In this document: positions 1 through 64,000 of the stretch, piece by piece
Layout of the letters: the number at the start of each line of letters is the position of its first letter
Position numbering within the stretch: position 1 is the first letter of the stretch
Assembly: GCF_055900595.2 (NCBI RefSeq)
Contig: NZ_CM148325.1
DNA: 64,000 nucleotides
Strand: one strand, 5' to 3'
Notes under the pieces: model-generated
What the model was told of the DNA's origin: nothing
What the model saw: only the letters and a program-made list of their open reading frames with translations
The model's database searches: none
Translations under genes and position numbers: made by a program

Positions 1-38
1 TCCACACCCACAGGAAAATGTTGTCGAAAAGCGTGTAA
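1..38 (+). CDS. mrdB: 3' end of rod-shape peptidoglycan glycosyltransferase RodA (partial, 5' end off-window)
   Basis: Frame 3 reads ...HTHRKMLSKSV then TAA at 36-38, matching the RodA C-terminus as I recall it; the expected neighbour upstream of rlpA. Only ~11 codons visible. Confidence 0.5.
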   Translation, partial: HTHRKMLSKSV

Positions 39-48
39 GAGGTGCGCA

Positions 49-1137
49 ATGCGTAAGCAGTGGCTCGGGATCTGCATCGCGGCAGGAATGCTCGCGGCAT
101 GTACAAGCGATGATGGTCAGCAACAGACGGTAAGTGTACCGCAGCCTGCGGTATGTAACGGCCCCATAGTTGAAATTAGCGGGGCGGACCCGCGTTTCGA
201 ACCACTGAACGCGACGGCAAATCAGGATTACCAGCGCGACGGTAAAAGCTACAAAATCGTGCAGGATCCGTCTCGATTTAGCCAGGCGGGACTGGCGGCA
301 ATCTATGATGCCGAACCCGGCAGTAACCTGACGGCCTCTGGCGAAGCATTCGATCCGACACAGCTGACAGCGGCCCATCCAACGCTTCCGATCCCCAGCT
401 ACGCCAGAATCACTAACCTGGCTAACGGGCGAATGATCGTGGTGCGCATTAATGATCGCGGTCCTTACGGCAACGACCGCGTTATTTCGCTTTCTCGCGC
501 GGCAGCTGACCGTCTTAACACGTCAAACAACACCAAAGTTCGTATCGATCCGATTATTGTCGCCCAGGATGGTTCGCTTTCTGGTCCTGGTATGGCCTGT
601 ACCACAGTTGCCAAACAGACTTACGCCCTGCCTGCACCTCCCGATTTAAGCGGTGGCGCGGGAACAAGTTCAGTGTCTGGCCCGCAGGGTGACATTCTTC
701 CGGTCAGTAATTCGACGCTAAAAAGCGAAGATCCGACCGGCGCGCCGGTAACCAGCAGCGGTTTCCTCGGTGCACCAACGACGTTAGCGCCTGGTGTGCT
801 GGAAGGCAGCGAACCAACACCTGCGCCACAGCCCGTTGTTACAGCTCCCTCGACAACGCCTGCAACCTCGCCTGCAATGGTGACACCGCAAGCCGCCTCG
901 CAAAGCACTAGCGGCAACTTTATGGTGCAAGTTGGGGCCGTAAGCGATCAGGCGCGTGCGCAACAGTACCAACAGCAACTGGGACAGAAGTTCGGCGTCC
1001 CCGGTCGCGTAACTCAAAATGGCGCGGTCTGGCGGATCCAGCTTGGCCCATTCGCCAGCAAAGCCGAAGCCAGTACCTTGCAGCAACGTTTGCAAACCGA
1101 AGCCCAATTACAGTCATTTATTACCACCGCGCAGTAG
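49..1137 (+). CDS. rlpA: Septal ring lytic transglycosylase / rare lipoprotein A, with C-terminal SPOR domain
   Basis: 362-aa ORF; lipoprotein signal with lipobox LAAC; Pro/Thr/Ser-rich linker; recognised RlpA sequence. Confidence 0.93.
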   Translation: MRKQWLGICIAAGMLAACTSDDGQQQTVSVPQPAVCNGPIVEISGADPRFEPLNATANQDYQRDGKSYKIVQDPSRFSQAGLAAIYDAEPGSNLTASGEAFDPTQLTAAHPTLPIPSYARITNLANGRMIVVRINDRGPYGNDRVISLSRAAADRLNTSNNTKVRIDPIIVAQDGSLSGPGMACTTVAKQTYALPAPPDLSGGAGTSSVSGPQGDILPVSNSTLKSEDPTGAPVTSSGFLGAPTTLAPGVLEGSEPTPAPQPVVTAPSTTPATSPAMVTPQAASQSTSGNFMVQVGAVSDQARAQQYQQQLGQKFGVPGRVTQNGAVWRIQLGPFASKAEASTLQQRLQTEAQLQSFITTAQ

Positions 1138-1276
1138 CGTAAAGCAGGCATCTGATGTGTCAATTTCTGTAAATGACGTTAACAAAGTCACGCGGAAAGT
1201 CAGATGCCTGCCGGTAGTGCATTTGCTATAGTAGGGCACTTTTTTTAATTCCATCACGGATGTCGTAGTTCAGACC

Positions 1277-2488
1277 ATGAATACCATTTTTTCCGCTCGT
1301 ATCATGAAGCGCCTGGCGCTCACCACGGCTCTTTGCACAGCCTTTATCTCTGCTGCACATGCCGATGACCTGAATATCAAAACTATGATCCCGGGTGTAC
1401 CGCAGATCGATGCGGAGTCCTACATCCTGATTGACTATAACTCGGGCAAAGTGCTCGCCGAACAGAACGCAGATGTCCGCCGCGATCCTGCCAGCCTGAC
1501 CAAAATGATGACCAGTTACGTTATCGGCCAGGCAATGAAAGCCGGTAAATTTAAAGAAACTGATTTAGTCACCATCGGCAACGACGCATGGGCCACCGGT
1601 AACCCGGTATTTAAAGGTTCTTCGCTGATGTTCCTCAAACCGGGCATGCAGGTTCCGGTTTCTCAGCTGATCCGCGGTATTAACCTGCAATCGGGTAACG
1701 ATGCTTGCGTCGCCATGGCCGATTTTGCCGCTGGTAGCCAGGACGCTTTTGTTGGCTTGATGAACAGCTACGTTAACGCACTGGGCCTGAAAAACACTCA
1801 CTTCCAGACCGTGCACGGTCTCGACGCTGACGGTCAGTACAGCTCCGCGCGAGATATGGCGCTGATCGGCCAGGCGTTGATCCGTGACGTACCGAATGAA
1901 TACTCGATCTATAAAGAAAAAGAATTTACGTTTAACGGTATTCGCCAGCTGAACCGTAACGGCCTGTTATGGGATAACAGCCTGAATGTCGACGGCATCA
2001 AAACCGGACACACTGACAAAGCAGGTTACAACCTTGTTGCTTCTGCGACTGAAGGCCAGATGCGCTTGATCTCTGCGGTGATGGGCGGACGTACTTTTAA
2101 AGGCCGTGAAGCCGAAAGTAAAAAACTGCTAACCTGGGGCTTCCGTTTCTTCGAAACCGTTAACCCACTGAAAGTAGGTAAAGAGTTCGCCTCTGAACCG
2201 GTTTGGTTTGGTGATTCTGATCGCGCTTCGTTAGGTGTTGATAAAGACGTGTACCTGACCATTCCGCGTGGCCGCATGAAAGATCTGAAAGCCAGCTATG
2301 TGCTGAACAGCAGTGAATTGCATGCGCCGCTGCAAAAGAATCAGGTCGTCGGTACTATCAACTTCCAGCTTGATGGCAAAACGATTGAACAACGCCCGCT
2401 GGTTGTGCTGCAAGAAATCCCGGAAGGCAACTTCTTCGGCAAAATCATTGATTACATTAAGTTAATGTTCCATCACTGGTTTGGTTAA
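1277..2488 (+). CDS. dacA: D-alanyl-D-alanine carboxypeptidase PBP5
   Basis: 403-aa ORF, signal peptide, SLTK (SxxK) active-site motif, recognised DacA sequence. Confidence 0.95.
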
Positions 2489-2597
2489 AAATCGAACACT
2501 TGAAAGTGTGATTTCCGCCCCCATATACTAAGCATCAGTAAAAAACTCCCGCCTTCTGGCGGGAGTTGCTATTTAATTACGTTACGCCGGAGCTGAC

Positions 2598-2861
2598 ATG
2601 AAAACCAAACTTAACGAACTGCTTGAATTCCCTACTCCTTTTACTTACAAAGTTATGGGGCAGGCGTTACCTGAGCTGGTTGATCAGGTGGTTGAAGTGG
2701 TACAGCGCCATGCGCCAGGTGACTACACCCCAACGGTAAAACCAAGCAGCAAAGGCAACTACCACTCGGTATCTATCACTATCAACGCCACTCATATTGA
2801 GCAGGTTGAAACACTGTATGAAGAACTGGGCAAAATCGATATTGTCCGCATGGTTCTGTAA
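2598..2861 (+). CDS. ybeD: UPF0250 protein YbeD
   Basis: 87-aa ORF matching YbeD; conserved position upstream of lipB. Confidence 0.9.
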
Positions 2862-2961
2862 CTCGCGTATTCTTTACCCGGCCCCTGGTCGGGTAACTCC
2901 CCTCTCCTCGCTGTGATATACTTTTCCCCCACTTTTACTCATTCTCCACGGAGATGCCGTT

Positions 2962-3603
2962 TTGTATCAGGATAAAATTCTTGTCCGCCAGCTCGGTCTT
3001 CAGCCTTACGAGCCAATCTCCCAGGCTATGCATGAATTCACCGATACCCGCGATGAAAGTACTCTTGATGAAATCTGGCTGGTCGAGCACTATCCGGTAT
3101 TCACCCAAGGGCAGGCAGGAAAAGCGGAGCACATTTTAATGCCGGGCGATATTCCGGTGATCCAAAGCGATCGCGGTGGGCAGGTGACTTATCACGGGCC
3201 GGGGCAACAGGTGATGTATGTGTTGCTTAACCTGAAACGCCGTAAACTCGGTGTGCGTGAACTGGTGACCTTGCTCGAGCAAACAGTGGTGAATACCCTG
3301 GCTGAACTGGGTATAGAAGCACATCCTCGGGCTGACGCGCCTGGTGTCTATGTCGGGGAAAAGAAAATTTGCTCACTTGGCTTACGTATTCGGCGCGGTT
3401 GTTCATTCCACGGTCTGGCATTAAACGTCAATATGGATCTTTCGCCATTTTTACGTATTAATCCTTGTGGGTATGCCGGAATGGAAATGGCTAAAATATC
3501 ACAATGGAAACCCGAAGCGACAACTAATAATATTGCACCGCGTTTGCTAGAAAATATTTTAGTGCTACTAAACAATCCCGACTTCGAATATATTACCGCT
3601 TAA
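2962..3603 (+). CDS. lipB: Octanoyltransferase (lipoyl(octanoyl) transferase)
   Basis: 213-aa ORF beginning at TTG ([12 protein letters not shown]...), matches LipB, which is known to use a TTG start. Confidence 0.92.
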
Positions 3604-3862
3604 TTACATACATCAATGGCCCAATTTACACTGGGTCATTACTCATAATACCTGCTAATGCTTTACTTCTCCTTCGCGTTTGTATATTTTCTTTATCACT
3701 TGCAGAAATGCGATGCAATGCTTCGCTCCGTAACTCACCCCATTGATTAACTTATTGAAATAGTTGACTATGGTGAGCAAAAGCGTTCCATTCAAATTAG
3801 ATATAAGATTATTGTAATTTTTTTAAATATTATTTTTCCATGAATAAAATTGGAGTAAGTGC

Positions 3863-4816
3863 GTGGATAGTAATAATCAAATTGAACCCTGTTTAAGCAG
3901 AAAGTCGTCAGAAGGTAAACCACAAATATTTACAACCTTACGAAATATTGATCTTAACCTTCTGACTATTTTTGAAGCTGTGTATGTGCATAAAGGGATC
4001 GTTAATGCAGCGAAAGTGCTTAATCTGACACCCTCGGCAATCAGTCAGTCTATTCAGAAACTGCGCGTTATATTCCCTGACCCATTGTTTATTCGCAAAG
4101 GCCAGGGCGTCACTCCTACTGCATTTGCAATGCATTTGCATGAGTATATCAGTCAGGGCCTTGAATCCATTCTCGGCGCGCTGGATATCGAAGGAACCTA
4201 TGATAAGCAACGAACGATAACTATCGCGACCACCCCCTCGGTCGGAGCCCTGGTCCTTCCTGTCATCTATCGGGCGATTAAATCTCACTATCCGCAGCTT
4301 TTACTGCGCACCCCCCCCATCAGCGACGCGGAAAACCAACTCAGTCAGTTTCAAACCGATCTCATCATCGATAACATGTTTTGCACCAATCGTACGGTGC
4401 AACATCATGTTCTGTTCACCGACAATATGGTGTTAATTTGCCGCGAGGGAAATCCGCTACTCTCTTTAGAAGATGACAGAGAGACTATTGACAACGCTGC
4501 GCATATACTCCTGTTACCGGAAGGGCAAAATTTCAGCGGTCTGCGGCAGAGAGTTCAAGAGATGTTTCCGGACCGGCAAATCAGTTTCACCAGCTACAAC
4601 ATTTTGACAATCGCTGCACTGGTTGCCAACAGTGACATGTTAGCGATTATTCCCAGCCGTTTTTATAACCTGTTTAGCCGTTGCTGGCCGCTGGAAAAAC
4701 TGCCTTTTCCGTCCTTAAATGAGGAGCAAGTAGATTTCTCTATCCACTACAACAAATTCAGCCTGCGTGATCCCATCCTGCACGGGGTAATAGATGTTAT
4801 CCGTAATGCATTTTGA
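3863..4816 (+). CDS. ybeF: LysR-family transcriptional regulator YbeF
   Basis: 317-aa ORF with GTG start; N-terminal HTH (LTPSAISQSIQKLR); paralogous to YbdO later in the window. Confidence 0.85.
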   Translation: MDSNNQIEPCLSRKSSEGKPQIFTTLRNIDLNLLTIFEAVYVHKGIVNAAKVLNLTPSAISQSIQKLRVIFPDPLFIRKGQGVTPTAFAMHLHEYISQGLESILGALDIEGTYDKQRTITIATTPSVGALVLPVIYRAIKSHYPQLLLRTPPISDAENQLSQFQTDLIIDNMFCTNRTVQHHVLFTDNMVLICREGNPLLSLEDDRETIDNAAHILLLPEGQNFSGLRQRVQEMFPDRQISFTSYNILTIAALVANSDMLAIIPSRFYNLFSRCWPLEKLPFPSLNEEQVDFSIHYNKFSLRDPILHGVIDVIRNAF

Positions 4817-5024
4817 AAAAGTATTGTTACAGCCAGATCACAGCGAAGAACGAAAAAATGGCACAATCCAACAACAATTTTACATTTTCGCGACCGCTTT
4901 GGCTGCTTTCAGGTCCGTTTCAATGATATACTGCCAGTCGTTAATTCAAAAATAGTTGATAATTACAACAATCTATTGAATTGAAACGCTTTCCTTCGTA
5001 ATTCGCAACTGGAACACGCACGCT

Positions 5025-5990
5025 ATGAGTAAACCCATTGTGATGGAACGCGGTGTTAAATACCGCGATGCCGATAAGATGGCCCTTATCCCGGTTAAAA
5101 ACGTGGCAACAGAGCGCGAAGCCCTGCTGCGCAAGCCGGAATGGATGAAAATCAAGCTTCCAGCGGACTCTACACGTATCCAGGGCATCAAAGCCGCAAT
5201 GCGCAAAAATGGCCTGCATTCTGTCTGCGAGGAAGCCTCCTGCCCTAACCTGGCGGAATGCTTCAACCACGGCACAGCAACGTTTATGATCCTCGGCGCT
5301 ATTTGTACCCGCCGTTGTCCGTTCTGTGACGTTGCCCACGGTCGCCCGGTAGCTCCGGATGCCAATGAACCAGTGAAACTGGCGCAGACCATTGCCGATA
5401 TGGCGCTGCGTTATGTGGTTATCACCTCCGTTGACCGTGATGACCTGCGCGATGGCGGTGCCCAGCACTTTGCGGATTGCATTACTGCCATTCGGGAAAA
5501 AAGCCCGCAAATCAAAATTGAAACTCTGGTGCCGGATTTCCGCGGTCGTATGGATCGTGCTCTGGATATTCTGACCGCCACACCACCAGATGTGTTCAAC
5601 CATAACCTGGAAAACGTACCGCGTATTTACCGTCAGGTACGGCCTGGTGCAGATTACAACTGGTCGCTGAAGCTGCTGGAACGCTTTAAAGAAGCGCATC
5701 CGGAAATCCCGACCAAGTCTGGGCTGATGGTGGGTCTGGGTGAAACCAATGAAGAAATTATTGAGGTAATGCGCGACCTGCGCCGTCATGGTGTGACGAT
5801 GCTAACGCTGGGGCAATATTTGCAGCCAAGCCGCCATCACCTGCCGGTTCAACGTTACGTTAGCCCGGATGAGTTCGACGAAATGAAAGCCGAAGCGCTG
5901 GCGATGGGCTTTACCCATGCTGCATGCGGTCCGTTTGTCCGCTCGTCTTACCACGCCGATTTGCAGGCGAAAGGGATGGAAGTTAAGTAA
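5025..5990 (+). CDS. lipA: Lipoyl synthase (radical SAM)
   Basis: 321-aa ORF; CxxxCxxC radical-SAM motif (CTRRCPFC) and second Cys cluster ([12 protein letters not shown]). Confidence 0.96.
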
Positions 5991-6020
5991 TCCTGTAATA
6001 ATTACTTACATCTGTCTGAT

Positions 6021-6051
6021 AAAAAACCCGCTTTTTGAAGCGGGTTTTTTG
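6021..6051. terminator. Bidirectional rho-independent terminator between convergent lipA and tatE
   Basis: aaaaaacccgctttttgaagcgggtttttt: GC stem flanked by A-run and T-run. Confidence 0.75.
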
Positions 6052-6090
6052 TATCGAACAAGATATTGAGGGAGCGTCCTGCTCGCCACG

Positions 6091-6294
6091 TCACTCTTTA
6101 TGAGAGAGCTTTTCAGCCTGAAGATCAACGTCTGCGCCTTTTTTCGCCGCAGCATCGTCATCATTCATCGCCTTCTTGAACCCTTTAATGGCCGCTCCAA
6201 GGTCTCCGCCCAGCGTACGTAACTTCTTAGTCCCAAACAGCAGAACGACCAGCGCCGCAACCACCAGCAGTTTGGTAATACTAATCTCACCCAT
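6091..6294 (-). CDS. tatE: Sec-independent protein translocase component TatE
   Basis: 67-aa [36 protein letters not shown]..., TatA/E family. Confidence 0.93.
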
Positions 6295-6422
6295 AGATAC
6301 CTTCTTGACATATAACCGGCAACAGAACGCGCCTTAAAAACCAGAGAATATTAACGGTCATTCGACGCGCGCACACAATAGCAATCTGTAACAAGGTGAA
6401 TCAAGCGCCGAGTAAAAAAACA

Positions 6423-7211
6423 TCATAATAATTGCGGCGGCGCAAAGCGACGGTTGTTTAAGACGGGCAGTTGCGCGCGCACCTGACGCACACGTTCGGG
6501 CGTCACTTCCGCCATAATGAGTGCAGGCATTTCTGACGCTGCCGCAATGGTGACGCCAAAGGGATCTATAATCCGGCTTTGCCCGATATTTTTGTTCCCG
6601 CACTCCCCCGCCGCCACCATATAACAGGTGGTATCCAGCGCACGAGCGGCAAGCAACGTTGACCAGTGATGCTCTTTGAGCGGCCCGCGAACCCAGGCGG
6701 CAGGAAGTACCAGAATTTCAGCTCCCTGTAATGCCTGTGCCAGCGCCAGCTCTGGAAAGCGTAAGTCATAACAGGTCATCAGACCGACCTTCATCCCTTC
6801 CACCTCCAGTAACGGAGCTATTTCATTACCAGCATCAACATGGCGTGATTCCTGAATGGCAAATGCATCATAGAGATGCAGTTTGGCATAACGGGCGACG
6901 ATGTTTCCTGCCTGTAGCGCCACCAGCATATTCCATGCGCGCCCCGGCGTTGAAGGAACATGAATCGTCAGAATTGTCGTCATCATGTTACGTTTACTTT
7001 CTCGCCGTAAACGTCCGAGAAATTCGCCTTCCAGCAGCTGTGCTGATTTAACCGATAGATCTGCATCATGATCATCACGCGCCAACAATGCTTCCGGCAG
7101 GACAAACAGCGAAACGTCGTTTTCCGCCGCCTGCGCCATCAACGAGGCACAAATCTCAGCGTTCTTTTCCCACACAGATGTAACAGCAAACTGTCCTGCG
7201 GCAACCAGCAT
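6423..7211 (-). CDS. ybeM: Carbon-nitrogen hydrolase (nitrilase superfamily; deaminated glutathione amidase-like), apparently intact
   Basis: ORF 6423..7217 starts at GTG; preferred start is the ATG at 7209-7211, preceded by GGAGGAG with a 6-nt spacer (262 aa). Nitrilase-like catalytic Cys context ([10 protein letters not shown]). Confidence 0.8.
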
Positions 7212-7306
7212 TGCCACCTCCTCCTGTCAGAGTCGTAAAATTCGCCAACGGCGATTATTCGGCGTTACACTTATCACTCATACAAATCAAATAGCAGGAT
7301 TTTGCA

Positions 7307-7690
7307 GTGTTACAACTTCTTTTAGCAGTTTTTATTGGCGGTGGTACGGGAAGCGTGGCGAGATGGCTGTTAAGTATGCGATTTAACCCGCTGCATCAGG
7401 CGATTCCGTTGGGGACGCTGGCTGCAAACCTGATTGGGGCATTCATCATAGGAATGGGATTCGCCTGGTTTAGCAGGATGACGAACATTGATCCAGTGTG
7501 GAAAGTATTAATCACCACCGGATTTTGTGGCGGTCTAACAACCTTCTCAACATTTTCGGCAGAAGTGGTGTTTTTGTTACAAGAGGGCCGCTTTGGCTGG
7601 GCATTACTGAACGTTTTCGTCAACCTTCTGGGGTCTTTTGCCATGACCGCACTGGCTTTCTGGCTGTTTTCGGCCTCAACCGCACACTAA
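7307..7690 (+). CDS. crcB: Fluoride-specific ion channel CrcB/FluC
   Basis: 127-aa hydrophobic ORF with GTG start, matches CrcB. Confidence 0.9.
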
Positions 7691-7695
7691 AGACC

Positions 7696-7724
7696 AAAAA
7701 AAACCCGCTGATTAAGCGGGTTTT
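7696..7724. terminator. Bidirectional rho-independent terminator between convergent crcB and cspE
   Basis: aaaaaaacccgctgattaagcgggtttt hairpin with flanking A-run and T-run. Confidence 0.75.
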
Positions 7725-7743
7725 GAATTCTTGCTGACGTATC

Positions 7744-7953
7744 TTACAGAGCGATTACGTTTGCAGCAGAAGGGCCTTTGGCACCGTTAGTGATTTCGAA
7801 CTCTACGCGCTGACCTTCAGCAAGAGTTTTAAAACCATTAGTCTGGATTGCAGAGAAGTGTACGAACACGTCTTTGCTGCCGTCTTCCGGAGTAATGAAA
7901 CCGAATCCTTTGGACTCATTAAACCACTTAACGTTACCTTTAATCTTAGACAT
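7744..7953 (-). CDS. cspE: Cold-shock-domain protein CspE
   Basis: Supplied ORF is 97 aa from TTG; the internal ATG at 7951-7953 gives the 69-aa [33 protein letters not shown]... CspE sequence with RNP1 motif KGFGFI. Confidence 0.95.
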
Positions 7954-8127
7954 CAAAATTACCTTTACATGAAAAATAGACACAAATGCTGTGTCGGTTA
8001 CCAGTACACCAATTGTGGTACGCTTTGTCCAGTGCAACTTTACTAAAAAGTGATAAAAGTCGCGTTATTTTTGATGTTAATTATTTTAGTCATTGATTTT
8101 AAAGAAGTTACTAAAATTTCATTTGTC

Positions 8128-8688
8128 TCAAAACTGAAAGCGCATCCAGGCAAAGTACACATTGCCATTGTTATAGGTACCCGGAATGTAGGTCATCTGA
8201 AAAGTCACTGGACCATAACCCACAGAGGCCAATGGCAGTAGAACCGGGAGAGGGATGTAATTCCAGTTATCGCGTGCCGTTACGCCAGCGGTGAATCCCA
8301 GTCCTAAATGAAAATTTTCATCCGCCAGCGGTCGCCAGGTACTTTCCCATCCGTATCCGGCAATCGGTTCCCATTTGTTCCACGAGTCCTTAAATGCCAT
8401 GGCATACAGGCCATGCCAGTTTCCTTTTTCATCCCAACGCGACTGACCAAAACCGCCCCCCCACGGTCGCTCGTTATAGCGATCGGTTTTTTCTTTGTCG
8501 TAAGCGAAACGAGCATGCCAGGTGATGGCAGGAATATATAAATCATAATGTTCAGGCTGTTGCCAGGTTTGTGTAATATTTTCTCCAAACGTTGTCATCC
8601 ACTCATCTGCGTTAGCTAAAACTTTACCAACGCTGATTAACTGAATAAAAACAAAGGAAAATATAGCGACATATTTACTCACGTTCAT
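8128..8688 (-). CDS. pagP: Lipid A palmitoyltransferase PagP (outer-membrane beta-barrel)
   Basis: ORF trimmed to the internal ATG at 8686-8688 ([12 protein letters not shown]..., 186 aa), matching PagP/CrcA. Confidence 0.92.
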
Positions 8689-9173
8689 TTGTGACCATAA
8701 AACATTTATCAAAAATCTACTACTAGCATAGCAAAACTACAATTAACATAACCTTAATAGACCCAACATGAAGAATAATCTGAATAGCTGCTCTATTTAT
8801 TTCCGCTTGTTCAAGTTAAATATTTCCGCGCATCGATTAAAGATGATGCGTCGTTTTCTGCGATGGGAATAGTCAAAAAAGAAAAACCAAGTCTTTTTTG
8901 ATGACAAAATGCAATCAAAGAAAAATTATTTTATTTTTTAACTAGATACAACAATCATCTTAACGAAGTATATAATATATATCGTCAACCCATGCTCATG
9001 GTAGATTATTTTATGAGCACACAACCGCAGCTAACACCATTGCAATTAACAAATTTGCATCAATCCACCATCAATTTACACACATTATTATGTGATAATT
9101 GCCAACCGCTAAATATGCGTTTTGTTATCTATGTATAAAAACAGCAACTTCAATGTCTTAATGGCAGTTTTTC

Positions 9174-9187
9174 TTGATTTTAATCAG
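9174..9187. promoter_or_regulatory. Putative FNR box upstream of dcuC
   Basis: TTGATtttaATCAg matches 9 of 10 positions of the FNR consensus TTGAT-N4-ATCAA, centred ~96 bp upstream of the dcuC ATG; dcuC is known to be anaerobically induced. Confidence 0.5.
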
Positions 9188-9276
9188 CATTCACCGCCAA
9201 TTTATTGGGCATATTTTTTCCTTAAGCTTTAGGAATTTTTTATTATTTACCTTGGGGCCTGGAGACAGGAAAAATT

Positions 9277-10662
9277 ATGCTGACATTCATTGAACTCCTT
9301 ATTGGGGTTGTGGTTATTGTGGGTGTAGCTCGCTACATCATTAAAGGGTATTCCGCCACCGGCGTGTTATTTGTCGGTGGCCTGTTATTGCTGATTATCA
9401 GTGCCATTATGGGGCACAAAGTGTTACCGTCCAGCCAGGCTTCAACAGGCTACAGCGCCACGGATATCGTTGAATACGTTAAAATATTGCTAATGAGCCG
9501 CGGCGGCGACCTCGGCATGATGATTATGATGCTGTGTGGCTTTGCCGCTTACATGACCCATATCGGCGCGAATGATATGGTGGTCAAGCTGGCGTCAAAA
9601 CCATTGCAGTATATTAACTCCCCTTACCTGCTGATGATTGCCGCCTATTTTGTCGCCTGTCTGATGTCTCTGGCCGTCTCTTCCGCAACCGGTCTGGGTG
9701 TTTTGCTGATGGCAACCCTGTTTCCGGTGATGGTAAACGTTGGTATCAGTCGTGGCGCAGCAGCTGCAATTTGTGCCTCTCCAGCGGCGATTATTCTTGC
9801 ACCGACTTCAGGGGATGTGGTGCTGGCGGCGCAGGCTTCCGAAATGTCGCTGATTGATTTCGCCTTCAAAACGACGCTGCCTATCTCGATTGCTGCGATT
9901 ATCGGCATGGCGATCGCCCACTTCTTCTGGCAACGTTATCTGGATAAAAAAGAGCACATCTCTCATGAAATGTTAGATGTCAGTGAAATCACCACCACTG
10001 CCCCTGCGTTTTACGCCATTCTGCCGTTCACGCCGATCATCGGAGTACTGATTTTTGACGGCAAATGGGGTCCGCAATTACACATCATCACAATTCTGGT
10101 GATCTGTATGCTGATTGCCTCCATTCTGGAGTTCATTCGCAGCTTTAATACTCAGAAAGTGTTCTCGGGCCTGGAAGTGGCTTATCGCGGGATGGCAGAT
10201 GCGTTTGCTAACGTGGTGATGCTGCTGGTTGCCGCTGGGGTATTCGCTCAGGGGCTTAGCACCATCGGCTTTATTCAAAGTCTGATTTCTATCGCCACTT
10301 CGTTTGGTTCGGCGAGTATCATCCTGATGCTGGTATTGGTGATCCTGACAATGCTGGCAGCAGTCACGACCGGTTCAGGCAATGCGCCGTTTTATGCGTT
10401 TGTTGAGATGATCCCGAAACTGGCGCACTCTTCCGGCATTAACCCGGCGTATTTGACTATCCCAATGCTGCAGGCGTCAAACCTCGGTCGTACCCTGTCA
10501 CCCGTTTCTGGCGTAGTCGTTGCGGTTGCCGGGATGGCGAAAATCTCACCATTTGAAGTCGTAAAACGCACCTCGGTGCCGGTGCTTGTTGGGCTGGTGA
10601 TTGTTATCGTTGCTACAGAGCTGATGGTGCCAGGAACGGCAGCCGCGGTAACAGGCAAGTAA
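9277..10662 (+). CDS. dcuC: Anaerobic C4-dicarboxylate transporter DcuC
   Basis: 461-aa polytopic membrane ORF matching DcuC; intact. Confidence 0.93.
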   Translation: MLTFIELLIGVVVIVGVARYIIKGYSATGVLFVGGLLLLIISAIMGHKVLPSSQASTGYSATDIVEYVKILLMSRGGDLGMMIMMLCGFAAYMTHIGANDMVVKLASKPLQYINSPYLLMIAAYFVACLMSLAVSSATGLGVLLMATLFPVMVNVGISRGAAAAICASPAAIILAPTSGDVVLAAQASEMSLIDFAFKTTLPISIAAIIGMAIAHFFWQRYLDKKEHISHEMLDVSEITTTAPAFYAILPFTPIIGVLIFDGKWGPQLHIITILVICMLIASILEFIRSFNTQKVFSGLEVAYRGMADAFANVVMLLVAAGVFAQGLSTIGFIQSLISIATSFGSASIILMLVLVILTMLAAVTTGSGNAPFYAFVEMIPKLAHSSGINPAYLTIPMLQASNLGRTLSPVSGVVVAVAGMAKISPFEVVKRTSVPVLVGLVIVIVATELMVPGTAAAVTGK

Positions 10663-10702
10663 ATAGTCATGCCGGAGGCAAGCTTCCTCCGGCTTTATCA
10701 TG

Positions 10703-11383
10703 TCACCCACTGTGGTATATGCGTTGCGGTCTGCCAACTTTGCCGTGAACAATTTCAGCAATAATCAGATGGCGGCTGGCGCAATATTCAAGATAACGTC
10801 TGGCAGTGGTGCGGCTGATAGTCAGTGCCTGCGCCACCGTTTCTGCCGTATGTTGCACACCAGGCTCTTTAAACAGTTTTCGCACCGCGTTTAGCGTCAA
10901 GGGGTCAATGCCGGTCGGCAGTTCGTCTTTGGGTTCACCGCGAGCATAGGCATTAAACATCTCATCGATTTGCTTCTGGCTGGCGCTATCAATACTTTCC
11001 AGCATATGTTTACGCTGGCGGAAACGGGTTAGCGTTTGCCCCAGCCGTTCATAGGCAATTGGCTTAATGAGATAATCAAATACACCACAACGTACGGCTT
11101 CAGACACCGTTTCCATATCACTGGCTGCAGTGGTAAACACCACGTCGCCGGGATAATGCGCCTGCACCAGTTCATGCAGTAAATTAATCCCTCTACCGTC
11201 AGGAAGATAGTTATCGAGCAAGATTAGCCCCGGCTTAAAACGCTCGATCATCATTCGGGCCTGCGCCAGGTTTCCCGCCAGTAATATCTGACTGAATCCG
11301 GGAATGTGACGAATATATTCCGCATGCATCTCTGCCAGCGGCGTTTCGTCCTCAACGATCAATAGGGTTAATGGAGCTGTCAT
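10703..11383 (-). CDS. dpiA: Two-component response regulator DpiA (CitB)
   Basis: 226-aa ORF with receiver domain (LLIVEDE..., LILLDNYLPDG) and C-terminal HTH; overlaps the dpiB 3' end by 32 nt. Confidence 0.93.
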   Translation of the reverse strand: MTAPLTLLIVEDETPLAEMHAEYIRHIPGFSQILLAGNLAQARMMIERFKPGLILLDNYLPDGRGINLLHELVQAHYPGDVVFTTAASDMETVSEAVRCGVFDYLIKPIAYERLGQTLTRFRQRKHMLESIDSASQKQIDEMFNAYARGEPKDELPTGIDPLTLNAVRKLFKEPGVQHTAETVAQALTISRTTARRYLEYCASRHLIIAEIVHGKVGRPQRIYHSG

Positions 11384-13010
11384 TAGGTTTCACTTTCGGA
11401 ATATAGATTGAAAATAAGGTACCGCAGGGATCATTATCTTCGAGAGTGATAACACCACCGCAGCGCGTTACGTAGCTGGCAATCAAGTACAACCCAATGC
11501 CATGTTCGCCGGGCTCGTCAGCACGCGTACTGACACCCTGCTCAAATATTTTGTCTCGTAGAGACTCTGGAACGCCGCAGCCCTGATCGGCGACTTCAAT
11601 CACCACATCATCGCCTTCATCGCTGAGGAATAATTCAACGATCTTGTTTCCTTCATCGCTACGCAGGCTGGCTTCGAAGGCGTTATCAAGTAAATTGCCA
11701 ACAATGGCTGCAAACTCGGTGCTGTCCAGTCCTGGCGGCAGTTGCGAAAGATGACTTCCGGGGACGATGACCATTTTTAGCCCCAGTTCGCGGGCGCGCT
11801 GCACTTTACCAAAAAGCAGCCCCGCCACCTGGCGATCGGCAAACGCCTCGCGCAGGCTATCAATAAGCTGTTGCTGGGCCTGAGACTCCCCCTGCACCAT
11901 CGCCAACACGCGATCATACTCTTTCATCTGCAACAGACCATTGAGCGTCGACATCCAATTGAGATGCTCGTGTCGCAATGTGCGCAGGCTCTCGACGTAT
12001 TGTTTAATTTGCGTCAGTTGTGCATTGAGGGTGGATATTTCGTCTTTACTACGAAAGCTGATAATGGCCCCCAGCAAATCATCACCAGAACGAATAGCTT
12101 CCCGGTTGGCAATAACGCTCAGACCGTTAAAGTTCGCCACCACATCCTGACGTTTTTCATCAATCTGTTCGGTAAAGAAATCGGCGGGCCTGACCACTTC
12201 AGCAATGGGTTTACCCAACCATTGCCGTCCGGGGGAACTCAGCCCCAGCATCTTTCTTGCGTTACGATTGATGGCGGTAATGTAACCGTGCGGATCCACC
12301 GCAATCAGCCCTTCATAAACCGAACTAAACAGCGCCTCTTGCTGACGGACCACGCGTGCGATTTGCTTTGGCTCCATGCCCATCATTTGCCGACGGATAT
12401 GCGCGGCCAGGAACCACGACAGCAACATCAGAATCCCTAACAGCACGACAAACACGCCAGCCATCGGTAATAAAAACTCAGCCCGCCAGCTATCGATTTT
12501 ACTCACCAGGTAGCCAATCGACACCACGCCGATGACTTTTCCATCGTCATCAAAGATTGGCGTTTTGGCACGCATCGCCATGCCAATTGACCCTTTCCCG
12601 GTGATAAAGTAGCTCTCCCCTTTCTCCAGCGCGCCCGGTTTGGTGAACTGCATAGGATAACCAATTTTCTCCGGATTAGGATGGTAAAGACGAATCGAGT
12701 GCCGATCGCCAATCACCACATAATCGAAATCAGTATCTCTTTGTAATTTGTCAGCGATGGTCGCCAGCCTCTTGTAGTCACGCGTTTTCACTGCGCTGAT
12801 GATACTGTCATTAGAAGCAATAATTTTTGCCTGATTCATTGCCATGTCGCGCACATGAAGCGTTAAATAGTCCTCAAAACTGGCCGTAAAATATTGCGCC
12901 AGGGCTGCAATGACAAATATTGAGAACACCAGAATCAGCAAAAAGATACGCAGCGGAAATGCCAGTCTTTGGAAAAATGCAAACTGTTTATTCTCGTTAA
13001 GCTGCAACAT
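11352..13010 (-). CDS. dpiB: Sensor histidine kinase DpiB (CitA), citrate-responsive
   Basis: ORF trimmed to the ATG at 13008-13010 (MLQLNENKQF..., 552 aa); two TM segments, H-box and ATPase motifs. Confidence 0.92.
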   Translation of the reverse strand: MLQLNENKQFAFFQRLAFPLRIFLLILVFSIFVIAALAQYFTASFEDYLTLHVRDMAMNQAKIIASNDSIISAVKTRDYKRLATIADKLQRDTDFDYVVIGDRHSIRLYHPNPEKIGYPMQFTKPGALEKGESYFITGKGSIGMAMRAKTPIFDDDGKVIGVVSIGYLVSKIDSWRAEFLLPMAGVFVVLLGILMLLSWFLAAHIRRQMMGMEPKQIARVVRQQEALFSSVYEGLIAVDPHGYITAINRNARKMLGLSSPGRQWLGKPIAEVVRPADFFTEQIDEKRQDVVANFNGLSVIANREAIRSGDDLLGAIISFRSKDEISTLNAQLTQIKQYVESLRTLRHEHLNWMSTLNGLLQMKEYDRVLAMVQGESQAQQQLIDSLREAFADRQVAGLLFGKVQRARELGLKMVIVPGSHLSQLPPGLDSTEFAAIVGNLLDNAFEASLRSDEGNKIVELFLSDEGDDVVIEVADQGCGVPESLRDKIFEQGVSTRADEPGEHGIGLYLIASYVTRCGGVITLEDNDPCGTLFSIYIPKVKPNDSSINPIDR

Positions 13011-13389
13011 TGTTTTCCTTGCGGGTTGTCCCGAGCCTCTTTGACGGATGTAATTAAAATGTTGAATCAAAATACATAGATATTAAATATAATCGTGGCA
13101 AATTTTATTCATTAAATCAATTAAATCACTTAAACCTGCGGGTCATTTCGTAATTACATTAATTAAAAAACTTAAAACCATTAAATAAATAAAAAACCAC
13201 TAACTCTATGTGAAATAAATCAAAATTTCACGCTGCAATACTCCTTAGGATGTATAGCGAAAGGAGAAAAAGATATACCTCGATCGCCCCCCTTTCTCCC
13301 AAGTGAAAATAAAAGGTTATCAGTTTGCAACATCGAACAACATTCGTTGCAAATCGATAACAACATGCACCTTCAGGATACTATTTATT

Positions 13390-14448
13390 ATGTTCGGCAA
13401 TGATATTTTCACCCGTGTAAAACGTTCAGAAAATAAAAAAATGGCGGAAATCGCCCAATTCCTGCATGAAAATGATTTGAGCGTTGACACCACAGTCGAA
13501 GTATTTATTACCGTAACCCGCGATGAAAAGCTTATCGCGTGCGGTGGAATTGCCGGAAATATTATTAAATGCGTTGCTATCAGTGAATCCGTTCGCGGTG
13601 AAGGACTGGCGCTGACATTAGCCACTGAATTGATAAACCTCGCCTATGAGCGGCACAGCACGCATCTGTTTATTTATACCAAAACCGAATACGAGGCGCT
13701 GTTCCGCCAGTGCGGTTTTTCCACGCTGACCAGTGTACCCGGCGTGATGGTGCTGATGGAAAACAGCGCCACGCGACTGAAACGCTATGCCGAATCGCTG
13801 AAAAAATTTCGTCATCCAGGGAACAAGATTGGCTGCATTGTGATGAACGCCAATCCCTTTACGAATGGTCACCGTTATCTGATTCAACAGGCTGCAGCAC
13901 AGTGCGACTGGTTGCATCTGTTTTTAGTTAAAGAAGATTCTTCACGCTTTCCCTATGAAGACCGGCTGGATCTGGTGTTAAAAGGCACCGCCGATATTCC
14001 ACGCCTGACTGTGCATCGCGGCTCCGAATACATCATCTCCCGCGCTACGTTCCCTTGCTACTTCATTAAAGAACAGAGCGTCATTAACCATTGTTACACC
14101 GAAATTGATCTGAAGATTTTCCGTCAGTACCTCGCTCCCGCGCTGGGTGTAACTCACCGCTTTGTCGGTACTGAACCCTTTTGTCGCGTTACCGCCCAGT
14201 ACAACCAGGATATGCGCTACTGGCTGGAAACGCCGACTATCTCCGCACCGCCCATCGAACTGGTTGAAATTGAGCGGCTGCGTTACCAGGAGATGCCGAT
14301 ATCCGCTTCCCGGGTACGTCAACTGCTGGCGAAAAACGATCTCACGGCTATCGCGCCGCTGGTCCCTGCAGTCACGCTGCATTATTTGCAGAACCTGCTT
14401 GAGCACTCCCGCCAGGACGCGGCAGCTCGTCAAAAGACCCCCGCATGA
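13390..14448 (+). CDS. citC: [Citrate (pro-3S)-lyase] ligase
   Basis: ORF trimmed to MFGNDIFTRV... (352 aa); first gene of citCDEFXG, divergent from dpiB. Confidence 0.9.
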   Translation: MFGNDIFTRVKRSENKKMAEIAQFLHENDLSVDTTVEVFITVTRDEKLIACGGIAGNIIKCVAISESVRGEGLALTLATELINLAYERHSTHLFIYTKTEYEALFRQCGFSTLTSVPGVMVLMENSATRLKRYAESLKKFRHPGNKIGCIVMNANPFTNGHRYLIQQAAAQCDWLHLFLVKEDSSRFPYEDRLDLVLKGTADIPRLTVHRGSEYIISRATFPCYFIKEQSVINHCYTEIDLKIFRQYLAPALGVTHRFVGTEPFCRVTAQYNQDMRYWLETPTISAPPIELVEIERLRYQEMPISASRVRQLLAKNDLTAIAPLVPAVTLHYLQNLLEHSRQDAAARQKTPA

Positions 14449-14462
14449 GAAACAGGTGAAAA

Positions 14463-14759
14463 ATGAAAATAAACCAGCCCGCCGTTGCAGGCACCCTTGA
14501 GTCTGGGGATGTGATGATACGCATCGCCCCACTCGATACGCAGGATATCGACCTGCAAATCAACAGCAGCGTTGAAAAACAGTTTGGTGATGCCATTCGC
14601 ACCACCATTCTGGACGTTCTCGCCCGCTACAACGTGCGCGGCGTACAGCTGAATGTCGATGACAAAGGCGCACTGGACTGCATTTTACGTGCACGACTGG
14701 AAGCCCTGCTGGCACGCGCCAGCGGTATCCCGGCTCTGCCATGGGAGGATTGCCAATGA
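14463..14759 (+). CDS. citD: Citrate lyase acyl carrier protein (gamma subunit)
   Basis: 98-aa [26 protein letters not shown]... matches CitD. Confidence 0.93.
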
Positions 14760-15664
14760 TTTCCGCTTCGCTGCAACAACGTAAAACTCGCACCCGCCGC
14801 AGCATGTTGTTTGTGCCTGGTGCCAATGCCGCGATGGTCAGCAACTCATTCATCTACCCGGCTGATGCCCTGATGTTTGACCTCGAAGACTCCGTAGCAT
14901 TACGTGAAAAAGACACCGCCCGCCGCATGGTTTACCACGCGCTGCAACATCCGCTGTATCGCGATATTGAAACCATTGTGCGTGTAAACGCGCTGGATTC
15001 CGAATGGGGTGTCAACGACCTGGAAGCCGTCGTTCGCGGTGGTGCGGACGTTGTGCGTCTGCCGAAAACCGATACCGCTCAGGATGTTCTGGATATCGAA
15101 AAAGAGATCCTGCGTATCGAAAAAGCCTGTGGTCGTGAACCCGGCAGTACCGGCTTGCTGGCGGCGATTGAATCTCCACTGGGCATTACCCGCGCAGTGG
15201 AAATCGCTCACGCTTCCGAGCGTTTGATCGGTATCGCCCTCGGTGCAGAAGACTATGTGCGCAACCTGCGTACAGAACGCTCCCCGGAAGGAACTGAACT
15301 GCTGTTCGCTCGCTGCTCCATTTTGCAGGCCGCGCGATCTGCGGGTATTCAGGCGTTCGATACCGTCTATTCTGACGCAAACAACGAAGCCGGATTCCTG
15401 CAAGAAGCCGCCCATATCAAACAGCTGGGCTTTGACGGCAAATCGCTGATCAACCCGCGTCAGATTGATCTGCTGCACAACCTCTACGCACCGACCCAGA
15501 AAGAAGTGGATCACGCCCGCCGCGTCGTAGAAGCCGCTGAAGCCGCCGCTCGCGAAGGCCTCGGCGTGGTTTCCCTGAACGGCAAGATGGTGGACGGTCC
15601 GGTTATCGATCGCGCCCGTCTGGTGCTCTCCCGTGCAGAACTTTCCGGCATCCGCGAAGAATAA
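14756..15664 (+). CDS. citE: Citrate lyase beta subunit (citryl-CoA lyase)
   Basis: Start [10 protein letters not shown]... overlaps the citD stop (ATGA); 302 aa. Confidence 0.92.
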
Positions 15665-15674
15665 GGCAATCAAA

Positions 15675-17207
15675 ATGACGCAGAAAATTGAACAATCTCA
15701 ACGACAAGAACGGGTAGCGGCCTGGAATCGTCGCGCTGAATGCGATCTTGCCGCTTTCCAGAACTCGCCAAAGCAAACCTACCAGGCTGAAAAAGCGCGC
15801 GATCGCAAACTGTGCGCCAACCTGGAAGAAGCGATTCGTCGCTCGGGTTTACAGGACGGCATGACGGTTTCCTTCCATCACGCTTTCCGTGGCGGTGACC
15901 TGACCGTCAATATGGTGATGGACGTCATCGCGAAGATGGGCTTTAAAAACCTGACTCTGGCCTCCAGCTCCCTGAGTGATTGCCATGCGCCGCTGGTAGA
16001 ACACATTCGCCAGGGCGTGGTTACCCGCATTTATACCTCTGGCCTGCGCGGTCCACTGGCGGAAGAAATCTCCCGTGGTCTGCTGGCGGAACCGGTGCAA
16101 ATCCACTCTCACGGCGGACGTGTGCATCTGGTACAGAGCGGCGAACTGAATATCGATGTGGCTTTCCTCGGCGTCCCGTCCTGTGATGAATTCGGTAATG
16201 CCAACGGCTACACCGGTAAAGCCTGCTGCGGCTCCCTCGGCTATGCAATGGTTGATGCCGACAACGCAAAACAGGTCGTGATGCTTACCGAAGAACTGCT
16301 GCCTTATCCGCATAATCCGGCAAGCATTGAGCAAGATCAGGTTGATCTGATCGTCAAAGTTGATCGCGTTGGCGATGCTGCAAAAATCGGCGCTGGTGCT
16401 ACCCGTATGACCACTAACCCGCGCGAACTGCTTATTGCCCGTAGCGCTGCGGATGTGATTGTTAACTCTGGCTACTTCAAAGAAGGTTTCTCCATGCAGA
16501 CCGGCACCGGCGGCGCATCGCTGGCGGTAACCCGTTTCCTGGAAGACAAAATGCGTAGCCGCGATATTCGCGCTGACTTCGCCCTCGGTGGTATTACCGC
16601 AACGATGGTTGATCTGCACGAAAAAGGTCTGATCCGCAAACTGCTGGATGTGCAGAGCTTTGACAGCCACGCTGCACAATCGCTGGCCCGTAACCCCAAT
16701 CACATCGAAATCAGCGCCAACCAGTACGCTAACTGGGGTTCAAAAGGTGCATCGGTTGATCGTCTCGACGTGGTGGTACTGAGCGCGCTGGAAATTGACA
16801 CCCAGTTCAACGTTAACGTGCTGACCGGCTCTGACGGCGTACTGCGTGGCGCTTCCGGTGGTCACTGCGATACCGCGATTGCCTCTGCACTTTCCATCAT
16901 CGTCGCACCGCTGGTACGCGGTCGTATTCCGACTCTGGTGGATAACGTGCTGACCTGCATCACCCCGGGCTCCAGTGTCGATATTCTGGTCACAGACCAC
17001 GGTATCGCAGTTAACCCGGCACGTCCGGAACTGGCAGAACGTCTGCAGGAAGCGGGGATCAAAGTGGTTTCTATTGAGTGGCTGCGTGAACGTGCGCGTC
17101 TGCTGACCGGTGAACCACAGCCGATTGAATTCACCGACCGCGTCGTTGCCGTTGTGCGTTACCGCGATGGCTCGGTGATCGATGTTGTGCATCAGGTGAA
17201 GGAATAA
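15675..17207 (+). CDS. citF: Citrate lyase alpha subunit (citrate CoA-transferase)
   Basis: Start MTQKIEQSQRQ... (510 aa), upstream in-frame extension rejected. Confidence 0.92.
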   Translation: MTQKIEQSQRQERVAAWNRRAECDLAAFQNSPKQTYQAEKARDRKLCANLEEAIRRSGLQDGMTVSFHHAFRGGDLTVNMVMDVIAKMGFKNLTLASSSLSDCHAPLVEHIRQGVVTRIYTSGLRGPLAEEISRGLLAEPVQIHSHGGRVHLVQSGELNIDVAFLGVPSCDEFGNANGYTGKACCGSLGYAMVDADNAKQVVMLTEELLPYPHNPASIEQDQVDLIVKVDRVGDAAKIGAGATRMTTNPRELLIARSAADVIVNSGYFKEGFSMQTGTGGASLAVTRFLEDKMRSRDIRADFALGGITATMVDLHEKGLIRKLLDVQSFDSHAAQSLARNPNHIEISANQYANWGSKGASVDRLDVVVLSALEIDTQFNVNVLTGSDGVLRGASGGHCDTAIASALSIIVAPLVRGRIPTLVDNVLTCITPGSSVDILVTDHGIAVNPARPELAERLQEAGIKVVSIEWLRERARLLTGEPQPIEFTDRVVAVVRYRDGSVIDVVHQVKE

Positions 17208-17210
17208 GCC

Positions 17211-18615
<1,405 letters not shown>

Positions 18616-18665
18616 TTATTTAAGCACTTGATAAATTTGGAAATATTAATTTTCGGAGAACCCGT

Positions 18666-20129
18666 ATGTCTTTAGCAAAAGATAATATATGGAAACTATT
18701 GGCCCCACTGGTGGTGATGGGCGTCATGTTTCTTATCCCTGTCCCCGACGGTATGCCACCGCAGGCATGGCATTACTTCGCTGTGTTTGTGGCAATGATT
18801 GTCGGCATGATCCTCGAGCCAATTCCGGCAACAGCGATCAGTTTTATTGCGGTTACTATTTGCGTTATTGGCAGTAATTACCTTCTCTTTGATGCCAAAG
18901 AATTAGCTGACCCAGCGTTTAATGCGCAAAAACAGGCGCTGAAATGGGGTCTGGCTGGTTTTTCCAGCACCACGGTATGGCTGGTATTTGGTGCATTTAT
19001 TTTTGCATTAGGGTATGAAGTTTCCGGGTTAGGTCGTCGCATTGCCCTTTTCCTGGTGAAATTCATGGGCAAACGCACGCTGACGTTAGGTTATGCGATA
19101 GTCATTATCGACATTCTGCTGGCACCGTTTACACCTTCCAACACCGCGCGTACCGGGGGTACGGTTTTTCCGGTCATTAAAAACCTGCCGCCGCTGTTTA
19201 AATCATTCCCGAACGATCCGTCCGCGCGTCGTATTGGCGGCTATTTGATGTGGATGATGGTCATTAGTACCAGTCTGAGTTCGTCCATGTTTGTCACCGG
19301 TGCGGCACCAAACGTGCTGGGTCTGGAGTTCGTCAGCAAAATTGCCGGCATCCAGATTAGCTGGTTGCAGTGGTTCCTCTGCTTCCTGCCGGTTGGCGTT
19401 ATCTTACTTATCATTGCGCCGTGGCTTTCCTACGTGCTTTACAAACCGGAAATCACACACAGTGAAGAAGTAGCAACCTGGGCGGGTGATGAACTAAAAA
19501 CCATGGGTGCGCTGACACGCAGAGAGTGGACGCTGATTGGCCTTGTATTGCTCAGCTTAGGTTTGTGGGTATTTGGCAGTGAAGTCATTAATGCTACTGC
19601 GGTAGGTCTGCTGGCAGTTTCGCTAATGCTGGCCCTGCACGTTGTGCCGTGGAAAGACATTACCCGCTATAACAGCGCATGGAACACGCTGGTCAACCTG
19701 GCAACTTTGGTTGTGATGGCTAATGGCCTGACTCGTTCTGGCTTTATTGACTGGTTCGCCGGTACCATGAGTACGCACCTGGAAGGATTCTCACCAAACG
19801 CAACGGTGATTGTACTGGTTCTGGTGTTCTACTTTGCGCACTACCTGTTTGCCAGCCTGTCTGCGCACACCGCAACCATGCTGCCGGTTATTCTGGCCGT
19901 CGGTAAAGGTATTCCGGGCGTACCAATGGAACAACTGTGTATCCTGCTGGTGCTGTCTATCGGTATCATGGGCTGTCTGACGCCGTATGCAACCGGTCCT
20001 GGGGTGATTATTTATGGCTGCGGCTATGTGAAATCAAAAGATTACTGGCGACTTGGTGCAATCTTCGGGGTGATTTACATCTCTATGTTGCTGTTGGTTG
20101 GCTGGCCGATTCTCGCCATGTGGAACTAA
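18666..20129 (+). CDS. citT: Citrate:succinate antiporter
   Basis: 487-aa polytopic membrane ORF matching CitT. Confidence 0.93.
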   Translation: MSLAKDNIWKLLAPLVVMGVMFLIPVPDGMPPQAWHYFAVFVAMIVGMILEPIPATAISFIAVTICVIGSNYLLFDAKELADPAFNAQKQALKWGLAGFSSTTVWLVFGAFIFALGYEVSGLGRRIALFLVKFMGKRTLTLGYAIVIIDILLAPFTPSNTARTGGTVFPVIKNLPPLFKSFPNDPSARRIGGYLMWMMVISTSLSSSMFVTGAAPNVLGLEFVSKIAGIQISWLQWFLCFLPVGVILLIIAPWLSYVLYKPEITHSEEVATWAGDELKTMGALTRREWTLIGLVLLSLGLWVFGSEVINATAVGLLAVSLMLALHVVPWKDITRYNSAWNTLVNLATLVVMANGLTRSGFIDWFAGTMSTHLEGFSPNATVIVLVLVFYFAHYLFASLSAHTATMLPVILAVGKGIPGVPMEQLCILLVLSIGIMGCLTPYATGPGVIIYGCGYVKSKDYWRLGAIFGVIYISMLLLVGWPILAMWN

Positions 20130-20159
20130 TACGTTCGCCAAACGCTGAATAAATCATCA

Positions 20160-20196
20160 CGCCCGCCAGGTAAGCCCACCTGGCGGGCTTTTTTAT
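20160..20196 (+). terminator. Rho-independent terminator downstream of citT
   Basis: gcccgccaggtaagcccacctggcgggc stem followed by TTTTTT. Confidence 0.8.
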
Positions 20197-20242
20197 GATT
20201 TAATAGATAGTATTCAGTGTATGTATGAGTTCCACACCCATT

Positions 20243-21049
20243 ATGAAAGCATTCTGGCGTAACGCCGCGTTGCTCGCGGTTTCTCTGCTTCCCTTCTCTT
20301 TTGCCAACGCCGTGGCGTTGCAGGCAAAACAGTATGGCGATTTTGATCGCTATGTCCTGGCCCTCTCCTGGCAAACCGGATTTTGCCAGAGTCAACACGA
20401 TCGAAATCGTAACGAACGAGATGAATGTCGCCTGCAAACCGAAACGACCAACAAAGCTGATTTTCTGACCGTACATGGTCTATGGCCAGGATTGCCTAAA
20501 TCGGTTGCTGCCCGTGGTGTTGATGAACGCCGCTGGATGCGCTTCGGTTGCGCTACTCGCCCAATCCCGAATCTACCAGAGGCGCGCGCCAGCCGGATGT
20601 GTTCATCGCCGGAAACTGGGTTATCACTGGAAACGGCAGCTAAACTAAATGAAGTCATGCCGGGAGCTGGCGGTCGTTCCTGCCTGGAACGTTACGAATA
20701 TGCCAAACACGGCGTCTGCTTTGGTTTTGATCCGGACGCTTACTTCAGCACGATGGTACGTCTGAATCAAGAAATTAAAGAGAGCGAAACCGGAAAATTT
20801 CTTGCGGATAACTACGGTAAAACAGTGAGCCGCCGTGATTTTGATGCCGCCTTTGCCAAAAGCTGGGGAAAAGAGAACGTGAAAGCCGTTAAGCTAACGT
20901 GCCAGGGTAACCCTGCGTATTTGACTGAAATTCAGATTTCAATCAAAGCTGACGCCATCAACGCTCCGCTTTCTGCAAACTCATTCTTGCCACAACCACA
21001 CCCAGGCAACTGTGGCAAAACCTTTGTGATTGATAAAGCAGGTTATTAA
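20243..21049 (+). CDS. rna: Periplasmic ribonuclease I (RNase T2 family)
   Basis: ORF trimmed to MKAFWRNAALLAVSLLPFSFA (signal peptide), 268 aa; T2-family HGLWP motif present. Confidence 0.93.
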   Translation: MKAFWRNAALLAVSLLPFSFANAVALQAKQYGDFDRYVLALSWQTGFCQSQHDRNRNERDECRLQTETTNKADFLTVHGLWPGLPKSVAARGVDERRWMRFGCATRPIPNLPEARASRMCSSPETGLSLETAAKLNEVMPGAGGRSCLERYEYAKHGVCFGFDPDAYFSTMVRLNQEIKESETGKFLADNYGKTVSRRDFDAAFAKSWGKENVKAVKLTCQGNPAYLTEIQISIKADAINAPLSANSFLPQPHPGNCGKTFVIDKAGY

Positions 21050-21196
21050 TCCTCTGATTTACAAAAGACGCTAATTCGTCTTCCATAAACTATGACGATT
21101 AAGATTTATACATAATGCGCTGCATTGAGGAATTCCCTGAATGTGACGCAAATCACTTCAAAGAGTGAGCAACAGTCAGTATCATCATGTGAGTTA

Positions 21197-21230
21197 AACC
21201 CTCGCCGCCTGACGGTGAGGGTTTTCTTTT
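21197..21230 (+). terminator. Putative rho-independent terminator between rna and rnk
   Basis: aaccctcgccgcctgacggtgagggtt hairpin followed by a T-rich run. Confidence 0.55.
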
Positions 21231-21278
21231 GGGTATGTTTATCTGCGACACTCGCAGTACCGACGACATGGAGTAAAA

Positions 21279-21689
21279 ATGTCCAGACCAACTATCATCA
21301 TTAACGACCTGGATGCCGAACGCATCGATATTCTGCTGGAGCAACCCGCCTATGCTGGTTTGCCAATCGCCGACGCGTTAAACGCAGAGTTGGATCGCGC
21401 CCAAATGTGTTCGCCAGAAGAGATGCCACACGACGTGGTGACAATGAACAGCCGGGTTAAATTCCGCAATCTTAGCGATGGCGAAGTGCGTGTGCGCACG
21501 CTGGTGTATCCGGCAAAAATGACCGATAGCAATACTCAGCTTTCCGTTATGGCTCCGGTAGGTGCCGCACTGCTGGGGCTGCGCGTTGGCGATTCCATTC
21601 ACTGGGAACTTCCGGGCGGCGTTGCAACCCACCTTGAAGTGCTGGAACTCGAATACCAGCCAGAAGCTGCTGGCGACTACCTGCTTTAA
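21279..21689 (+). CDS. rnk: Regulator of nucleoside diphosphate kinase (GreA/GreB-like)
   Basis: 136-aa [25 protein letters not shown]... matches Rnk. Confidence 0.93.
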
Positions 21690-22044
21690 TCCCATCTGCA
21701 CAAGCGACAACTCGCTTTGCCCAGAGGATGCACTCGCATCCTCTTTCCGCTCAAATATCAACCAGATTTATCATTTTGCTCTTAAGCACAGCATTCTAAT
21801 CTGAACTGGTTATTCATCTGCGGAACCCCATATGAGCGAAGCTCTCAGTATCACTGCGTTTTATATATTCATAGCAGCTATTATTGTTGCTGCAGTGCTA
21901 TACCTTGAACAACGCTGGTAGTACCTGGTTTTATTTATTTTCCAGATCAATCGCAAATTCAGATCGAATCAGCCTCGCAAATCATAGATTCATAATCAAT
22001 AATGTGCTGTTATGTATACATGCAAAAACAAGGAGAGAATGCTT

Positions 22045-22473
22045 ATGTACAAAACAATCATCATGCCAGTGGATGTTTTCGAAATGGAATTGAGCGACAA
22101 AGCTGTTCGCCACGCTGAATTCCTCGCCCAGGATGACGGAGTTATTCATCTACTTCACGTACTACCGGGGTCAGCCAGCCTGAGCCTGCACCGTTTTGCC
22201 GCTGATGTACGTCGTTTTGAAGAGCATCTGCAACATGAAGCAGAAGAACGTCTGCAAACGATGGTCAGCCACTTCACCATCGATCCTTCCCGCATTAAAC
22301 AACATGTCCGTTTTGGTAGCGTGCGGGATGAAGTCAATGAGTTGGCAGAAGAACTGGGGGCTGATGTTGTCGTTATCGGTTCGCGCAACCCATCGATTTC
22401 GACCCATCTGTTAGGTTCTAACGCCTCAAGCGTTATCCGCCACGCCAATCTGCCGGTGCTGGTCGTTCGCTAA
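22045..22473 (+). CDS. uspG: Universal stress protein G
   Basis: ORF trimmed to [21 protein letters not shown]... (142 aa), with AGGAGA 8 nt upstream. Confidence 0.92.
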
Positions 22474-22482
22474 TAGATAAAA

Positions 22483-22557
22483 GTATTTATGTCGCCCTGC
22501 CCGGAGCCATCCCGGCGGGGCTTTTTATTGCAATAAAAAAGCCGCCAGGTTTGACCC
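22483..22557. terminator. Back-to-back terminators between convergent uspG and ahpF
   Basis: Hairpin ...gccctgcccggagccatcccggcggggc + TTTTT serves uspG on the plus strand; gccgccaggtttgaccccggcggc with an A-run on plus (T-run on minus) serves ahpF. Confidence 0.7.
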
Positions 22558-22594
22558 CGGCGGCTAAGCAATTGCAGGTGAATCTTACTTCTTC

Positions 22595-24160
22595 TTATGC
22601 TGTTTTGGTGCGAATCAGGTAGTCAAAAGCACTCAGAGAGGCTTTGGCACCTTCGCCAGTGGCGATGATGATCTGCTTGTACGGAACCGTTGTACAGTCA
22701 CCCGCAGCGAACACGCCTTTGACGTTGGTTTCGCATTTCGCATCAATGATAATCTCGCCCATGCGGTTACGTTCGACTGCGCCTTCGAGCCAGTTGGTGT
22801 TCGGCAGCAGACCAATCTGGACGAAAATACCGGCCAGTTCGATGTTGTGAATATCGCCGCTGACACGATCGCGATATTCCAGACCAACAACTTTGCTGCC
22901 GTCGCCTTTCACTTCCGTGGTTTGCGCATTCAGAATAATGTCGACGTTTTTCAGGCTGCGCAGTTTGTCCTGCAGAACCTGGTCGGCTTTCATTTCTGGC
23001 GCAAATTCCAGCAGAGTTACGTGCTCAACGATACCCGCCAGGTCGATTGCCGCTTCCACGCCGGAGTTACCGCCGCCGATGACCGCTACGCGTTTGCCTT
23101 TAAACAGCGGGCCGTCGCAGTGCGGGCAGTAGGTCACGCCTTTGGTGCGATATTGATCTTCGCCCGGAACGTTCATGTTACGCCATTTTGCACCGGTCGC
23201 CACGATAATACTGCGTGCTTTCAGTACCGCGCCAGAAGCTGTTTCAATCTGATGCAGGCCGCCTTCAACCGCTGCCGGGATCAGTTTGCTGGCGCTCTGG
23301 CTGTCGATCACATCAACGTCGTATTCATCAACGTGAACTTTCAGCGCACCTGCCAGCTTCTGCCCTTCGGTCTTCGGTACAGAAATGTAGTTTTCGATAT
23401 CAACGGTATCGAGGATCTGACCACCAAAACGTTCGCCCATCAGACCAGTACGAATACCTTTACGTGCGGAGTAAATTGCTGCCGCTGCACCCGCAGGGCC
23501 GGAACCAACGATTAATACGTCATAAGCATCACGCTTGTTCAGCTCTTCTGCCGCACGTTTTTCCGCGCCAGTATCGATTTTGGCGACGATTTCGGAAATA
23601 GTCATGCGGCCCTGACCAAACTCTTTCCCGTTTACGAACACTGCCGGAACGCCCATCACGTTGCGATCGGTGATTTCGTTCTGGAAGGTGCCGCCGTCAA
23701 TTGCCGTATGCTTGATGCGCGGGTTCAGTACGCTCATCAGGTTCAGCGCCTGCACCACGTCCGGGCAGTTGTGGCAAGAGAGCGAGTAATAGGTTTCGAA
23801 TTCAAAATCACCGTCAATATGGCGAATCTGCTCCAGCAGAGACTGCGCTTCTTTCGACGGATGACCACCGGTCCACAACAACGCCAGTACCAGCGAGGTG
23901 AACTCGTGGCCCAGCGGGGAACCTGCAAAACGTGGCCCCTGGTTGGAACCTGGGTTAGTGATCAGGAAAGACGGCTTACGCACCGGCAAGCTGTTATCTT
24001 CTTTAAAGGTGACTTTGTCTGACAGTTCTGCGATTTCAGCCAACAGTTCCTTGATTTCTGCCGATTTAGCGCTGTCATCCAGCGTGGCAATTAACTCAAC
24101 AGGCTTGGTCAATTTCTCAAGGTAAGCCTTGAGTTGAGTTTTCATATTTGTGTCGAGCAT
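22595..24160 (-). CDS. ahpF: Alkyl hydroperoxide reductase subunit F (flavoprotein disulfide reductase)
   Basis: ORF trimmed to [13 protein letters not shown]... (521 aa), AGGAG RBS; CxxC motifs (CHNC, CPHC) and FAD/NAD folds. Confidence 0.95.
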
Positions 24161-24330
24161 GTTTATCTCCTGGGCTTTAAACATCATCATGCAAGCGGCC
24201 TCTGCGGCTACCTGGATGCAGCTTGCATCATGGTGCGGGGAAGAAAATCGGGTGCCGCAGCACCCGAAGAATTAGGTGAATTTCCGAAGTATTTCGCGCC
24301 GGAGTTGGTAGCGCGAAAGACGAAGGAAAT

Positions 24331-24894
24331 TTAGATTTTACCAACCAGGTCCAGAGACGGAGCCAGAGTTGCTTCACCTTCTTTCCATTTAGCCGGGCAA
24401 ACTTCACCTGGGTGAGAAGCTACGTACTGTGCTGCTTTGATTTTACGCAGCAGGTCAGACGCGTCACGGCCAATGCCTTCAGCGGTAACTTCGATTGCCT
24501 GGATGATACCCTGCGGGTCAACAACGAAGGTCGCACGGTCAGCCAGACCTTCATCTTCACGCATGTTGTCGAAGTTACGGGTCAGGGCGCCAGTCGGGTC
24601 GCCGATCATCGCATATTTGATTTTAGCGATAGTTTCAGAGCTGCTGTGCCATGCTTTGTGGGTGAAGTGAGTATCGGTAGATACTGCGTATACATCTACG
24701 CCCAGTTTCTGCAGTTCTTCGTAGTGGTCAGCAACGTCACCCAGTTCGGTCGGGCATACGAAAGTAAAGTCAGCCGGGTAGAAGAAGAAGACGCTCCAGC
24801 GGCCTTCGGTATCTTTTTCGGTGATTTCGATGAATTCGCCGTTTTTGAATGCCTGGTTTTTAAAAGGTTTAATTTTGGTGTTAATCAAGGACAT
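24331..24894 (-). CDS. ahpC: Alkyl hydroperoxide reductase subunit C (2-Cys peroxiredoxin)
   Basis: 187-aa [24 protein letters not shown]... with peroxidatic FTFVCPTE and resolving VCP motifs. Confidence 0.97.
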
Positions 24895-25266
24895 CTATAC
24901 TTCCTCCGTGTTTTCGATGAGATGTAAGGTAACCAATTTTTGCCGATTCGGCTAATGCGTTTCCATTATCAAATCGATAAGTTTTACCTTACAACCGTCG
25001 TAAGACAACTTTGTGAACTTTGCACCGCCAGTGGCGATAAAAAGTAAAATGGGCCCTCTTTCCAGGTGACCGTGTAATCTGAACTACCCTTTGGTATCTT
25101 CAGCGCCTGCCTGCAGGCTGTGGTGTTGCCCTTACAAATGCAACAACGACATGGATTACAACACCCTCATAAACAAAGGGCAATCACCTGATCTAAGCTC
25201 TTACCTATGACAGTGATAGGTTATGCCTTTTACTCCATTTTTGCACTGACTGAAAAGGACAAATTA
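24895..25266. promoter_or_regulatory. Divergent ahpC / dsbG promoter region (expected OxyR-controlled)
   Basis: 372-bp spacer between divergent starts; OxyR control of ahpCF and dsbG is established knowledge. Exact operator not resolved from sequence. Confidence 0.5.
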
Positions 25267-26013
25267 ATGTTAAAAAAGATACTTTTACTGGCTCTGCTTC
25301 CTACAATCGCCTTTGCAGAGGAACTTCCTGCTCCGGTAAAAGCGATTGAAAAACAGGGCATTAAGATCATCAAAACGTTCGATGCCCCCGGCGGAATGAA
25401 AGGTTATCTCGGCAAGTATCAGGATATGGGCGTCACCATCTACCTGACTCCAGATGGTAAGCACGCTATCTCTGGTTACATGTACAACGAGAAAGGTGAA
25501 AACCTGAGTAACATGCTTATCGAAAAAGAAATTTATGCGCCAGCCGGACGCGAAATGTGGCAACGGATGGAACAATCGCACTGGCTCCTCGACGGTAAAA
25601 AAGACGCGCCAGTCATAGTCTACGTTTTCGCCGATCCGTTCTGCCCATATTGTAAACAGTTCTGGCAGCAGGCGCGCCCGTGGGTTGATTCTGGCAAAGT
25701 ACAGTTGAGAACATTGTTGGTTGGGGTTATCAAACCAGAAAGTCCGGCGACAGCCGCGGCAATTCTGGCCTCTAAAGATCCCGCAAAAACCTGGCAAGAA
25801 TATGAAGCCTCTGGCGGCAAACTTAAGCTAAATGTGCCTACAAACGTAAGTGCAGAGCAAATGAAAGTGTTAAGCGACAACGAGAAACTCATGGACGATC
25901 TGGGGGCAAATGTCACACCGGCTATCTATTACATGAGTAAGGAAAATACGCTGCAACAGGCCGTGGGGTTGCCCGATCAGAAAACGCTTAATATCATCAT
26001 GAGAAATAAATAG
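25267..26013 (+). CDS. dsbG: Periplasmic thiol:disulfide interchange protein DsbG
   Basis: ORF trimmed to [17 protein letters not shown]... (248 aa); thioredoxin CPYC active site. Confidence 0.93.
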
Positions 26014-26220
26014 AAGGTAATTCATGGGTGGTTGAAATACATTCTTGCTTTTCAACCATTCTAAAAACGCATGAATTGCTTCTTCCCCTCCTGACAACTG
26101 TGTTACTTTAGAAAAACTTAATCCAGAGTTAAGTAATAAAACATAACAAATATAAATAAAACAGTAGAATCATTGATTACAAGAATGATTTATGGAAAAG
26201 ATAATATAACGGAGTATGTT

Positions 26221-27123
26221 ATGGCTAATCTTTATGATTTAAAAAAATTCGACCTCAATTTACTGGTCATATTTGAGTGCATTTATCAACACCTCAGCAT
26301 TAGCAAAGCAGCAGAATCATTATATATAACGCCATCTGCCGTTAGTCAGTCGTTACAACGTTTACGCGCGCAATTTAATGACCCGTTATTCATCCGCTCA
26401 GGGAAAGGTATCGCGCCGACTACAACAGGGTTAAATCTGCATCACCATCTTGAGAAAAATCTCCGAGGCCTTGAACAAACGATCAATATCGTTAATAAGT
26501 CTGAGCTGAAGAAAAATTTTATTATCTACGGTCCTCAGCTTATTTCTTGTAGTAATAACAACATGCTAATCCGCTGTCTAAGACAAGATACTTCAATCGA
26601 TATAGAATGCCATGACATACTGCTTTCAGCTGAAAACGCTGAAGAATTGTTAGTTCAACGCAAAGCTGACCTGGCAATTACACTGCAACCAGTAATTAGC
26701 CGCTCTGTCATCTGCATGCCGGTACATACTATTCGCAATTCTCTTATATGTAGCAACAAACATCCTCGTATTACCGATACCAGTAACTATGAACAAATTA
26801 TCGCCGAAGAATTCACCTTGTTGATATCTAAATCAGCAGGGATTGACGAAATTCAAATGGACATAGATGAACGTTTTATGAACCGTAAAGTTTCATTTCG
26901 CAGTTCTTCTTTGTTGACGATAATTAATAGTATTTCTGTTACTGACTTATTGGGCATTGTGCCCACCGAACTGTACGATTTACATCGTGATTTTTTGAAG
27001 TTACAAGAGATAAAACTGGAACGACCACTTCCTACGGTTAAACTTTATATTTCCTATAACAAGGCTTCGTTGAACAACCTTGTCTTCTCACGATTCATAG
27101 ATCGTTTAAATGATAGCTTCTGA
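26221..27123 (+). CDS. ybdO: LysR-family transcriptional regulator YbdO
   Basis: Start taken at MANLYDLKKFDLNLL... (300 aa, GGAG RBS); N-terminal HTH; strongly AT-rich coding sequence. Confidence 0.85.
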   Translation: MANLYDLKKFDLNLLVIFECIYQHLSISKAAESLYITPSAVSQSLQRLRAQFNDPLFIRSGKGIAPTTTGLNLHHHLEKNLRGLEQTINIVNKSELKKNFIIYGPQLISCSNNNMLIRCLRQDTSIDIECHDILLSAENAEELLVQRKADLAITLQPVISRSVICMPVHTIRNSLICSNKHPRITDTSNYEQIIAEEFTLLISKSAGIDEIQMDIDERFMNRKVSFRSSSLLTIINSISVTDLLGIVPTELYDLHRDFLKLQEIKLERPLPTVKLYISYNKASLNNLVFSRFIDRLNDSF

Positions 27124-27269
27124 TTTATTACCACGGATAAATGTTATATTACGCATCAATTGATTCATTGTGTGAATATAAAATAATGTGCTCTATCTTG
27201 CTTCGTTTACCCTATAATTAGCGGATTCATCTCACAAGTCACCCAGTAACGTTCAGAGAGCGTTTTCAG

Positions 27270-28490
27270 ATGTCTATTTATAAAATCCCTCTTCCGCTGA
27301 ATATTTTAGAAGCTGCACAGGAACGTATTACCTGGACACTTAACACATTGCCCCGTGTTTGCGTTTCTTTTTCGAGGGGTAAAGATTCCGGATTAATGCT
27401 GCATCTTACCGCCGAACTTGCCAGAAAATTGGGAAAAAAAATCTGCGTTTTGTTTATCGACTGGGAAGCACAGTTCTCTTGTACCATCGACTATGTACAG
27501 TCGTTACGCGAGTTGTATACCGACGTTATTGAAGAGTTTTACTGGGTAGCACTCCCACTCAAGACGCAAAATTCCCTTTCACAATACCAACCAGAATGGC
27601 AGTGCTGGGAATCTGATGTCGAATGGGTGCGTCAGCCCCCGCAAGAAGCGATAACCGATCCTGACTTTTTCTCCTTTTACCAGCCAGGCATGACCTTCGA
27701 ACAATTTGTACGTGAGTTTGCCGAATGGTTTTCACAAAAACGTCCGGCGGCGATGATGATCGGCATCCGTGCGGATGAGTCCTACAACCGTTTTGTCGCC
27801 ATCGCCAGTTTAAGTAAACAACGTTTTGCCGATGATAAGCCCTGGACCACAGCCGCACCAGGCGGTCACAGCTGGTACATTTACCCCATCTACGACTGGA
27901 AAGTAGCTGATATCTGGACCTGGTATGCTAATCATAAATCCCTATGTAACCCATTGTATAATATCATGTATCAGGCAGGCGTTCCCCTGCGTCATATGCG
28001 AATTTGCGAACCTTTTGGCCCGGAGCAACGGCAAGGATTATGGCTCTATCACGTTATCGAACCGGATCGCTGGGCTGCTATGTGCGCACGAGTTAGCGGG
28101 GTAAAAAGTGGCGGCATTTACGCCGGACATGACAATCATTTTTATGGTCATCGGAAAATCCTCAAACCAGAGCATTTAGACTGGCAAGAGTATGCATTAT
28201 TGCTGCTTGATAGCATGCCGGAGAAAACGGCTGAGCATTACCGCAACAAAATTGCCATTTACTTGCATTGGTATCAGAAAAAAGGTGTCGAGGTGCCACA
28301 GACCCAGCACGGGGACATTGGCGCGAAAGATATCCCCTCCTGGCGGCGAATTTGCAAGGTGTTACTGAATAACGATTACTGGTGTCGGGCATTATCATTT
28401 AGCCCAACCAAAGCGAAGAATTATCAGCGTTATAACGAACGGATAAAAGTAAAACGTCAGGAGTGGGGAATACTATGCAACAACAATTAA
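27270..28490 (+). CDS. ybdN: PAPS-reductase-like / PP-loop ATP-pyrophosphatase superfamily protein YbdN (function unknown)
   Basis: 406-aa ORF; N-terminal PP-loop-like motif VSFSRGKDSG; recognised as YbdN. Confidence 0.88.
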   Translation: MSIYKIPLPLNILEAAQERITWTLNTLPRVCVSFSRGKDSGLMLHLTAELARKLGKKICVLFIDWEAQFSCTIDYVQSLRELYTDVIEEFYWVALPLKTQNSLSQYQPEWQCWESDVEWVRQPPQEAITDPDFFSFYQPGMTFEQFVREFAEWFSQKRPAAMMIGIRADESYNRFVAIASLSKQRFADDKPWTTAAPGGHSWYIYPIYDWKVADIWTWYANHKSLCNPLYNIMYQAGVPLRHMRICEPFGPEQRQGLWLYHVIEPDRWAAMCARVSGVKSGGIYAGHDNHFYGHRKILKPEHLDWQEYALLLLDSMPEKTAEHYRNKIAIYLHWYQKKGVEVPQTQHGDIGAKDIPSWRRICKVLLNNDYWCRALSFSPTKAKNYQRYNERIKVKRQEWGILCNNN

Positions 28491-29092
28491 CGCAGGATTT
28501 AACCCAATTTCTCGCCAGCTTGCCGGAAGACGATCGCATCAAAGCGATTAACGAAATCCGCCTGGCGATCCATCAGGTTAGCCCCTTTCGTGAAGAGCCA
28601 GTAGATTGTGTTCTGTGGGTTAAAAACAGCCAACTTATGCCAAATGATTACAACCCAAACAATGTGGCACCGCCCGAGAAAAAACTGTTACAAAAATCCA
28701 TTGAGATAGATGGTTTTACCCAACCTATTGTGGTCACGCACACAGATAAAAATGCTCTGGAAATCGTGGATGGCTTTCACCGTCATGAAATTGGTAAAGG
28801 CTCTAACACGTTAAAAATGCGATTAAAAGGATATTTACCGGTCACCTGTCTGGAAGGAACACGTAACGAACGCATCGCCGCGACTATTCGTCATAACCGC
28901 GCTCGTGGACGCCACCAAATTACAGCCATGTCAGAAATCGTTCGTGAACTCAGCCAGTTAGGATGGGACGACAATAAAATCGGCAAAGAGCTGGGTATGG
29001 ACAGCGACGAAGTGTTGCGCCTGAAACAAATTAACGGCCTGCAAGAGTTATTTGCTGACCGTCAATATTCCCGCGCCTGGACAGTAAAATAA
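28463..29092 (+). CDS. ybdM: ParB/sulfiredoxin-fold (ParB-like nuclease domain) protein YbdM (function unknown)
   Basis: 209-aa ORF from GTG 28463, overlapping ybdN by 28 nt (alternative ATG at 28475); DGFHRH motif resembling the GxHR signature of ParB/Srx/DndB-like proteins. Confidence 0.82.
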   Translation: MGNTMQQQLTQDLTQFLASLPEDDRIKAINEIRLAIHQVSPFREEPVDCVLWVKNSQLMPNDYNPNNVAPPEKKLLQKSIEIDGFTQPIVVTHTDKNALEIVDGFHRHEIGKGSNTLKMRLKGYLPVTCLEGTRNERIAATIRHNRARGRHQITAMSEIVRELSQLGWDDNKIGKELGMDSDEVLRLKQINGLQELFADRQYSRAWTVK

Positions 29093-30253
29093 TTACAGCT
29101 GGCGCAGGCGTTCAGCTGCCGCCAGCAACGTCGATTCCTTCTTGGCAAAACAGAGACGAATGAGCTTATGGGGGAAGGGATCGGCGCAAAATACCGACAG
29201 CGGGATCGCCGCCACGCCATGCTCCCGCGTCAGCCACTGGCAAAACTCAACGTCATCCAGCGAAGAAACCGCGCTGTAATCCACCAGCAAAAAGTAAGTG
29301 CCTTCGCACGGTAAAATCTCCAGCCGACTCTCACTTAAGGCGTTCACCAGAATATCGCGCTTCTGGCGATAAAAGTCCGGTAACGCAAGGTAGTGTTCAG
29401 GTTCTGCTCGCAGCATATCGGCAAGGGCCAGCTGCGCCGGGGTATTCACCGAAAAAGTCAGATACTGATGCACTTTGCGGATCTCGGCGCTGATGGGCGC
29501 AGGCGCAACGCAATAGCCCACTTTCCAGCCGGTCATATGATAGGTCTTGCCAAACGATGACACCGCCACCGCCCGCTCACGCAGTTGCGGATGCGCCAGC
29601 ACACTGGCATGGCCCTGCTGTGAAAAGTTGATATGCTCGTAAACTTCATCGCTAATGACAAAAATCTCGTGCCCGGCAATTGCCTGCCACAAAGCGGAAA
29701 AATCAGTCTGCTGCCAGACAGTAGCACTGGGGTTATGCGGGGTGTTAAGGATCACCAGTCGGGTGCGCTCGCTTAACAATGCGGCAAATTCCTGCCAGTC
29801 CACGCGAAAATGCGGTGGTTGCAGTGCAATACGTTTCACTATTCCACCCGCAAGCGTGATGGCGGGGGCGTAACTGTCATAGCTGGGATCAAAGCAAATC
29901 ACTTCATCGCCATTGCGCACCAATGCAGTAATCGCTGCGTACAGCGCTTCCGTCGCCCCTGCTGTTACGGTGATATCGCTGTCGGCATCTGGTTGATAGC
30001 CATACAGCCGTTCCGTTTTCTGAACAATCGCCTCGCGCAAGGCCTGCACGCCGGTCATGGGTGCGTATTGGTTTGCTCCGTGGGCAACGTGGTACGCCAG
30101 CCGTTCCTGCAAATAGCGCGGACCATCAAAATCAGGAAAGCCTTGCGACAGGTTAATCGCCTGGTGTTGCTGCGCCAGTGCGCTCATCTGGGTGAAAATA
30201 GTGGTGCCAAGTTGTGGAAGTTTGCTTTGTGGAATCAGAGGGTTATTTGTCAT
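29093..30253 (-). CDS. ybdL: Methionine aminotransferase (PLP-dependent)
   Basis: ORF trimmed to MTNNPLIPQSKLPQLG... (386 aa); PLP-lysine context SFGKTY. Confidence 0.92.
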   Translation of the reverse strand: MTNNPLIPQSKLPQLGTTIFTQMSALAQQHQAINLSQGFPDFDGPRYLQERLAYHVAHGANQYAPMTGVQALREAIVQKTERLYGYQPDADSDITVTAGATEALYAAITALVRNGDEVICFDPSYDSYAPAITLAGGIVKRIALQPPHFRVDWQEFAALLSERTRLVILNTPHNPSATVWQQTDFSALWQAIAGHEIFVISDEVYEHINFSQQGHASVLAHPQLRERAVAVSSFGKTYHMTGWKVGYCVAPAPISAEIRKVHQYLTFSVNTPAQLALADMLRAEPEHYLALPDFYRQKRDILVNALSESRLEILPCEGTYFLLVDYSAVSSLDDVEFCQWLTREHGVAAIPLSVFCADPFPHKLIRLCFAKKESTLLAAAERLRQL

Positions 30254-30361
30254 TTTTATTGTGCCTGACAAAGTTGCGTGTTGAAGCCACTATAACACGA
30301 TGCTAGTATTTGGCAATCAAGACGTTTAGATGTCTAAATAAAACAATAAGGACAACACAAC

Positions 30362-31450
30362 ATGCCTCACAATCCTATCCGCGTCGTCGTTGGCCCTGCT
30401 AACTACTTTTCTCATCCCGGCAGTCTCAATCACCTGCATGATTTTTTCACTGATGAACAACTTTCTCGCGCAGTGTGGATCTACGGTGAACGTGCACTTG
30501 CCGCGGCGCAAACCAAACTTCCATCGGCGTTTGAACTGCCAGGAGCAAAGCATATTTTGTTTCGCGGTCATTGCAGTGAAAGCAATGTGCAACAACTGGC
30601 GGCTGAGTCCGGTGACGATCGCAGCGTGGTGATTGGCGTCGGCGGCGGCGCACTGCTCGACACCGCGAAAGCCCTCGCCCGCCGTCTCGGTCTGCCGTTT
30701 GTTGCCGTTCCAACGATTGCCGCTACCTGCGCTGCCTGGACACCACTCTCTGTCTGGTACAACGATGCCGGACAGGCGCTACATTATGAGATTTTTGACG
30801 ACGCCAATTTTATGGTGCTGGTGGAACCGGAGATAATCCTCAATGCGCCGCAAGAATATCTGCTGGCAGGAATCGGTGACACGCTGGCGAAATGGTATGA
30901 AGCGGTGGTGCTGGCTCCTCAGCCAGAAACGCTGCCGCTAACCGTGCGGCTGGGAATCAATAATGCGCAGGTCATTCGCGACGCCTTGTTAAACAGTAGC
31001 GAACAGGCGCTTGCCGATCAGCAAAATCAGCAGTTAACGCAATCATTTTGCGATGTGGTCGATGCGATTATCGCCGGAGGCGGAATGGTCGGTGGTCTGG
31101 GCGATCGTTTTACGCGTGTGGCGGCGGCCCATGCCGTGCATAACGGTCTGACCGTTTTGCCGCAAACCGAGAAGTTTCTCCACGGCACCAAAGTCGCCTA
31201 CGGAATTCTGGTGCAAAGCGCCTTGCTGGGTCAGGATGATGTGCTGGCGCAATTAACCGGGGCGCATCAGCGTTTTCATCTGCCGACCACGCTGGCGGAG
31301 CTGGAAGTGGATATCAATAATCAGGCAGAGATCGACAAAGTGATTGCGCACACCTTGCGTCCGGCGGAATCCATTCATTACCTGCCGGTCACGCTGACAC
31401 CAGATACGTTGCGTGCAGCGTTCGAAAAAGTGGAATCGTTTAAAGTCTGA
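30362..31450 (+). CDS. ybdH: Hydroxycarboxylate dehydrogenase (iron-containing alcohol dehydrogenase family)
   Basis: 362-aa ORF MPHNPIRVVVGPANYFSHPGSL... matches YbdH; GGGxxxD NAD motif. Confidence 0.9.
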   Translation: MPHNPIRVVVGPANYFSHPGSLNHLHDFFTDEQLSRAVWIYGERALAAAQTKLPSAFELPGAKHILFRGHCSESNVQQLAAESGDDRSVVIGVGGGALLDTAKALARRLGLPFVAVPTIAATCAAWTPLSVWYNDAGQALHYEIFDDANFMVLVEPEIILNAPQEYLLAGIGDTLAKWYEAVVLAPQPETLPLTVRLGINNAQVIRDALLNSSEQALADQQNQQLTQSFCDVVDAIIAGGGMVGGLGDRFTRVAAAHAVHNGLTVLPQTEKFLHGTKVAYGILVQSALLGQDDVLAQLTGAHQRFHLPTTLAELEVDINNQAEIDKVIAHTLRPAESIHYLPVTLTPDTLRAAFEKVESFKV

Positions 31451-31459
31451 CGTACAGAT

Positions 31460-31657
31460 TTAGCAGCAGCGCGCGCCACCTTTTCCACCGTAGCGCGCGT
31501 CCTGCCGCTCACGGAAAAACTCCTCGTAGGTCATCGGCGTTTGATCGGGATGGTTAACCCGCATATGTTCGACATAGTTGTCGTAATCGGGCATACCAAT
31601 CATCAGCTTCGCTGCCTGACCTAAATATTTTCCGGCTTTTGCCAGTGAATCAAACAT
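31460..31657 (-). CDS. ybdD: Small DUF466-family protein YbdD, encoded with cstA
   Basis: 65-aa [33 protein letters not shown]...; GGAGG 5 nt upstream of the ATG. Confidence 0.85.
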
Positions 31658-31721
31658 CAATACCTCCGGTAATCAGATTGCTGAGAGAGTGCATTAATAG
31701 CTATCAACGCGCTCGGTCAGT

Positions 31722-31793
31722 CCCCTCGCCCCACCGGGGAGAGGGTTAGGGTGAGGGGGAACCCTAGGCACTACGCCAACATCCCCCTCACTC
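31722..31793. repeat. GC-rich imperfect-palindromic intergenic element between cstA and ybdD
   Basis: cccctcgccccaccggggagagggttagggtgaggggg...ccccctcactc: repeated CCCCTC/GAGGGG units able to form alternative hairpins. Confidence 0.55.
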
Positions 31794-31798
31794 TGACT

Positions 31799-33904
31799 TT
31801 AGTGCGCGCCTTTCGCCTGCGCCACGATCTCCTCGACATTTTCCGGCATTGGCTCATACGGCGTTTCTTTCGCCGTTGGCTTCGGCTCTTTCAATGCCGC
31901 CAGTGCCGTCTTAATCGAGAACAGCGCCAGAACCACCACGACCACCATAAAGAAGATGGTTAACCCGGCATCCAGACGGTTGTTGAACACCAGTTGCGCC
32001 AGTTGTGACTCAGTATACTGCGACGGAATATTGCCGCTGTCGATCATTGCCTGGAACTTGTTAGCAATCGCCAGGAAACCGACTTTCGCATCCGGGCTAA
32101 ACGCTTTCTGCCAGCCTGCGGTCAGGGTACAAATCAGCAGCCAGGCCGTTGGTACCAGCGCCACCCAGGCGTAACGTTGACGTTTCATTTTGAACAACAC
32201 CACGGCACAGAGCATCAGCGCCATCCCTGCCAGCATCTGGTTGGCAATACCAAACAGCGGCCACAGAGTGTTAATACCGCCCAGCGGATCGACCACGCCC
32301 TGATGCAGGAAGTAGCCCCACGCCAGCACGCACAGCGCCGTTGCCAGCAGGTTAGCAGGCAGTGAATCGGTCCGTTTCAGACCCGGAGAAACCACGCCCA
32401 GCAGATCCTGCAACATAAAGCGCGCAGCACGCGTACCTGCATCCACCGCCGTCAGAATAAACAGTGCTTCAAACAGAATGGCGAAGTGATACCAGAACGC
32501 CACATCCATCATGCCGCCCAGCGCACCGTGCAGAATGTAGGCCATCCCCACCGCCAGCGTCGGCGCACCGCCCGCACGGGAAATGATCGACTGTTCACCC
32601 ACTTCGCTGGCAATCTGATTTAACGTATCTGGCGTAATGCTAAAGCCCCAGCTACTCACTACCTGCGCAGCAGATGCCACTACATCCGCCGTCCCCGCCG
32701 GAGCCAGCACCGCCATCGGGCTGTTCATCGCGAAGTACACGCCCGGATCGATGATACAGGCAGAAACCAGTGCCATAATCGCCACGAAGGATTCCATCAA
32801 CATCCCGCCGTAGCCGATAAAGCACGCCTGACCTTCGTTCGCCAGCATCTTCGGTGTGGTGCCGGAAGAGATCAGCGCATGGAAGCCAGACACCGCGCCA
32901 CAGGCGATAGTAATAAACAGGAACGGGAACAGATTACCGGTCCATACCGGGCCAGTGCCATCTACAAACTTGGTCAGCGCAGGCATGGTCAGCGTCGGAC
33001 GCATAATCAAAATGCCTACCGCCAGACCGACGATAGTCCCGATTTTCAGGAAGGTAGAGAGGTAGTCACGCGGAGCCAGCAGCAACCACACCGGCAGAAC
33101 CGCCGCCACAAAACCGTAACCCACCAGCATCCAGGTCAGCTGCACGCCGGTAAAGTCAAAGTACGGTGCCCAGGTCGGGCTTTCTGCCACCCAGCCGCCA
33201 GAGATAATGGCGAAAATAAGGAATACCAGGCCAATCACCGACACTTCCCCAATGCGGCCTGGACGCAGATAGCGCAGGTAAATCCCCATGAACAGCGCCA
33301 GCGGAATGGTGAACGCAACGGTATACGTTCCCCACGGGCTATGAGTCAGGGCTTTCACCACGATCATCGCCAGTACTGCAAGAATAATGACCATGATCAT
33401 AAAGCAGGCCACCAGCGCAATCACCCCGGCGGTTGGCCCCATCTCTTCTTTAACCAGCTCGCCCAGCGAGCGACCGTCACGGCGCGTGGAAACAAACAGC
33501 ACCATAAAATCCTGCACCGCACCGGCGAGAACCACCCCGGCAAGTAGCCAGATCATCCCCGGTAGGTAGCCCATTTGCGCCGCCAGTACCGGCCCCACCA
33601 ACGGGCCTGCTCCGGCAATGGCCGCAAAATGGTGACCGAACAGCACTTTCTTGTCCGTCGGCACATAGTCCAGCCCGTCGTTATGGCGCACCGCTGGCGT
33701 CATACGCGTCGGGTCAACCGCCAATACATTTTTGGCAATATAAAGACCATAAAAACGGTAAGCGATCAGATAGATACAGACCGACGCTACCACAATCCAC
33801 AGCGCGTTGATCTGTTCCCCACGATTTAAAGCAATGTATCCCAGAGCAAATGCTCCCATTACAGAGAGCACTGTCCAGACGAGGTATTTCCCTGATTTGT
33901 TCAT
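31799..33904 (-). CDS. cstA: Carbon starvation protein A (pyruvate/peptide transporter family)
   Basis: 701-aa polytopic membrane ORF matching CstA. Confidence 0.94.
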   Translation of the reverse strand: MNKSGKYLVWTVLSVMGAFALGYIALNRGEQINALWIVVASVCIYLIAYRFYGLYIAKNVLAVDPTRMTPAVRHNDGLDYVPTDKKVLFGHHFAAIAGAGPLVGPVLAAQMGYLPGMIWLLAGVVLAGAVQDFMVLFVSTRRDGRSLGELVKEEMGPTAGVIALVACFMIMVIILAVLAMIVVKALTHSPWGTYTVAFTIPLALFMGIYLRYLRPGRIGEVSVIGLVFLIFAIISGGWVAESPTWAPYFDFTGVQLTWMLVGYGFVAAVLPVWLLLAPRDYLSTFLKIGTIVGLAVGILIMRPTLTMPALTKFVDGTGPVWTGNLFPFLFITIACGAVSGFHALISSGTTPKMLANEGQACFIGYGGMLMESFVAIMALVSACIIDPGVYFAMNSPMAVLAPAGTADVVASAAQVVSSWGFSITPDTLNQIASEVGEQSIISRAGGAPTLAVGMAYILHGALGGMMDVAFWYHFAILFEALFILTAVDAGTRAARFMLQDLLGVVSPGLKRTDSLPANLLATALCVLAWGYFLHQGVVDPLGGINTLWPLFGIANQMLAGMALMLCAVVLFKMKRQRYAWVALVPTAWLLICTLTAGWQKAFSPDAKVGFLAIANKFQAMIDSGNIPSQYTESQLAQLVFNNRLDAGLTIFFMVVVVVLALFSIKTALAALKEPKPTAKETPYEPMPENVEEIVAQAKGAH

Positions 33905-34084
33905 AGTTGTTATCCGTGTGCGTGTCCATAGAGATGTTACATTTTGTTTCTATAACATCTTTGTGCAATTTAACAACACGGCAACTATGTAAATCGGAGT
34001 TGAAACCAATATTTAACTTAACAATGTTAACTTGATCACTTCGTTAACTGAGTTTTCCTGCAATCTCATTTAATTCTGTCGGGT
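33905..34084 (-). promoter_or_regulatory. cstA promoter/leader region
   Basis: 180-bp spacer upstream of cstA containing an 8-bp inverted repeat agatgtta-N13-taacatct (33931..33960); CRP and CsrA control of cstA is established knowledge, sites not resolved. Confidence 0.4.
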
Positions 34085-35246
<1,162 letters not shown>

Positions 35247-35247
<1 letters not shown>

Positions 35248-36104
35248 CATTTCACCTCGCGGGAGAGTAGCTTCCACCAGGCATCGATGGTCGGATTTTT
35301 CGCCAGCATGACAAAATCGATATCGCCATGCACTTTGCGCCAGCGCGCCGCCAGCGCCATCATGCGCACCGAATCCAGACCGTAATCAATTAGGTTGTCG
35401 TCATCGAACGGCTCATCGGACTCGTCCAGCAACGGCAAGATCACCTCACGCAGCGCCGATTTGCTGGCGGGGATAGGTACTGGCAGCAATTCTTCGGTCA
35501 TCACCACCCGGCCAGAACGTCCGGCCACATATTTCAGCGACATCAAATGCTCGTCACGGCTGAAATCGGCCAGCGCATCTGCCACCATAAACGGTTTAAT
35601 ATCGCGCATAAATGCGTCGGTTGCGGTGGTCATACAGCCAATGTGGGCGTACACCCCGGTTATAATCAGTTGGTTACGTCCACTCTCTTTGAGCATTTGT
35701 TCCAGCGGAGAACGATGAAACGCGCTGTAGCGCCACTTCACCAACACCGTGTCGTCGGCATCTGGCGTCAGGCGATCCACCACCTTTTGCTGTTCCGGTG
35801 AACGGGTCAGGCCCGGCCCCCACATATCATTCAACAGCGCCCGATCTTCATCGCTCTGCTCTTTCGGCTGGGCGGTGTAATAAACCGGGATATTGTGCTG
35901 TTTGCAGTAGTCGCGTAGTGCCGCAATATTCGCGATCACCTGCTCCATCATCGGGCAGTTCTCGCCCCAGAAGCTAACAAAATAGTCCTGCATATCATGG
36001 ATTAACAACGCGGCACGTTGCGGCTCAAAGGCCCAGTTGACTTTATTGTGCGGAATATCGTGAGACTCCGGCAGTGCGTAAGCCTGTAATTTTGGAATAG
36101 CCAT
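35247..36104 (-). CDS. entB: Isochorismatase / aryl carrier protein
   Basis: 285-aa ORF MAIPKLQAYALPESHDIP...; C-terminal ArCP with LGLDSV phosphopantetheine site. Confidence 0.95.
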
Positions 36105-36117
36105 CGTGTTCTCTCCT

Positions 36118-37728
36118 TCAGGCTGATGCGCGTGACGCCAGCCACTGACGTAATTGTTTTTTATCGACTTTCCCGACCGCCGTCAGCGGAAGTGAATCTA
36201 CACACTCCACGCGATCCGGTAATTTAAATTCGGCAATACCCTGTTCACGCAGGAAACGACGCACCTGTACCGCACGCAGTGGTTCTTTTACCACCAGATA
36301 AGCACAGCTTTTTTCGCCCATCAGCTCATCTTCCATGCTCACCAGTGCGGCGTAGATCACTGCCGGATGGCGCAGTAACAGGTTTTCGATCTCTTCGGCA
36401 GCGATCTTCTCGCCGCCACGGTTGATCTGATCTTTCTCGCGCCCCTGCACGGTGATGTACCCCTCTGGATCAATAGAGATCAGATCGCCGGAACAGTAAA
36501 AACCGTTGGCATCAAAGGCGCTGGCATTGTGCTGTGGACTTTTGTAATAGCCGCGGAAGGTGTACGGCCCGCGCGTCATCAGGCGTCCAACCTCCCCTTG
36601 CGGCAGTGGATTTCCGTCAGCATCGGCAACCCACACTTCATCATCCGGACACATTGGATAGCCCTGGGTATGGATAATTTTTTCCGCGCTATCATCAAGA
36701 CGGGTGTAGTTCACCAGCCCTTCCGCCATGCCGAATACCTGCTGTAACTGGCAGCCAATCTCTGCGGGAATACGCGCCGCAAGCGTGGCAGAAAGACGTG
36801 CGCCACCGACCTGTAACAGTTTCAGCGAGGCAAGCTGCGCCCGGCTTTCGCCTTCAGCCAGTGCCTGCAACCACAGGCTGACTGCTGGCGGCACCAGCGC
36901 GGTGACGTTCACCTGATGTTTTTCAATCAATGGGAAACAAAGCGTGGCGCTGGGGTCGGCAGCCAGAACGACAGTGCCGCCAGCGAGAAATACCCCCAAC
37001 GATCCCGGCGAACTCATGGCGTAGTTATGAGCCGCCGGGATCGCGCACAGGTAGCGCGTTTGTTGCGTGAACTGACAAATCTCGACGCTACGACGCACGC
37101 TGTAGTAGTAGTCGTTATGAGTGCGCGGGATCAGTTTCGGTGTGCCGGTGGTGCCGCCGGAAAGCTGGAAATAGGCCACTTCATCGGCAGGTGACGGTGT
37201 GGCAGTAAAATCCTCTGCCGGATGGTTAATCGCATCCTGCAAGTTATGCTCACCGCTGTCGTTCAGCAGCTGCACCACGCGAATGGAGGAGTGCTCTGCA
37301 ACAAATGTATTGAGGAAATCATCCCCGCTAAACAGCGCATGTTGGCGATCGGCAATCAGTAACACCGGTTTAATCTGGCTGGCGTATGCGTTCATTTCAC
37401 TACGCTGATGACTGAACAGCGCCAGTACCGGTGCAACGCCCAGTTTTAACAGCGCAAAAAAGGTAATATACAATTCAGCGACGTTACCCAGTTGTACCAG
37501 TGCGGTTTCACCGGGTTTAATGCCCTGACGACGCAAGCTACAGGCGAGATTATCCGCCGCCTGATTCAGTTCCCGGTAACTCAACTGACGCTCGCCGTCG
37601 ATGACCGCGATGCTGTCGCTTGCGGCATGACGGGTCAGAATGTCGGTCAGCGGCAAATCCTGCCAGTAGCCTTTTTCCCGATAGCGACGGGCAAACTCTT
37701 CCGGCCAGCGGGTGAATGGAATGCTCAT
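36118..37728 (-). CDS. entE: 2,3-dihydroxybenzoate-AMP ligase
   Basis: 536-aa adenylation enzyme (SGGTTGTPK motif). Confidence 0.95.
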
Positions 37729-37737
37729 CCTCGCTCC

Positions 37738-38913
<1,176 letters not shown>

Positions 38914-38927
38914 ATCATCCTCCACAA

Positions 38928-38962
38928 AATGATAAAGGCTTTAATAATGATTATCATTTATA
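38928..38962. promoter_or_regulatory. Fur box in the divergent entC / fepB promoter region
   Basis: aaTAATGATtATCATTtaT closely matches the Fur consensus GATAATGATAATCATTATC. Confidence 0.8.
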
Positions 38963-39101
38963 TTTTCGGTCGCTAACCTAAAAGCAAACGAGCACTATGT
39001 CAACTCTTGAGGTAATGCAATCTGCAAGTCGGGGTTGCATCTGCTTGTGGTTACAATGAAAATGAGAAGCATTAACTTCATTAATAACAGGAAGCTGATT
39101 T

Positions 39102-40058
39102 GTGAGACTCGCCCCGCTCTACCGCAACGCCCTTCTTTTAACTGGAATTTTGCTTTCAGGAATATCCGCAGTTCAGGCTGCCGACTGGCCGCGTCAGATT
39201 ACTGACAGTCGTGGTACTCATACCCTGGAAAGCCAGCCGCAACGTATTGTTTCCACCAGCGTCACCCTGACCGGCTCACTGCTGGCGATTGATGCACCAG
39301 TGATCGCCAGCGGCGCGACCACGCCGAATAACCGCGTAGCGGATGACCAGGGTTTTTTACGCCAGTGGAGTAAGGTAGCGAAAGAACGCAAACTGCAACG
39401 TCTCTATATCGGCGAACCGAACGCCGAAGCAGTAGCGGCACAAATGCCAGATCTGATTTTAATTAGCGCGACCGGCGGCGATTCAGCGCTGGCGCTATAC
39501 GATCAGCTTTCCACTATCGCACCAACGTTAATCATCAATTACGACGATAAAAGCTGGCAGTCGCTGTTAACGCAACTTGGCGAAATTACCGGGCATGAGA
39601 AACAAGCGGCAGAGCGGATTGCACAGTTTGATAAGCAACTGGTGGCGGCGAAAGAGGAAATCAAATTACCGCCGCAGCCGGTCACTGCCATTGTCTATAC
39701 CGCCGCTGCACACAGTGCCAATCTCTGGACGCCTGAATCAGCACAAGGCCAGATGCTGGAACAACTCGGCTTTACGCTGGCCAGGTTGCCCGCAGGCTTA
39801 AACGCCAGCCAAAGCCAGGGCAAACGCCATGACATCATTCAGCTTGGTGGGGAAAATCTGGCGGCAGGGTTAAATGGCGAGTCGCTATTCCTGTTCGCCG
39901 GTGATCAGAAAGACGCCGATGCGATTTATGCCAATCCACTGCTCGCGCACCTGCCTGCAGTACAAAACAAGCAGGTTTATGCGCTGGGAACCGAGACGTT
40001 CCGACTGGATTACTACAGCGCCATGCAAGTGCTGGATCGGCTTAAGGCGCTGTTCTAA
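39102..40058 (+). CDS. fepB: Ferric enterobactin periplasmic binding protein
   Basis: 318-aa ORF with GTG start and signal peptide; matches FepB. Confidence 0.93.
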
Positions 40059-40061
40059 GCA

Positions 40062-41312
40062 TTAACTGTCAGACGCTGTCACCTGCGGCGGCGTCTGGCG
40101 AAAACGACGCAACTCTACCAGTACCAGCAACAACAACACGCCGATAATCAACAAACCAAAACCACTCGCGCTTGCGGAGGCCACCGGCGTCATCATCGCT
40201 CCCAGACCGCCCAACAGCGCTGCGCCTATAGCATCGCCCGTCACGTTTTGTGCCGTCCACAAACCGTTAATCCGCCCTAACATCGCTTCCGGGGTTTGCG
40301 TTTGCAGCATTGTGTATTGCAGCAACGAACTAACCGCGCTCAACCAGCCGAACAGCGCCAGACAAACCACGCCTAAAATCCACATCGGCATCAGGCCAAA
40401 CAAACCAATGGCGAGGAACGATCCCAGCGTGGAGAGCAGCATCAATAACCCTGGTCGCGCACTATGTGCCAGCTTCCCGCTGGTTAACGCGCCAATAGCT
40501 GCACCGAGCGGGATCGCCGCATAGAGAAAACCAATCTGTGCCGCCGACATCTGCCAGTTGTCAGCCAGCGCCGGATACAGTACCCGTACCGCGCTCGCCA
40601 TCGTCAATAAACCCCCCAGCAGCGCAATCCCTCCCACCAGCGGGCTGGCAAGCAGAAAACGAAATCCTGCCAGTAATGATTTCAACGGATGCTCACGCGG
40701 TTGCGGTGGCGGAGGTAGCGCCGGAAGGCTTAACAACGGTAGCAAGGTAATAAACGTGCCCGCCGCCGCCAGCCCGTAGTTCCAGGCTACGCCGCCAGTC
40801 GCCAGCAGTAAGCCGCCAATCATGGGCGAAATTACCGATCCCAGCCGCACGGTCAACATGGTGATTGCCCCGGCCTGCATTAAATTTTCACGCCCAACTA
40901 ATGCCGGAGTCGCCGCCAGAAGCGCCGTAACGCCAAGTGACGCGAAAAAGCCATCCCATAATCCGAGTAAATAGATTGCCAGCAAAGACGGCTCCGGCAG
41001 CAACGCGTTCAGGCACAGACCAATGAAGCCAATGCCACAGGTGCCGCGCGCCAGCAAAATCACTTTTTTGCGCTCATAGCGATCCGCCAGCACACCGCCG
41101 ACCATCAAGCCGACAAACATCGCCCCGCCGGTCAGCGTCACCGAAAGACCCACCTGCCAGGTAGAATGCGTCATCATCTGGATCTGCACTGGCACCGCGA
41201 CGCCGAGCAAACCCAGAGAAACAATAGAGATAAAACGAGCGAGGAATACTGCGCGAAACGCCGGGTGCGTTTTCAACAGGCTGAGGTTAAGCAGCCAGGA
41301 TTGTTTATTCAT
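40062..41312 (-). CDS. entS: Enterobactin exporter (MFS)
   Basis: 416-aa MFS membrane ORF matching EntS/YbdA. Confidence 0.93.
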
Positions 41313-41379
41313 TACAATGCCTTGCCATCAAATATTTTAAATACCTATTCTTAGGCTGCACATGCTAACATATCCAAAT

Positions 41380-41410
41380 AAGATCGATAACGATAATTAA
41401 TTTCATTATC
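41380..41410. promoter_or_regulatory. Fur box(es) in the divergent entS / fepD promoter region
   Basis: gataacgataattaatttcattatc contains overlapping GATAAT-type Fur hexamers directly before fepD. Confidence 0.75.
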
Positions 41411-41422
41411 ATGGAAGTTCGT

Positions 41423-42427
41423 ATGTCTGGTTCTGTTGCCGTGACACGCGCCATTGCCGTGCCCGGATTGCTGTTATTACTGATTATCGCGACGGCATTA
41501 AGCCTGCTCATTGGAGCAAAATCACTCCCCGCTTCCGTAGTGCTGGAGGCCCTCTCCGGCACCTGCCAGAGCGCCGACTGCACCATCGTGCTCGACGCGC
41601 GACTGCCGCGTACCCTTGCCGGTTTACTGGCAGGCGGCGCGCTTGGCCTTGCCGGGGCGTTAATGCAAACCCTCACCCGAAACCCACTTGCCGACCCCGG
41701 CTTGCTTGGCGTGAACGCCGGGGCCAGCTTTGCCATTGTGCTGGGCGCGGCGCTGTTTGGTTACTCATCCGCGCAGGAACAACTGGCGATGGCCTTCGCC
41801 GGGGCGCTGGTGGCCTCGTTGATTGTTGCCTTTACTGGCAGCCAGGGCGGTGGGCAGTTAAGTCCGGTGCGTTTAACTCTGGCGGGCGTGGCGCTGGCGG
41901 CAGTGCTGGAAGGGCTGACCAGCGGCATCGCCCTGCTTAATCCCGACGTCTACGATCAACTGCGTTTCTGGCAAGCCGGTTCGCTGGATATTCGTAATTT
42001 ACACACCTTAAAAGTGGTGCTGATCCCTGTGCTGATCGCCGGAGCAACTGCGCTATTACTGAGCCGCGCACTGAACAGTTTAAGCCTCGGCAGTGACACC
42101 GCGACGGCGCTGGGCAGTCGCGTAGCACGCACGCAGTTGATTGGGCTGCTGGCGATTACCGTGCTTTGTGGTAGTGCGACGGCGGTAGTTGGCCCGATTG
42201 CCTTTATTGGCCTGATGATGCCGCATATGGCGCGCTGGCTGGTAGGTGCCGATCATCGCTGGTCGCTGCCCGTCACGCTGCTTGCCACACCTGCCCTGCT
42301 GCTGTTTGCCGATATTATCGGGCGGGTGATTGTTCCCGGCGAACTGCGCGTTTCTGTAGTCAGTGCCTTTATTGGCGCACCAGTGCTGATCTTCCTTGTA
42401 CGACGTAAAACGCGAGGTGGCGCATGA
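41423..42427 (+). CDS. fepD: Ferric enterobactin ABC transporter permease
   Basis: Start taken at MSGSVAVTRAIAVPGLL... (334 aa); the ORF allows a start 4 codons upstream at 41411. Confidence 0.9.
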   Translation: MSGSVAVTRAIAVPGLLLLLIIATALSLLIGAKSLPASVVLEALSGTCQSADCTIVLDARLPRTLAGLLAGGALGLAGALMQTLTRNPLADPGLLGVNAGASFAIVLGAALFGYSSAQEQLAMAFAGALVASLIVAFTGSQGGGQLSPVRLTLAGVALAAVLEGLTSGIALLNPDVYDQLRFWQAGSLDIRNLHTLKVVLIPVLIAGATALLLSRALNSLSLGSDTATALGSRVARTQLIGLLAITVLCGSATAVVGPIAFIGLMMPHMARWLVGADHRWSLPVTLLATPALLLFADIIGRVIVPGELRVSVVSAFIGAPVLIFLVRRKTRGGA

Positions 42428-43416
42428 TTTACGTCTCTCGTCGATTAATTATCACCTGTCTGCTGTTGCTAATAGCTTGTGTGATGGCAAGCGTGTGGGG
42501 ATTACGCAGCGGTGCCGTCACGCTGGAAACCTCTCAGGTATTTGCCGCGCTGATGGGTGACGCACCGCGCAGTATGACAATGGTGGTCACCGAATGGCGT
42601 TTACCGCGGGTACTAATGGCACTGTTGATTGGTGCGGCACTGGGCGTCAGCGGCGCGATTTTTCAGTCGTTGATGCGTAACCCACTCGGCAGCCCTGACG
42701 TAATGGGCTTTAACACCGGAGCGTGGAGCGGCGTGCTGGTGGCGATGGTGCTGTTTGGTCAGGACCTGACGGCTATCGCGCTGGCAGCAATGGCGGGCGG
42801 CATTATCACTTCGCTGCTGGTCTGGCTGCTTGCCTGGCGTAACGGTATCGACACCTTTCGGTTGATTATTATCGGCATCGGTGTTCGCGCCATGCTGGTG
42901 GCCTTTAATACCTGGCTGTTGCTGAAAGCGTCATTAGAAACGGCGCTAACAGCGGGTTTGTGGAATGCCGGATCGCTCAATGGCCTGACGTGGGCAAAAA
43001 CCTCGCCCTCCGCGCCCATCATTATATTGATGCTAATTGCCGCCGCCTTGCTGGTAAGGCGGATGCGCTTGCTGGAGATGGGCGATGACACCGCGTGTGC
43101 GTTAGGCGTCAGCGTCGAACGTTCGCGGCTGTTAATGATGCTGGTCGCCGTAGTACTTACCGCAGCTGCCACTGCCCTGGCGGGGCCGATTTCCTTTATT
43201 GCTTTAGTTGCGCCACACATTGCCCGCCGCATCAGCGGCACCGCTCGCTGGGGTCTAACCCAGGCAGCGCTGTGCGGTGCGCTGTTACTGCTGGCAGCCG
43301 ATCTCTGTGCTCAACAACTGTTTATGCCGTATCAACTTCCGGTTGGCGTCGTTACCGTCAGCCTCGGCGGTATTTACCTTATCGTCTTGTTAATTCAGGA
43401 GTCTCGCAAAAAATGA
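42424..43416 (+). CDS. fepG: Ferric enterobactin ABC transporter permease
   Basis: 330-aa ORF MIYVSRRL...; start overlaps the fepD stop. Confidence 0.93.
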   Translation: MIYVSRRLIITCLLLLIACVMASVWGLRSGAVTLETSQVFAALMGDAPRSMTMVVTEWRLPRVLMALLIGAALGVSGAIFQSLMRNPLGSPDVMGFNTGAWSGVLVAMVLFGQDLTAIALAAMAGGIITSLLVWLLAWRNGIDTFRLIIIGIGVRAMLVAFNTWLLLKASLETALTAGLWNAGSLNGLTWAKTSPSAPIIILMLIAAALLVRRMRLLEMGDDTACALGVSVERSRLLMMLVAVVLTAAATALAGPISFIALVAPHIARRISGTARWGLTQAALCGALLLLAADLCAQQLFMPYQLPVGVVTVSLGGIYLIVLLIQESRKK

Positions 43417-44228
43417 CCGAATCAGTAGCCCGTTTGCGTGGCGAACAGTTAACCCTAGGATATGGCAAATATACCGTTGCGGAAAATCTGACTGTAGAAA
43501 TTCCTGATGGTCACTTCACGGCAATTATCGGGCCAAATGGCTGCGGTAAATCCACGTTGCTGCGTACCTTAAGCCGCCTGATGACGCCTGCTCACGGGCA
43601 TGTCTGGCTGGATGGCGAGCACATTCAACATTACGCCAGTAAAGAGGTCGCACGCCGGATTGGTTTACTGGCGCAAAACGCCACCACGCCGGGAGATATC
43701 ACCGTGCAGGAGCTGGTGGCGCGTGGGCGATACCCGCATCAACCGCTGTTTACCCGCTGGCGCAAAGAAGATGAAGAAGCGGTAACGAAAGCGATGCAGG
43801 CCACGGGAATAACTCATCTGGCAGATCAAAGCGTGGATACCCTTTCTGGCGGACAACGCCAGCGAGCGTGGATCGCGATGGTGCTGGCCCAGGAAACGGC
43901 AATTATGCTACTCGACGAACCCACCACCTGGCTGGATATCAGTCATCAGATTGATTTGCTGGAATTGTTAAGCGAACTGAACCGCGAGAAAGGCTATACC
44001 CTGGCGGCGGTACTGCACGATCTTAATCAGGCCTGTCGGTACGCTAGCCATTTGATTGCATTACGTGAAGGGAAAATTGTCGCTCAAGGAGCACCAAAAG
44101 AGATAGTCACTGCTGAACTGATTGAGCGTATTTATGGTTTGCGTTGCATGATCATTGACGATCCGGTAGCCGGAACTCCGCTTGTGGTGCCGCTCGGACG
44201 AACGGCACCTTCAACCGCGAAGATTTAA
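43413..44228 (+). CDS. fepC: Ferric enterobactin ABC transporter ATP-binding protein
   Basis: Trimmed from a 377-aa ORF to MTESVARLRGEQLTLGY... (271 aa); Walker A GPNGCGKST, signature LSGGQRQR; start overlaps the fepG stop (ATGA). Confidence 0.94.
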   Translation: MTESVARLRGEQLTLGYGKYTVAENLTVEIPDGHFTAIIGPNGCGKSTLLRTLSRLMTPAHGHVWLDGEHIQHYASKEVARRIGLLAQNATTPGDITVQELVARGRYPHQPLFTRWRKEDEEAVTKAMQATGITHLADQSVDTLSGGQRQRAWIAMVLAQETAIMLLDEPTTWLDISHQIDLLELLSELNREKGYTLAAVLHDLNQACRYASHLIALREGKIVAQGAPKEIVTAELIERIYGLRCMIIDDPVAGTPLVVPLGRTAPSTAKI

Positions 44229-45358
44229 ACTAAGTGGTCTGCCATCATGGCATCCTGTTTTCTGGATGCCATGGCATGGCGCAACAGCACGCTACCACAA
44301 GCCACCATACCGCCGATCAACGCAGAAAGGATCACGATAATCGCCTTACCCGGCCCGTCTTTTTTCACTGGCAATGACGGGCTTAACTGATATTTAAACG
44401 GCGTAAAATTCACATCGTTGATATTTGCTTTTGTTAGCTGCTCAACAAGATACTGACGATTACGTAATTCACCGTTCAGTTCCGCAACGTCAGTAACCGC
44501 TTTTTCAATTTCCAGTTTGCGTTCAATACCGTCTGCGCCGAGAGAAATAGAGAAATCGGGGTCATCTTTAACGGCCTGACCATTACTGTAAACGGGCTTT
44601 TTAATTCCTGCCGCGTTGGCAATGTCGAGTGAATAATTGAGGCGCTGAATGTTTGCATCAAGTTGATTTTTCGTTTTAATGCGATCCTGAGCCAGTTTTT
44701 CTTTTTCAAACTGGGTTTTGATCTCCAGTTTATTACGGACGTTTTCTATCGACTCTTTCACCACCAATGCAGAGATATAATCGATATACCCGCTCAAAAC
44801 GGTCTGCGCCTCTTCACTGGTTGGCGCGGTAAAACTTAGCGTCCAGGAGGCATACAGTGACGGTTCATCTTTTTTCTTACTGGCATTGTCATCAACCGCT
44901 TTCATTTTTTCGCTCAATGCGACGATAGCGCGATGCAAATCCAGTTCGTCGATTTTCGCCTCTTTTAATTGGTCCATCACATAAGGTGATGAGCGCAGGT
45001 ACTCTTCCAGTAAGCTAACAGACTGAAACTTCTTGATAAACAGGTTAAATGCTTCTGTACGATCAATTTTGATATCCAGATCCAGCACACGAAGCTTAGT
45101 GAATGTTTTCTCAAGCGCCTGCCACTGAACAGGTTCTGGAGGCGTGACAACCGCCGCGCTGGTCCATTTTTGCGGCAGGATGAAAGAGATCAGTAAACCT
45201 GCGCAGACAAACGCAAAAACGACCGCCATGACCGTTTTTTTGGCCCGCCATAAAACTTCAATTAGATTAAGTAAATCAATTTCATTATTACTGGGCGACG
45301 CCAGAGGATACTCGGGAAAATGAGCGTCACTTCCCTGTTTAATATTCAGTGATGACAT
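44225..45358 (-). CDS. fepE: Polysaccharide co-polymerase (Wzz-family O-antigen chain-length regulator) FepE
   Basis: 377-aa ORF with N- and C-terminal TM segments; 3' end overlaps the fepC 3' end by 4 nt (convergent). Confidence 0.92.
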   Translation of the reverse strand: MSSLNIKQGSDAHFPEYPLASPSNNEIDLLNLIEVLWRAKKTVMAVVFAFVCAGLLISFILPQKWTSAAVVTPPEPVQWQALEKTFTKLRVLDLDIKIDRTEAFNLFIKKFQSVSLLEEYLRSSPYVMDQLKEAKIDELDLHRAIVALSEKMKAVDDNASKKKDEPSLYASWTLSFTAPTSEEAQTVLSGYIDYISALVVKESIENVRNKLEIKTQFEKEKLAQDRIKTKNQLDANIQRLNYSLDIANAAGIKKPVYSNGQAVKDDPDFSISLGADGIERKLEIEKAVTDVAELNGELRNRQYLVEQLTKANINDVNFTPFKYQLSPSLPVKKDGPGKAIIVILSALIGGMVACGSVLLRHAMASRKQDAMMADHLV

Positions 45359-45573
45359 GGGGTATAACCTGAAAATGAGTCCAATAGGGGGAAATCTCCA
45401 CGGCGCTCACTTTACCAGTTGGTGAGAATTATCCGAAGCTGAAGTTTGTAAATTCCTCCCACTGAATGCAACATTCACTCTATTTCAGAGAAATATCCGT
45501 TAAATTGATAAATTAAATAAATAATAAACCCATAATCATTTATTGTAATTATGGGTTTATAGATAATATAAAT

Positions 45574-48500
45574 TTACTTATTTAGCGTCGCACGAATAAT
45601 TGGCCCTATTTTTTCAAACGCCATCGGCGAGATAATATCCACATGCGCGCAATCATGACGATAGATATCCAGCTCCGCAATCCATGGTGCCCAGGCCCGT
45701 TCGGGAGTCATCCCCTCCTGAAGCGTGCGTTCGGCAACAAACAGCGTCGCTTTTCCATCAAACGGAACACTATGGGCAGTGGTCAACAAGCGCACTGCAT
45801 CAGCGTAGTTGCCTTCAATGGTGGTAAACAGCTCCGTTGAAGTATTTCCCTGCTGTGCCGCCAAGAAAGCTTCACGTTCGCGGTTAATCTCCGCCAACAC
45901 TTCCGGGTCCAGACCATTAGCTTCTTTTTCCTGCCAGTTCTGCGTTTCTGGCGGCCAGGTATCCAGCAAGCCAAGAAATGCCACCTGTTCGCCACGGGCA
46001 CGCAGCCGTGCCGCAATCCCCTGCGCCAGCGTACCGCCCAGCGAATACCCCAGCAGGTAATAAGGGCCGTGCGGTTGTTGTTCAAGTAACGTTGCCAGAT
46101 GTGCTTCGCAGACTTCATCCAGGTTTGCCGCCGTCTGCATGGGGCCATGAGGGCGCGGAGACTGGATGCCAATAATCGACCATTGAGGATCGAGATAACG
46201 CGAGAGCACGCTAAACTGCCAGGCAAAACCAGATGCTGGATGGAAACAAAACAGCGTCGGGCCATTACCTTCACGCAACGGCAGGATGGTTTCAAATCCC
46301 ATGCGCTGGGTGCTGTCTTCTTCACCATCAATAACCGTTGCCAGTTTGGCGACGGTTGACGCGACCATCACCTGCCCCGGCGTCACCTGACGGGCAAACT
46401 GTCGACTAAGTTGTGCTGCCAGTTTCATTGCCAGTAGCGAATGACCGCCAAGCGCGAAGAAATCAGCGTCAGCATCCTGCACGTCACAACCCAGCAATGA
46501 CGAGAACGCCGTGGCGATAATCGTTTCACTGCCCGCTTTCGGCGCACGCCCCGACGCTTGTGCCTTCAGTTCCGGCAACGGTAAGGCTTTGCGATCCAGC
46601 TTACCGTTGGCGCTAAGTGGTAACTGCGGCAGTTGCAGCAGAACCACGGGCACCATATGCGGTGGCAATTTTTCGCGAAGCTGCGCCTGCAATGCGCTGG
46701 TATCCAGCGGCAGGCCCGATTGCGACACCAGATAGCCCACCAGTTGACGCGCATCCCCCCCGGTGGCTGCCGCCTGATTAATCACACAAGCGTGGGTAAC
46801 TGCTTGCTCGACATCCGGCAGAGCCTGCATCACGCGATCGATTTCGCCCAGTTCAATCCGCTGACCACGAATTTTTAGCTGATCATCACTACGCCCGAGA
46901 TACTCCACCGCGCCGTTATCCAGCCAGCGGGCAACATCTCCGGTACGGTACATGCGTTCACCTGGCGCGAAAGGATCGGCAATAAAGCGGCTGGCTGTCA
47001 GATCGGGTCGTCCAAGATACCCCTGCGCCAGTTGAATACCGGTGAGATAGAGATCGCCTGCCACACCCGGCGGCACCGGATGCATCATCGCATCGAGAAT
47101 GCGCAGGCCCGTGTTCCACACCGGGTAGCCAATCGGCACACTGCTGCCGCGTACCGCTGCAAGTTCAGCACCAAAGGCTGGATACCAGCTCACATCCACC
47201 GCCGCTTCCGTCGGGCCATAAAGATTATGTAACGGCGCGCCAGTTAACTGCTGCCATTCGCGACATAAATCGGCTGGTAAGGCTTCTCCACTACAGAAAA
47301 CCTGTTTCAACGTCGCGCAACTCTGGCGAGCGGTTTCCGGCGTCAACGAAGCAACAAACGCCGCCAGCATCGACGGTACAAAATGCGTGGTCGTTACGCC
47401 ATATTCAGCAAAGAATTGCTGCATAGCGAACGGATCGCGGTGCGCTTCCGGTTCAGCCATCACCAGTTTCGCCCCTGCAATAAACGGCCAGAAAAACTCC
47501 CACACCGAGACATCAAAACTGCACGGCGTTTTTTGGGCAACAACATCTTCGCCTGTGAGCGGGTAGTGGTTTTGCATCCATAACAGGCGGTTAACGATAG
47601 CCGTCTGCCCGACCATCACCCCTTTCGGCCTGCCGGTGGAACCGGAGGTAAAGATGATATAAGCCGTGTGGTGCGGTTGTGAAAGTTGCAGCGGCGCACT
47701 GCCCTGCGGTGTAAGCGGGGCGTTATAGCAAAGACTGGTTAAATTGGGGATATCGCTAAAGCGCGGCAGTTGATCATCGGTGGTGATTAACAGTGACGGA
47801 CGCGCATCTTCCAGCATCATTTTCAGGCGATCGTCCGGATAGCCCGTATCCAGCGGTAGCCAGGCCGCACCTGCTTCAACTATCGCATGTAGCGCCATAG
47901 TCAAAAAGACCGAGCGCGGTAGTGCCACCGCTACGCTGTCGCCAGGTTTAACGCCGCGCTCACGCAGCAGATTCGCCAGCGCCACCACCTGCTCGCGCAT
48001 TTCCCGATAACTGAACTGGTAACGCACATCTGCCAGTGCCGGAGCATCCGGCGTTTTTGCCGCCTGTTCTGCCACCAGCGCGCTCAGTGTGGTTTCTGGA
48101 ATCTCAACCTGAGTGGCGTTGATCTGCGCCAGCTGTGCATACTCTTCTGGCAGCAGAATATCGACATCGCCGCACAACCGCGCCGGATCCGCGGCAAACT
48201 GCGCCGTCAGCATTTTCAGCCGTTCAGCATGCTTGATTAACGTTGGCTCATCGTAACGCTGTTTATTGGCGAGGATCTCAATACTCAAATCACCGTTTTC
48301 ATCCGGGAAAAGGGCCAGTTCAAGGTCATTAACCGGACCGGTTGCCAGGGTATGGGTTTGCGCCTGTACCCCCGGAATATCTAACTGATAATCAAATACT
48401 TTAATATTGAGCACCGGACCGAACAGCGGTTCCTCTCCCGCCGCGCGCCCGCTGTCACGGACAATTTGTTCGGCATCGTAACGTTGATGACGACGCATTT

Positions 48501-49455
48501 TTTTCAGTTGTGCCGCTAGTCGTGCTGCCAGTTGCGGCAATGTTTCTTGTGCCTCAATGTGAATACCCAACGGCAACACGTTGAGCACGGGTCCGGTAGC
48601 CGTCAGCGCCGCTGAGCCCAGTCGACGCATAAAGATAAATCCGGCGGCGTAGTCCATGCGGCTGCACAATCGCCCCAGCCACAAAGCCGCCAGCGCAAGG
48701 GCTATATCGGTACGTTGTACACCTGAAAGTTGCGTAGCCAACTGGCGGAATTCCCCGCCGTTAAATTCCAGTTTCAGACGCAAAATATCTGCCGAGGCGC
48801 TGCGCCCCGGTAAAGGGGCTGGAGAAAGTGACGCGGGCGGTGGTAGTTGACGACGCTGTTCCGCCCAGAATGCCGCATCACGCTGCCAGGCTTCGCTTTC
48901 GCGGTACTGCTGGTACTCTTCCACGACATCAGCGAAAGGCGTAAACGGCGAAGCAGGCGTTGGTTCGCCACACCCCCATGCACAGTAAATGTTGGCGATC
49001 TGGCGGGTAATGACCGGGAAACTGAAGCCATCGACCAGCAAATGGTGGTAACGCTGATACCAGTACCAGCGGTTATCTGCCACCTGTATCAGTTGATGAA
49101 AAACCAGAGGTTTACCGCTATCGACGCGCAGATCTTGTTGCAAATCCGCCTGCATTAATGCCTGCGCAGTACCGTGCGGATCAATGTTGGTTCGCAGGTC
49201 GATAATTTCTGGCAGTTCGAACGTCAGCGCATCATCGACCCATTGCCAGACTTCGCCGTTATCTTCCGTAAAACGCATCCGCAGCGTATCTGCTTGCGCT
49301 AATCCGGCAACCACCGCGCGAGCCAGTAATGGCGCATCAACATCTCCGGTTAACTCAACGTAATGCGCCACGCTCCAGGCGGAGGGTAAATCCGACAGTT
49401 TTTCTGCCATCCAGATGCCGGGCTGTGCGGCAACTAAAGGTAAATGCTGGCTCAT
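45574..49455 (-). CDS. entF: Enterobactin synthase component F (NRPS: C-A-PCP-TE, serine-activating)
   Basis: Trimmed from a 1339-aa ORF to MSQHLPLVAAQPGIWMAEKL... (1293 aa); NRPS motifs HHLLVDG, SGSTGRPKG, LGGHSLLA, thioesterase GYSLGG. Confidence 0.95.
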   Translation of the reverse strand: MSQHLPLVAAQPGIWMAEKLSDLPSAWSVAHYVELTGDVDAPLLARAVVAGLAQADTLRMRFTEDNGEVWQWVDDALTFELPEIIDLRTNIDPHGTAQALMQADLQQDLRVDSGKPLVFHQLIQVADNRWYWYQRYHHLLVDGFSFPVITRQIANIYCAWGCGEPTPASPFTPFADVVEEYQQYRESEAWQRDAAFWAEQRRQLPPPASLSPAPLPGRSASADILRLKLEFNGGEFRQLATQLSGVQRTDIALALAALWLGRLCSRMDYAAGFIFMRRLGSAALTATGPVLNVLPLGIHIEAQETLPQLAARLAAQLKKMRRHQRYDAEQIVRDSGRAAGEEPLFGPVLNIKVFDYQLDIPGVQAQTHTLATGPVNDLELALFPDENGDLSIEILANKQRYDEPTLIKHAERLKMLTAQFAADPARLCGDVDILLPEEYAQLAQINATQVEIPETTLSALVAEQAAKTPDAPALADVRYQFSYREMREQVVALANLLRERGVKPGDSVAVALPRSVFLTMALHAIVEAGAAWLPLDTGYPDDRLKMMLEDARPSLLITTDDQLPRFSDIPNLTSLCYNAPLTPQGSAPLQLSQPHHTAYIIFTSGSTGRPKGVMVGQTAIVNRLLWMQNHYPLTGEDVVAQKTPCSFDVSVWEFFWPFIAGAKLVMAEPEAHRDPFAMQQFFAEYGVTTTHFVPSMLAAFVASLTPETARQSCATLKQVFCSGEALPADLCREWQQLTGAPLHNLYGPTEAAVDVSWYPAFGAELAAVRGSSVPIGYPVWNTGLRILDAMMHPVPPGVAGDLYLTGIQLAQGYLGRPDLTASRFIADPFAPGERMYRTGDVARWLDNGAVEYLGRSDDQLKIRGQRIELGEIDRVMQALPDVEQAVTHACVINQAAATGGDARQLVGYLVSQSGLPLDTSALQAQLREKLPPHMVPVVLLQLPQLPLSANGKLDRKALPLPELKAQASGRAPKAGSETIIATAFSSLLGCDVQDADADFFALGGHSLLAMKLAAQLSRQFARQVTPGQVMVASTVAKLATVIDGEEDSTQRMGFETILPLREGNGPTLFCFHPASGFAWQFSVLSRYLDPQWSIIGIQSPRPHGPMQTAANLDEVCEAHLATLLEQQPHGPYYLLGYSLGGTLAQGIAARLRARGEQVAFLGLLDTWPPETQNWQEKEANGLDPEVLAEINREREAFLAAQQGNTSTELFTTIEGNYADAVRLLTTAHSVPFDGKATLFVAERTLQEGMTPERAWAPWIAELDIYRHDCAHVDIISPMAFEKIGPIIRATLNK

Positions 49456-49670
49456 TGCGCCTCCTGCTGCTGGATGAAATTCGCCGGTGTCAGAGTACGC
49501 CAGTGGGCGTCCAGCCACTGCTGGCAGGACGCCTGTGACTGCGGCTGACACACAACATCCCAGCCTGCCGGTAAGGCGCACTGTTGCGGCCACAGACTGA
49601 ATTGCCCCTGCGCATTGCGTAAAATGTAAAACACGCCCTGCGGATCATCGAAGGGATTACTGAATGCCAT
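49452..49670 (-). CDS. ybdZ: MbtH-like protein (enterobactin biosynthesis accessory)
   Basis: 72-aa MAFSNPFDDPQGVFYILRNAQGQFSLWP...; stop overlaps the entF start (ATGA). Confidence 0.9.
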   Translation of the reverse strand: MAFSNPFDDPQGVFYILRNAQGQFSLWPQQCALPAGWDVVCQPQSQASCQQWLDAHWRTLTPANFIQQQEAQ

Positions 49671-49672
49671 AT

Positions 49673-50875
49673 TCAACTCCTGTCATGGAAAAGTGGTTGC
49701 CAGAGGTCGATTAGCCCCTGCATCAAGCCACCGCGCCAACAAAGCGCATCATGTCCGCCGTCAACCTGACGCCAGAAAATGGATTCTTTTAGGGGGGGTA
49801 ATTGCGCATACAGCGCCTGATTGGCCCGCATAATCATCGGCTCGCGAAGACCCGCTTCCAGCACAATGCGCAGACCTTCGGCGCTAACTTCACCAGCTTT
49901 GAGCTGTTCAAGTAACATGCCCTCTTGCTGACCGCTCCGGTGCGGCCACCAGTACGATCCCGACTGGCTTAATACACAGCCAAAGCGTTCAGGCCAGTGC
50001 AGTCCGGCATACAGCGCGGAAAGCCCACCAAAACTCTGCCCGGCGACCACAGTACGATCGGCGCGATCGCTAAAGGGGGCGATAGTTTTCACCTGGGGTA
50101 ATAACTCTTGCTGTACTGCCAGCCAGAAATCCGCATTACATGGCAGTTCGTGGGCACGTTGCGTGGTGTCGATAGCGTCGATCAACACGTACACGGCGGG
50201 AGGAAGTTGCTGACGATGGGTCAACGAAGTCAGCGCAGGCCAGACGGGCATACTCTGCGCCCAAAATTCGCCATCAAGTAAAACTGCCAGCGGACGTTCT
50301 TCTGCTGTTGCATCGCCGGTGGTAAAAATCCATACACGGCGTGAATTTTTCAACCGTTCACTTTTCCAGATAATTTCTTTGGCAGGCGTTTCTGGCGCTT
50401 GCGGACAATCCCATCCTGGTTGCAGGGGCGCTTGCGGCATTTCGAGTGCAGAAACAGCGTGCCCTCGCCCGCCTTTCCAGCTTTGTGGATTCAGCGGATC
50501 GGCTATCGCCAGGGGTAATAGTTTTCGCCAGCCTTCGCGCAATTCGAGGCGATCAGGTGATGGAGCAGAAAAAATGTCATCACGTTCGGTAGGAATAAAA
50601 CAGTAGCTGCCGCGCCAGTTGGCATTGAGTTGTGTCGTCCACTGCCAGACATCGGTCCCTGCAATTCGCTGCATCGACTGGGGCTGGCTGTTCTGATGGT
50701 GATCGGTCACGCCAGTGATATAGACCCATACGCGCTTTATCGTCGAGTGGTCTTCAGAACCTTGTGGATCACGCCACCAGAAAGTGACCTGATACATTTC
50801 GTCATTCAGACGCTGACATTCCGGGCCATGTTTCGACTGCCACCAGCTCTCACTTCCTACTTTTAACGCCGTCAC
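49673..50875 (-). CDS. fes: Enterochelin (ferric enterobactin) esterase
   Basis: 400-aa ORF from GTG (MTALKVGSESWW...); an alternative ATG 26 codons in would give a 374-aa product; esterase GQSFGG motif. Confidence 0.9.
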   Translation of the reverse strand: MTALKVGSESWWQSKHGPECQRLNDEMYQVTFWWRDPQGSEDHSTIKRVWVYITGVTDHHQNSQPQSMQRIAGTDVWQWTTQLNANWRGSYCFIPTERDDIFSAPSPDRLELREGWRKLLPLAIADPLNPQSWKGGRGHAVSALEMPQAPLQPGWDCPQAPETPAKEIIWKSERLKNSRRVWIFTTGDATAEERPLAVLLDGEFWAQSMPVWPALTSLTHRQQLPPAVYVLIDAIDTTQRAHELPCNADFWLAVQQELLPQVKTIAPFSDRADRTVVAGQSFGGLSALYAGLHWPERFGCVLSQSGSYWWPHRSGQQEGMLLEQLKAGEVSAEGLRIVLEAGLREPMIMRANQALYAQLPPLKESIFWRQVDGGHDALCWRGGLMQGLIDLWQPLFHDRS

Positions 50876-50919
50876 ACCATAACCCCATGTTTACTGTGCA
50901 ATTTTTCATTGATTGCAGA

Positions 50920-50965
50920 AATATATTGATAATATTATTGATAACTATTTGCATTTGCAATAGCG
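50920..50965. promoter_or_regulatory. Fur boxes in the bidirectional fes / fepA promoter region
   Basis: tattgataatattattgataactatttgcatttgcaat contains tandem Fur-type GATAAT repeats. Confidence 0.8.
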
Positions 50966-51117
50966 TAATGGCGCGCCGTGGGAAGCGCGGACATTAATTA
51001 ACCAACTGCACTGCGTGTCTTTCAGGATCAAAGGTTTTCGCGGTAGCGGGATACGTCGTATTGATGACGACTACGCCCGACAGTTGCAATTCGTGGCAAA
51101 AATGCAGGAATAAAACA

Positions 51118-53358
51118 ATGAACAAGAAGATTCATTCCCTGGCCTTGTTGGTCAATCTGGGGATTTATGGGGTAGCGCAGGCACAAGAGCCAACCGATAC
51201 TCCTGTTTCACATGACGATACTATTGTCGTTACCGCCGCCGAGCAGAACTTGCAGGCGCCAGGCGTTTCGACCATCACCGCAGATGAAATCCGCAAAAAC
51301 CCGGTTGCCCGCGATGTATCGGAGATCATTCGTACCATGCCTGGCGTTAACCTGACAGGTAACTCCACTAGTGGTCAGCGTGGTAATAACCGCCAGATTG
51401 ATATTCGCGGCATGGGTCCGGAAAACACGCTGATTTTGATTGACGGTAAGCCTGTCAGCAGCCGTAACTCGGTGCGTCAGGGCTGGCGTGGCGAGCGTGA
51501 TACCCGTGGTGATACCTCCTGGGTGCCGCCTGAAATGATTGAACGTATTGAAGTTCTGCGTGGTCCGGCAGCTGCGCGTTATGGCAACGGCGCGGCGGGC
51601 GGCGTGGTTAACATCATTACCAAAAAAGGCAGCGGCGAGTGGCACGGCTCCTGGGATGCTTATTTCAATGCGCCAGAGCATAAAGAGGAAGGTGCCACCA
51701 AACGCACCAATTTCAGCTTGACCGGTCCGCTGGGCGACCAATTCAGCTTCCGTTTATATGGCAACCTCGACAAAACTCAGGCTGATGCGTGGGATATTAA
51801 CCAGGGCCATCAGTCAGCGCGTGCCGGAACGTATGCCACGACGTTACCAGCCGGGCGCGAAGGGGTGATCAACAAAGATATCAATGGCGTGGTGCGTTGG
51901 GACTTCGCCCCTATGCAATCACTCGAACTTGAAGCGGGCTACAGCCGCCAGGGTAACCTGTATGCGGGTGACACCCAGAACACCAACTCTGACGCTTACA
52001 CTCGCTCTAAATATGGCGATGAAACCAACCGCCTGTATCGCCAGAACTACTCGCTGACCTGGAACGGTGGCTGGGATAACGGCGTGACCACCAGCAATTG
52101 GGTGCAGTACGAACACACCCGTAACTCGCGTATACCGGAAGGTTTGGCGGGCGGCACCGAAGGGAAATTTAACGAAAAAGCGACACAAGATTTCGTCGAT
52201 ATCGATCTTGATGACGTGATGTTGCACAGCGAAGTTAACCTGCCGATTGATTTCCTCGTTAACCAGACGCTGACGCTGGGGACTGAGTGGAATCAGCAGC
52301 GGATGAAGGACTTAAGTTCCAACACCCAGGCGCTGACCGGAACGAATACCGGCGGTGCTATTGATGGTGTAAGTGCCACTGACCGTAGCCCATATTCAAA
52401 GGCAGAAATTTTCTCGCTATTTGCCGAAAACAACATGGAGCTGACTGACAGCACCATCGTAACGCCGGGGCTGCGTTTCGATCATCACAGCATTGTCGGC
52501 AATAACTGGAGTCCGGCGCTGAATATATCGCAAGGTTTAGGCGATGACTTCACGCTGAAAATGGGCATCGCCCGTGCTTATAAAGCGCCGAGCCTGTACC
52601 AGACTAACCCGAACTACATTCTCTACAGTAAAGGTCAGGGCTGCTATGCCAGCGCGGGCGGCTGCTATTTGCAAGGTAATGATGACCTGAAAGCGGAAAC
52701 CAGCATCAACAAAGAGATTGGTCTGGAGTTCAAACGCGACGGCTGGCTGGCGGGCGTCACCTGGTTCCGTAACGATTATCGCAATAAGATTGAAGCGGGC
52801 TATGTGGCTGTAGGGCAAAACGCAGTCGGCACCGATCTCTATCAGTGGGATAACGTGCCGAAAGCGGTGGTTGAAGGTCTGGAAGGATCGTTAAACGTAC
52901 CGGTTAGCGAAACGGTGATGTGGACCAACAACATCACTTATATGCTGAAGAGTGAAAACAAAACCACGGGCGACCGTTTGTCGATCATCCCGGAATATAC
53001 GTTGAACTCAACGCTGAGCTGGCAGGCACGGGAAGATTTGTCGATGCAAACGACCTTCACCTGGTACGGCAAGCAGCAGCCGAAGAAGTACAACTATAAA
53101 GGTCAGCCAGCGGTTGGACCGGAAACCAAAGAAATTAGCCCTTACAGCATTGTTGGCCTGAGCGCGACCTGGGATGTGACGAAGAATGTCAGTCTGACCG
53201 GCGGCGTGGACAACCTGTTCGACAAGCGTTTGTGGCGTGCGGGTAATGCCCAGACCACGGGCGATTTGGCAGGAGCCAACTATATCGCGGGTGCCGGCGC
53301 GTATACCTATAACGAGCCGGGACGTACGTGGTATATGAGCGTAAACACTCACTTCTGA
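51118..53358 (+). CDS. fepA: TonB-dependent ferric enterobactin outer-membrane receptor
   Basis: Trimmed to MNKKIHSLALLVNLGIYGVAQA (signal peptide), 746 aa; TonB box DTIVVTA; terminal aromatic F. Confidence 0.95.
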   Translation: MNKKIHSLALLVNLGIYGVAQAQEPTDTPVSHDDTIVVTAAEQNLQAPGVSTITADEIRKNPVARDVSEIIRTMPGVNLTGNSTSGQRGNNRQIDIRGMGPENTLILIDGKPVSSRNSVRQGWRGERDTRGDTSWVPPEMIERIEVLRGPAAARYGNGAAGGVVNIITKKGSGEWHGSWDAYFNAPEHKEEGATKRTNFSLTGPLGDQFSFRLYGNLDKTQADAWDINQGHQSARAGTYATTLPAGREGVINKDINGVVRWDFAPMQSLELEAGYSRQGNLYAGDTQNTNSDAYTRSKYGDETNRLYRQNYSLTWNGGWDNGVTTSNWVQYEHTRNSRIPEGLAGGTEGKFNEKATQDFVDIDLDDVMLHSEVNLPIDFLVNQTLTLGTEWNQQRMKDLSSNTQALTGTNTGGAIDGVSATDRSPYSKAEIFSLFAENNMELTDSTIVTPGLRFDHHSIVGNNWSPALNISQGLGDDFTLKMGIARAYKAPSLYQTNPNYILYSKGQGCYASAGGCYLQGNDDLKAETSINKEIGLEFKRDGWLAGVTWFRNDYRNKIEAGYVAVGQNAVGTDLYQWDNVPKAVVEGLEGSLNVPVSETVMWTNNITYMLKSENKTTGDRLSIIPEYTLNSTLSWQAREDLSMQTTFTWYGKQQPKKYNYKGQPAVGPETKEISPYSIVGLSATWDVTKNVSLTGGVDNLFDKRLWRAGNAQTTGDLAGANYIAGAGAYTYNEPGRTWYMSVNTHF

Positions 53359-53397
53359 TGCTAACGTCAGATTGTTGACAAAGTGCGCGTCGTTCAT

Positions 53398-53496
53398 GCC
53401 GGATGCGGCGTGAACGCCTTATCCGGCCTACAAAAATCTTGCCAATTCAATATATTGCAGGATAGTGTAGGCCTGATAAGCGTAGCGCATCAGGCA
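53398..53496. repeat. REP/BIME pair (inverted REP units) between fepA and entD
   Basis: gccggatgcggcgtgaacgccttatccggcctac ... gtaggcctgataagcgtagcgcatcaggca: canonical enterobacterial REP sequence. Confidence 0.85.
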
Positions 53497-53523
53497 GTTT
53501 TGCGTTTGTCATCAGTCTCTAAT

Positions 53524-54153
53524 ATGGTCGACATGAAAACTACGCATACCTCCCTCCCCTTTGCAGGACATACGCTGCATTTTGTTGAGTTCGATCCAGT
53601 GAGTTTTCGCGAGCAGGATTTACTCTGGCTGCCACACTACGCACAACTGCAACACGCTGGACGTAAACGTAAAACAGAGCATTTAGCCGGACGGATCGCT
53701 GCTGTTTACGCCTTGCGGGAATATGGCTATAAATGTGTGCCCGCAATCGGCGAGCTACGCCAACCTGTGTGGCCTGCGGAGGTATACGGCAGTATTAGCC
53801 ACTGCGGGACTACGGCATTAGCCGTGGTATCTCGTCAACCGATTGGCATTGATATCGAAGAGATTTTCTCTGTACAAACCGCAAGAGAATTGACAGACAA
53901 CATTATTACACCAGCAGAACACGAGCGACTCGCAGAATGCGGTTTAACCTTTTCTCTGGCGCTGACACTGGCATTTTCCGCCAAAGAGAGCGCATTTAAG
54001 GCAAGCAAGATACAGGCCGCTCAAGGTTTTCTGGATTATCAGATAATTAGCTGGAATAAACAGCAGATCATCATTCGACTAGAGGATGAGCAGTTTGCTG
54101 TGCACTGGCAGATAAAAGAAAAAATAGTCATAACGCTGTGCCAACACGATTAA
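53524..54153 (+). CDS. entD: 4'-phosphopantetheinyl transferase for EntB/EntF
   Basis: Trimmed to MVDMKTTHTSLPFAGHTLHF... (209 aa); the supplied ORF extends upstream across the REP. Confidence 0.9.
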   Translation: MVDMKTTHTSLPFAGHTLHFVEFDPVSFREQDLLWLPHYAQLQHAGRKRKTEHLAGRIAAVYALREYGYKCVPAIGELRQPVWPAEVYGSISHCGTTALAVVSRQPIGIDIEEIFSVQTARELTDNIITPAEHERLAECGLTFSLALTLAFSAKESAFKASKIQAAQGFLDYQIISWNKQQIIIRLEDEQFAVHWQIKEKIVITLCQHD

Positions 54154-54274
54154 TTGACAACATCTGGTACGATTCGCCCGCAGCCATCACTGACCACGGG
54201 CGAAAGTGTAAAGCAGGTGCCTTACCATCCTGACCTGACAACCGGATATGCGGGGATTGCTCCCCGCACAACGG

Positions 54275-54427
54275 CTACTTCTTCGGTTCGTAAGCGAGAA
54301 CAGCCTTAAACTCAATATTACGTTCCTTTACGGTAAACTCACACAGCGAGTCGCCGACCAGAAGCGTAAATCCCAGCACTGTCAAACATAGCACTATGAC
54401 CGCCACAAGGGCATATTTCGTCAGCAT
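54275..54427 (-). CDS. hokE: Hok/Gef-family type I toxin (50 aa), copy 1
   Basis: [50 protein letters not shown]: single TM helix, conserved Hok C-terminus; the in-frame upstream extension (to 54571) is treated as leader, not Hok. Confidence 0.88.
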
Positions 54428-54776
54428 GTTTATATTGCCTCCATGCGAAGAAGGGACTACCATCCAAATTGTCTGGTTTGGAGTGGCGGCCCCAGGGTTG
54501 ATAGAAATATCTCCTGGGGCTTCATCTTTCCAGACCTCAGAGTAAACCTGAAACCGGAAAGCTTCAGGCACCCGCCGTTATCTTACCCTTCCTTAGCAAA
54601 ATAGCTGTTTATTTATACAGTAAATCCTGTTCCGGACTTTTCATTGGTATTATCGCCCATGCCAGTTAAACGAAATCGCCCGCAGCCATTGCTGACCGCG
54701 GGCGAAAATGTAAAGCAGGTGCCTTACCATCCTGACCTGACAACCGGATATGCGGGGATTACTCCCCGCACAGCGG

Positions 54777-54929
54777 CTACTTCTTCGGTTCGTAAGCGAG
54801 AACAGCCTTAAACTCAATATTACGTTCCTTCACCGTAAACTCACACAGCGAGTCTCCGACCAGAAGCGTAAATCCCAGCACCGTCAAACACTGCACTATG
54901 ACTGCCACAAGGGCATATTTCGTCAGCAT
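54777..54929 (-). CDS. Hok/Gef-family type I toxin (50 aa), copy 2 (paralogue from the tandem duplication)
   Basis: [50 protein letters not shown]: differs from copy 1 by L13Q plus synonymous changes. Confidence 0.85.
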
Positions 54930-55371
54930 GTTTATATTGCCTCCATGCGAAGAAGGGACTACCATCCAAATTGTTCGGGTTTGGAGTGGCAGCCCCAGGG
55001 TTGATAGAAATATCTCCTGGGGCTTCATCTTTCCAGACCTCAGAGTAAACCTGAAACCGGAAAGCTTCAGGCACCCGCAGTCATCTTACCCTTCCTTAGC
55101 AAAATAGCTGTTTATTTATACAGTTGGTCTTATTTCGGACTTCTCACTACGCATTAGATCAACCGAAACTAAGCCAGTTTTTCCTTCGCCCCTCAATCAT
55201 CAAAATTCTCCGCCGCCAGCCAGCTCTGCCATAACTTGGCACATTGCAAAAGTAGCCAAACTTCTTCAGTCACAATCAGTTCACCATCACCAAAAAAAAG
55301 AAACATTCCAGAACTTCCGCATCTCCCCCGGCCGCTCCCACTTCTATACTGAAATGAAAACGCCAACATAA

Positions 55372-56499
<1,128 letters not shown>

Positions 56500-56564
56500 G
56501 TCGGGAATTGCCTTACAGAAGAATATCCCTGACAATGGTGTTTTAACTTACATTTAACAATGTT

Positions 56565-56813
56565 ATGAAACACCCTTTAGAAACCTTAACCACCGCAGCA
56601 GGCATTTTGCTGATGGCTTTCCTTTCTTGCCTGCTGCTGCCCGCCCCCGCACTGGGACTGACGCTGGCACAAAAACTGGTGACCACGTTCCATCTGATGG
56701 ATCTTAGCCAGCTTTACACTTTATTGTTTTGCCTGTGGTTTTTAGTGCTGGGCGCAATTGAGTATTTTGTTCTGCGCTTTATCTGGCGACGCTGGTTCTC
56801 GCTGGCGGATTAA
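56565..56813 (+). CDS. ybdJ: Small inner-membrane protein YbdJ (DUF1158)
   Basis: 82-aa hydrophobic ORF matching YbdJ. Confidence 0.8.
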
Positions 56814-56877
56814 ACGTCGATTATCGCCGTACTTCACGGCATACTTTGCTTATTCTCCTTCGCCTAAAGGAACGTTT

Positions 56878-57246
56878 ATGGATAAGCAATCACTGCACGA
56901 AACGGCGAAACGCCTGGCCCTTGAGTTACCCTTTGTCGAGCTTTGCTGGCCTTTTGGCCCGGAGTTCGATGTTTTTAAAATTGGCGGCAAGATTTTTATG
57001 CTATCGTCGGAGCTGCGCGGCGTCCCCTTTATCAATTTGAAGTCCGATCCACAAAAATCCCTGTTAAATCAGCAGATATACCCGAGCATTAAGCCAGGAT
57101 ATCACATGAATAAAAAGCACTGGATTTCAGTGTATCCCGGCGAGGAAATCTCCGAAGCGTTACTTAGCGATCTGATCAACGATTCGTGGAATCTGGTGGT
57201 TGATGGCTTATCTAAACGCGATCAAAAAAGAGTGCGCCCAGAGTAA
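56878..57246 (+). CDS. ybdF: Uncharacterised YjbR/MmcQ-family protein YbdF
   Basis: Trimmed to [21 protein letters not shown]... (122 aa), RBS AAAGGA. Confidence 0.85.
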
Positions 57247-57340
57247 AAGCGAAAATCTATAGCGCATTTTTCTCGCTTACCATTTCTCGTTGAACCTTGT
57301 AATCTGCTGGCACGCAAAATTACTTACACATGGAGTCTTT

Positions 57341-57994
57341 ATGGATATCATTTCTGTCGCCTTAAAGCGTCATTCCACTAAGGCATTTGATGCCAGCAAA
57401 AAACTTACCCCGGAACAGGCCGAGCAGATCAAAACGCTGCTGCAGTACAGCCCATCCAGCACCAACTCCCAGCCGTGGCATTTTATTGTTGCCAGCACGG
57501 AAGAAGGCAAAGCGCGTGTTGCCAAATCCGCTGCCGATAATTACGTGTTCAACGAGCGCAAAATGCTTGATGCCTCGCACGTCGTGGTGTTCTGCGCGAA
57601 AACCGCGATGGACGATGCCTGGCTGAAACAGGTTGTTGACCAGGAAGATGCCGATGGCCGCTTTGCCACGCAGGAAGCGAAAGCCGCGAACGATAAAGGT
57701 CGCAAATTCTTCGCCGATATGCACCGTAAAGATCTGCATGATGATGCTGAGTGGATGGCAAAACAGGTTTACCTCAATGTCGGTAACTTCCTGCTGGGCG
57801 TTGCGGCGCTGGGTCTGGACGCGGTGCCAATCGAAGGTTTTGACGCCGCAATCCTCGATGAAGAATTCGGTTTGAAAGAGAAAGGCTACACCAGCCTGGT
57901 GGTTGTTCCGGTAGGTCATCACAGCGTCGAAGATTTCAACGCTACACTGCCGAAATCCCGTCTGCCGCAAAACATCACCATAACTGAAGTGTAA
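57341..57994 (+). CDS. nfsB: Oxygen-insensitive NAD(P)H nitroreductase B
   Basis: Trimmed to [22 protein letters not shown]... (217 aa), FMN nitroreductase family. Confidence 0.95.
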
Positions 57995-58053
57995 TTCTCC
58001 TTTGCCGGGCATCCGCCCGGCTATTTCCCCTCAGATTATCCTGATTTGCATAA

Positions 58054-59349
<1,296 letters not shown>

Positions 59350-59352
59350 TTA

Positions 59353-59390
59353 AAAAATCCGCTCTCATCGAATGGATGAGAGCGGATTCA
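59353..59390. terminator. Hairpin terminator in the ybdG / pheP convergent spacer
   Basis: aaaaaatccgctctcatcgaatggatgagagcggattc: 13-bp stem; the A-run on plus gives a T-run after the hairpin on the minus (pheP) strand. Confidence 0.65.
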
Positions 59391-59405
59391 GATGGTTGAC
59401 TTCGT

Positions 59406-59487
<82 letters not shown>

Positions 59488-59505
59488 AATCAGCCTCACA
59501 TCAGC

Positions 59506-60888
59506 TTAATTCGCTTTTCTACGCAATGTTTTAAACGCCACAAACAGGAATACAATCCACACCGGCAGCAAAATTGCCGACAAGCGCATATCATCCATCG
59601 TGCACATCAGCAGCAAAATCATGCCGAGGAAGGCAATGCAGAGATAGTTGCCGAATGGATAGAGCAGCGCCTTAAACTGTGTTTCACGCCCCTGACGTCG
59701 CATCGCCGCGCGAAAACGCAGATGCGCCAGACAGATCATAATCCAGTTCAACAGCAACGTTGCCACCACCAGCGCCATCAGCAGACCAAATGCTTTTTGC
59801 GGCAGCAGATAGTTGATCAACACCACCAGCGAAGTGATAGCCCCGGAAAGCATCAGCGAGTTAATCGGCACGCCGCGACGGCTGACGCGAGTCAAAAACT
59901 TCGGTGCATTACCCTGCACAGAAAGACCAAACAGCATCCGGCTGTTGGAGTAAACCCCGCTGTTGTATACCGATAATGATGCTACCAGAATGACGAAGTT
60001 CAGCGCAGAAGCCACCACGTTGCTGTCGAGATTATGGAAAATCATCACAAACGGGCTACTGTTGGATTTCACTTCCACCCACGGATAGAGTGCCAGTAAA
60101 ACCACCAGTGAACCGATATAAAACAGCAGGATGCGATAAACCACCTGATTTACCGCTTTTGGAATACTTTTTTCCGGATCGCGCGCTTCAGCGGCAGTAA
60201 TCCCAATCAGCTCCAGCCCGCCGAAGGAGAACATAATCACCGCCAGGGACAAAATCAGCCCATTCCAGCCCGTGGCAAAGAAACCACCGTAGCGCCAGAG
60301 GTTGTCGATACTGGCTTTCTCACCGCCGTGACCAGAAAACAGCAGCCACAGGCCAAAGCCGATCATACCGATGATCGCCAGCACTTTAATCAGCGCAAAC
60401 CAGAACTCAGTTTCGCCATATAAGCGCACATTCACCAGGTTAACAGCATTGATGATAATAAAGAAGGCGGCAGCCCAGATCCAGGTGGGAACATCCGGGA
60501 ACCAGTACTGCATATAGATGCCCGCAGCGGTGAGTTCAGCCATCCCTACCAGTACGAACATCACCCAGTAGTTCCAGCCTGAGAGGAAGCCCGCAAACGG
60601 TCCCCAGTATTTATAGGCAAAGTGGGCAAACGAACCGGATACCGGCTCCTCAACCACCATCTCGCCAAGCTGGCGCATAATCAGGAAAGCAATGATCCCG
60701 GCGACGCCGTAGCCCAACAATACAGCCGGACCTGCCATCTGAATCGCCGGGCCAATGCCAAGAAACAGACCAGTACCAATAGCGCCACCCAGCGCAATCA
60801 GTTGAATATGACGGTTATGTAATCCGCGATGAAGCGTCGGCTCTTTATTCGACGCAGTATCTTCCGATACGGTTGACGCGTTTTTCAC
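59506..60888 (-). CDS. pheP: Phenylalanine-specific permease (APC family)
   Basis: ORF matches PheP; start taken at GTG 60886-60888 (VKNASTVSEDT...) preceded by GGGGAAAGG; the ORF would allow 12 more codons upstream. Confidence 0.88.
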   Translation of the reverse strand: MKNASTVSEDTASNKEPTLHRGLHNRHIQLIALGGAIGTGLFLGIGPAIQMAGPAVLLGYGVAGIIAFLIMRQLGEMVVEEPVSGSFAHFAYKYWGPFAGFLSGWNYWVMFVLVGMAELTAAGIYMQYWFPDVPTWIWAAAFFIIINAVNLVNVRLYGETEFWFALIKVLAIIGMIGFGLWLLFSGHGGEKASIDNLWRYGGFFATGWNGLILSLAVIMFSFGGLELIGITAAEARDPEKSIPKAVNQVVYRILLFYIGSLVVLLALYPWVEVKSNSSPFVMIFHNLDSNVVASALNFVILVASLSVYNSGVYSNSRMLFGLSVQGNAPKFLTRVSRRGVPINSLMLSGAITSLVVLINYLLPQKAFGLLMALVVATLLLNWIMICLAHLRFRAAMRRQGRETQFKALLYPFGNYLCIAFLGMILLLMCTMDDMRLSAILLPVWIVFLFVAFKTLRRKAN

Positions 60889-60989
60889 GCCTTTCCCCTG
60901 TGTGTCTTTTTTGTTGAGGGGCACCTTTTAACATTTAGTGCCCATCGTCGCAAGACACAATCCACACGGTTAAACCGGGTATCTTGCTT

Positions 60990-63900
60990 TTATTTCCGTA
61001 CCCGGTGTCGGTGCAGCCACATCAGCTTATACGCCGCCGGAATAATAAACAGCGACAGCAAAGGTGCGGTAATCATGCCGCCAATCATCGGCGCGGCAAT
61101 CCGGCTCATCACCTCTGAACCTGCCCCCGTTCCCCACAAAATCGGCAGCAGACCCGCGATAATCACCGCCACCGTCATCGCTTTCGGGCGCACGCGCAGT
61201 ACCGCGCCGTGATATAACGCTTCATCCAGCTTCTGCTCGCTGAATGTTTGCGGATTATCCAGGGATGGATCTGCCTCTATGGCGTGACGTAAATACATCA
61301 ACATCACCACGCCAAATTCGGCGGCGACCCCGGCGAGGGCGATAAAGCCAGTGCCCGTCGCCACGGAAAGATGAAAGCCCATCCACCACAGCAACCAGAT
61401 GCCGCCCACCAGCGCAAACGGTACGCTGCTGATAATCAGCAACGCTTCGCCCACGCGACGGAACGCCAGATACAACAGCACGAAGATGATCATCAACGTC
61501 ATCGGCACCATGAGTTTCAGCTTATGGTTGGCGCGCTCCAGTAGCTCGAACTGCCCGGAGAATGCCACGCTGGTGCCCGGTTTTAACTGCACTTTCTCGG
61601 CAATCGCTTTTTGCAAATCGTGAACCACCGACACCATGTCACGATCGCGGGCATCGATATAAATCCAGCTTGTCGGGCGCGCATTCTCGGTTTTCAGCAT
61701 CGACGGTCCGGTAGAGACTTTAACGTCGGCCACATCCGCCAGGGTGATTTGCTGCTTCATCGGCGTCAGGATCGGTAGCTGGCGCAGCGCCTGTGGGCTA
61801 TCGCGCCAGCTTTGCGGATAACGCAGATTAATTGGATAACGGGCAATCCCTTCCACCGTTTCACCAACCATCGCACCGCCCACCGCAGAAGTCACAAACA
61901 ACTGCACATCCGCCACCGTCATACCGTAACGCGCGGCTTTTTCACGGTTGATCTCAACGTTGATATAGCGCCCACCTTCCAGACGCTCGGCAAGGGCAGA
62001 AGCCACGCCTGGCACCGTTCGCGCCACTTCTTCAATTAGCTCCGCCATCGCGTCGATATCCGCCAGCACAGTGCCGGAAACTTTAATGCCGATGGGGCTT
62101 TTAATGCCAGTCGAGAGCATATCGATACGGTTACGGATTGGCGGCACCCACAGATTCGCCAGCCCCGGCAGACGCACGGTGTTGTCCAGTTCCTCAATGA
62201 TTTTGTCCATCGTCATGCCTGGCCGCCACTGATCCTGTGGCTTAAGCTGGATGGTCGTTTCTACCATCTCCAGCGGTGCGGAGTCGGTGGCGGTTTCCGC
62301 TTTCCCGGTTTTGCCAAACACCCGCGCCACTTCAGCTACGCTCATAATCAGCTTGTCGGTTTTTTGCAGCATACTCGCCGCCTCCGCTGCGGAAATCCCC
62401 GGCAGTGTCGATGGCATATACAACAAGTCGCCTTCATTGATCTGCGGTAAAAATTCTCCGCCAACTTTATTGAGCGGCCAGAGAACCGTCAGCACCGAAA
62501 GCGCCGCCACCAACAGCGTGGTTTTAGGCCAGTGCAGTACTTTCAGCAACAGCGGATGATAAACACGAATCAAAAAGCGATTGAGCGGATTACTGCTTTC
62601 TGGTGGAATTTTGCCACGGATCCAGTAGCCCATCAGGATCGGGATCACTACGATCGCCAGCAGCGCCGCGCCCGCCATCGCATACGTTTTGGTGAACGCC
62701 AGCGGGCCAAACAGACGCCCTTCCTGCCCTTCCAGGGTGAAGATCGGGATAAACGACAGCGTGATAATCAGTAGACTGATAAACAGCGCTGGCCCCACTT
62801 CAACAGATGCATCGGTGATCACCTGCCAGCGCGTTTTATTATCCAGCGTGGCGTCAGGATGCTGGTGCTGCCACTCTTCCAGCCGTTTATGCGCATTCTC
62901 GATCATGACGATAGCGGCATCGACCATCGCCCCGACGGCAATCGCAATACCGCCCAGCGACATAATATTGGCATTCAGCCCCTGGAAGTGCATGATAATA
63001 AAAGCAATACACAACCCCAGCGGCAACGAAATAATCGCCACCAGCGCCGAGCGCACATGCCAGAGAAACAGCGCGCAGACTACCGCCACCACAATAAACT
63101 CTTCCAGCAGCTTGCCGCTGAGGTTGTCGATGGCGCGGTCAATAAGCTGGCTGCGATCGTATGTTGTAACTATCTCCACGCCTTCCGGCAGACTGCTTTT
63201 CAGCGTTTCCAGTTTGTCCTTCACGGCGGCGATCACTTCACGGGCGTTTTTGCCGGAACGCAGGATCACCACCCCACCTGCCACTTCGCCTTCGCCGTTC
63301 AGTTCGGCAATACCCCGGCGCATTTCCGGGCCAACCTGGACCTTCGCAACATCACGCAGATAGACGGGCACGCCATTTTCACTGGCTTTTAAAACGATGT
63401 GATTAAAGTCGTCGAGCGTTTGCAGATAGCCGCTGGCGCGCACCATATATTCCGCTTCCGCCAGTTCGATCGACGAACCGCCCGCTTCCTGGTTTGAAGC
63501 ATCCAGCGCGCTTTTTACTTCGGCGAGACTGATGCCATATTGCGCCAGGCGCTGTGGATCGATAACCACCTGATACTCTTTCACCACACCGCCCACCGAC
63601 GCCACTTCCGCAACGTCAGGGATGGTTTTTAGCTCATATTTGAGAAACCAGTCCTGCAATGAGCGTAAATCGGCCAGATCGTGCTTACCGCTGCGATCCA
63701 CCAGTGCATATTCATAGATCCAGCCAACACCCGTGGCATCTGGCCCCAACTCGGCGCTGACTCCCGCAGGCAGTTTACCCTGTACCTGGTTGAGGTACTC
63801 CAGTACCCGCGAGCGCGCCCAGTACGGATCGGTGCCATCTTCGAAAATGACATACACATAAGAGTCGCCAAACTGCGAGAAACCGCGCACAGTCTTCGCG

Positions 63901-64000
63901 CCAGGTACTGACAACATGGTGGTGGTTAGCGGATAAGTCACCTGATTTTCAACGATTTGCGGTGCCTGACCGGGATAGCTGGTTTTAATAATCACCTGCA
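60990..64000 (-). CDS. cusA: Copper/silver efflux RND transporter CusA (partial; N-terminal ~45 codons lie beyond the window end)
   Basis: ORF to the window edge matches CusA from ...[18 protein letters not shown] through the C-terminus ...HRHRVRK; true start is off-window. Confidence 0.93.

Follow-up and report, generated by a model that had tools for sequence, protein, structure and literature searches.

Between dsbG and ybdN, a short stretch of enterobacterial DNA is far richer in A and T than the genes around it, and this raises the question of its origin: is it foreign DNA, recently acquired and silenced by H-NS, or a resident whose composition is held for another reason? The window analysed here is the whole stretch of 64,000 nucleotides from contig NZ_CM148325.1 (NCBI RefSeq assembly GCF_055900595.2), and an earlier note, made from its letters, had found the composition of the region around the LysR-type gene ybdO typical of horizontally acquired, H-NS-bound DNA, and ybdO a plausible dedicated regulator of ybdN and ybdM. 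The silencing of ybdO by H-NS and the repression of ybdNM by YbdO are already published. Our analysis adds two points to this biology: the AT-richness persists without any recent import, and E. coli harbors two old classes of ybdO.

Composition and content of the island

The AT-rich island extends from the first base past the dsbG stop to the last base ahead of the ybdN start (26014-27269). Its computed GC content is 0.362, while the window as a whole has 0.515, and it is the lowest stretch of that length: among all 1256-bp stretches of the window only 0.2% are equally low in GC, the minimum (0.356) starting at 25975. The guess of 35-40% made by eye was thus accurate (36.2%), and the sliding GC calculation that had been proposed as a check confirms that the island differs from the neighbouring genes. 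By part, GC is 0.293 in the dsbG-ybdO spacer, 0.380 in the ybdO coding sequence and 0.349 in the ybdO-ybdN spacer; the neighbours stand at 0.47 (dsbG), 0.465 (ybdN), 0.459 (ybdM), 0.526 (ahpF) and 0.545 (ybdL). On both sides the low GC passes the limits of the island, reaching the last 100 bp or so of dsbG and the first 200 bp or so of ybdN. Runs of at least 8 nt made only of A and T number 13 in the island, where 3.7 are expected from its length.

Among the 47 genes annotated in the first 50 kb (mean GC 0.522, sd 0.047), ybdO ranks lowest, about 3 sd below the mean, and its GC3 (0.373) is the lowest as well. The shift affects all codon positions, GC1 being 0.443 and GC2 0.323. A paralogue in the same window, ybeF, shows a shift towards AT too (GC 0.457).

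The island is the ybdO (citR) gene plus its two regulatory spacers (Table 1). YbdO displays what defines the LysR-type regulators: a length of about 300 aa, an N-terminal helix-turn-helix (Pfam HTH_1, PF00126, residues 12-70, E = 8e-19, 67.7 bits for a cutoff of 26.6) and a C-terminal substrate-binding domain (LysR_substrate, residues 137-298, 40.3 bits for a cutoff of 28). The NCBIfam equivalog CitR, NF047710, matches it with 455.4 bits (cutoff 400) over positions 1-294 of the 295 of the profile, and citR is the annotation of ybdO in the 100%-identical genome NZ_CP098223.1. The genomic context of CitR is present too, with ahpC-dsbG upstream and ybdNM-ybdL downstream. The divergent layout typical of LysR-type regulators, which is not obligatory, is absent, since ybdO and ybdNM are co-directional and 146 bp apart; this is a common exception in the family and does not exclude membership. 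PADLOC returned nothing for YbdO. For YbdN and YbdM it gave only marginal matches (E ~1e-3), with DndC, BrxP and a methyltransferase, so that neither is assigned to a defence system.

Table 1. Features of the ybdO locus, with positions in the window
Feature	Position	Strand	Remarks
dsbG	start 25267		upstream neighbour of ybdO
two-class divergence segment	25920..27500	.	about 1.6 kb; coincides with the AT-rich island; GC 0.373
stem-loop	26022..26075	+	just 3' of the dsbG stop; overlaps the published URE position (PMC4720273)
ybdO promoter	26101..26116	+	placed by homology; extended -10 TGtTACTTT at 26101-26109, start at about 26115/26116
box 1, candidate autoregulatory operator	26117..26133	+	dyad CTTAA-N7-TTAAG with T-N11-A core
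ybdO/citR	26221..27123	+	300-aa LysR-type transcription regulator; Pfam, NCBIfam, RefSeq annotation
box 2, candidate ybdNM operator	27163..27177	+	dyad ATTCA-N5-TGAAT, T-N11-A core
putative ybdN promoter -10	27213..27218	+	TATAAT, without good -35; read from sequence
ybdN	27270-28490	+	PAPS-reductase-like plus DUF3440 (Pfam, RefSeq)
ybdM	28463-29092	+	ParB-N/IbrB-like (Pfam, RefSeq)

Promoter, dyads and spacers

The start of the ybdO transcript was located on K-12 DNA, 107 bp upstream of the ATG (PMC4720273), and moved to the window via alignment. The -10/start region is kept from Escherichia to Salmonella in this alignment, the -10 reading TACTTT in the window and TATTTT in K-12. Directly past the start, from +2 to +18 of the transcript, lies box 1, which is the most conserved block of an otherwise variable dsbG-ybdO spacer in Escherichia, Citrobacter and Salmonella. 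Box 2 precedes the ybdN ATG by 107 bp. Its half-sites are kept, with the central 5 nt free, in K-12, B2, E. albertii, L082, Citrobacter, Trabulsiella, Klebsiella and Yokenella, and the spacer around it shows merely 63-67% identity between the two E. coli classes described below. These comparisons rely on the aligned Escherichia, Citrobacter and Salmonella footprints; loose regular expressions for both dyads gave many chance matches in the AT-rich spacers of 77 loci. Both dyads, each with a T-N11-A core, are candidate operators, box 1 for autoregulation by YbdO. Their half-sites differ (CTTAA in box 1, ATTCA in box 2), so that the two are unlikely to be main targets of the same protein.

Just 3' of dsbG, the stem-loop folds at -17.1 kcal/mol (z = -3.3; none of 200 shuffles folds as well). 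Its arms, GGTTGAA...TTCAACC in E. coli, become AACTGAA...TTCAGTT in the E. albertii group, which amounts to two compensatory pairs; it is probably the 3' hairpin of dsbG. The putative -10 of ybdN is kept as TATAA in all aligned Escherichia sequences. Systematic scans brought little: 7 promoter-like sites for 5.2 expected, and a single terminator-like site for 1.0 expected, located within the ybdO coding sequence and not between ybdO and ybdN, neither count being above chance. Over 24800-27600, Rfam found nothing in the island, and a sub-threshold STnc70 match in the ahpC-dsbG spacer.

H-NS silencing and control of ybdNM

H-NS binds and represses ybdO (Higashi, 2016, PMC4720273; Fan, 2022, PMC9141747). 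In K-12, SE11 and SE15, ChAP-seq revealed H-NS occupancy of ybdO and hns mutants its derepression (PMC4720273); in a K1 strain, EMSA on ybdO and the effect of an hns deletion agree, and acid relieves the repression (PMC9141747). Two elements were mapped, one upstream (URE, -250 to -176 from the ATG) and one intragenic (DRE, +27 to +164), which Higashi et al. likened explicitly to those of bgl and proU; expression of ybdO is at a basal level (PMC4720273). The proposal that H-NS binds ybdO is thus supported by published data on four other strains. For the ybdO of the window, AT content and this literature are the grounds for expecting H-NS binding, and the start site and the repression of ybdNM would likewise carry over from the other strains. 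We searched the window for the H-NS high-affinity motif TCGATAAATT, allowing at most 2 mismatches, and the scan was uninformative: 65 matches were found for 61 expected, without enrichment, and only four loose ones fall inside the island.

YbdO has been renamed CitR (Rodionova, 2022, PMC9068703). In K-12, ChIP-exo placed a peak of YbdO upstream of citR-ybdNM, with a predicted site upstream of ybdO, and deletion of citR raised ybdN by log2 5.5 and ybdM by log2 2.5, both genes being barely expressed (base means 36 and 20; PMC9068703). That YbdO regulates ybdNM, as supposed from its position, is therefore borne out in the K-12 literature, as a repressor. The term "dedicated" fits less well. In nine species ybdO adjoins ybdL directly, without ybdNM, and other direct targets are reported: kpsM, with activation of the capsule genes in K1 (PMC9141747), and also ahpC, oxyR and others, YbdO being in APEC a repressor of oxidative-stress genes. 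The published regulons conflict in this respect, with a capsule activator in K1 and an oxidative-stress repressor in APEC. Beyond these reports, we found almost nothing relevant in the literature on polymorphism or recombination of ybdO, nor on ybdN, ybdM, IbrA and IbrB.

The explanation that we favor, and that we regard as a whole with good confidence, joins these published facts with the composition, the conserved dyads, the synteny and the dimorphism of the locus. The AT-rich DNA of ybdO would be a platform for H-NS nucleation and silencing, with elements on either side of the promoter, and ybdO would stay nearly off until H-NS is relieved, e.g. in stationary phase or at acid pH. Once made, YbdO would bind its own promoter, with box 1 as candidate operator directly past the start site, and would keep the downstream co-directional operon ybdNM repressed, box 2 being the second conserved dyad, in the putative ybdN promoter. 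Either selection for control by H-NS or a mutational equilibrium specific to the locus would actively uphold the AT-richness, in a slot that ybdO has long occupied; and E. coli keeps two anciently separated classes of ybdO, with an identical DNA-binding half and a differing effector-binding domain.

Two allele classes of ybdO in E. coli

Between K-12 and a B2 strain, identity in sliding stretches of 60 bp drops to 0.63-0.88 within about 25920-27500, and is 0.92-1.00 outside this segment, save for a few 60-bp bins at 0.87-0.90. No indel separates the strains in ybdO or in the ybdO-ybdN spacer, and the dsbG-ybdO spacer differs by 1-4 bp. Compared with 5426 genomes, the K-12 island gives a bimodal distribution: 3567 genomes at 97.9% identity or more, 1773 at 78-80%, and 16 between, with 13-15 genomes at 80-90%. 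For ybdL, taken as a control over the same length, identity is continuous from 100% to 95%.

Between K-12 and B2, ybdO displays a dS of 1.98 and a dN of 0.066 (omega 0.03), against dS of 0.08-0.36 in the flanking genes (K-12 ahpC was left out of this comparison, the Origami strain having a 3-bp insertion), and the p-distance at fourfold sites is 0.50 against 0.10-0.21 in the flanks. Over residues 1-113 the YbdO proteins of both classes are identical, although 42 codons there differ synonymously; the 33 replacements are all located in residues 114-300. Inside each class the island is as distant (0.7-7.4%) as the flanks are; between classes it is 20.5-23.8%, independently of the flank distance.

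Neighbor-joining trees of 13 E. coli-like genomes tell the same. Each of three flank segments groups mainstream E. coli together, excluding W, L006 and L074, with bootstraps of 98.5-100%; the ybdO tree instead forms a class A, including W and L074, and a class B, including L006, each with 100% bootstrap. An ancient allelic dimorphism is thus indicated by discrete classes far more diverged from each other than the flanks are, by a within-class divergence equal to that of the flanks, and by trees incongruent with theirs. Class A is found in B2 and F strains, and the allele of the window is a divergent variant of it, 6-7% distant from the mainstream B2/F alleles. Altogether, old allele lineages appear a better explanation than a faster substitution rate.

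As to what keeps the two classes, we tentatively propose, as a possibility somewhat short of probable, a long-lived polymorphism of two alleles, older than the diversification of E. coli and of the cryptic lineages nearest to it, which selection may maintain. The classes would then be two "sensor versions" of one H-NS-gated regulator, and the AT-richness and the silencing would themselves be selected, shielding both. In this two-sensor reading, an identical DNA-binding module and conserved operators go together with effector-binding domains that differ at 16% of their residues.

The dimorphism could also reflect neutral deep coalescence, or an old introgression, rather than a maintained polymorphism. 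By introgression, homologous replacement would have brought in one class from an Escherichia-like lineage absent from the sample, with bounds set by the homology of the flanks, and neither long coexistence nor selection would be needed. The sharp and nearly collinear boundaries, with length differences in the dsbG-ybdO spacer only, are what such a replacement would leave, and the class divergence exceeds that of any flank. Moreover the whole dsbG-ybdM block differs from E. albertii and L082 by 15-19%, and ybdL-hcxA by only 7-10%, a contrast suggestive of repeated exchange of alleles in this neighbourhood. However, classes A and B are closest to each other (dN 0.07; E. albertii, E. whittamii and L082 stand at 0.14-0.18), hence no sampled donor; both occur in lineages branching outside mainstream E. 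coli, as W, L074 and L006 testify; and within-class distances scale with those of the flanks, as for a vertical co-divergence predating those splits. We hold this introgression to be rather doubtful.

Age of the locus and persistence of its AT-richness

A scan of genome contigs seeded on YbdO yielded the 77 loci mentioned above, at 70 of which the GC deficit of ybdO was measured. The order ahpC-(dsbG)-ybdO-ybdN-ybdM-ybdL is kept across the Enterobacteriaceae, in at least 15 genera, among them Escherichia, Salmonella, Citrobacter, Enterobacter, Klebsiella, Kluyvera and Leclercia, and ybdO is present in 5355 of the 5426 complete E. coli genomes (98.7%). The presence of ybdO-ybdN-ybdM as a unit in other species, which had been suggested as a check, is thus verified in many genera and fails in the nine species devoid of ybdNM. 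The sporadic distribution or variable insertion context expected of acquired DNA was not seen for ybdO, which is syntenic at these 70 enterobacterial loci. No tRNA gene lies in 15000-40000, the repeats around the island are short and at chance level, and the annotation shows no mobility gene flanking ybdO.

At all 70 loci ybdO is poorer in GC than its surroundings, by 10.5 points on average (range 5.1 to 15.9), the mean deficit being 2.0 points for ybdN and 1.3 for ybdM. The GC of ybdO nevertheless follows that of the host: 0.47 in Klebsiella (0.58), 0.38 in Salmonella (0.51), which indicates that the gene co-evolved with each genome. Between genera the fourfold sites are saturated (p 0.68-0.79), and GC3 of ybdO is still 0.34-0.40. 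A deficit found at every locus despite synonymous saturation suggests that the AT-richness is maintained, not left over. We conclude that ybdO is an old resident of its slot, since before the enterobacterial genera diverged, and not a recent import.

The deficit might be passive, i.e. the functionless mutational equilibrium of a gene barely transcribed and weakly selected, H-NS binding being a by-product. Mutation is AT-biased in enterobacteria, our motif scan for H-NS gave nothing specific, and the AT shift of ybeF goes in the same direction, as does the basal expression of ybdO (PMC4720273). Yet ybdN and ybdM are barely expressed too, and are just 1-2 GC points below their loci; YbdO is under strong purifying selection, as its omega indicates; and the deficit is seen at the first two codon positions besides the third, and at all 70 loci. 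Such a drift appears unlikely.

H-NS silencing could on the other hand relax the constraint on ybdO, or raise its substitution rate, in which case the "classes" would be nothing but the two deepest branches of the phylogroups. Higashi et al. rank ybdO in the top 50 for substitution rate in H-NS-bound regions, and give it as an example of diversification facilitated by H-NS (PMC4720273). In addition, at each phylogenetic depth YbdO has a dN some 3-5 times as large as YbdN has; dividing its dN between classes A and B by that between E. coli and E. albertii gives ~0.45, close to the corresponding dS ratio in the flanks; and class membership co-varies with whether ybdR, 4 kb away, is present, a hint of lineage structure. 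Within classes, however, ybdO does not outpace the flanks: its dS is 0.19 between W and B2 (flanks 0.27-0.42) and 0.20 between K-12 and L006 (flanks 0.21-0.46), and the island differs by 1.3% between K-12 and O157 (flanks 1.3-2.5%). The gap in island identity between about 98% and about 80%, the conflict of the ybdO tree with three well-supported flank trees, and an omega of 0.03 together with 113 invariant N-terminal residues, which do not describe a relaxed constraint, all speak against this explanation; we judge it quite improbable, and retain old allele lineages.

Finally, the insertion of a foreign AT-rich ybdO cassette, perhaps with ybdNM, between dsbG and ybdL in the E. coli lineage, then silenced by H-NS, has for it the strongly atypical composition of ybdO, the binding of H-NS with the grouping of ybdO by Higashi et al. 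among the H-NS-bound horizontally transferred genes (PMC4720273), and the faster evolution of YbdO relative to its neighbours (amino acid identity to other genera of 49-61%, for 71-85% in YbdN and 82-87% in YbdL), but the shared gene order, the near-universality in E. coli and the lack of tRNA genes, boundary repeats and mobility genes make it very improbable. Synteny contradicts any acquisition later than the radiation of the family, an earlier one being possible; the "horizontally acquired" origin proposed by the earlier note is thus unsupported, be it as a recent event or as one particular to E. coli. Neither of the two outcomes that the note had named as refuting turned up: GC does differ from the neighbouring genes, and in K-12 the loss of citR does alter ybdNM.

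Significance

AT-rich and bound by H-NS does not imply recently acquired: the slot of ybdO is family-wide, and a deficit of 5-16 GC points kept through a complete synonymous turnover indicates that the composition is being held. The divergence that Higashi et al. chose as an example of diversification comes from two old classes, both under strong purifying selection, instead of illustrating faster evolution. The way in which the locus is cited should change accordingly, and experiments on YbdO should name the allele class used. The two-sensor reading, if true, could explain the conflicting YbdO regulons and virulence phenotypes of K-12, K1 and APEC strains.

Comparison with known systems

The closest reference is ybdO/citR of K-12 (b0603), which shares with the window the locus, with dsbG upstream and ybdNM downstream, 100% identity over the HTH and linker of the protein (residues 1-113), and the conservation of box 1 and of the -10/start region. 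It nevertheless belongs to the other allele class, with 79.4% nucleotide and 89% amino acid identity to the allele of the window, so that experiments made in K-12 may not transfer quantitatively.

E. coli antigen loci such as fliC and rfb-gnd have deeply diverged allele classes. Like them, ybdO displays discrete classes more diverged than the flanks, sharp boundaries and conflicting trees. However, YbdO is a cytoplasmic transcription factor and not a surface antigen, and its low dN/dS with an invariant DNA-binding half indicates that diversifying selection on a protein surface is not the driver.

The gene leuO also encodes a LysR-type regulator and is silenced by H-NS; it is AT-rich like ybdO. 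LeuO is the third-best NCBIfam match of YbdO, after CitR and YbeF, and belongs to the same sub-group of LysR-type regulators, but with 96 bits, far under the LeuO cutoff of 262, YbdO cannot be called a LeuO. The clearest target of YbdO is moreover the adjacent ybdNM (PMC9068703), and YbdO is not known to antagonise H-NS globally.

With the paired H-NS elements of bgl and proU, ybdO has in common a URE and a DRE that flank its promoter (PMC4720273), and the AT-rich zone of the window spans both. The difference is that H-NS here silences the gene of a transcription factor, one with a candidate autoregulatory site.

The classical xenogeneic islands controlled by H-NS, at last, resemble ybdO by a GC content low for the host and by repression through H-NS. 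At the opposite, ybdO is syntenic over the whole family, nearly universal in E. coli and devoid of mobility signatures, and its GC deficit has outlasted the saturation of synonymous sites.

Locus and composition of the island

The window matches E. coli Z0117EC0005, which was isolated from a dog, at 100% identity, and the locus runs ahpF(-) ahpC(-) dsbG(+) citR/ybdO(+) ybdN(+) ybdM(+) ybdL(-) hcxA(+) cstA(-). YbdO is a LysR-type regulator of 300 aa with HTH_1 and LysR_substrate domains, which scores 455 bits against the NCBIfam CitR equivalog (cutoff 400), YbeF and LeuO being next-best. YbdN is PAPS-reductase-like and also carries DUF3440, and the domain in YbdM is ParB-N/IbrB-like; PADLOC returned marginal matches only.

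Features of the ybdO locus and related elements (window positions)
Feature	Position	Strand	Remarks
ybeF	3863-4816	+	closest YbdO paralogue within the window; 30% identity, E = 2e-33
STnc70 (enterobacterial sRNA)	25039-25133	-	ahpC-dsbG spacer; sub-threshold Rfam match, 32.6 bits (gathering score 40), E = 4e-4
AT-rich island	26014-27269		first base past dsbG stop to last base ahead of ybdN start; GC 0.362
dsbG-ybdO spacer			GC 0.293
Stem-loop after dsbG	26022-76	+	-17.1 kcal/mol, z = -3.3
ybdO extended -10	26101-26109	+	transferred from K-12 by alignment
ybdO transcription start	about 26115/6	+	transferred from K-12
Box 1, candidate operator, CTTAA-N7-TTAAG	26117-26133	+	conserved across genera
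17-nt direct repeat	26158-26174 / 26305-26321		88% identity, 147 bp apart, either side of ybdO start
ybdO	26221-27123	+	GC 0.380
ybdO-ybdN spacer			GC 0.349
Box 2, candidate operator, ATTCA-N5-TGAAT	27163-27177	+	107 bp before ybdN ATG
TATAAT consensus	27213-27218	+	ybdO-ybdN spacer

The AT-richness of the island, estimated by eye in the earlier note, proved accurate on computation: whole-window GC is 0.515, only 0.2% of window stretches of equal length reach so low a value, and the minimum of the sliding GC profile lies at essentially the same site. Of the 47 genes annotated in the first 50 kb, none is lower than ybdO in GC (about 3 sd under the mean) or in GC3 (0.373), and codon positions 1, 2 and 3 of ybdO are all AT-shifted; the island holds 13 runs of 8 or more nt made up of A and T alone, where its length predicts 3.7. 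GC is 0.465 in ybdN, 0.459 in ybdM, 0.47 in dsbG and 0.53-0.57 in ahpF, ybdL, hcxA and cstA. In DNA this rich in AT, the 17-nt repeat across the ybdO start has probably arisen by chance. Elsewhere in the window, low GC is found at 7620-9930, 12312-14100 and 44225-45358; these stretches cover cspE-pagP with the spacer on its dcuC side (minimum 0.373), the 5' portion of dpiB together with the spacer before citC (about 0.41), and fepE (0.448). The gene ybeF is AT-shifted as well (0.457 for a window gene mean of 0.522).

Two allele classes in E. coli

Compared with K-12, most flanking 200-bp windows are 91-99% identical, against 70-86% over 26000-27500. At 60-bp resolution the divergent zone extends from about 25920 to about 27500, coinciding with the AT-rich zone; lengths differ by 1-4 bp in the dsbG-ybdO spacer and not at all in ybdO or between ybdO and ybdN. 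When the K-12 island is searched against 5426 complete genomes, 3567 are at least 97.9% identical, 1773 lie at 78-80% and 16 in between, whereas the ybdL control of equal length gives a continuum from 100% to 95%. The 13-16 genomes of intermediate island identity (80-95%) may be inter-class recombinants. Among the members of class A, to which the window belongs, are B2 strains and CE10; K-12, O157:H7, O104:H4 and O78 are of class B.

Between K-12 and a B2 strain, dS of ybdO reaches 1.98, against 0.08-0.36 for flanking genes and a published species-wide median of 0.06; dN is only 0.066 (dN/dS = 0.03). The fourfold p-distance is likewise 0.50 in ybdO and 0.10-0.21 in the flanks. Residues 1-113 (HTH and linker) are the same in both classes, with 42 of these codons differing synonymously; all 33 replacements fall within residues 114-300.

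At 21750-22027, between rnk/yldA and uspG, the window lacks ybdR (an alcohol dehydrogenase gene, about 1.2 kb in K-12). The gene is missing from all seven class A genomes fetched (window, APEC E18006, GF60, PS1Phumofeces1, ECE313, CB7286 and SC455) and present in the five with K-12-type DNA at the ybdO locus (K-12, O157, O78, UTAK-8 and ET120, the last retaining just the first ~110 bp of ybdO). The presence or absence of ybdR, 4 kb off, thus co-varies with the ybdO allele class.

Age and origin of the classes

Neighbour-joining trees with bootstrap were built for ybdO and for three independent flank segments. In all three flank trees, mainstream E. coli of both classes form one clade (98.5-100%) that leaves out the window strain and two further outlying genomes, L074 and L006. 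Class A is monophyletic in 0-0.5% of replicates for each of the segments, and class B in 0% for two of them; in the left-flank tree, which is without K-12 and L006, 43% of replicates unite the other three class B genomes. By contrast, the ybdO tree places the window and L074 inside class A and L006 inside class B, with 100% each. For these outlying lineages the within-class island distances are proportional to flank distances, as expected under vertical co-divergence. The simplest reading is that both allele lineages are older than the splits of the outlying lineages.

Two other origins can be considered. An old introgression from an unsampled relative is possible but less likely; neither class, however, has a nearer relative than the other class, with dN of 0.07 between A and B and of 0.14-0.18 to E. 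albertii, E. whittamii and the comparison genome L082. A fast clock, that is the locally raised substitution rate favoured by Higashi et al. (PMC4720273), appears quite improbable. Within classes, ybdO dS is no higher than that of the flanks (window strain to B2, 0.19 vs 0.27-0.42; K-12 to L006, 0.20 vs 0.21-0.46), identity of K-12 to O157:H7 is 98.6% for the island and 98.3% for ybdL, and in a 13-genome table the within-class island p-distance (0.7-7.4%) is in line with the flanks, while between classes it stays at 20.5-23.8% independently of flank distance. These within-class rates argue against a raised rate, as do the low dN/dS and the distribution of identities with its empty gap.

Beyond E. 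coli, the dsbG-ybdO-ybdN-ybdM block (25267-29092) is 15-19% diverged from E. albertii and L082, with 26-28% in ybdO, against 7-10% for ybdL-hcxA and 5-7% for cstA; for E. whittamii and E1V33, divergence that deep is confined to ybdO. The deep or mosaic ancestry near ybdO is thus not confined to this species.

A long-resident AT-rich gene

A scan seeded with a YbdO alignment, one genome per species, yielded 77 loci, whose neighbour genes were placed by tblastn of the flanking proteins. The order ahpC-(dsbG)-ybdO-ybdN-ybdM-ybdL recurs in Escherichia, Salmonella, Citrobacter, Enterobacter, Klebsiella, Kluyvera, Leclercia, Lelliottia, Trabulsiella, Yokenella, Pseudocitrobacter and others. Of the 77 loci, 70 exceed 9 kb in length, and in every one of these the GC of ybdO is 5 points or more under that of the remaining locus (mean -10.5, range -5.1 to -15.9), whereas ybdN, ybdM, dsbG and ahpC stay within about 2 points. 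The deficit follows the host: 0.467 vs 0.579 in K. pneumoniae, 0.375 vs 0.514 in Salmonella. Fourfold-degenerate sites are saturated between E. coli and Citrobacter or Salmonella (p = 0.68-0.79), and despite this ybdO GC3 remains at 0.34-0.40, vs 0.44-0.61 for its neighbours. Annotation, repeat and tRNA scans of the locus found no tRNA, island-bounding repeat or mobility gene around ybdO, and the island is found in 5355 of the 5426 complete E. coli genomes. The description of this DNA as horizontally acquired is thus misleading: from shared synteny, saturated sites with steady low GC and the lack of mobility signs, any acquisition of ybdO would predate the radiation of these genera. We read its composition as an equilibrium held at the locus, and not as an un-ameliorated relic.

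Such an equilibrium might have come about by passive AT drift of a silent gene, which we consider unlikely, the neighbours being just as silent without AT-richness and ybdO being under strong purifying selection. A recent acquisition, contradicted by the synteny, is highly improbable.

Regulation of ybdO and ybdNM

The two functional proposals of the earlier note, an H-NS-bound ybdO and its control of ybdNM, were already established, since both have been shown in published work on other strains. In K-12, SE11 and SE15, H-NS occupies ybdO both upstream and within the coding sequence (Higashi et al. 2016, PMC4720273); the start was mapped 107 bp upstream of the ATG, with H-NS-dependent elements upstream (-250 to -176) and downstream (+27 to +164), and an hns mutation derepresses ybdO (PMC4720273). 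In a K1 strain, H-NS binds the ybdO promoter and acid pH relieves this (Fan et al. 2022, PMC9141747). YbdO was renamed CitR on work that found a ChIP-exo peak upstream of citR-ybdNM (Rodionova et al. 2022, PMC9068703); its deletion raised ybdN by log2 5.5 and ybdM by log2 2.5, as well as the sulfate-assimilation genes cysDNC, cysJI and cysAWU by log2 2-2.8 (PMC9068703, Table 1). The island does differ from its neighbours in GC, and in the published work ybdNM does respond to ybdO. The rise of cys genes along with ybdN, whose product is PAPS-reductase-like, may mean that ybdNM is functionally tied to sulfur metabolism.

The regulator is nevertheless not "dedicated" to this pair. Nine species (four Leclercia, two Silvania, Klebsiella indica, Pseudenterobacter timonensis and one MAG) keep ybdO without ybdN and ybdM, so YbdO is not solely a ybdNM regulator; ybdL directly follows ybdO in eight of them and is also missing from the ninth. 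The module is dispensable in some strains, because IS1 breaks ybdO in several E. coli genomes, the whole stretch between ybdO and entF has given way to an IS5-family element in ET120, with ybdO itself cut short, and ybdM is frameshifted in UTAK-8.

Aligned across genera, the dsbG-ybdO spacer contains one strongly conserved block, TGnTAyTTTAG-N5-CTTAA-N7-TTAAG, and the published start, placed on K-12 DNA, falls two bases ahead of the box 1 dyad. This candidate operator is well placed for autorepression and agrees with the published ChIP-exo peak (PMC9068703). In box 2 the half-sites are kept and the centre is free to vary, the spacer around it being 63-67% identical between classes. Since the half-sites of the two boxes differ, it is likely that no more than one of them serves YbdO as its primary site. 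A terminator scan of the locus found none between ybdO and ybdN. In the stem-loop after dsbG, two base pairs differ in a compensatory way when E. coli is compared with the E. albertii group.

Our analysis establishes the composition, its family-wide conservation, a conserved promoter with candidate operators, and two classes with an invariant DNA-binding half. In other strains, H-NS on either side of the promoter holds ybdO at basal level, and YbdO occupies its own upstream region and represses ybdNM; the same circuit would be at work in the window strain. AT-richness may be kept because it gives H-NS control, and the classes would differ in effector response, not in DNA recognition.

The AT-rich ybdO island is therefore real and already known. 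The added result is an apparently ancient dimorphism under strong constraint, whose extent is exactly that of a persistently AT-rich regulator gene silenced by H-NS. This result should be of moderate specialist interest. The two classes would recast a published example: ybdO was picked by Higashi et al. as one of the 50 H-NS-bound regions that rank highest for substitutions (PMC4720273).

Follow-up and report, generated by a model that had tools for sequence, protein, structure and literature searches.

What does the gene pair ybdN-ybdM do in Escherichia coli? Both genes are among those of E. coli that still await characterization; in a 2022 paper, YbdM is termed 'completely uncharacterized', and our survey of the literature on ybdN/ybdM, DUF3440, IbrA/IbrB and PAPS reductase with ParB found no biochemical function, as the original prediction, made from the letters of this DNA, had also stated. 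The literature searched holds no demonstration of a modification, DNA binding, ATP turnover or a complex for any member of the YbdNM/IbrAB family. We analysed the pair within a stretch of 64,000 nucleotides from contig NZ_CM148325.1 of RefSeq assembly GCF_055900595.2 (hereafter the window), and conclude that ybdN-ybdM is the chromosomal, CitR-repressed member of the IbrA/IbrB family, a module of two proteins whose site of action is most likely DNA. The original prediction singled the locus out as a candidate undescribed system, which overstates the case: the gene pair, its repressor CitR and the IbrAB relatives are already on record, and the mechanism alone is undescribed. New here are the obligate pairing, the choice between SNF2 and GNAT for a third gene, the finding that no cysteine of the YbdN family is invariant, and an accessory paralogue pair at 57% identity, carried by 40% of E. 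coli genomes. A function for the pair, once shown, would be an assignment for a core enterobacterial operon, would explain the activation of prophage adhesin genes by IbrAB and would mend a common annotation in studies of phage metabolism.

Two overlapping genes beside a LysR-type repressor gene

In the window, the neighbours of ybdNM are citR and ybdL (Table 1). The 3' end of ybdN contains both candidate starts of ybdM, in agreement with the original prediction, giving an overlap of 28 nt from the GTG or 16 nt from the ATG and suggesting translational coupling. The -28 start, with the sequence (A/G)TGGGG encoding MG[DN], is kept in enterobacterial orthologues and in the 57%-identical paralogues, and the -16 ATG is kept in orthologues. 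Because both starts are conserved and many Citrobacter orthologues are annotated as 205 aa, the true start of ybdM is ambiguous, although the existence of an overlap is unaffected by the choice. Orthologues and paralogues alike retain the junction.

Table 1. Features of the ybdNM locus, with positions counted from the first letter of the window
Feature	Position	Strand	Details
citR (ybdO)	26221..27123	+	LysR-type repressor of ybdNM; scores 455 bits with the NCBIfam CitR equivalog (cut-off 400); citR in RefSeq
citR-ybdN intergenic region with ybdNM promoter	27124..27269	+	Perfect TATAAT at 27213-27218; weak promoter-like site at 27160-27187
ybdN	27270..28490	+	406 aa; ATG 27270, TAA 28488-28490; IbrA-family PP-loop ATP-pyrophosphatase or adenylyltransferase-like
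PP-loop codons S33-F-S-R36-G-K-D-S40 of ybdN	27366..27389	+	AGG codon 27375-27377 is the allele-specific G36R
DUF3440 helical C-terminal domain, YbdN residues 237-383	27978..28418	+	Pfam DUF3440 match
ybdN/ybdM junction	28459..28490	+	AGGAG 28459-28463, GTG 28463, ATG 28475, ybdN stop 28488-28490
ybdM	28463..29092	+	GTG 28463 (209 aa) or ATG 28475 (205 aa), TAA 29090-29092; IbrB-family ParB/Srx fold and C-terminal HTH
DGFHR motif of YbdM	28769..28783	+	Equivalent of ParB box II and Srx GCHR
TIRHNRARGRH motif of YbdM	28883..28915	+	Family signature
C-terminal helix-turn-helix region of YbdM (LGMDSDEVLRLKQ)	28919..29050	+	

The intergenic TATAAT is the same in all three Escherichia alleles aligned, and the citR-ybdN intergenic region is 74% identical to that of K-12 and 97% identical to that of strain EFF60. 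The weak promoter-like site comes from a consensus scan, and the promoter and terminator scans were overall at background level. Rfam searches returned no RNA element between 25900 and 29600, the citR-ybdN intergenic region included. Upstream of ybdN we found no conserved operator, parS-like site or inverted repeat, and this region varies between genera.

YbdN is a PP-loop enzyme, but neither CysH nor DndC

The predicted membership of YbdN in the PP-loop/PAPS-reductase superfamily was borne out by Pfam matches to PAPS_reduct (3e-13) and DUF3440 (3e-23) and by structural matches. The protein carries the N-terminal SGGxDS loop after the first beta-strand (S35-R36-G37-K38-D39-S40), and its Rossmann-like alpha/beta fold is superposable on solved members of the superfamily. 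In the comparison with solved structures, where single-sequence searches were marginal and profile searches more informative, the nearest relatives of YbdN are adenylyl-transferases, namely FMN adenylyltransferase (FAD synthase) and CysD. The sequence VSFSRGKDSG (residues 32-41) had been read as a typical form of the motif; its position was right, but its arginine is an allele-specific substitution, since both the family consensus and K-12 have SGGKDS, with G37, K38 and S40 invariant and S35, G36 and D39 at least 90% conserved. R36 is confined to the allele in the window among 121 close relatives and 95 family representatives, and this allele might be attenuated. YbdN is a PP-loop enzyme whose ATP-binding residues are intact and whose catalytic activity is predicted.

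DUF3440, a helical domain peculiar to the family, was matched in 55 of 55 YbdN family members. The modelled region is all-helical in YbdN, with conserved residues R244, P248, W268, R274, G277, W305 and D369. CysH-type PAPS/APS reductases have a conserved C-terminal catalytic cysteine in an ECGLH motif. Across 55 YbdN family members, no cysteine is invariant or near-invariant (C246 is partly conserved), from which we conclude that YbdN is neither CysH nor DndC. Model scores are of the same tenor: YbdN reaches 35 bits against CysH models with cut-offs of 154 (NF002537) and 254 (TIGR02057), below the family threshold, and 19.6 bits against the DndC equivalog TIGR03183 (cut-off 290.4), in a partial match limited to residues 145-223; the PADLOC DndC model gives an E-value of 2.7e-4. 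The product name 'phosphoadenosine phosphosulfate reductase', given to ybdN by RefSeq and PHROG, is very probably wrong.

YbdM combines a sulfiredoxin-type ParB domain with a helix-turn-helix

YbdM matches Pfam ParB_N weakly (3e-4) and has the ParB/Srx fold proposed for it, with a GxxR (box II) nucleotide-binding motif and KorB as its top structural match. DGFHRH occupies residues 99-104 of the 205-aa protein; within DGFHR, which aligns with the GERR of Noc and ParB, the family shows no variation at D99, G100 or R103, and conservation of H102 reaches at least 90%. In the second signature, TIRHNRARGRH, residues R139, N141, R142, A143, G145 and H147 are invariant among 27 diverse family members. 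In YbdM, the nucleotide-binding ParB domain, of the sulfiredoxin type (DGFHR, TIRHNRARGxH), leads into a helix-turn-helix, after which the protein ends without a C-terminal dimerization domain. The CTP motifs of canonical ParB clamps, GERRxR and ENxxRxxL, are absent from YbdM, which has GFHR and TIRHNRARGxH instead, and ybdM has no ParA neighbour. ParB-methyltransferase models of PHROG and PADLOC also match YbdM, and the protein is listed as a predicted transcription factor.

The likeness of the pair to DndC/DndB, which the original prediction drew together with a likeness to IbrA/IbrB, holds at the level of the superfamilies and no further. In the profile searches the PAPS_reduct, DUF3440 and ParB N-terminal models found their targets, whereas YbdM, whose motif is DGFHR, matched no DndB or DGQHR model of NCBIfam (E<=0.01) and none for DndB in PADLOC (E<=0.1). 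Partners of the DndA, DndD or DndE type are absent from the locus, as the original prediction had noted, and also from 62 other loci, among which no desulfurase or DndD/E-like family recurs. The likeness to IbrA/IbrB, by comparison, stands: RefSeq calls YbdM 'IbrB-like', annotation sources describe YbdN orthologues as 'IbrA family prophage gene co-activator' and 'immunoglobulin-binding regulator', and E. coli harbours an accessory pair at 57% identity.

A core locus and an obligate pair

Of 5,426 complete E. coli genomes, 5,420 carry a match to ybdNM, always in the same place; its orthologues in the wider Enterobacteriaceae are syntenic and 70-84% identical. In this family, ybdNM is a vertically inherited core locus. 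Purifying selection on ybdN and ybdM is strong (dN/dS about 0.05), implying that both genes are functional.

We extended the neighbourhood analysis to other genomes, phages and plasmids that left room to check; most contigs of family representatives were too short for context. In all 82 loci that could be checked, the YbdN-like gene comes with a YbdM-like gene, which in 77 of them lies directly downstream; this is far above chance, and the two form an obligate pair. It occurs in Proteobacteria, Bacteroidota, Firmicutes, Verrucomicrobia, Actinobacteria and Heimdallarchaeota. The module accounts for about 1,600 protein clusters at 50% identity in bacteria, archaea, phages and virulence plasmids, and phage family models cover most of both proteins (phrog_2302, 4e-75; phrog_2159, 2e-69). 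Fusions of ParB and PAPS reductase were also sought, but the only candidates, an odd hybrid of 281 aa and an N-GNAT fusion that seems to be frameshifted, are unconvincing.

A third gene is often attached to the pair; it encodes an SNF2 helicase in some loci and a GNAT-like protein in others, and the two never occur together. Among 62 non-enterobacterial loci, 16 have an SNF2-family helicase gene upstream that abuts or overlaps the YbdN-like gene, as do Flavobacterium phages; the GNAT-like gene is found in 17 of the 62 and in Ralstonia. About half of the non-enterobacterial loci have neither, as does E. coli, and the core pair must therefore suffice. The pair is carried by both lytic and temperate phages; in four phage groups it sits beside or within the packaging genes, and in Arthrobacter and Bacillus phages it is adjoined by DNA methyltransferase genes. 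We entertained the possibility that the PAPS-reductase protein replaces TerL where its gene precedes that of the portal, and rejected it because both phages encode TerL elsewhere. A prophage context for chromosomal homologues was likewise set aside, since the sampled loci lie in ordinary chromosomal DNA (in Listeria, for instance, between tig and proB).

Recurring neighbours in the 62 neighbourhoods are housekeeping genes, with no recurrent defence gene, nuclease or effector. Other large neighbours of the pair encode PurL, AddAB and FlgK. Adhesin-type neighbours are single cases (a Ralstonia hemagglutinin, an E. coli plasmid autotransporter, an invasin, T9SS surface proteins and a FimD-like protein), and this adjacency stays anecdotal, since enrichment could not be shown.

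Within E. coli, an accessory paralogue pair, at about 57% amino-acid identity and named 'IbrB-like' in RefSeq, is present in islands of 2,145 of the 5,426 genomes (40%). IbrAB-type pairs are patchy, island-borne and multi-copy, are also found on Klebsiella, E. coli and Shigella plasmids, and in pathogenicity islands adjoin PerC, siderophore and adhesin genes. The IbrA and IbrB proteins of E. coli ECOR-9 are said to be genetic activators of the prophage eib genes for immunoglobulin-binding adhesins. Annotation sources give IbrA/IbrB as co-activators of prophage gene expression, and in Ralstonia IbrAB, the acetyltransferase and the adjoining adhesin are co-induced.

CitR keeps the operon silent

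The ybdNM operon is tightly repressed under laboratory conditions. ChIP-exo places a CitR peak upstream of citR-ybdNM, and ybdN rises by 5.5 log2 in a citR deletion, where 86 genes including citCDEF are altered even though citR-ybdNM is the sole bound site; the same paper states that citR is H-NS regulated (PMC9068703). In the citR deletion, with ybdNM de-repressed, the Cys regulon (cysDNC, cysJIH, cysH) is 2-3 log2 up. This transcriptome is confounded, as a ybeF deletion gives the same lrhA and flagellar pattern, suggesting effects of strain background.

A tentative model and its alternatives

We tentatively propose, as a possibility that still falls well short of probable, that ybdNM is a DNA-directed module for modification or remodelling, dependent on ATP and read out as an activation of transcription. 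YbdM would bind DNA through its helix-turn-helix, its nucleotide pocket serving as a switch or loader that positions YbdN, and YbdN would consume ATP, releasing AMP and PPi, in adenylating a target on or at the DNA, be it a base, a phosphate or the partner protein. Adenylation could activate the target for substitution or mark it directly, and in some lineages the SNF2 translocase or the GNAT-fold transferase may complete the reaction. The changed state of the DNA or nucleoid would then switch on normally silent, often horizontally acquired genes, which is the phenotype described for IbrAB and the prophage eib genes; in phages, the target would be phage DNA at about the time when it is packaged. 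In E. coli, the module is held off by CitR and, according to PMC9068703, by H-NS. A DNA-acting role is suggested by the SNF2, GNAT and methyltransferase neighbours, the positions at phage packaging genes and the precedent of the Dpd systems, and a transcriptional read-out by the annotation of IbrAB as co-activators, the changes in the citR deletion, the island paralogues near virulence genes and the co-induction in Ralstonia. Against a modification of DNA, no nucleophile donor is evident in the core pair, the nearest structural relatives of YbdN act on FMN and sulfate rather than DNA, and no conserved parS-like site was found upstream of ybdN.

The small-molecule substrates of FAD synthase and CysD would be easier to accommodate if the pair were a regulatory nucleotide switch, with YbdM as a VirB/KorB-like ParB clamp or anti-silencer that opens H-NS-silenced DNA and YbdN making, removing or sensing the nucleotide ligand by which YbdM is gated (for example, an adenylylated small molecule), leaving the DNA covalently unchanged. 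The co-activator annotation of IbrAB, the H-NS regulation of citR (PMC9068703), the PerC-type regulators and virulence genes beside the accessory paralogues and the listing of YbdM as a predicted transcription factor are all in keeping with such a switch. We nevertheless regard it as rather unlikely: the GFHR of YbdM is of the Srx type and not the GERRxR/ENxxR of a clamp, the protein does not have the C-terminal dimerization domain, no conserved binding site was found, and the SNF2, GNAT and methyltransferase neighbours and packaging-gene positions better fit an enzyme acting on DNA.

The same neighbours bear on a role in RNA or tRNA modification, in which YbdN would adenylate a nucleobase of tRNA or rRNA as TilS, TtuA, ThiI and MnmA do, with YbdM as a specificity or regulatory subunit. 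This is improbable, given that the recurrent third genes encode a DNA translocase or a GNAT protein, that the obligate partner is a ParB/HTH binder of the double-stranded-DNA type, that the pair has neither an RNA-binding domain (THUMP, PUA) nor conserved cysteine or Fe-S residues for thiolation, and that no tRNA genes are linked to the pair in the loci examined.

A defence activity had been suggested in the original prediction, and we find the case for it at this locus weak. In such a role, anti-phage or anti-restriction, the pair would mark or sense DNA and tell self from invader in the manner of Dnd, Ssp, Dpd or BREX type 4. YbdN and YbdM have superfamily kinship with DndC, BrxP and DndB, the SNF2 partner weakly matches ZorD, DpdE, DrmD and BrxH models, and a PANGU-related cluster combines a nucleoid protein with PAPS-reductase and ParBc proteins; the patchy, multi-copy island paralogues, phage and plasmid copies that could shield incoming DNA, and a 29-fold rise of YbdM protein on carriage of a resistance plasmid point the same way. 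Set against this, ybdNM is core, syntenic, vertically inherited and tightly repressed by a dedicated regulator, phages carry the pair themselves, no nuclease or effector is linked to it, and the best PADLOC v2 matches (2.7e-4 to 2.3e-3) are all partial and at noise level, making defence decidedly improbable. Finally, that YbdN is a genuine enzyme of sulfur assimilation, as database names, virome studies that count the DUF3440 clade among viral CysH AMGs and the induced Cys regulon in the citR deletion would have it, is most improbable in view of its scores below the CysH cut-offs, its lack of an ECGLH-type catalytic thiol, its PP-loop of the ATP type (SGGKDS, as in CysD and DndC) and not the PAPS type, its constant pairing with a DNA-binding ParB-like protein and the cysH that E. 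coli already has.

The model of a DNA-directed module can be taken a step further, into more doubtful territory: IbrAB/YbdNM could be a widespread, hitherto unrecognized ATP-dependent machine for marking DNA, in which an adenylating enzyme of the PP-loop type, a ParB loader of the sulfiredoxin type and an optional SNF2 translocase or GNAT transferase install a non-sulfur covalent modification or adduct as an epigenetic switch, de-silencing acquired adhesin and virulence genes in bacteria and marking the DNA of phages and plasmids at packaging or entry. If this were true, thousands of viral 'cysH' genes with DUF3440 would be genes of DNA modification and not of sulfur metabolism. With this comparative anatomy (obligate pair, SNF2 or GNAT third gene, no conserved cysteines, Srx-type motifs), the question can be put to a direct test in E. 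coli, in which deletion of citR already lifts the repression of ybdNM.

Relation to known systems

The closest counterpart is IbrA/IbrB. In both, a PAPS_reduct and DUF3440 gene lies directly upstream of, and overlaps, a gene for a ParB-like protein with a helix-turn-helix; ybdNM differs in that it is chromosomal, belongs to the core genome and has a LysR repressor of its own, CitR, whereas IbrAB-type pairs are accessory and borne on islands or plasmids. DndC/DndB, and also SspD and BrxP, share with YbdNM the combination of a PP-loop ATP-pyrophosphatase with a ParB/Srx DGxHR protein, the SGGKDS loop and the link to DNA. The cysteine dyad of DndC has been noted (PMC12839542), and YbdN has no conserved cysteine for Fe-S or persulfide chemistry, DUF3440 replacing the C-terminus of DndC. 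Unlike DndB, YbdM has a helix-turn-helix and is encoded downstream of the enzyme gene, and the Dnd systems have DndA, DndD and DndE, which the ybdNM locus lacks.

CysD (ATP sulfurylase) and FMN adenylyltransferase (the PAPS-reductase-like domain of FAD synthase) are only 18-20% identical to YbdN, have no DUF3440 and no ParB partner, and act on small molecules. KorB and VirB resemble YbdM in joining a ParB N-terminal domain to a helix-turn-helix, used in their case for regulation and not partition, and IbrAB is likewise linked to the activation of horizontally acquired genes. In YbdM, however, the Srx-type GFHR and IRHNRARG replace the CTP-binding GERRxR and ENxxR, the C-terminal dimerization domain is missing, and an enzymatic partner is needed that KorB and VirB do without. 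The Dpd systems of 7-deazaguanine DNA modification offer a parallel: in the account of PMC12839542, the ParB-like ATPase DpdB powers the exchange of DNA bases by its partner DpdA, the base-modifying enzyme; SNF2-type helicases (DpdE, DpdJ) are present, and a PP-loop enzyme, QueC, supplies the base.

Architecture of the ybdN-ybdM pair

The genes ybdN and ybdM encode an obligate pair under selection, a PP-loop enzyme and a sulfiredoxin-type ParB/HTH protein. Inspection of the sequence and its junction bore out the coordinates, overlap and motifs of the original prediction. Both candidate ybdM starts fall within the 3' end of ybdN; the -28 start, (A/G)TGGGG, is shared by enterobacterial orthologues and the 57%-identical paralogues, and the -16 ATG, kept in the orthologues, is the annotated start of many Citrobacter proteins.

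Features of the window and of comparison loci (L-numbers; positions without one are those of the window)
Feature	Position	Remarks
ybdN	27270-28490	406 aa; stop 28488-28490
ybdN codon 36	27375-27377	AGG (Arg)
AGGAG	28459-28463	ybdN/ybdM junction
ybdM	end 29092	start GTG 28463 or ATG 28475
citR region	26014-27269	includes both flanking intergenic regions
cit-rna-rnk	15506-21750	97.9% identical to K-12
Site of K-12 ybdR	21751-22026	~0.28 kb in place of ~1.6 kb K-12 sequence
dsbG-ybdL-hcxA-cstA-ent	24311-39074	93% nucleotide identity to K-12; dS 0.24-0.47
SNF2 gene upstream of YbdN-like gene	L006 4158-5369; L031, L033, L038, L039, L041, L043, L046, L052, L055, L056, L060, L064, L071, L081, L083, L084	L006, phage
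GNAT-like gene	L040 9197-9661; L092 2438-2872; L097 13203-13640; 16 Bacteroidales loci, e.g. L065 7592-8002	
Accessory pair, E. coli TW08637	L095 9936-12138	IbrA-type gene frameshifted, IbrB-type intact
Modules adjoining adhesin genes	L097 8596-14256; L009 4905-10841; L091 255-7899; L032; L045	L097, Ralstonia megaplasmid
Solo YbdN-like gene	L091 6739-7899	386 aa; weak DUF3440

Residues 30-234 of YbdN match Pfam PAPS_reduct (3e-13) and residues 237-383 match DUF3440 (3e-23); together with an SGGKDS PP-loop conserved across the family, the former match upholds the proposed membership of the PP-loop superfamily. An AlphaFold model built from 55 diverse homologues is confident (pLDDT 91, pTM 0.89), and a profile search of PDB sequences ranked the relatives of YbdN in the same order as the structural comparison. 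Further conserved positions are D64/E66, W113/W119/R121, GxRxDES (G165-S171), YPIYDW (P206-W210), D214, Y226/N227/Y230 and R244/P248. No invariant cysteine was found in the YbdN family, which excludes both the catalytic thiol of CysH-type enzymes and cysteines of the DndC type. Consistent with this absence, YbdN scores 35 bits against CysH models (cut-offs 154-254 bits) and 19.6 bits against the DndC model (cut-off 290). The analogy with Dnd systems drawn at the outset fails every membership test run.

In the window allele, arginine stands in place of the second PP-loop glycine, which is near-invariant: K-12 and nearly all of the family have it. Across 216 sequences (121 close relatives, 95 family representatives), position 36 holds G in 210 and A, C or S in five, leaving the window allele as the only one with R36. 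Because the exact protein is present on 191 public contigs, R36 is a real lineage variant and not an error. CysD tolerates isoleucine at the equivalent position. Judged from sequence, this lineage allele may encode a YbdN that is attenuated or altered in function.

The ParB_N match of YbdM is weak (3e-4), and its GFHR motif aligns to GERR of Noc and ParB; the ParB/Srx assignment holds. A GCHR/DGxHR motif is characteristic of sulfiredoxin, SerK and DndB, and the YbdM motif resembles it in form; it is unlike the CTP-clamp motif. Three C-terminal helices match DNA-binding domains (sigma region 4, LuxR, KorB and VirB), and YbdM also matches ParB-methyltransferase fusion families. Family invariants are N57, N60-P61-N62, E68, S75, G80 and P84, and the motifs D99-G100-(F)-H102-R103 and T137-I-R139-H-N141-R142-A143-R-G145-x-H147.

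Conservation and regulation in Enterobacteriaceae

The citR-ybdNM segment, which includes the upstream LysR-type repressor gene citR, occurs in 5,420 of 5,426 complete E. coli genomes (coverage at least 80% in 5,116), nearly always as one chromosomal copy. Orthologues of 70-84% identity are found in Citrobacter, Salmonella, Enterobacter, Klebsiella and relatives, and dN/dS relative to K-12 is 0.046 for ybdN and 0.049 for ybdM (dS ~0.45). The pair is a functional, vertically inherited, core-type operon and not a mobile island.

In E. coli it is also under tight repression. The region bound by CitR lies upstream of citR-ybdNM, and deletion of citR raises ybdN by 5.5 log2 and ybdM by 2.5 log2 (PMC9068703). 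The deletion altered 86 genes, including citCDEF and the cys and flagellar regulons, although CitR occupies only its own region (PMC9068703); as deletion of ybeF gave the same lrhA and flagellar pattern, strain-background effects are likely in these data.

Alleles of citR fall into two deeply divergent forms within E. coli. At the nucleotide level, window citR shares 79.5% identity with K-12 and 96.7% with strain EFF60 (K-12 versus EFF60, dS 2.16, dN/dS 0.03), and the ybdN promoter region splits likewise (74% versus 97%). Identity bands of a 3.2-kb query (1,851 genomes at 90-95%, 3,551 at 80-90%) suggest that two haplotypes are common. The divergence of the dsbG-ent stretch from K-12 is unusual for E. 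coli and, set against the 97.9% identity of the cit-rna-rnk stretch, suggests a recombinant or divergent-lineage segment. K-12 ybdR (zinc-dependent alcohol dehydrogenase, in yldA-ybdR-uspG) has no counterpart at its site in the window, and strain EFF60 likewise has no annotated ybdR.

The family across genomes and mobile elements

An exhaustive search recovered 1,592 YbdN-family clusters at 50% identity (E <=1e-3; 206 with E <=1e-30), and 80 loci from species-representative genomes were analysed jointly with phage and plasmid loci. Wherever there was room to check, a YbdM-like gene accompanied the YbdN-like gene (82 of 82 loci), lying immediately downstream in 77, as a rule with an overlap or a gap of no more than 20 nt. 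Proteobacteria, Bacteroidota, Firmicutes, Verrucomicrobia, Actinobacteria and one Heimdallarchaeote are represented among these loci. The only solo copy seen, which adjoins invasin-type and GerE/HTH regulator genes, has no ParB-like partner called on its contig.

Two third genes recur among 62 non-enterobacterial loci, never together: a small SNF2-family helicase (Pfam SNF2-rel_dom, Helicase_C) abutting or overlapping the upstream end in 16, and a ~140-aa GNAT-like protein, upstream or between both genes, in 17; 29 loci have neither. One GNAT-like example has Pfam acetyltransferase matches, and one family representative (P0302) apparently has this protein joined to the YbdN-like one, following a frameshifted stretch. 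The SNF2 partner is compact (~415 aa), with its Pfam match restricted to the middle of the domain and, in a representative sequence, an apparently degenerate N-terminal Walker-A region. No other gene family recurs around the 62 loci, where repeated neighbours are otherwise housekeeping genes, and no nuclease, desulfurase or known defence gene is among them.

Phages and plasmids also carry the module. Both proteins strongly match phage families (phrog_2302, 4e-75; phrog_2159, 2e-69), and YbdN relatives occur in 224 phage records. Gene order is ParB, PAPS-reductase, ParB, (methyltransferase and terS), TerL in Arthrobacter phages and mycobacteriophages, and terS, TerL, two small genes, SNF2, IbrB, IbrA, one small gene, portal in Flavobacterium phages. 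The pair ends the early operon directly before portal in a Pseudoalteromonas phage, lies at the genome end with a methyltransferase in a Bacillus phage, and occupies a moron position after lysin, annotated IbrA/IbrB, in S. thermophilus phages. Phage homologues are catalogued among auxiliary metabolic genes as 'PAPS reductase', and the DUF3440 clade is included in counts of viral cysH; both the missing conserved cysteine and the obligate pairing with a ParB protein speak against a role in sulfur assimilation.

The ~57%-identity paralogue pair occurs on 854 plasmid records, between fecIA and iroBCDN on Klebsiella virulence plasmids, near an autotransporter on E. coli IncF plasmids and as remnants on Shigella pINV. 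It is also present in 2,145 of 5,426 E. coli genomes (up to four copies), its island neighbours including PerC-family regulators, aerobactin genes, TonB receptors and tRNA-Asn. In TW08637, a PerC-family regulator gene immediately follows the pair and the island also carries aerobactin genes.

IbrAB reportedly activates otherwise silent prophage eib adhesin genes, and annotation schemes label the pair 'co-activators of prophage gene expression'. This control is echoed by IbrAB-type modules that repeatedly adjoin adhesin genes (hemagglutinin/TAA, autotransporter, invasin/intimin, T9SS surface proteins, FimD-like tip adhesin); enrichment beside such modules could not be shown. A Ralstonia megaplasmid carries, in this order, a hemagglutinin adhesin gene, ibrA, a GNAT-like gene and ibrB, and according to a preprint IbrAB, the acetyltransferase and the adhesin RadA rise together in an rprR mutant in planta.

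In E. coli carrying pUUH239.2, a plasmid with blaCTX-M-15, YbdM protein rose 29-fold; its overexpression cost 10% of growth rate, and the authors termed it 'completely uncharacterized'. A ybdM knockout was among ten Keio mutants with lacritin peptide resistance. As originally stated, function is unassigned: the literature searched contained no biochemical study of any family member.

Discussion

That the module acts on DNA is suggested by the HTH and ParB fold of YbdM, its matches to ParB-methyltransferase fusions, the SNF2 translocase partner, neighbouring DNA methyltransferases and the location within packaging modules of phages. The PP-loop, with kinship to FMNAT and CysD, points to adenylyl transfer from ATP by YbdN. 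On these grounds, and given the DpdB/DpdA precedent, we tentatively favour a module that would carry out ATP-dependent modification or remodelling directed at DNA, leading to a transcriptional read-out.

The main rival, which we consider unlikely, is a nucleotide switch resembling KorB/VirB and acting non-covalently, with YbdN handling a ligand. RNA modification is improbable. Slightly more so is defence or anti-restriction; the defence idea, raised in the original prediction, is at odds with an operon that is core, repressor-controlled and vertically inherited, and that phages carry too. True sulfur metabolism, given the missing cysteine and the CysH scores, is scarcely credible. These readings together do not take up the whole probability, and the rest is assigned to none.

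The pair had been put forward as an undescribed system. Its operon, regulator and IbrAB kinship are already on record, and it is a known gene pair whose mechanism is open. For DNA modification or remodelling by such a pair, the precedent is DpdB/DpdA, in which a ParB-like ATPase is described as driving an enzyme that modifies DNA bases (PMC12839542).

Follow-up and report, generated by a model that had tools for sequence, protein, structure and literature searches.

The stop-to-stop junction of the convergent genes ybdM and ybdL: a compacted, old and ordinary gene end of Enterobacteriaceae

Several described arrangements of convergent genes may be set beside the one analysed here. In convergent excludons, neighbours on opposite strands have transcripts which overlap at their 3' ends, the hallmark of the arrangement being mutually exclusive expression; the catalogue produced with ExcludonFinder (NAR 2025, PMC12288877) comprises 165 convergent excludons of E. 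coli MG1655, among them ybdL-ybdM (present in at least 50% of 58 RNA-seq samples), entS-fepB and ybdD-hcxA, and the transcript overlap of ybdL and ybdM is therefore already on record for K-12. The mean intergenic size of the E. coli excludons is 95 nt, and in 146 of the 165 convergent ones TransTermHP terminators lie inside the neighbour's transcription unit (PMC12288877). In a second arrangement, transcription running antisense into the opposite gene is ended by Rho, as at the cstA-ybdD/hcxA junction of K-12, where bicyclomycin data place a Rho region antisense to ybdH (that is, hcxA) at 632836(+), with p = 1.3e-17 (PMC7815308, suppl. 2). Canonical bidirectional intrinsic terminators, finally, occupy the spacer between two convergent genes and combine a stem (z of -4 to -5) with an uninterrupted U-run and often with an A-run upstream.

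The junction which is the focus of the present analysis lies within a stretch of 64,000 nucleotides, referred to below as the window. On its + strand, ybdN (27270..28490; open reading frame and RefSeq annotation), encoding a PAPS-reductase-like protein, is the first gene of ybdNM, an operon repressed by CitR (PMC9068703); it is followed by ybdM (28463..29092), encoding an IbrB-like, ParB-like domain protein, whose GTG start overlaps ybdN by 28 nt according to the open-reading-frame coordinates and whose stop codon, TAA, occupies 29090-29092. The - strand carries ybdL (29093..30253), encoding a methionine-oxo-acid transaminase of 386 residues, which is supported by the open reading frame, the RefSeq annotation and a check of the translation, and whose TAA stop reads as TTA on the + strand at 29093-29095. 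The two genes are thus tail-to-tail neighbours on opposite strands, and their stops form a palindromic hexamer, TAATTA (29090..29095, both strands), with no intergenic base; the same coordinates are found in the RefSeq annotation of a genome which is 100% identical over window positions 28400-29800, where ybdM ends one base before ybdL begins. The original prediction that the two stop codons are adjacent on opposite strands is therefore correct, and its statement that no terminator lies between the genes holds trivially, there being no space for one; a consensus scan likewise gave no site at the junction. Because there is no spacer, neither gene has a downstream terminator of its own, and, with no bases in between, whatever untranslated RNA either transcript has beyond its stop codon lies antisense to the partner gene.

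How ordinary such a junction is can be judged from the other convergent pairs of the window, which were taken from the RefSeq annotation of a near-identical genome, each junction sequence being verified as an exact match in the window. Nine pairs were confirmed in this way: pheP/ybdG (gap of 156 nt), fepE/fepC (-4 nt, a true overlap), entS/fepB (3 nt), ybdD/hcxA (9 nt), ybdL/ybdM (0 nt), ahpF/uspG (121 nt), dpiA/dcuC (40 nt), cspE/crcB (53 nt) and tatE/lipA (100 nt). The idea that a gap of zero is statistically unusual was rejected on these figures, the gap being at most 9 nt in four of the nine pairs, one of which overlaps. Strong canonical terminators occur at four of the five long-gap junctions, the consensus scan giving none in the tatE/lipA spacer, while at the short-gap junctions the scan found no canonical terminator, one of them having a marginal match of 5 bp. 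The ybdM/ybdL junction is, in short, one member of a common class, that of compacted convergent ends.

The junction is also old. No indels interrupt its alignment across E. coli phylogroups, and a scan for YbdM with one genome per species, which returned 57 loci, revealed a gap of zero in 33 genomes of at least six named enterobacterial genera, namely Escherichia (E. albertii and E. whittamii included), several Citrobacter, Enterobacter, Lelliottia, Huaxiibacter, Klebsiella and Superficieibacter. The hexamer itself varies, being TAATTA in the window, TAGCTA in K-12 and K-12-like sequences and TAACTA, TAATCA, TAGTCA or TAGTTA elsewhere (ybdM ends in TAA or TAG, ybdL in TAA, TAG or TGA across the zero-gap loci), and the gap stays at zero throughout. 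Where ybdL is convergent, the sole exception is an insertion of 13 nt between the stops, shared by two Citrobacter loci. In other Citrobacter and in Trabulsiella, ybdL and hcxA have been lost, so that cstA lies some 300 nt after ybdM; this absence was considered as a possible ancestral state and rejected, since a remnant of the 3' end of ybdL remains visible and points to secondary deletions of ybdL-hcxA. On this comparison of sequences the zero gap is ancestral to this group of Enterobacteriaceae. Its maintenance across genera might be taken as a sign of selection, as it would be if the pair behaved as a functional excludon (see below), but the geometry would be sufficient to account for it: a deletion of whatever size would cost a gene its stop codon and change the C-terminus of one protein or of both. 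What the junction tolerates is an insertion, and this at one phosphodiester bond only; one such event, the 13-nt insertion of Citrobacter, is seen. The persistence of the zero gap would thus need no selective explanation.

The claim that no hairpin is present at the junction proved to be wrong. The last ~11 codons of ybdL contain a stem-loop (29098..29126) which forms on both RNAs, its arms being GCTGGCG at 29098-29104 and CGCCAGC at 29120-29126 together with inner pairs; in the ybdL-sense RNA its folding energy is -17.0 kcal/mol (z -1.7), whereas in the ybdM-sense RNA, for which one of 200 shuffles was as good, the value is -19.2 kcal/mol (z -3.1). A possible second stem, 29072-79/29105-12, can take in the two stops. 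The main stem ends, on the ybdL RNA, 2 nt before the stop codon. Next comes UAAUUAUUUUAC (8 U in 12 nt), which belongs to an interrupted U-rich stretch, UAAUUAUUUUACUGU (29081..29095, - strand), composed of the two stop codons together with the antisense of the final Val-Lys codons of ybdM. It may be asked, therefore, whether an intrinsic terminator is embedded in the two coding ends, formed by the stem of the last 11 ybdL codons and by the U stretch contributed by both stops and the final AAA/GTN codons of ybdM. Transcription of ybdL would then end a few nucleotides past its stop and the overlap of the transcripts would be reduced to about 10-15 nt, the palindrome serving as a 3' protective hairpin for the ybdM RNA. 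The G+C-rich stem-loop expected of an intrinsic terminator is indeed there, and the terminators reported within the neighbour's unit in most catalogued E. coli convergent excludons provide a precedent; the U-run is not. The tail which follows the stem is UGUAAUUAUUUUAC on the ybdL RNA, where the first 8 nt include only 4 U, and AACGUCGAUUCCUUC, which is poor, on the ybdM RNA. The consensus scan, which asks for 5 U or more in 8 nt, the run beginning no further than 2 nt from the stem, made no call on either RNA. In K-12 the U residues after the ybdL stop are fewer (5 of 12), and the canonical terminators found elsewhere in the window have uninterrupted U-runs and z values of -4.3 and -5.0. The stem and U stretch at the junction are accordingly not a canonical intrinsic terminator; nor did an Rfam search (E up to 1, positions 27000-31800) return a relevant family at the junction.

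The origin of the stem was approached by synonymous resampling of the last 12 ybdL codons, according to the codon usage of each gene itself. As 16% of the resamples in the window lineage and 11% in K-12 fold at least as well as the natural sequence, the stem is largely a by-product of encoding the C-terminal peptide of YbdL, TLLAAAERLRQL, and selection at synonymous sites for a hairpin was rejected for Escherichia. When the final 45 nt of ybdL are ranked by folding energy against every window of that coding sequence in the 33 genomes, this end falls in the top 1-4% within Escherichia, a result favourable to an embedded terminator, but the median percentile is 0.185, values of 0.5-0.75 are found in Lelliottia, Huaxiibacter, the unclassified Enterobacteriaceae MAG UBA5654 and one of two Superficieibacter genomes (the other stands at 0.24), and the register of the stem differs between genera; a conserved terminator hairpin was rejected on account of this uneven signal. 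Folding far beyond the synonymous expectation (fraction at most 0.002) is confined to three Enterobacter species, E. asburiae (AEB30), E. soli and E. quasihormaechei, in which a hairpin in a different position lies right next to UGAUUAUUUUAC or UGACUAUUUCAC, as in AGAGCGU-N6-ACGCUCU followed by UGAUUAUUUUAC; this speaks for an embedded terminator in these species and hints that an equivalent hairpin is under selection in Enterobacter.

As regards the transcripts themselves, all of the expression evidence comes from K-12 or Salmonella, the lineage of the window being divergent. The expression of both genes is weak, with base means of 20-36 (PMC9068703) and 3-11 RPM (PMC7373196). In Table S1c of the latter study, a table whose strand column is visibly scrambled for some genes and whose counts therefore need caution, the sense/antisense values (RPM) are 11.17/1.93 in the wild type, 6.44/1.03 in rnc-14 and 5.58/1.74 in rnc-38 for ybdL, 9.41/4.03, 5.99/1.56 and 3.60/1.74, respectively, for ybdM, and 3.11/1.76, 3.53/0.94 and 3.10/1.61 for ybdN. 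Per kilobase, the antisense signal over ybdM in K-12 (4.03 RPM over 630 nt) amounts to about two thirds of the sense signal of ybdL (11.17 RPM over 1161 nt) and falls over ybdN (PMC7373196), a pattern which fits read-through from ybdL ending within several hundred nucleotides. The expectation of read-through and antisense coverage is thus borne out for K-12, where antisense reads lie over both ybdL and ybdM and the overlap is catalogued; that each transcript runs into the other gene stands both by geometry and by these published data. It should be kept in mind that, the gap being zero, the overlap required by ExcludonFinder is reached as soon as either transcript passes its stop codon.

The same figures bear on an embedded terminator, since antisense at two thirds of the ybdL sense density implies substantial read-through and argues that any intrinsic termination of ybdL is inefficient in K-12. 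The curated Term-seq list of 3' ends in K-12, furthermore, is empty on both strands from 632098 to 638796, a region where low expression limits its power (PMC7815308, suppl. 1). SMRT-Cappable-seq data contain no entry for this locus. Taking the strength of the hairpin together with its coding origin, its variability and this read-through, we regard an intrinsic terminator as the unlikely explanation of how these transcripts end.

We favour, with moderate confidence, a compacted and evolutionarily frozen junction at which both transcripts have Rho-dependent ends inside the opposite gene, with little or no regulatory consequence. Candidate Rho loading regions were sought through the C/G ratio in windows of 78 nt, a crude compositional proxy for rut sites, whose 95th percentile over the whole window is 1.73. 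On the + strand, in the ybdM read-through RNA (antisense to ybdL), a C-rich, G-poor, rut-like stretch extends over 29184..29390, from +92 to +290 nt (C/G 1.5-1.94); on the - strand, in the ybdL read-through RNA (antisense to ybdM), another one extends over 28923..29066, from +27 to +170 nt (C/G 1.4-1.79). These stretches start 27-92 nt past each stop and their maxima exceed the 95th percentile of the window; by composition, both read-through RNAs offer the untranslated, C-rich and G-poor segment of ~70-80 nt on which Rho could load. That Rho would be the terminating factor is suggested by analogy with the mapped Rho site of ybdD/hcxA, which is the next convergent junction, ~1.3 kb away, and the division found in the window, where terminators accompany long gaps (four of five) and canonical ones are lacking at short gaps, also favours the model. 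That Term-seq lists no discrete ends is what would be expected of a weakly expressed locus where Rho-dependent termination is diffuse.

According to the Rho model, each polymerase would continue past the stop codon into the opposite gene, and the RNA made there would be untranslated after release of the ribosome; within ~30-300 nt it would present a C-rich, G-poor stretch on which Rho would load, ending transcription. Exonucleases may afterwards shorten the RNA as far as the stem-loop at the junction. For ybdL, this stem-loop and the interrupted U stretch behind it may also contribute weak intrinsic termination, even though a ribosome terminating at the ybdL stop would, by its footprint, cover part of the stem, namely the 3' arm. 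The outcome would be a short sense/antisense overlap of two weakly expressed units, which in the conditions studied so far would probably affect regulation little or not at all. Some observations sit less easily with this model. The K-12 bicyclomycin data contain no Rho region labelled ybdL, ybdM or ybdN (PMC7815308, suppl. 2), which may only reflect low coverage, the coverage being probably too low; the rank of the hairpin within the Escherichia ybdL coding sequence (top 4%) and its z of -3.1 on the ybdM strand make a structural contribution possible; and the Enterobacter hairpins, as noted above, go beyond the synonymous expectation.

The two units have conditional regulators. The likely ybdL promoter, a sigma-70-like TTGCCA-16-TATAGT with a TG extension (30316-30289, - strand, 10 of 12 matches), is abutted by a tandem MetJ-box-like site, AGACATCTAAACGTCT (30320-30335, - strand), identified by sequence match; it is the only match in the 64 kb, against 0.08 expected by chance, a predicted MetJ site has been mentioned in this gene cluster (PMC11481890), and ybdL is probably controlled by MetJ. 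On the other side, deletion of citR raises ybdN by log2 5.5 and ybdM by log2 2.5, with base means of 36 and 20, respectively (PMC9068703); H-NS has been reported as a regulator of citR, which is adjacent to ybdNM. Between the two units, ybdL appears to be the conditionally stronger partner. Such an arrangement invites comparison with a functional convergent excludon, in which the read-through of the stronger gene (ybdL when repression by MetJ is lifted, ybdNM when that by CitR is lifted) would repress its partner as antisense RNA or through collisions between polymerases, so that expression would be mutually exclusive and selection would preserve the absence of a spacer. The presence of the pair in the published E. 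coli excludome agrees with this, as do the gap shared across genera and a conditional regulator on each side, and the weaker response of the distal ybdM to the citR deletion could reflect opposing transcription from ybdL.

The bulk of the indirect evidence, however, leans the other way. Double-stranded RNA captured with p19 is low over both genes (4-9.6 RPM for ybdL and 0.85-6.9 RPM for ybdM, compared with 270-602 RPM for ybdH), its hot spots lying in ybdH and ybdO and none in ybdL or ybdM, and neither mRNA rises in two RNase III mutants (PMC7373196). The text and tables of the citR-deletion study do not include ybdL (PMC9068703). In Salmonella, ybdM is co-regulated with ybdL, ybdH, ybdD and the met genes (PMC11481890), which is the opposite of exclusion, although the paper does not state the strandedness of the library, and it might be, as a guess, that ybdL read-through was counted there as ybdM; the text of the citR-deletion study is likewise silent on strandedness. 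Furthermore, zero-gap conservation would need no selection, and membership of the excludome follows from any transcript extension at a gap of zero, as explained above. The second half of the original prediction, antisense interference between ybdNM and ybdL, is consequently unsupported; regulatory interference at this junction is unproven, the indirect K-12 and Salmonella data lean against it, and a working excludon is judged improbable.

The boldest form of the regulatory idea would have the junction selected to force MetJ-controlled ybdL transcription antisense through ybdM and ybdN, coupling methionine status to the silencing of the IbrA/IbrB-like ybdNM module, with the reach of the antisense RNA tuned by the hairpin and its U stretch, for which some Enterobacter species show apparent selection. 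Were the junction regulatory, methionine salvage would be tied to the IbrAB-like ybdNM module, which is poorly understood; nothing was found in support of this, and we give the boldest form very little credence. A more practical lesson for annotation and transcriptomics concerns unstranded RNA-seq, in which read-through from ybdL will be counted as ybdM.

The place of this junction among known systems can now be defined. With the convergent excludons (PMC12288877) it has in common opposite-strand neighbours and a 3' transcript overlap, the K-12 orthologous pair being itself catalogued, but the indirect data lean against the mutually exclusive expression which is the hallmark of the class, and at a gap of 0 nt, compared with a mean of 95 nt, the overlap is geometrically forced rather than due to a long 3' UTR. 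The bidirectional intrinsic terminator of cspE/crcB (7700-7724 in the window) resembles it in that a single palindromic stem is common to both convergent transcripts; that of ybdM/ybdL, however, lies inside a coding sequence rather than in a spacer, its U stretch is interrupted and confined to one side, its z ranges from -1.7 to -3.1, and the encoded peptide accounts for it. To the Rho-dependent antisense read-through of cstA-ybdD/hcxA in K-12 (PMC7815308) it is related by a short gap lacking a canonical terminator and by an untranslated, C-rich and G-poor read-through RNA, with the differences that no bicyclomycin-sensitive region is reported within ybdL, ybdM or ybdN and that expression is much lower than that of cstA. 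The fepE/fepC pair of the same window shows the same extreme compaction of 3' ends, the 3' flank of each gene being the other gene, with the difference that those coding sequences overlap by 4 nt, whereas ybdM and ybdL share no nucleotide and abut exactly. The locus thus illustrates two groups of convergent genes in enterobacteria: those separated by a spacer with a canonical, often bidirectional, terminator, and those compacted to a few nucleotides or none, which must terminate inside their neighbour, presumably through Rho.

Among the ybdM loci collected by the YbdM scan (one genome per species), the exact 0-nt gap between ybdM and the convergent ybdL, at 29090-29095 in the window and at about locus position 3130-3142 in L007-L044 and L058, is kept in 33 genomes from at least six named genera (Escherichia, Citrobacter, Enterobacter, Lelliottia, Huaxiibacter, Klebsiella and Superficieibacter), despite the fact that both stop codons vary among them. 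Two Citrobacter loci, L015 and L018, share a 13-nt insertion separating the two stops; in other Citrobacter (L013, L014, L016, L019, L050) and in Trabulsiella (L041, L052) both ybdL and hcxA are missing. This absence is a secondary deletion, since part of the ybdL 3' end can still be recognised in L013 and L014 and, in the loci devoid of the two genes, cstA follows ybdM at a distance of about 300 nt.

In Enterobacter asburiae AEB30, E. soli and E. quasihormaechei (L023, L029, L032), the last 8 codons of ybdL contain a hairpin whose 7-8 bp stem is perfect (AGAGCGU-UUGAAC-ACGCUCU is one example); it extends to the ybdL stop, after which comes UGAUUAUUUUAC or UGACUAUUUCAC. Its stability is far above that of synonymous-codon resamples (fraction <=0.002), and in this genus it may represent a terminator built into the coding ends of both genes. 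At the opposite end of ybdL, some 35 nt before the start codon, lies a strong sigma-70-like promoter, and adjoining it is a tandem MetJ-box-like site, AGACATCTAAACGTCT, the sole such match within 64 kb (0.08 expected); the two together occupy 30289-30335 (- strand) and suggest that ybdL expression responds to methionine.

Distant YbdM relatives (40-57% identity; L045-L049, L054-L063), found in Treponema, Clostridia, Pacearchaeota MAGs, Dactylosporangium, Vibrio, Shewanella and Enterococcus, invariably adjoin a YbdN relative, a pairing which, in taxa so far apart, suggests a horizontally mobile two-gene module. L053, a 259-bp contig of an Alkalicoccobacillus assembly 95% identical to Escherichia ybdM, looks like contamination. 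The citR (ybdO) gene with its flanks (26050-27400) is AT-rich, with 31-40% GC vs 53-58% for ybdL and hcxA, ybdNM being intermediate (42-50%); the AT-richness around citR is consistent with its regulation by H-NS as reported in the literature.

The source lineage of the window is a divergent Escherichia. When 5426 complete E. coli genomes are compared with it at ybdM/ybdL (28400-29800), only 18 attain an identity of at least 99%, the remainder standing at 90-95%; hcxA-cstA (30300-32300) reaches at least 99% in 10 genomes. Near hokE (54000-56000), where the genome of the closest reference (NZ_CP098223) is interrupted by an IS421 insertion absent from the window, the best identity falls to 97-98.5%.

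Three further very short convergent junctions, all without canonical terminators, occur in the window: fepE/fepC (~44225, 4-nt overlap), entS/fepB (~40060, 3-nt gap) and hcxA/ybdD (31451-31459, 9-nt gap). In K-12, entS-fepB and ybdD-hcxA are also included in the published list of excludons, convergent pairs with overlapping transcripts (PMC12288877), and a Rho termination region has been mapped antisense to hcxA (ybdH) (PMC7815308).

Follow-up and report, generated by a model that had tools for sequence, protein, structure and literature searches.

Judged by its sequence, the GC-rich block between cstA and ybdD in the stretch of DNA analysed here (64,000 nucleotides, hereafter the window) is one copy of BoxC, the repeat also named PIT, TMECO, and HPG1. 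We hold with considerable confidence that this known element, read as a passenger repeat, is the best explanation of the block as a whole. BoxC, which has been described since the 1990s, is a short, noncoding, and solely intergenic element of Escherichia coli and related Enterobacteriaceae; an E. coli chromosome bears roughly one to three dozen dispersed copies. Both the family and the K-12 copy at cstA-ybdD are already known from the literature.

The cstA-ybdD spacer and its BoxC copy

The region from 31400 to 32000 is 100% identical to DNA of E. coli strain EC42405. Based on the open reading frame list and RefSeq annotation (of identical DNA in the case of cstA), both genes lie on the minus strand: cstA (31799..33904) encodes a pyruvate/proton symporter, and ybdD (31460..31657) encodes a 65-aa small protein of the YbdD/YjiX family. 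We placed the ybdD start at the ATG at 31657, as RefSeq does for this 198-nt gene; an in-frame TTG at 31660 is a further possible start. The spacer thus spans 31658 to 31798. Its length is 141 bp, or 138 bp if counted from the TTG, and differs from the 137 bp given in a preliminary description of this DNA. The same description had pointed to a GC-rich quasi-palindromic block in the spacer, and this is indeed present on the plus strand at 31722-31793, where 72 nt have a G+C content of 68% (51% for the whole window) and contain inverted repeats. The ybdD leader outside the repeat (31658..31703, minus strand), delimited from the sequence and from spacer alignments, holds a Shine-Dalgarno sequence, GGAGG (31667..31663), that precedes the ybdD ATG by 5 nt. 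This leader is also the position of a REP element in K-12-type strains and of a small hairpin in TOE51-type strains. A 70-aa GTG-initiated open reading frame on the plus strand (31751-31963) begins within the third block of the repeat and lies antisense to the cstA 3' end; we take it to be spurious.

The assignment to BoxC is supported by a sequence-only profile built from nine aligned K-12 type-A copies, all from other loci and with their flanks included. It matched the window at 31704-31772 on the plus strand (61.2 bits; E = 3e-18; model positions 10 to 78 of 89), a segment that is a complete type-A repeat unit. Since the match extends into the flanks, the conserved unit reaches beyond the triplex-motif core by ~19 nt 5' of it (..CGCGCTCGGTCAGTC) and by ~14 nt 3' of it (GAAC..GGCACT). 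A 21-mer from the motif was expected 0.00 times in shuffles of the window, and together with the profile E value this shows that the motif is not a chance feature. No second full copy was found in the 64-kb window by profile search with filters off. A weak match at 21199-21223 (E = 0.5) is an ordinary terminator (CCCTCGCCGCCTGACGGTGAGGGTTTTCTTTTGG) and not BoxC; the intrinsic terminator from which this spurious match arises lies in 21190-21235 (CCCTCGCCGCCTGACGGTGAGGG followed by TTTTCTTTT). Another intrinsic terminator lies in 20130-20224 (CGCCCGCCAGGT..ACCTGGCGGGC followed by TTTTTT).

Within the unit, the TMECO/PIT core CCCTCGCCC-CACCG-GGGAGAGGG-TTA-GGGTGAGGG-G occupies 31723..31758 on the plus strand. 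The consensus of Holder et al. 2015 (PMC4666352), CCCTCNCCC N3-6 GGGNGAGGG N3 GGGNGAGGG[GTC-], matches exactly as a regular expression at 31723-31757, with the G at 31758 in addition; the same authors identify TMECO with the element earlier named BoxC and PIT. The copy is of subtype "A mm", with TTA as the second loop (GGGAGAGGG-TTA-GGGTGAGGG) and one mismatched stem position where CCCTCGCCC lies opposite GGGAGAGGG. This is the commonest type in K-12, in which 13 of the 23 copies have a TTA loop and one stem mismatch (PMC4666352). The motif was rediscovered by Kaplan et al. 2016 (PMC5100583) as a putative G-quadruplex group, HPG1, and the window copy has the features of that group as well: four G-runs of at least three G each (GGGG AGA GGG TTA GGG TGA GGGGG; GGGGAGAGGGTTAGGGTGAGGGGG) at 31736..31759 on the plus strand, short loops, a TTA middle loop, and a C-rich 5' flank. 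Table 1 of that paper lists the K-12 copy as HPGQ no. 19 ("cstA >>> 51 / midpoint 632058 / strand - / 108 >>> ybdD"). Table 1 of Holder et al., with its 23 K-12 copies, omits cstA-ybdD, likely because the third block is mutated to GGGTGAGAG in K-12; it is intact in the window.

The preliminary description had likened the block to dispersed enterobacterial repeats, which agrees with its membership in BoxC and with the number of copies. When an 82-nt query was compared by BLAST with 5,426 complete E. coli genomes, matches were found in all but one (5,425), with 2 to 32 places in each genome (median, 18); 90,780 places are on chromosomes and 67 on plasmids. The motif is therefore not unique in the genome. 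In the list of Petrillo et al. 2008, BoxC has a length of 56 bp and 32 copies. Besides the exact consensus fit, the conserved flanks, the intergenic position, and the multiple copies, the window copy resembles other BoxC copies in lying at a strain-variable locus and, possibly, in a layout that recalls a partly deleted inverted pair. It differs only in strain-level details: its first loop, CACCG, is absent from the 23 K-12 copies of Holder Table 1 (PMC4666352), its third block is intact where K-12 has GGGTGAGAG, and it has no neighboring REP.

REP/BIME elements have much in common with BoxC, both being short intergenic repeats with a GC-rich palindromic sequence and frequent transcription at gene 3' ends, but they belong to another sequence family. 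No REP consensus, GCC(G/T)GATGCG..CG..C(G/T)(C/T)ATC(C/A)GGC, was found in the spacer of the window, and a regular-expression scan matched only at 53398-53427. That match falls in a BIME-like REP pair at 53359-53523 (GCCGGATGCGGCGTGAACGCCTTATCCGGCCTAC and an inverted GCCTGATAAGCGTAGCGCATCAGGC), which lies in a same-strand spacer with a folding z score of -7.1. REPs have a dedicated transposase family (RAYT); no such family is known for BoxC. A scan of 31300-32200 against Rfam 15 with E values up to 10 returned no family at its gathering threshold. The best match, to the eukaryotic antizyme frameshift element Antizyme_FSE (E = 0.08; 21.2 bits, with the threshold at 40), was judged a chance match, and the others, to a microRNA and a snoRNA family, are at chance level. 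In RefSeq records, the feature given under BoxC matches is "none".

Inverted repeats, predicted folding, and a likely partner remnant

Several pairings are available to the block. One inverted repeat joins CCCCTCGCCC (31722-31731) and GGGTGAGGGG (31749-31758), which are 90% complementary; a longer one, of 16 nt, joins GTTAGGGTGAGGGGGA (31745-31760) and TCCCCCTCACTCTGAC (31782-31797), which are 88% complementary; and a third option pairs the adjacent blocks CCCTCGCCCC and GGGGAGAGGG. The spacer RNA (minus strand) folded at -65.1 kcal/mol (z = -4.1), and none of 200 shuffles did as well, with tools that consider Watson-Crick pairs only. When the 44-nt core was folded alone, the distal blocks paired, whereas in context the proximal blocks paired and the distal block went into a second hairpin, H1, formed by the 16-nt inverted repeat. 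The alternative stable hairpins envisaged in the preliminary description are thus borne out by prediction. Separate folding gave -26.4 kcal/mol for H1 and -23.3 kcal/mol for the BoxC core. On the mRNA strand, H1 starts 7 nt past the cstA stop codon.

The position of H1 suggests an origin for the second arm. In K-12, type-A and type-B copies often occur as inverted pairs whose third G-blocks face each other over a spacer of ~26 nt. In the window, CCCCCTCAC at 31783-31791 sits where the third block of such a partner would be, and the segment between the arms, GAACCCTAGGCACTACGCCAACAT (31759..31782), when set side by side by eye, looks similar to the GAACAGCCAGCACTGGTGCGAACATT-type stretch that in K-12 separates a type-A from a type-B copy at fepB-entC, ygfF-gcvP, and alx-sstT. 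We therefore read the CCCCCTCAC arm, by its position and context, as the likely remnant of a largely deleted inverted partner, of which only the third G-block is left (31783..31797, minus strand; reverse complement, GTCAGAGTGAGGGGG). This candidate remnant forms the outer arm of H1, pairing with 31745-31760, and the cstA stop codon lies 1 nt before its conserved sequence. Compared alone with the BoxC profile, the remnant matched at 31779-31797 on the minus strand (model positions 51 to 69) with an E value of 2.3, which is not significant, so that the reading rests on position and context. Seen in this way, the 16-nt inverted repeat is likely the center of a former BoxC pair. Holder et al. (PMC4666352) reported that partial deletions of TMECO pairs leave a hairpin, and the anatomy of the window copy, a type-A unit with a putative remnant hairpin, corresponds to that outcome.

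H1 was retained in all seven Escherichia alleles that we compared, with 96.8% of cells paired, and its substitutions among them are G-U compatible. For H1 and the BoxC hairpin together, 97.5% of cells were paired in the seven alleles, but covariation is uninformative here, since there were no double changes and column shuffles scored as well as the observed alignment.

Spacer forms in E. coli and related species

Among seven aligned E. coli strains, the cstA-ybdD spacer was 112, 113, 141, 172, 181, or 182 bp long. We counted the forms in the 5,426 complete genomes, requiring at least 80% of a given spacer in one place. The K-12/O157 type, with both REP and BoxC (172 to 182 bp), was found in 3,699 genomes (68%). 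The window type, with BoxC and without REP (141 bp), was found in 374, only 10 of them at 99% identity or more; at the REP position of the K-12-type alleles, the window reads CATTAATA. The third type, represented by TOE51 and AR_0077 (112 to 113 bp; 1,189 genomes, or ~22%), has no REP and has lost ~30 bp of the BoxC hairpin, and a different small hairpin adjoins its ybdD ribosome-binding site. A comparison of this spacer across strains, as the preliminary description had proposed, is thus informative, with at least three common forms. The YbdD protein was WP_000460431.1 in all six annotated genomes sampled, which carried the REP-plus-BoxC and truncated forms.

Smaller differences were also seen. 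The third G-block has one G-to-A change in K-12 and a different one in strain M1 (alignment columns 140 to 150), each of which breaks the triplex and G-quadruplex pattern and would stay a G-U pair in H1. In K-12-type alleles, the TTCGCCAACA segment in the H1 loop is duplicated. Elsewhere in the genus, E. albertii, E. whittamii, and the cryptic clades have H1 and a REP and are without the BoxC hairpin part.

BoxC presence also differs at fepB-entC, 7 kb from cstA-ybdD, where K-12 has an inverted type-A/type-B pair and the window has an empty site (39072-39074). The difference amounts to ~183 bp. In K-12 each junction has a TAA, and the window has a single one; the TAA could be a target-site duplication or could reflect a deletion between short repeats. 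Such filled and empty sites between strains, along with small size, noncoding nature, and palindromic sequence, recall miniature elements of the ERIC/IRU type (MITEs). BoxC differs from MITEs in having neither the terminal inverted repeats of a known transposase nor demonstrated mobility. It has no sequence similarity to ERIC, and no Rfam family matches it. Holder et al. (PMC4666352) found TMECO loci in general to be more variable than control sites.

A scan for YbdD in species-representative genomes gave 80 loci, 70 of them with a usable cstA-ybdD spacer. A stem of at least six consecutive pairs was present in 67 of the 70 spacers; the median z score was -3.3, and 81% of the spacers had z < -2. 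Of 13 other same-strand spacers in the window, which served as a control, 7 had z < -2 as well; because structured spacers are this common in the window, the cross-species excess is only modest. The source of the stem-loop differs by species and includes single or paired BoxC copies, CCCTC..GAGGG hairpins, REP-like palindromes, and terminator-like hairpins. Full TMECO copies occurred in 12 species spacers, 5 of which had a head-to-head pair, unlike the tail-to-tail layout that we infer for E. coli. A bare CCCTC..GAGGG hairpin was found in ~20 species (Citrobacter, Salmonella arizonae, Kosakonia, and others), and these hairpins could be decayed BoxC copies. Several other genera have a T-run after the spacer hairpin, and three species have spacers of 14 to 20 nt without a hairpin. 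In the paralogous pair btsT-yjiX of K-12, the spacer is 49 nt long and contains AGCCCCGC-TTCG-GCGGGGCT, a hairpin resembling a terminator, with TTGTTCTT after it; for transporter and small-protein gene pairs of this family, an intervening leaky terminator may be the norm.

Two records in the scan stood apart taxonomically. YbdD proteins of the Enterobacteriaceae type (98% and 89% identity) came from Streptomyces sp. DH24, on a 465-bp contig, and from a MAG labelled Bacillota, whose spacer contains an Enterobacter-like REP and a BoxC copy. Both records look like contamination or mis-binning.

Passenger repeat or functional element

The BoxC copy at cstA-ybdD is most likely a passenger repeat that persists or spreads at the DNA level, a reading that we adopt as a default and not as a demonstration. 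Under this reading, the element would render its surroundings prone to small insertions and deletions, and such instability would explain why the spacer exists in several forms. Transcripts crossing the spacer would fold into a stack of two hairpins, with H1 close behind the cstA stop codon and then a BoxC hairpin of 9 to 10 bp. The copy would be dispensable for ybdD expression and would not terminate transcription. At most, the hairpins may block 3'-to-5' exonucleases and so shield the cstA portion of the message, as is known for REP elements. REP elements stabilize upstream mRNA, as in the case of malE-malF; the BoxC hairpins may have a mild effect on mRNA stability.

A role through DNA structure is possible, although we think it rather unlikely. 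In such a case the G-rich strand, when single stranded, would form an intrastrand purine-motif triplex or switch between a G-quadruplex and a hairpin, stalling polymerases and so regulating the neighboring genes or creating a hot spot of mutation or deletion. The core fits a motif whose consensus oligonucleotides form a very stable triplex as isolated strands (circular dichroism and nuclear magnetic resonance; melting at 70 to 82°C), and the excess variation of TMECO loci over control sites points in the same direction (PMC4666352), as do the four G-runs of the HPG1 quadruplex pattern, the variable length of the cstA-ybdD spacer, and the third-block G-to-A changes by which K-12 and M1 differ. 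However, the same study obtained only duplex DNA when the complementary strand was present, its in vivo dimethyl sulfate footprinting gave no support for a stable triplex, and, in its summary of earlier in vivo tests of PIT, replication, transcription, and conjugation were unaffected. At this locus, moreover, the G-rich strand is the template strand of both cstA and ybdD, so that the transcript carries the C-rich strand, which can form ordinary hairpins only and cannot carry the purine motif. As for the variability, it may just be that spacers in which change is tolerated collect repeats.

The remaining alternatives place the function in the RNA. It is unlikely, in our estimation, that the hairpins are a putative RNA element setting the cstA:ybdD ratio through stabilization of cstA mRNA, through polymerase pausing or partial stopping, or through RNase processing, with the repeat recruited for its stem-loop. 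A dedicated role of this kind is putative and a matter of speculation. The strong predicted fold of the spacer RNA, the stem-loops from unrelated sequences in 67 of 70 related species, the hairpin followed by TTTGTTCTT in the paralogous btsT-yjiX spacer, and the retention of H1 with G-U-compatible changes in all Escherichia alleles compared all speak for it, and a scan of 31300-32200 that found no sigma-70-like promoter fits read-through transcription across the spacer. Cotranscription of cstA and ybdD is itself an assumption, and Hwang et al. 2018 and Gasperotti et al. 2020 provide no data on it or on the spacer. Against such an element, no U-run comes after either hairpin (ACTGACCGAGCGCG is what succeeds the BoxC hairpin on the mRNA strand), and reporter tests of PIT at other loci (Hoyne and Maher 2002) gave neither promoter nor terminator activity, according to the summary in PMC4666352. 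Strain variation argues in the same sense, in that 1,189 genomes lack the BoxC hairpin and 3,699 have a REP beside it while YbdD is the same in the genomes sampled; so do the hairpinless spacers of three species, the fraction of other same-strand spacers in the window that fold as well (7 of 13), and the lack of compensatory double changes in H1, for which column shuffles equal the observed alignment. The proposal of the preliminary description that the block modulates ybdD by partial termination, processing, or mRNA stabilization accordingly finds no support in our results, given the absence of a T-run and of a promoter, the truncation of the hairpin in ~22% of genomes, the REP in 68%, and the identical YbdD in six of six genomes. 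More doubtful still is a broader version, in which the cstA-ybdD and btsT-yjiX spacers need a stem-loop that different lineages supply with BoxC, REP, CCCTC..GAGGG hairpins, or leaky terminators; E. coli would then have recruited its BoxC copy as an RNA element, and the CCCTC..GAGGG hairpins of Citrobacter, Salmonella, and Kosakonia would be what is left of old BoxC copies, reduced to the hairpin. Even so, the stem-loops in 67 of 70 spacers, the btsT-yjiX hairpin, and the retention of H1 are compatible with selection for some stem-loop, a role that BoxC might fill.

We regard it as highly improbable that the hairpins are a Rho-independent terminator of cstA and that ybdD is transcribed from its own promoter. 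The stem-loop is GC-rich and lies directly downstream of a stop codon, as intrinsic terminators and attenuators do, beginning 7 nt past the cstA stop, and terminator-like hairpins occupy the equivalent position in btsT-yjiX and in several other genera, where a T-run follows. RegulonDB, as quoted in Table 1 of Kaplan et al. 2016 (PMC5100583), also lists cstA and ybdD as separate single-gene units. The window hairpins differ from terminators in that no T-run follows either of them, and our scan of 31300-32200 found no terminator-like site (a hairpin plus a T-run) on the plus or the minus strand, nor any sigma-70-like promoter in the stretch from the hairpins to ybdD.

The cstA-ybdD copy belongs to an element with four separate published descriptions, each under a name of its own, and it had already been tabulated in K-12. 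RefSeq shows no feature at BoxC, so readers will probably go on rediscovering it, and the practical value of the present identification lies in annotation. The three common forms of the spacer are natural allele sets with which the effect of BoxC and REP hairpins on a downstream small-protein gene can be compared, and the clean empty site at fepB-entC could help address how BoxC spreads.

Follow-up and report, generated by a model that had tools for sequence, protein, structure and literature searches.

A complete canonical enterobactin (ent-fep-fes) cluster with Fur-box-bearing divergent spacers in Escherichia coli

The closest described system is the chromosomal enterobactin cluster of Escherichia coli K-12 MG1655 (b0583-b0597, NC_000913.3 609459-629713). 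The control architecture of the ent and fep genes is described in the literature as three bidirectional operators (PMC4911079). Across nine E. coli strains, these genes are part of the core regulon of Fur, and both Fur occupancy and iron-dependent repression have been shown for K-12 and eight other strains (PMC10164565). In addition, DNase I footprints of Fur have been reported for fepA-fes, fepB, entC and fepD-entS in older K-12 coordinates (Chen et al. 2007, Table 3; PMC2189734). Fur operators of the E. coli iron regulon form overlapping clusters of sites spaced by 6 bp in divergent promoter regions (PMC2189734).

Here, we analyzed a 64-kb stretch of E. coli DNA, referred to below as the window. 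Region 34085-54153 is, with near certainty, the canonical chromosomal E. coli enterobactin cluster in complete form. The same 16 genes are found as in K-12, with the same order, orientation and lengths, and they are collinear with the cluster in PGAP-annotated relatives as well. The genes form the sets entCEBAH, fepB, entS, fepDGC, fepE, fes-ybdZ-entF and fepA-entD (Table 1). The segment 38914-39101 corresponds exactly to the entC/fepB divergent spacer, from the entC ATG (38913, minus strand) to the fepB GTG (39102), and of 5,426 complete E. coli genomes, 5,411 have an ent-fep-fes cluster that matches the 20 kb surrounding this spacer. The enterobactin cluster of this strain is thus an ordinary, textbook one and already known. 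The preliminary description, made from the sequence before any comparison, had regarded the cluster as complete and its architecture as the expected, well-known one. Comparison with the K-12 reference cluster bears out both statements, as all 16 ent/fep genes from entH to entD are intact and gene order, orientation, lengths and junctions agree.

Annotation was transferred to the window, and each gene was compared with its counterpart in K-12 MG1655. All 16 genes begin with a start codon and end in a stop codon, are free of internal stops and have exactly the K-12 length, and global protein alignments to K-12 contain no gaps (90.3-100% identity). Frameshifts and premature stops, which would have contradicted the preliminary description, were sought in all 16 genes by alignment to K-12, and none were found. 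Coding DNA is 92-97% identical to that of K-12. Since dN/dS is 0-0.23 at a dS of 0.10-0.31 across the 16 genes, every gene appears to be under purifying selection. Thirteen products score above the curated NCBIfam equivalog cut-off of their own Ent, Fep or Fes family, and FepA scores above that of an NCBIfam subfamily model. EntB and YbdZ had no NCBIfam match at the E-value limits used (1e-20 and 1e-10); however, EntB passes the Pfam isochorismatase and PP-binding models (PF00857 and PF00550), and YbdZ passes the MbtH model (PF03621). The PGAP annotation of E200086, whose cluster is 100.0% identical (to rounding), likewise lists 16 intact genes and carries no pseudogene flag. Production and uptake of enterobactin by this strain are predicted from these intact genes.

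Table 1. Genes, divergent spacers and predicted Fur operators of the enterobactin region, with positions in the window. Bit scores are followed by the cut-off of the family model.
Feature	Position	Strand	Product, size and comparison
entH	34085..34498	-	Proofreading thioesterase; 137 aa; 100% aa identity to K-12; NF007607 equivalog, 315 bits vs 237
entA	34501..35247	-	248 aa; NF006074, 441 bits vs cut-off 312
entB	35247..36104	-	Isochorismatase / aryl carrier protein; 285 aa; 98.6% aa identity to K-12; PF00857 + PF00550
entE	36118..37728	-	536 aa; NF008192, 1034 bits vs cut-off 783
entC	37738..38913	-	Isochorismate synthase; 391 aa; NF011591, 864 bits vs cut-off 624
entC/fepB divergent spacer	38914..39101	.	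188 bp, short form; first 161 bp 157/161 (97.5%) identical to K-12
entC Fur operator (predicted here)	38919..38967	.	Exact copy of K-12 footprint; core box 38943-38961 ATAAATGATAATCATTATT, minus strand, 15/19
fepB Fur operator (predicted here)	39052..39076	.	Core box 39058-39076 GAAAATGAGAAGCATTAAC, 15/19; 26 bp upstream of fepB GTG
fepB	39102..40058	+	Periplasmic ferric-enterobactin binding protein; 318 aa; GTG start; NF008200, 520 bits vs 205
entS	40062..41312	-	Enterobactin exporter; 416 aa; NF007792, 716 bits vs cut-off 324
entS/fepD divergent spacer	41313..41422	.	110 bp; 110/110 identical to K-12
fepD-entS Fur operator (predicted here)	41373..41441	.	Exact copy of K-12 footprint; boxes 41386-41404 (15/19) and 41392-41410 (16/19)
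fepD	41423..42427	+	334 aa; K-12 alignment, NCBIfam equivalog
fepG	42424..43416	+	330 aa; K-12 alignment, NCBIfam equivalog
fepC	43413..44228	+	271 aa; K-12 alignment, NCBIfam equivalog
fepE / wzz(fepE)	44225..45358	-	377 aa; NF007699, 622 bits vs cut-off 300
entF	45574..49455	-	NRPS; 1293 aa; 96.4% aa identity to K-12, no gaps; NF007605, 2815 bits vs 2400
ybdZ	49452..49670	-	MbtH-like; 72 aa; Pfam PF03621
fes	49673..50875	-	Enterochelin esterase; 400 aa; GTG start; NF007758, 704 bits vs 222
fes/fepA divergent spacer	50876..51117	.	242 bp; 238/242 identical to K-12
fepA-fes Fur operator (predicted here)	50920..50967	.	Exact copy of K-12 footprint; hexamer array TATATTGATAATATTATTGATAAC 50922-50945
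fepA	51118..53358	+	TonB-dependent ferric-enterobactin receptor; 746 aa; NF010048, 1283 bits vs 493
entD	53533..54153	+	Phosphopantetheinyl transferase; 206 aa; 93.2% aa identity to K-12; NF007604, 421 bits vs 169

The gene junctions proved to be as tight as had been described. Checked base by base, entB and entA share the single base 35247 (TGATG). Overlaps of 4 nt (ATGA) join fepD to fepG (42424-42427), fepG to fepC (43413-43416) and ybdZ to entF (49452-49455), while fes and ybdZ are 2 nt apart (49671-49672). Likewise, entA and entH are separated by 2 nt on the same strand, the convergent ends of fepC and fepE overlap by 4 nt, and those of fepB and entS lie 3 nt apart. K-12 MG1655 has the same junction geometry throughout the cluster. 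Judging from established knowledge, such stop/start overlaps (TGATG, ATGA) and 2-nt gaps probably couple the translation of adjacent cistrons within the operons of this strain, and coupling would help to hold the stoichiometry of FepD/G/C, YbdZ/EntF and EntB/EntA.

Fur-like sites were scanned for with the 19-bp consensus GATAATGATAATCATTATC, with scores for arrays of the hexamer GATAAT and with dinucleotide shuffles, in place of an independent Fur position weight matrix. Matches to at least 14 of the 19 consensus positions occur at only five positions in the 64-kb window (whole-window dinucleotide shuffles average 1.0), and four of the five fall in two spacers, entC/fepB (38943 and 39058) and entS/fepD (41386 and 41392). 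The match at 41392-41410 is the only one in the window with no more than three mismatches to the consensus (expected number, 0.00). With the hexamer-array model, the site at 50922-50945 in the fes/fepA spacer ranks first in the window (20/24), followed by the entC and entS/fepD sites. The fes/fepA spacer stands out only under this model, as its best score on the 19-bp consensus is 13/19 (P = 0.09 against spacer shuffles). When each spacer was compared with dinucleotide shuffles of itself, the best 19-mer score of entC/fepB was reached in 0.15% of shuffles (P = 0.0015) and that of entS/fepD in 0 of 2,000. For fes/fepA, 0 of 2,000 shuffles reached the observed score with three hexamers and 1 of 2,000 with four. 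Fur-consensus sequences had been reported from the entC/fepB, entS/fepD and fes/fepA spacers on inspection, and these results confirm them as top-ranked in 64 kb and beyond what spacer shuffles produce. The Fur-like sites overlap in steps of 6 bp (38937/38943/38949 and 41386/41392), and no difference from the clusters described for the E. coli iron regulon was detected.

Fur binding has already been demonstrated, by EMSA or ChIP-exo, for the K-12 sequences that are identical to these. For comparison with the published footprints, their coordinates were shifted by +777 to NC_000913.3, and the shift was verified from the start-codon distances in the strongest-cluster table of the same paper. Three of the four K-12 footprints are present in the window as exact copies. 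The fourth, that of fepB, is identical over the first 23 of its 31 bp (39052-39074), a stretch that holds 17 of the 19 core-box bases; it departs after 23 bp because the last 8 bp of the K-12 footprint belong to an element that is absent from the window. By hand count against the consensus, the K-12 version of the fepB core box scores the same as the one found here. Conservation also extends beyond K-12. The entC/fepB spacer is largely invariant in alignments with E. albertii, E. whittamii and Escherichia sp. MOD1-EC7003, and the 25-bp Fur cluster of the entS/fepD spacer is exact in all three. The same 25-bp cluster is exact in NZ_JAATUR010000029.1, the GTDB representative 'Escherichia coli strain SCPM-O-B-8794'. 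This record is only 86% identical to the window over fepD-fepE, farther than E. albertii, and its label or locus looks unusual.

As the operators are identical to those footprinted in K-12, unchanged repression of both directions by Fe2+-Fur is the best-supported explanation of these spacers. Most genes of the cluster are transcribed outward from the three short, AT-rich divergent spacers, each with putative Fur-binding hexamer arrays that the literature places over the promoters. A sigma-70 scan returned weak promoter matches (9/12 to the consensus) that overlap the Fur boxes, and in the window the position of the boxes relative to promoters rests only on these matches. In the presence of iron, Fe2+-Fur dimers bound to the operators would silence transcription in both directions. 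Under iron scarcity, Fur would dissociate, and synthesis, export, uptake and hydrolysis genes would be expressed together. Fur occupancy and iron repression are thus to be expected in this strain from established knowledge.

Two readings would undermine parts of this account. The Fur-like matches could be a chance product of AT-rich promoter DNA, with the spacers not being Fur operators at all. The spacers are indeed AT-rich (GC, 0.31-0.42), and the 13/19 score of the best fes/fepA 19-mer is attained by 31 strand-specific matches elsewhere in the window. However, shuffled spacers of the same composition rarely or never attain the observed scores, the sequences are identical to operators footprinted with DNase in K-12, and the sites are invariant despite ~5% gene divergence and across Escherichia species. 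A chance origin is therefore extremely improbable. The cluster could also look intact and yet be impaired by missense changes in its more diverged proteins, namely YbdZ, EntD, Fes and EntF, which are 90%, 93%, 95% and 96% identical to K-12, respectively. Apart from fepE (0.16), the genes of these proteins have the highest dN/dS in the cluster (0.07 for entF and 0.16-0.23 for fes, entD and ybdZ). These values are nevertheless still well below 1, protein lengths are unchanged, and all four proteins clear the curated family cut-offs by large margins. Furthermore, at least 15 complete genomes, which come from several hosts, retain the same alleles, and we consider such impairment very unlikely.

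A third reading concerns fepB alone and stems from the one clear departure from K-12 among the spacers. The entC/fepB spacer is 188 bp long, in contrast to 374 bp in K-12, because the K-12 fepB leader carries a repeat element that is absent from this strain. The additional ~186 bp of K-12 (18541-18724 of K-12 locus L003) are placed directly after position 39074 of the window (empty site 39074/39075), between the fepB Fur box and the ribosome-binding site. The element is MITE-like and is bordered on each side by TTA, and its arms of 24 nt and 41 nt form a nested, imperfect palindrome. Its G/C-rich core resembles BoxC/PIT repeats (PMC4666352), which is a likeness and not a formal classification. 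The K-12 spacer, element included, is matched at a median of six places per genome, and the long spacer form occurs in 2,755 of 5,426 (~51%) complete E. coli genomes. E. whittamii has a 100-bp version without the core at the same TTA site, while E. albertii and Escherichia sp. MOD1-EC7003 have an empty site, as in the window. An Rfam scan of 33800-54700 at permissive thresholds gave no match in any of the three divergent spacers, and a full-text literature search returned nothing relevant on the fepB leader. In K-12, where the element forms a long hairpin, the stretch reaching from Fur box into fepB folds at -99.9 kcal/mol (z = -4.0), whereas that of the window folds at -7.6 kcal/mol (z = +1.07), with no structure beyond that of shuffles. 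With half the spacer length, no hairpin element and an unstructured stretch between Fur box and start codon, fepB might be regulated differently here than in K-12, and if so, the leader element could adjust how much FepB is made, or how stable the mRNA is, from one lineage to another. However, both leader forms are common, which suggests near-neutrality, and both keep the Fur box and the ribosome-binding site. Different regulation of fepB is thus rather unlikely, and it would modify Fe2+-Fur repression as the main explanation without replacing it. The three spacers are 97.5-100% identical to K-12 (over the first 161 bp in the case of entC/fepB), compared to 92-97% for the flanking genes, which would fit strong constraint on the whole control regions. 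We give little credence, however, to the combined proposal that the fepB-leader element is a functional regulatory polymorphism and that unusual constraint on whole spacers, and not just on the Fur boxes, underlies the near-invariance of the three operators in a cluster with a dS of about 0.2. Overall, the long and short fepB leaders are a common polymorphism, and the identification of the cluster is unaffected by it.

Several further observations were made in the other spacers and the flanks. The entF/fepE spacer (45359-45573) contains a perfect AT-rich hairpin, AAACCCATAAT...ATTATGGGTTT, at ~45527-45560. Lying immediately downstream of entF, the hairpin resembles a terminator for this gene, and K-12 retains it with a few compensating differences. 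The fepA/entD spacer (53359-53532) carries REP-type palindromes, which are usual for this spacer, and is nearly identical to that of K-12; its Rfam matches are ES036 (53433-53474), which exceeds the gathering score, and naRNA4 (53387-53428), which falls short of it. K-12 has IS186B between entD and hokE, and E200086 has IS421 there, whereas the window has neither IS186 nor IS421 in this interval (54253-55150). The fepB spacer of E200086 is of the short form, as here. The hokE/sokE region gives two alignments in tandem (54253-54643 and from 54755), and an Rfam sok antitoxin match lies near hokE (54419-54573, 84 bits). Positions 26000-28000, which match K-12 citR (ybdO) and ybdN, are only 80-85% identical to K-12, far below their surroundings. 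The drop points to a highly divergent allele or to replacement of this segment.

The cluster is 99.9-100.0% identical at the nucleotide level to those of E200086, 100117, 100248 and Z0117EC0005, all RefSeq complete genomes. Only 15 records are at least 99% identical to it, and nearly all E. coli are 94.5-95.0% identical (about 5.2-5.5% diverged), a pattern noted for 25000-64000 and especially for 34085-54153. In contrast, the ent cluster of K-12 itself is 95-100% identical to almost all records. Over the left flank (1-20000), most genomes are 97.7-98.5% identical to the window, and only 16 are close relatives. Introgression of the locus from another Escherichia species was considered and rejected, as no sampled species is closer to the window than K-12 (94.5-95.3%). 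Identity is 93.3% for MOD1-EC7003, 90-92% for E. whittamii, 90.4% for E. albertii and 86% for the GTDB representative labelled E. coli; this species comparison comprised four representatives with the exact 25-mer, with E. marmotae, E. ruysiae and E. fergusonii outside it. Furthermore, the left flank is likewise about equidistant (~98%) from nearly all E. coli and shares the same 15-16 close relatives. The simpler reading of these identities would be that the strain comes from a rare lineage that branches deeply within E. coli and that its ent locus evolves fast at synonymous sites.

The significance of this locus beyond annotation is small. In this strain of a rare and deep-branching lineage, the enterobactin system has stayed complete, under purifying selection and with unchanged Fur operators, a result that fits the membership of its genes in the conserved core regulon of Fur.

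Follow-up and report, generated by a model that had tools for sequence, protein, structure and literature searches.

Two tandem chromosomal hokE/sokE type I toxin-antitoxin units between entD and ybdK of Escherichia coli: a probable old and polymorphic duplication

The region between entD and ybdK in the window, a 64,000-nucleotide stretch of contig NZ_CM148325.1 (NCBI RefSeq assembly GCF_055900595.2), very probably holds an old, polymorphic tandem duplication of the E. coli chromosomal hokE/sokE type I toxin-antitoxin unit. Each unit of approximately 502 bp carries its own promoter region, leader, hok open reading frame (ORF), 3′ untranslated region (UTR), and terminator. The evidence comprises the repeat itself, the ORFs, RNA pairings that are conserved, and the homology of the units with the hokE/sokE locus annotated in strain K-12 (b4415/b4835), which is the same unit at the same entD-ybdK site with 95–96% nucleotide identity to the window. 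K-12 possesses one copy together with IS186B, whereas the window possesses two copies without an insertion sequence (IS) and an L13Q substitution in the second.

The two units are flanked by entD (53533..54153, plus strand; NCBIfam NF007604 EntD equivalog, 421 bits), which converges on hokE copy 1, and by ybdK (55381..56499, plus strand; NCBIfam NF010040, 581 bits). No IS is found in the window between the end of entD at 54153 and the start of ybdK at 55381, as the initial annotation had stated. The repeat search returned two pairs of direct-repeat blocks, 54174-54473 with 54676-54975 (300 nt, 95% identity, spacing 502) and 54472-54643 with 54975-55146 (172 nt, 94% identity, spacing 503), and the change in spacing implies a single 1-nt indel between the hokE units. 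In accordance with the repeat search and alignment, the core of unit 1 (hokE/sokE copy 1, adjoining entD) spans 54174..54643 and that of unit 2 (hokE/sokE copy 2, adjoining ybdK) spans 54676..55146, both on the minus strand; unit 2 is the positional equivalent of K-12 hokE. Global alignment of the two units yields 446 identities, 24 mismatches, and 1 gap over approximately 470 nt, and a MAFFT alignment of both reverse-complemented units is collinear, in agreement with the repeat search. Direct repeats of about 95% identity had been proposed at 54160..54661 and 54662..55160, and self-alignment confirms them as repeats of 94–95% identity, with close boundaries and collinear apart from the one indel. 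Tandem Repeats Finder, whose longest period is 500 nt, returned no rows because the period here is 502–503 nt, and its output is thus no evidence against the repeat.

The units are separated by a junction spacer of 32 nt (54644..54675). Among strains this spacer is strongly divergent, measures 32–36 nt, and retains residual similarity to the ybdK-side flank. The likeness between the junction and the ybdK-side flank extends to GCCAGTT (~55180), and that between the junction and the entD-side flank is found at ACGA(T/A)TCGCCC. Since the junction resembles both outer flanks, the duplicated unit is estimated at ~502–509 bp and the event is regarded as a true in-place tandem duplication: the copies are collinear and arranged head to tail, with a junction that stems from the ends of the unit itself. 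In all eight two-copy genomes compared, this junction occupies the identical spot. The spacer type of the window is one of the rarer ones, matched at no less than 95% identity by approximately 33 genomes, and strain E200086 has a junction identical to that of the window.

Each unit encodes a Hok/Gef membrane toxin of ~50 amino acids, on the minus strand. The CDS of copy 1 (54275..54427, 50 amino acids, ..IVLCLTV..) specifies a protein identical to HOKE_ECO57 (WP_000956465.1), the HokE of O157:H7, which is present on at least 1000 contigs; the CDS of copy 2 (54777..54929, 50 amino acids, ..IVQCLTV..) specifies the L13Q variant, which is present on 179 public contigs and named HokE. RefSeq/PGAP gives the name HokE to proteins identical to those of the window. 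Both proteins match NCBIfam Hok models with scores below the curated cut-offs, and the copy 2 protein, the one submitted to the Pfam scan, aligns with PF01848 (HOK_GEF) over model positions 1–42 of 42 (E 1.3e-7). The two CDSs differ at 7 nt, i.e., five synonymous sites and two positions within codon 13, which is CTA in copy 1, CAG in copy 2, and CTG in most alleles. These results uphold the earlier description of a complete 50-amino-acid ORF in each copy, of a difference of one amino acid plus several synonymous changes, and of a duplication that is not brand new and has kept both frames open; the divergence of the copies indicates that the duplication is not recent. L13Q places a polar glutamine in the transmembrane helix of copy 2, and the main text of the FASTBAC-Seq paper contains no mutational data on the corresponding residue of R1 Hok, V15. 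Copy 2 of O157 carries L18P. Over 3.1 kb, 3 sites distinguish the window from its nearest relatives, and two of these alter the amino acid in the Hok of copy 2 (codon 13, L/Q; codon 10, V/A). Six of eight two-copy genomes have the consensus sequence as their copy 1 protein and the copy 2 proteins vary, which hints, in small numbers, that the ybdK-proximal toxin may be under relaxed or different selection. As a separate observation, the TACG context at Tyr46 is kept in both copies; A-to-I editing of hokE mRNA that changes Tyr46 to Cys is reported in a 2026 preprint (Escalera-Maurer et al., bioRxiv 10.1101/2025.08.07.668861).

The predicted full-length hok mRNAs extend over 54168..54576 for copy 1, with ends taken from R1 and K-12 homology, and over 54670..55079 for copy 2, both on the minus strand. 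In the minimum free energy (MFE) folds of these ~409-nt transcripts, the 5′ and 3′ ends are closed in copy 1 (−173.7 kcal/mol, z −7.45) as well as in copy 2 (−173.6 kcal/mol, z −6.31). Briefly, the initial 10–11 nt, GGCGGGUGCCU, pair with AGGCACCUGCU near the 3′ end, such that the tac element of copy 1 (54566-54576) pairs with its fbi element (54211-54221) and that of copy 2 (55068-55078) with fbi at 54713-54723. In the R1 paradigm this pairing is known as the tac-fbi lock, and the same closure is predicted for both hokE units in MFE and centroid folds and in the consensus fold of 18 distinct alleles; the pairs are invariant, and the helix is thus without covariation support. Rfam RF01794 matches both leaders over the full length of the model (1–157; gathering score 59), at 54419-54573 in copy 1 (83.9 bits) and 54921-55076 in copy 2 (84.4 bits). 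These matches lie on the hok-sense minus strand and therefore mark the mRNA leader, not the antisense RNA itself. Neither inspection by eye nor a strict sigma-70 consensus scan yielded a convincing hok promoter. Downstream of each stop codon is a hairpin of the form GCGGGGA-TTGC/TTAC-TCCCCGC, with GGGG-N6-CCCC at its core, at 54250..54267 in copy 1 (loop TTGC) and at 54752..54769 in copy 2. Furthermore, the copy 1 transcript folds into a 3′ terminal hairpin (54173..54204, minus strand) without a U tract, and the terminator scan places a terminator hairpin in copy 2 at 54676-54705 (minus strand), followed by TTTCGTTT; a U-rich tail after the terminal hairpin is a property of copy 2 only. The 3′ hairpins that had been noted by eye are thus present in both copies.

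The positions of the antisense RNAs were carried over from annotated K-12 sokE (b4835), which is encoded on the strand opposite to hokE and has its 5′ end 44 nt upstream of the ATG of that gene. Predicted Sok-1 (54471..54529, plus strand) is 59 nt and predicted Sok-2 (54973..55032, plus strand) is 60 nt; both fold into a free 5′ tail, of 10 nt in Sok-1 and 11 nt in Sok-2, a stem-loop, and a U tail, and a fold with a free 5′ tail has been described for R1 Sok. A putative Sok-1 promoter was recognized by eye on the plus strand, with a −35 element TTGCCT (54435-54440), a spacer of 17 nt, a −10 element TACCAT (54458-54463), and 7 nt to the start; the strict sigma-70 consensus scan reported no promoter, this candidate included. 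Sok-2 differs from Sok-1 at four positions, three of them in the 11-nt 5′ tail (tail positions 3–6) and the fourth at position 18.

The leader is less uniform. An AUG or GUG at the position homologous to the R1 mok start is absent in the hokE leaders compared, and no mokE is annotated over the corresponding stretch in K-12. A +1 frame overlapping hok (LDGSPFF...GRRLAV) is conserved in every allele, with TTG as its sole shared start. The ATG at mRNA position +51 opens a 22-codon ORF in copy 1, with a stop 29 nt before hok, runs in frame into hok as an 83-codon ORF in copy 2 and in K-12, and begins a canonical 62-amino-acid mok-like ORF in other alleles; the contrast between the two copies is due to the 1-nt indel, which lies in the target loop. 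The in-frame upstream extension of hok that the initial annotation ascribed to each copy does exist in both, but it comes from different upstream frames, starting at GTG 54571 in copy 1 and ATG 55028 in copy 2. The long extensions of hok (98 and 83 amino acids) were considered as conserved coding sequence and rejected, with indels shifting the frame between alleles. The description of two intact loci accordingly holds at the sequence level and needs qualification with regard to the differing leader frames, the lack of a canonical mok start, and Gln13 in copy 2.

By analogy with hok/sok of plasmid R1, both units would be transcribed, processed, toxic, and repressed. A stable hok mRNA would be made from the minus strand, with its translation silenced through pairing of tac at the 5′ end with fbi at the 3′ end, and slow 3′ trimming would allow the leader to refold into a hairpin recognized by the free 5′ tail of the ~60-nt plus-strand Sok. 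Sok pairing would block translation of the leader ORF and hok and lead to cleavage by RNase III; on loss of Sok, the 50-amino-acid membrane toxin would be made. The resemblance to hok/sok/mok of R1 extends to the Hok/Gef toxin family, the long mRNA with 5′-3′ end pairing, a predicted Sok with free 5′ tail and terminator hairpin, and a target hairpin in the leader, whereas the locus in the window is chromosomal, has no AUG at the mok position, and has variable leader frames.

The tandem arrangement is widespread. With a 1.6-kb query spanning the locus, matches were obtained in 5,415 of 5,426 complete E. coli genomes, and in 17 of 40 genomes sampled systematically down the ranking, two hokE genes lay under one contiguous entD-ybdK match. 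A search with the hokE CDS found 7,971 places in 5,373 genomes, with at least two places in 29 of 60 sampled genomes. Taken together, the two samples suggest that approximately 45% of complete E. coli genomes carry a tandem hokE pair. A junction-specific megablast recovered 906 genomes at a coverage of 80% or more, mostly at ~85% identity; since the spacer is too divergent, this search is unfit for counting two-copy genomes, and the CDS places were used instead. O157:H7 EDL933 has two tandem hokE genes at entD-ybdK like the window, at 95–96% nucleotide identity, with the junction at the same position and both genes annotated by PGAP. Tandem duplication has long been held typical of type I loci in the literature, and the 2026 preprint describes hok “islets”, groups of two to six hok genes in a span of 2 kb, which originate through local duplication and hold 13.5% of the chromosomal hok genes of Escherichia (bioRxiv 10.1101/2025.08.07.668861). 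The locus in the window fits the definition of at least two hok genes within 2 kb; the accessible part of the preprint does not name entD-ybdK and presents no analysis of Sok-tail divergence or IS186 targeting (bioRxiv 10.1101/2025.08.07.668861). The comparison with other genomes at this site, which had been proposed as a check, therefore found the two-copy arrangement to be common, and its presentation as unusual does not stand: the pair is common and annotated, and local hok duplication is published, such that the finding is already known. The question of dosage and cross-regulation raised at the outset is legitimate, yet general and known for tandem type I toxin-antitoxin loci.

Regarding the history of the copies, a neighbor-joining tree of 20 units shows a mosaic, with most of the entD-proximal copies in one cluster and copy 1 of the window among ybdK-proximal and single-copy alleles. 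The tree was considered as a means of separating one old duplication from recurrent duplication, and its mosaic pattern allows only the statement that the duplication is old, with exchange between copies. The Q13 allele is likewise not tied to one position. It is the ybdK-proximal copy in the window and in genome L023, the entD-proximal copy in L019–L022, L025, and L026, both copies in L021, and the single copy in L018, and the CDS has almost the same haplotype whichever position it occupies (1 synonymous difference). That L13Q is private to this strain or recurrent is disfavored by its presence on 179 contigs with this near-identical haplotype; one origin followed by spread through recombination or conversion appears more likely. 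The pattern points to an old duplication, after which copies within a genome as well as different strains probably underwent recombination or gene conversion, through which two maintained units would continue to be exchanged.

The single-copy architecture has a parallel among genomes closely related to this strain. Outside the locus, the window shares a 6-kb block at 100% identity with approximately ten complete genomes, and at hokE these relatives form a series from IS insertion in both copies to loss of copy 1. E200086 is 100%/99.8% identical to the window at the hokE locus and carries a 1,337-bp element of the IS186/IS421 family in the post-stop hairpin of both copies, in the same orientation, with 12-bp flanking overlaps at 54253-54264 and 54755-54766. 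In E400634 and Z0117EC0005, entD is followed by 91 nt from the 3′ end of copy 1, a single IS, copy 2 starting at the overlap, and ybdK, which is exactly what recombination between the two IS elements would leave behind once copy 1 is lost. The locus of K-12 is organized in the same way, with an oppositely oriented IS; its annotation gives a single hokE, sokE, and IS186B beginning 19 nt after the hokE stop codon, and so bears out the statement, in the initial annotation, of a single K-12 hokE beside an IS186. The copy 2 post-stop hairpin is occupied by IS186 in K-12, E200086, E400634, and Z0117EC0005, and in 11 of the 40 sampled genomes the locus match is broken exactly at query position 354, i.e., window position 54253. 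The built-in IS186 target accounts for the single, IS-flanked hokE of laboratory strains such as K-12: IS186 would strike the hairpin just 3′ of the hok stop codon, and the array would sometimes collapse to one copy.

The post-stop hairpin with GGGG-N6-CCCC is a recurrent IS186 insertion site. The published IS186 target consensus reportedly comprises at least four G, three to six N, and at least four C, which the GGGG-N6-CCCC of the hairpin fits.

It is possible, albeit on the unlikely side, that one or both units are decaying relics in which the ORFs remain open and toxin-antitoxin function has been lost, such that even the mention of two intact loci would be an overstatement. The glutamine in the copy 2 helix and L18P in O157 copy 2 would fit decay, as would the two nonsynonymous changes, at codons 10 and 13, among the three sites that separate the window from its relatives, the indels that shift leader ORF frames between alleles, and the repeated severing of the 3′ UTR by IS186; moreover, the chromosomal hok loci tested in previous studies did not mediate post-segregational killing, as cited in the preprint (bioRxiv 10.1101/2025.08.07.668861). 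By contrast, the copies differ by five synonymous changes versus one nonsynonymous change, and all long-range RNA pairings are kept, with compensatory changes. Furthermore, a broken hok ORF was found in merely one of ~38 units examined (the second unit of L024, a metagenome assembly), and K-12 HokE is among the previously characterized toxic controls in the toxicity assay of the preprint (bioRxiv 10.1101/2025.08.07.668861).

A second alternative, which we consider unlikely, is that the copies are functionally diverged and partly insulated paralogues, each Sok preferring its own hok mRNA. This reading is based on a segment comparison in seven two-copy genomes, for which the transcript was divided by the Sok coordinates of K-12. 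Within the 20 nt complementary to the 5′ end of Sok, the copies of one genome differ at 24% of positions, as against 2–3% in the other segments, and this target region of 20 of 405 nt contains 11 of 53 variable columns (hypergeometric P = 5e-6), a region chosen post hoc; per-genome P values for the clustering lie between 0.04 and 1e-7. Two fully compensatory AU↔GC pairs (CCAAA/UUUGG versus CCGAG/CUCGG) preserve the stem of the Sok-target hairpin in the consensus fold of 18 alleles, and the loop types differ between copies in eight of nine two-copy configurations. For the first 12 nt, the predicted duplexes are −19.4/−19.9 kcal/mol for cognate pairs versus −12.8/−10.8 kcal/mol for non-cognate pairs, i.e., approximately 7–9 kcal/mol weaker in the latter. 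Since the 11-nt tail of R1 Sok makes the first contact with the target loop, partial insulation of the hokE copies is conceivable. However, in an RNA with this much structure the loop may simply be the part under the weakest constraint, the predicted full duplexes of non-cognate pairs (−111 to −116 kcal/mol) are still very stable beside the cognate −125 kcal/mol, one loop type occurs in both copies of L021, and the approximately 15 genomes are phylogenetically dependent. Discrimination among paralogues is experimentally established for Sib/ibs, where Sib RNAs discriminate among ibs targets. The more specific proposal that the tandem hokE genes are regulatory non-identical twins, in which a selected divergence of Sok tail and loop, with compensatory changes keeping the hairpin, would insulate each mRNA from the antitoxin of its neighbor, is speculative and, in our estimation, quite improbable.

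The possibility that the repeat is an artefact of assembly, or that hok cassettes were inserted twice independently instead of being duplicated in place, is very remote: short-read assemblies do break at the locus, L018 has an N gap inside a unit, the 32–36-nt spacer is highly divergent between strains, and a change of left flank coincides exactly with the unit boundary in some genomes, but the same arrangement recurs in complete assemblies across the collection, the near-identical relative E200086 holds both copies, the junction resembles both flanks at a position identical in all eight genomes, and the 25 differing positions between the copies exclude a collapse or expansion artefact.

An old, polymorphic in-place duplication of hokE/sokE is therefore the preferred reading, and it has counterparts in other type I systems. 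The ldrABC/rdl, ibs/sib, and zorO-orzO/zorP-orzP loci likewise combine a small membrane toxin with a cis-antisense RNA and are duplicated within one intergenic region in a strain-polymorphic manner, as is hokE, although the toxin families differ. Tandem hokE at entD-ybdK is a common and already annotated polymorphism, and the finding as such is of little weight; the side observations on Sok-tail hypervariability, the IS186 hot spot with copy collapse, and the leader frames are testable and modest. The locus nevertheless constitutes a natural series for questions on chromosomal type I systems, with many two-copy alleles that differ where the antitoxin first contacts its target and with natural missense variants (Q13, P18, and A10) in the membrane helix of the toxin, and cross-talk, dosage, and decay are directly testable at the hokE array. 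If the regulatory divergence proposed above were true, each of the two units could be activated on its own, and new chromosomal hok/sok specificities would originate when the tails diverge after a duplication.

The tandem hokE/sokE pair between entD and ybdK comprises an entD-proximal unit (copy 1, 54174-54643, minus strand) and a ybdK-proximal unit (copy 2, 54676-55146, minus strand), each with a post-stop hairpin of the form GGGG-N6-CCCC just 3′ of the hok stop codon (54250-54267 in copy 1 and 54752-54769 in copy 2). In E200086, which is near-identical to the window, both post-stop hairpins are occupied by an IS, and in E400634 and Z0117EC0005, likewise near-identical, a single IS is present and copy 1 is deleted. 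The latter layout is the expected product of IS-IS recombination, and the K-12 hokE locus has the same architecture. Comparison of the window with loci L014, L015, L016, and L017 shows that insertion of IS186/IS421 recurs at these post-stop hairpins. At the hokE locus of strain 2017-02-2CC (L005), IS186/IS421 occurs three times, and one hokE is inverted relative to the other hokE and to entD; this arrangement is an IS-mediated inversion inside the locus.

The left boundary of the pair also varies. In some genomes, namely AZ148 (L010) and those whose matches to the 1.6-kb locus query begin at query position 274 (window 54173), an SDR oxidoreductase gene pair stands in place of entD as the left neighbor of copy 1. 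The break coincides exactly with the terminal hairpin of the hokE unit, which suggests that the locus was rearranged, or an island inserted, at the edge of the unit. Short-read assemblies break or scaffold over the hok repeat, and hok copy number is therefore unreliable in draft genomes; one public assembly carries an N run within a hok unit (L018, 1293-1455).

Regarding annotation, Rfam RF01794 ("sok") matches 54419-54573 and 54921-55076 (model positions 1-157) on the minus, hok-sense strand, spanning the mRNA 5′ end to the first hok codons. Since the SokE RNA annotated in K-12 is encoded by the other strand, the match is a marker of the locus, not of the antisense gene. Antisense to each hok gene, PGAP repeatedly calls a "hypothetical protein", often "frameshifted", in the annotations of L001-L013; these ORFs, at 54248-54391 and 54750-55004 on the plus strand in the window, are probably spurious calls.

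The 5′ ends of the predicted Sok RNAs (54471-54490 in copy 1 and 54973-54993 in copy 2) are complementary to a hairpin of the hok mRNA. Across 20 units from L001-L013, within-genome differences between copies are concentrated in the 20 nt pairing with the Sok 5′ tail (24% vs. approximately 3% elsewhere; P = 5e-6 in a post hoc test), and the target hairpin stem is preserved through compensatory AU↔GC changes. Furthermore, the Sok-target loop carries a 1-nt indel that alters the outcome of the upstream ATG at mRNA +51: a 22-codon ORF stopping 29 nt upstream of hok in copy 1 (54457-54525, minus strand), an in-frame 83-codon Hok fusion in copy 2 (54777-55028, minus strand) and K-12, and a 62-aa mok-like ORF in other alleles.

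In a comparison with L017, only three sites in 3.1 kb (54892, 54901, and 55319) distinguish the window from its closest relatives. Two of these are nonsynonymous and fall in the copy 2 Hok transmembrane helix, where the window has L13Q and the relatives have V10A. The copy 2 protein of O157 EDL933 carries L18P. Among L019-L026, the Q13 allele of HokE is found in the unit next to entD, in the one next to ybdK, or in the two together; the last case is L021, whose units show just 8 nucleotide differences and have a single loop type in common. The occurrence of Q13 at either position or both indicates that gene conversion or recombination links the two hokE copies.
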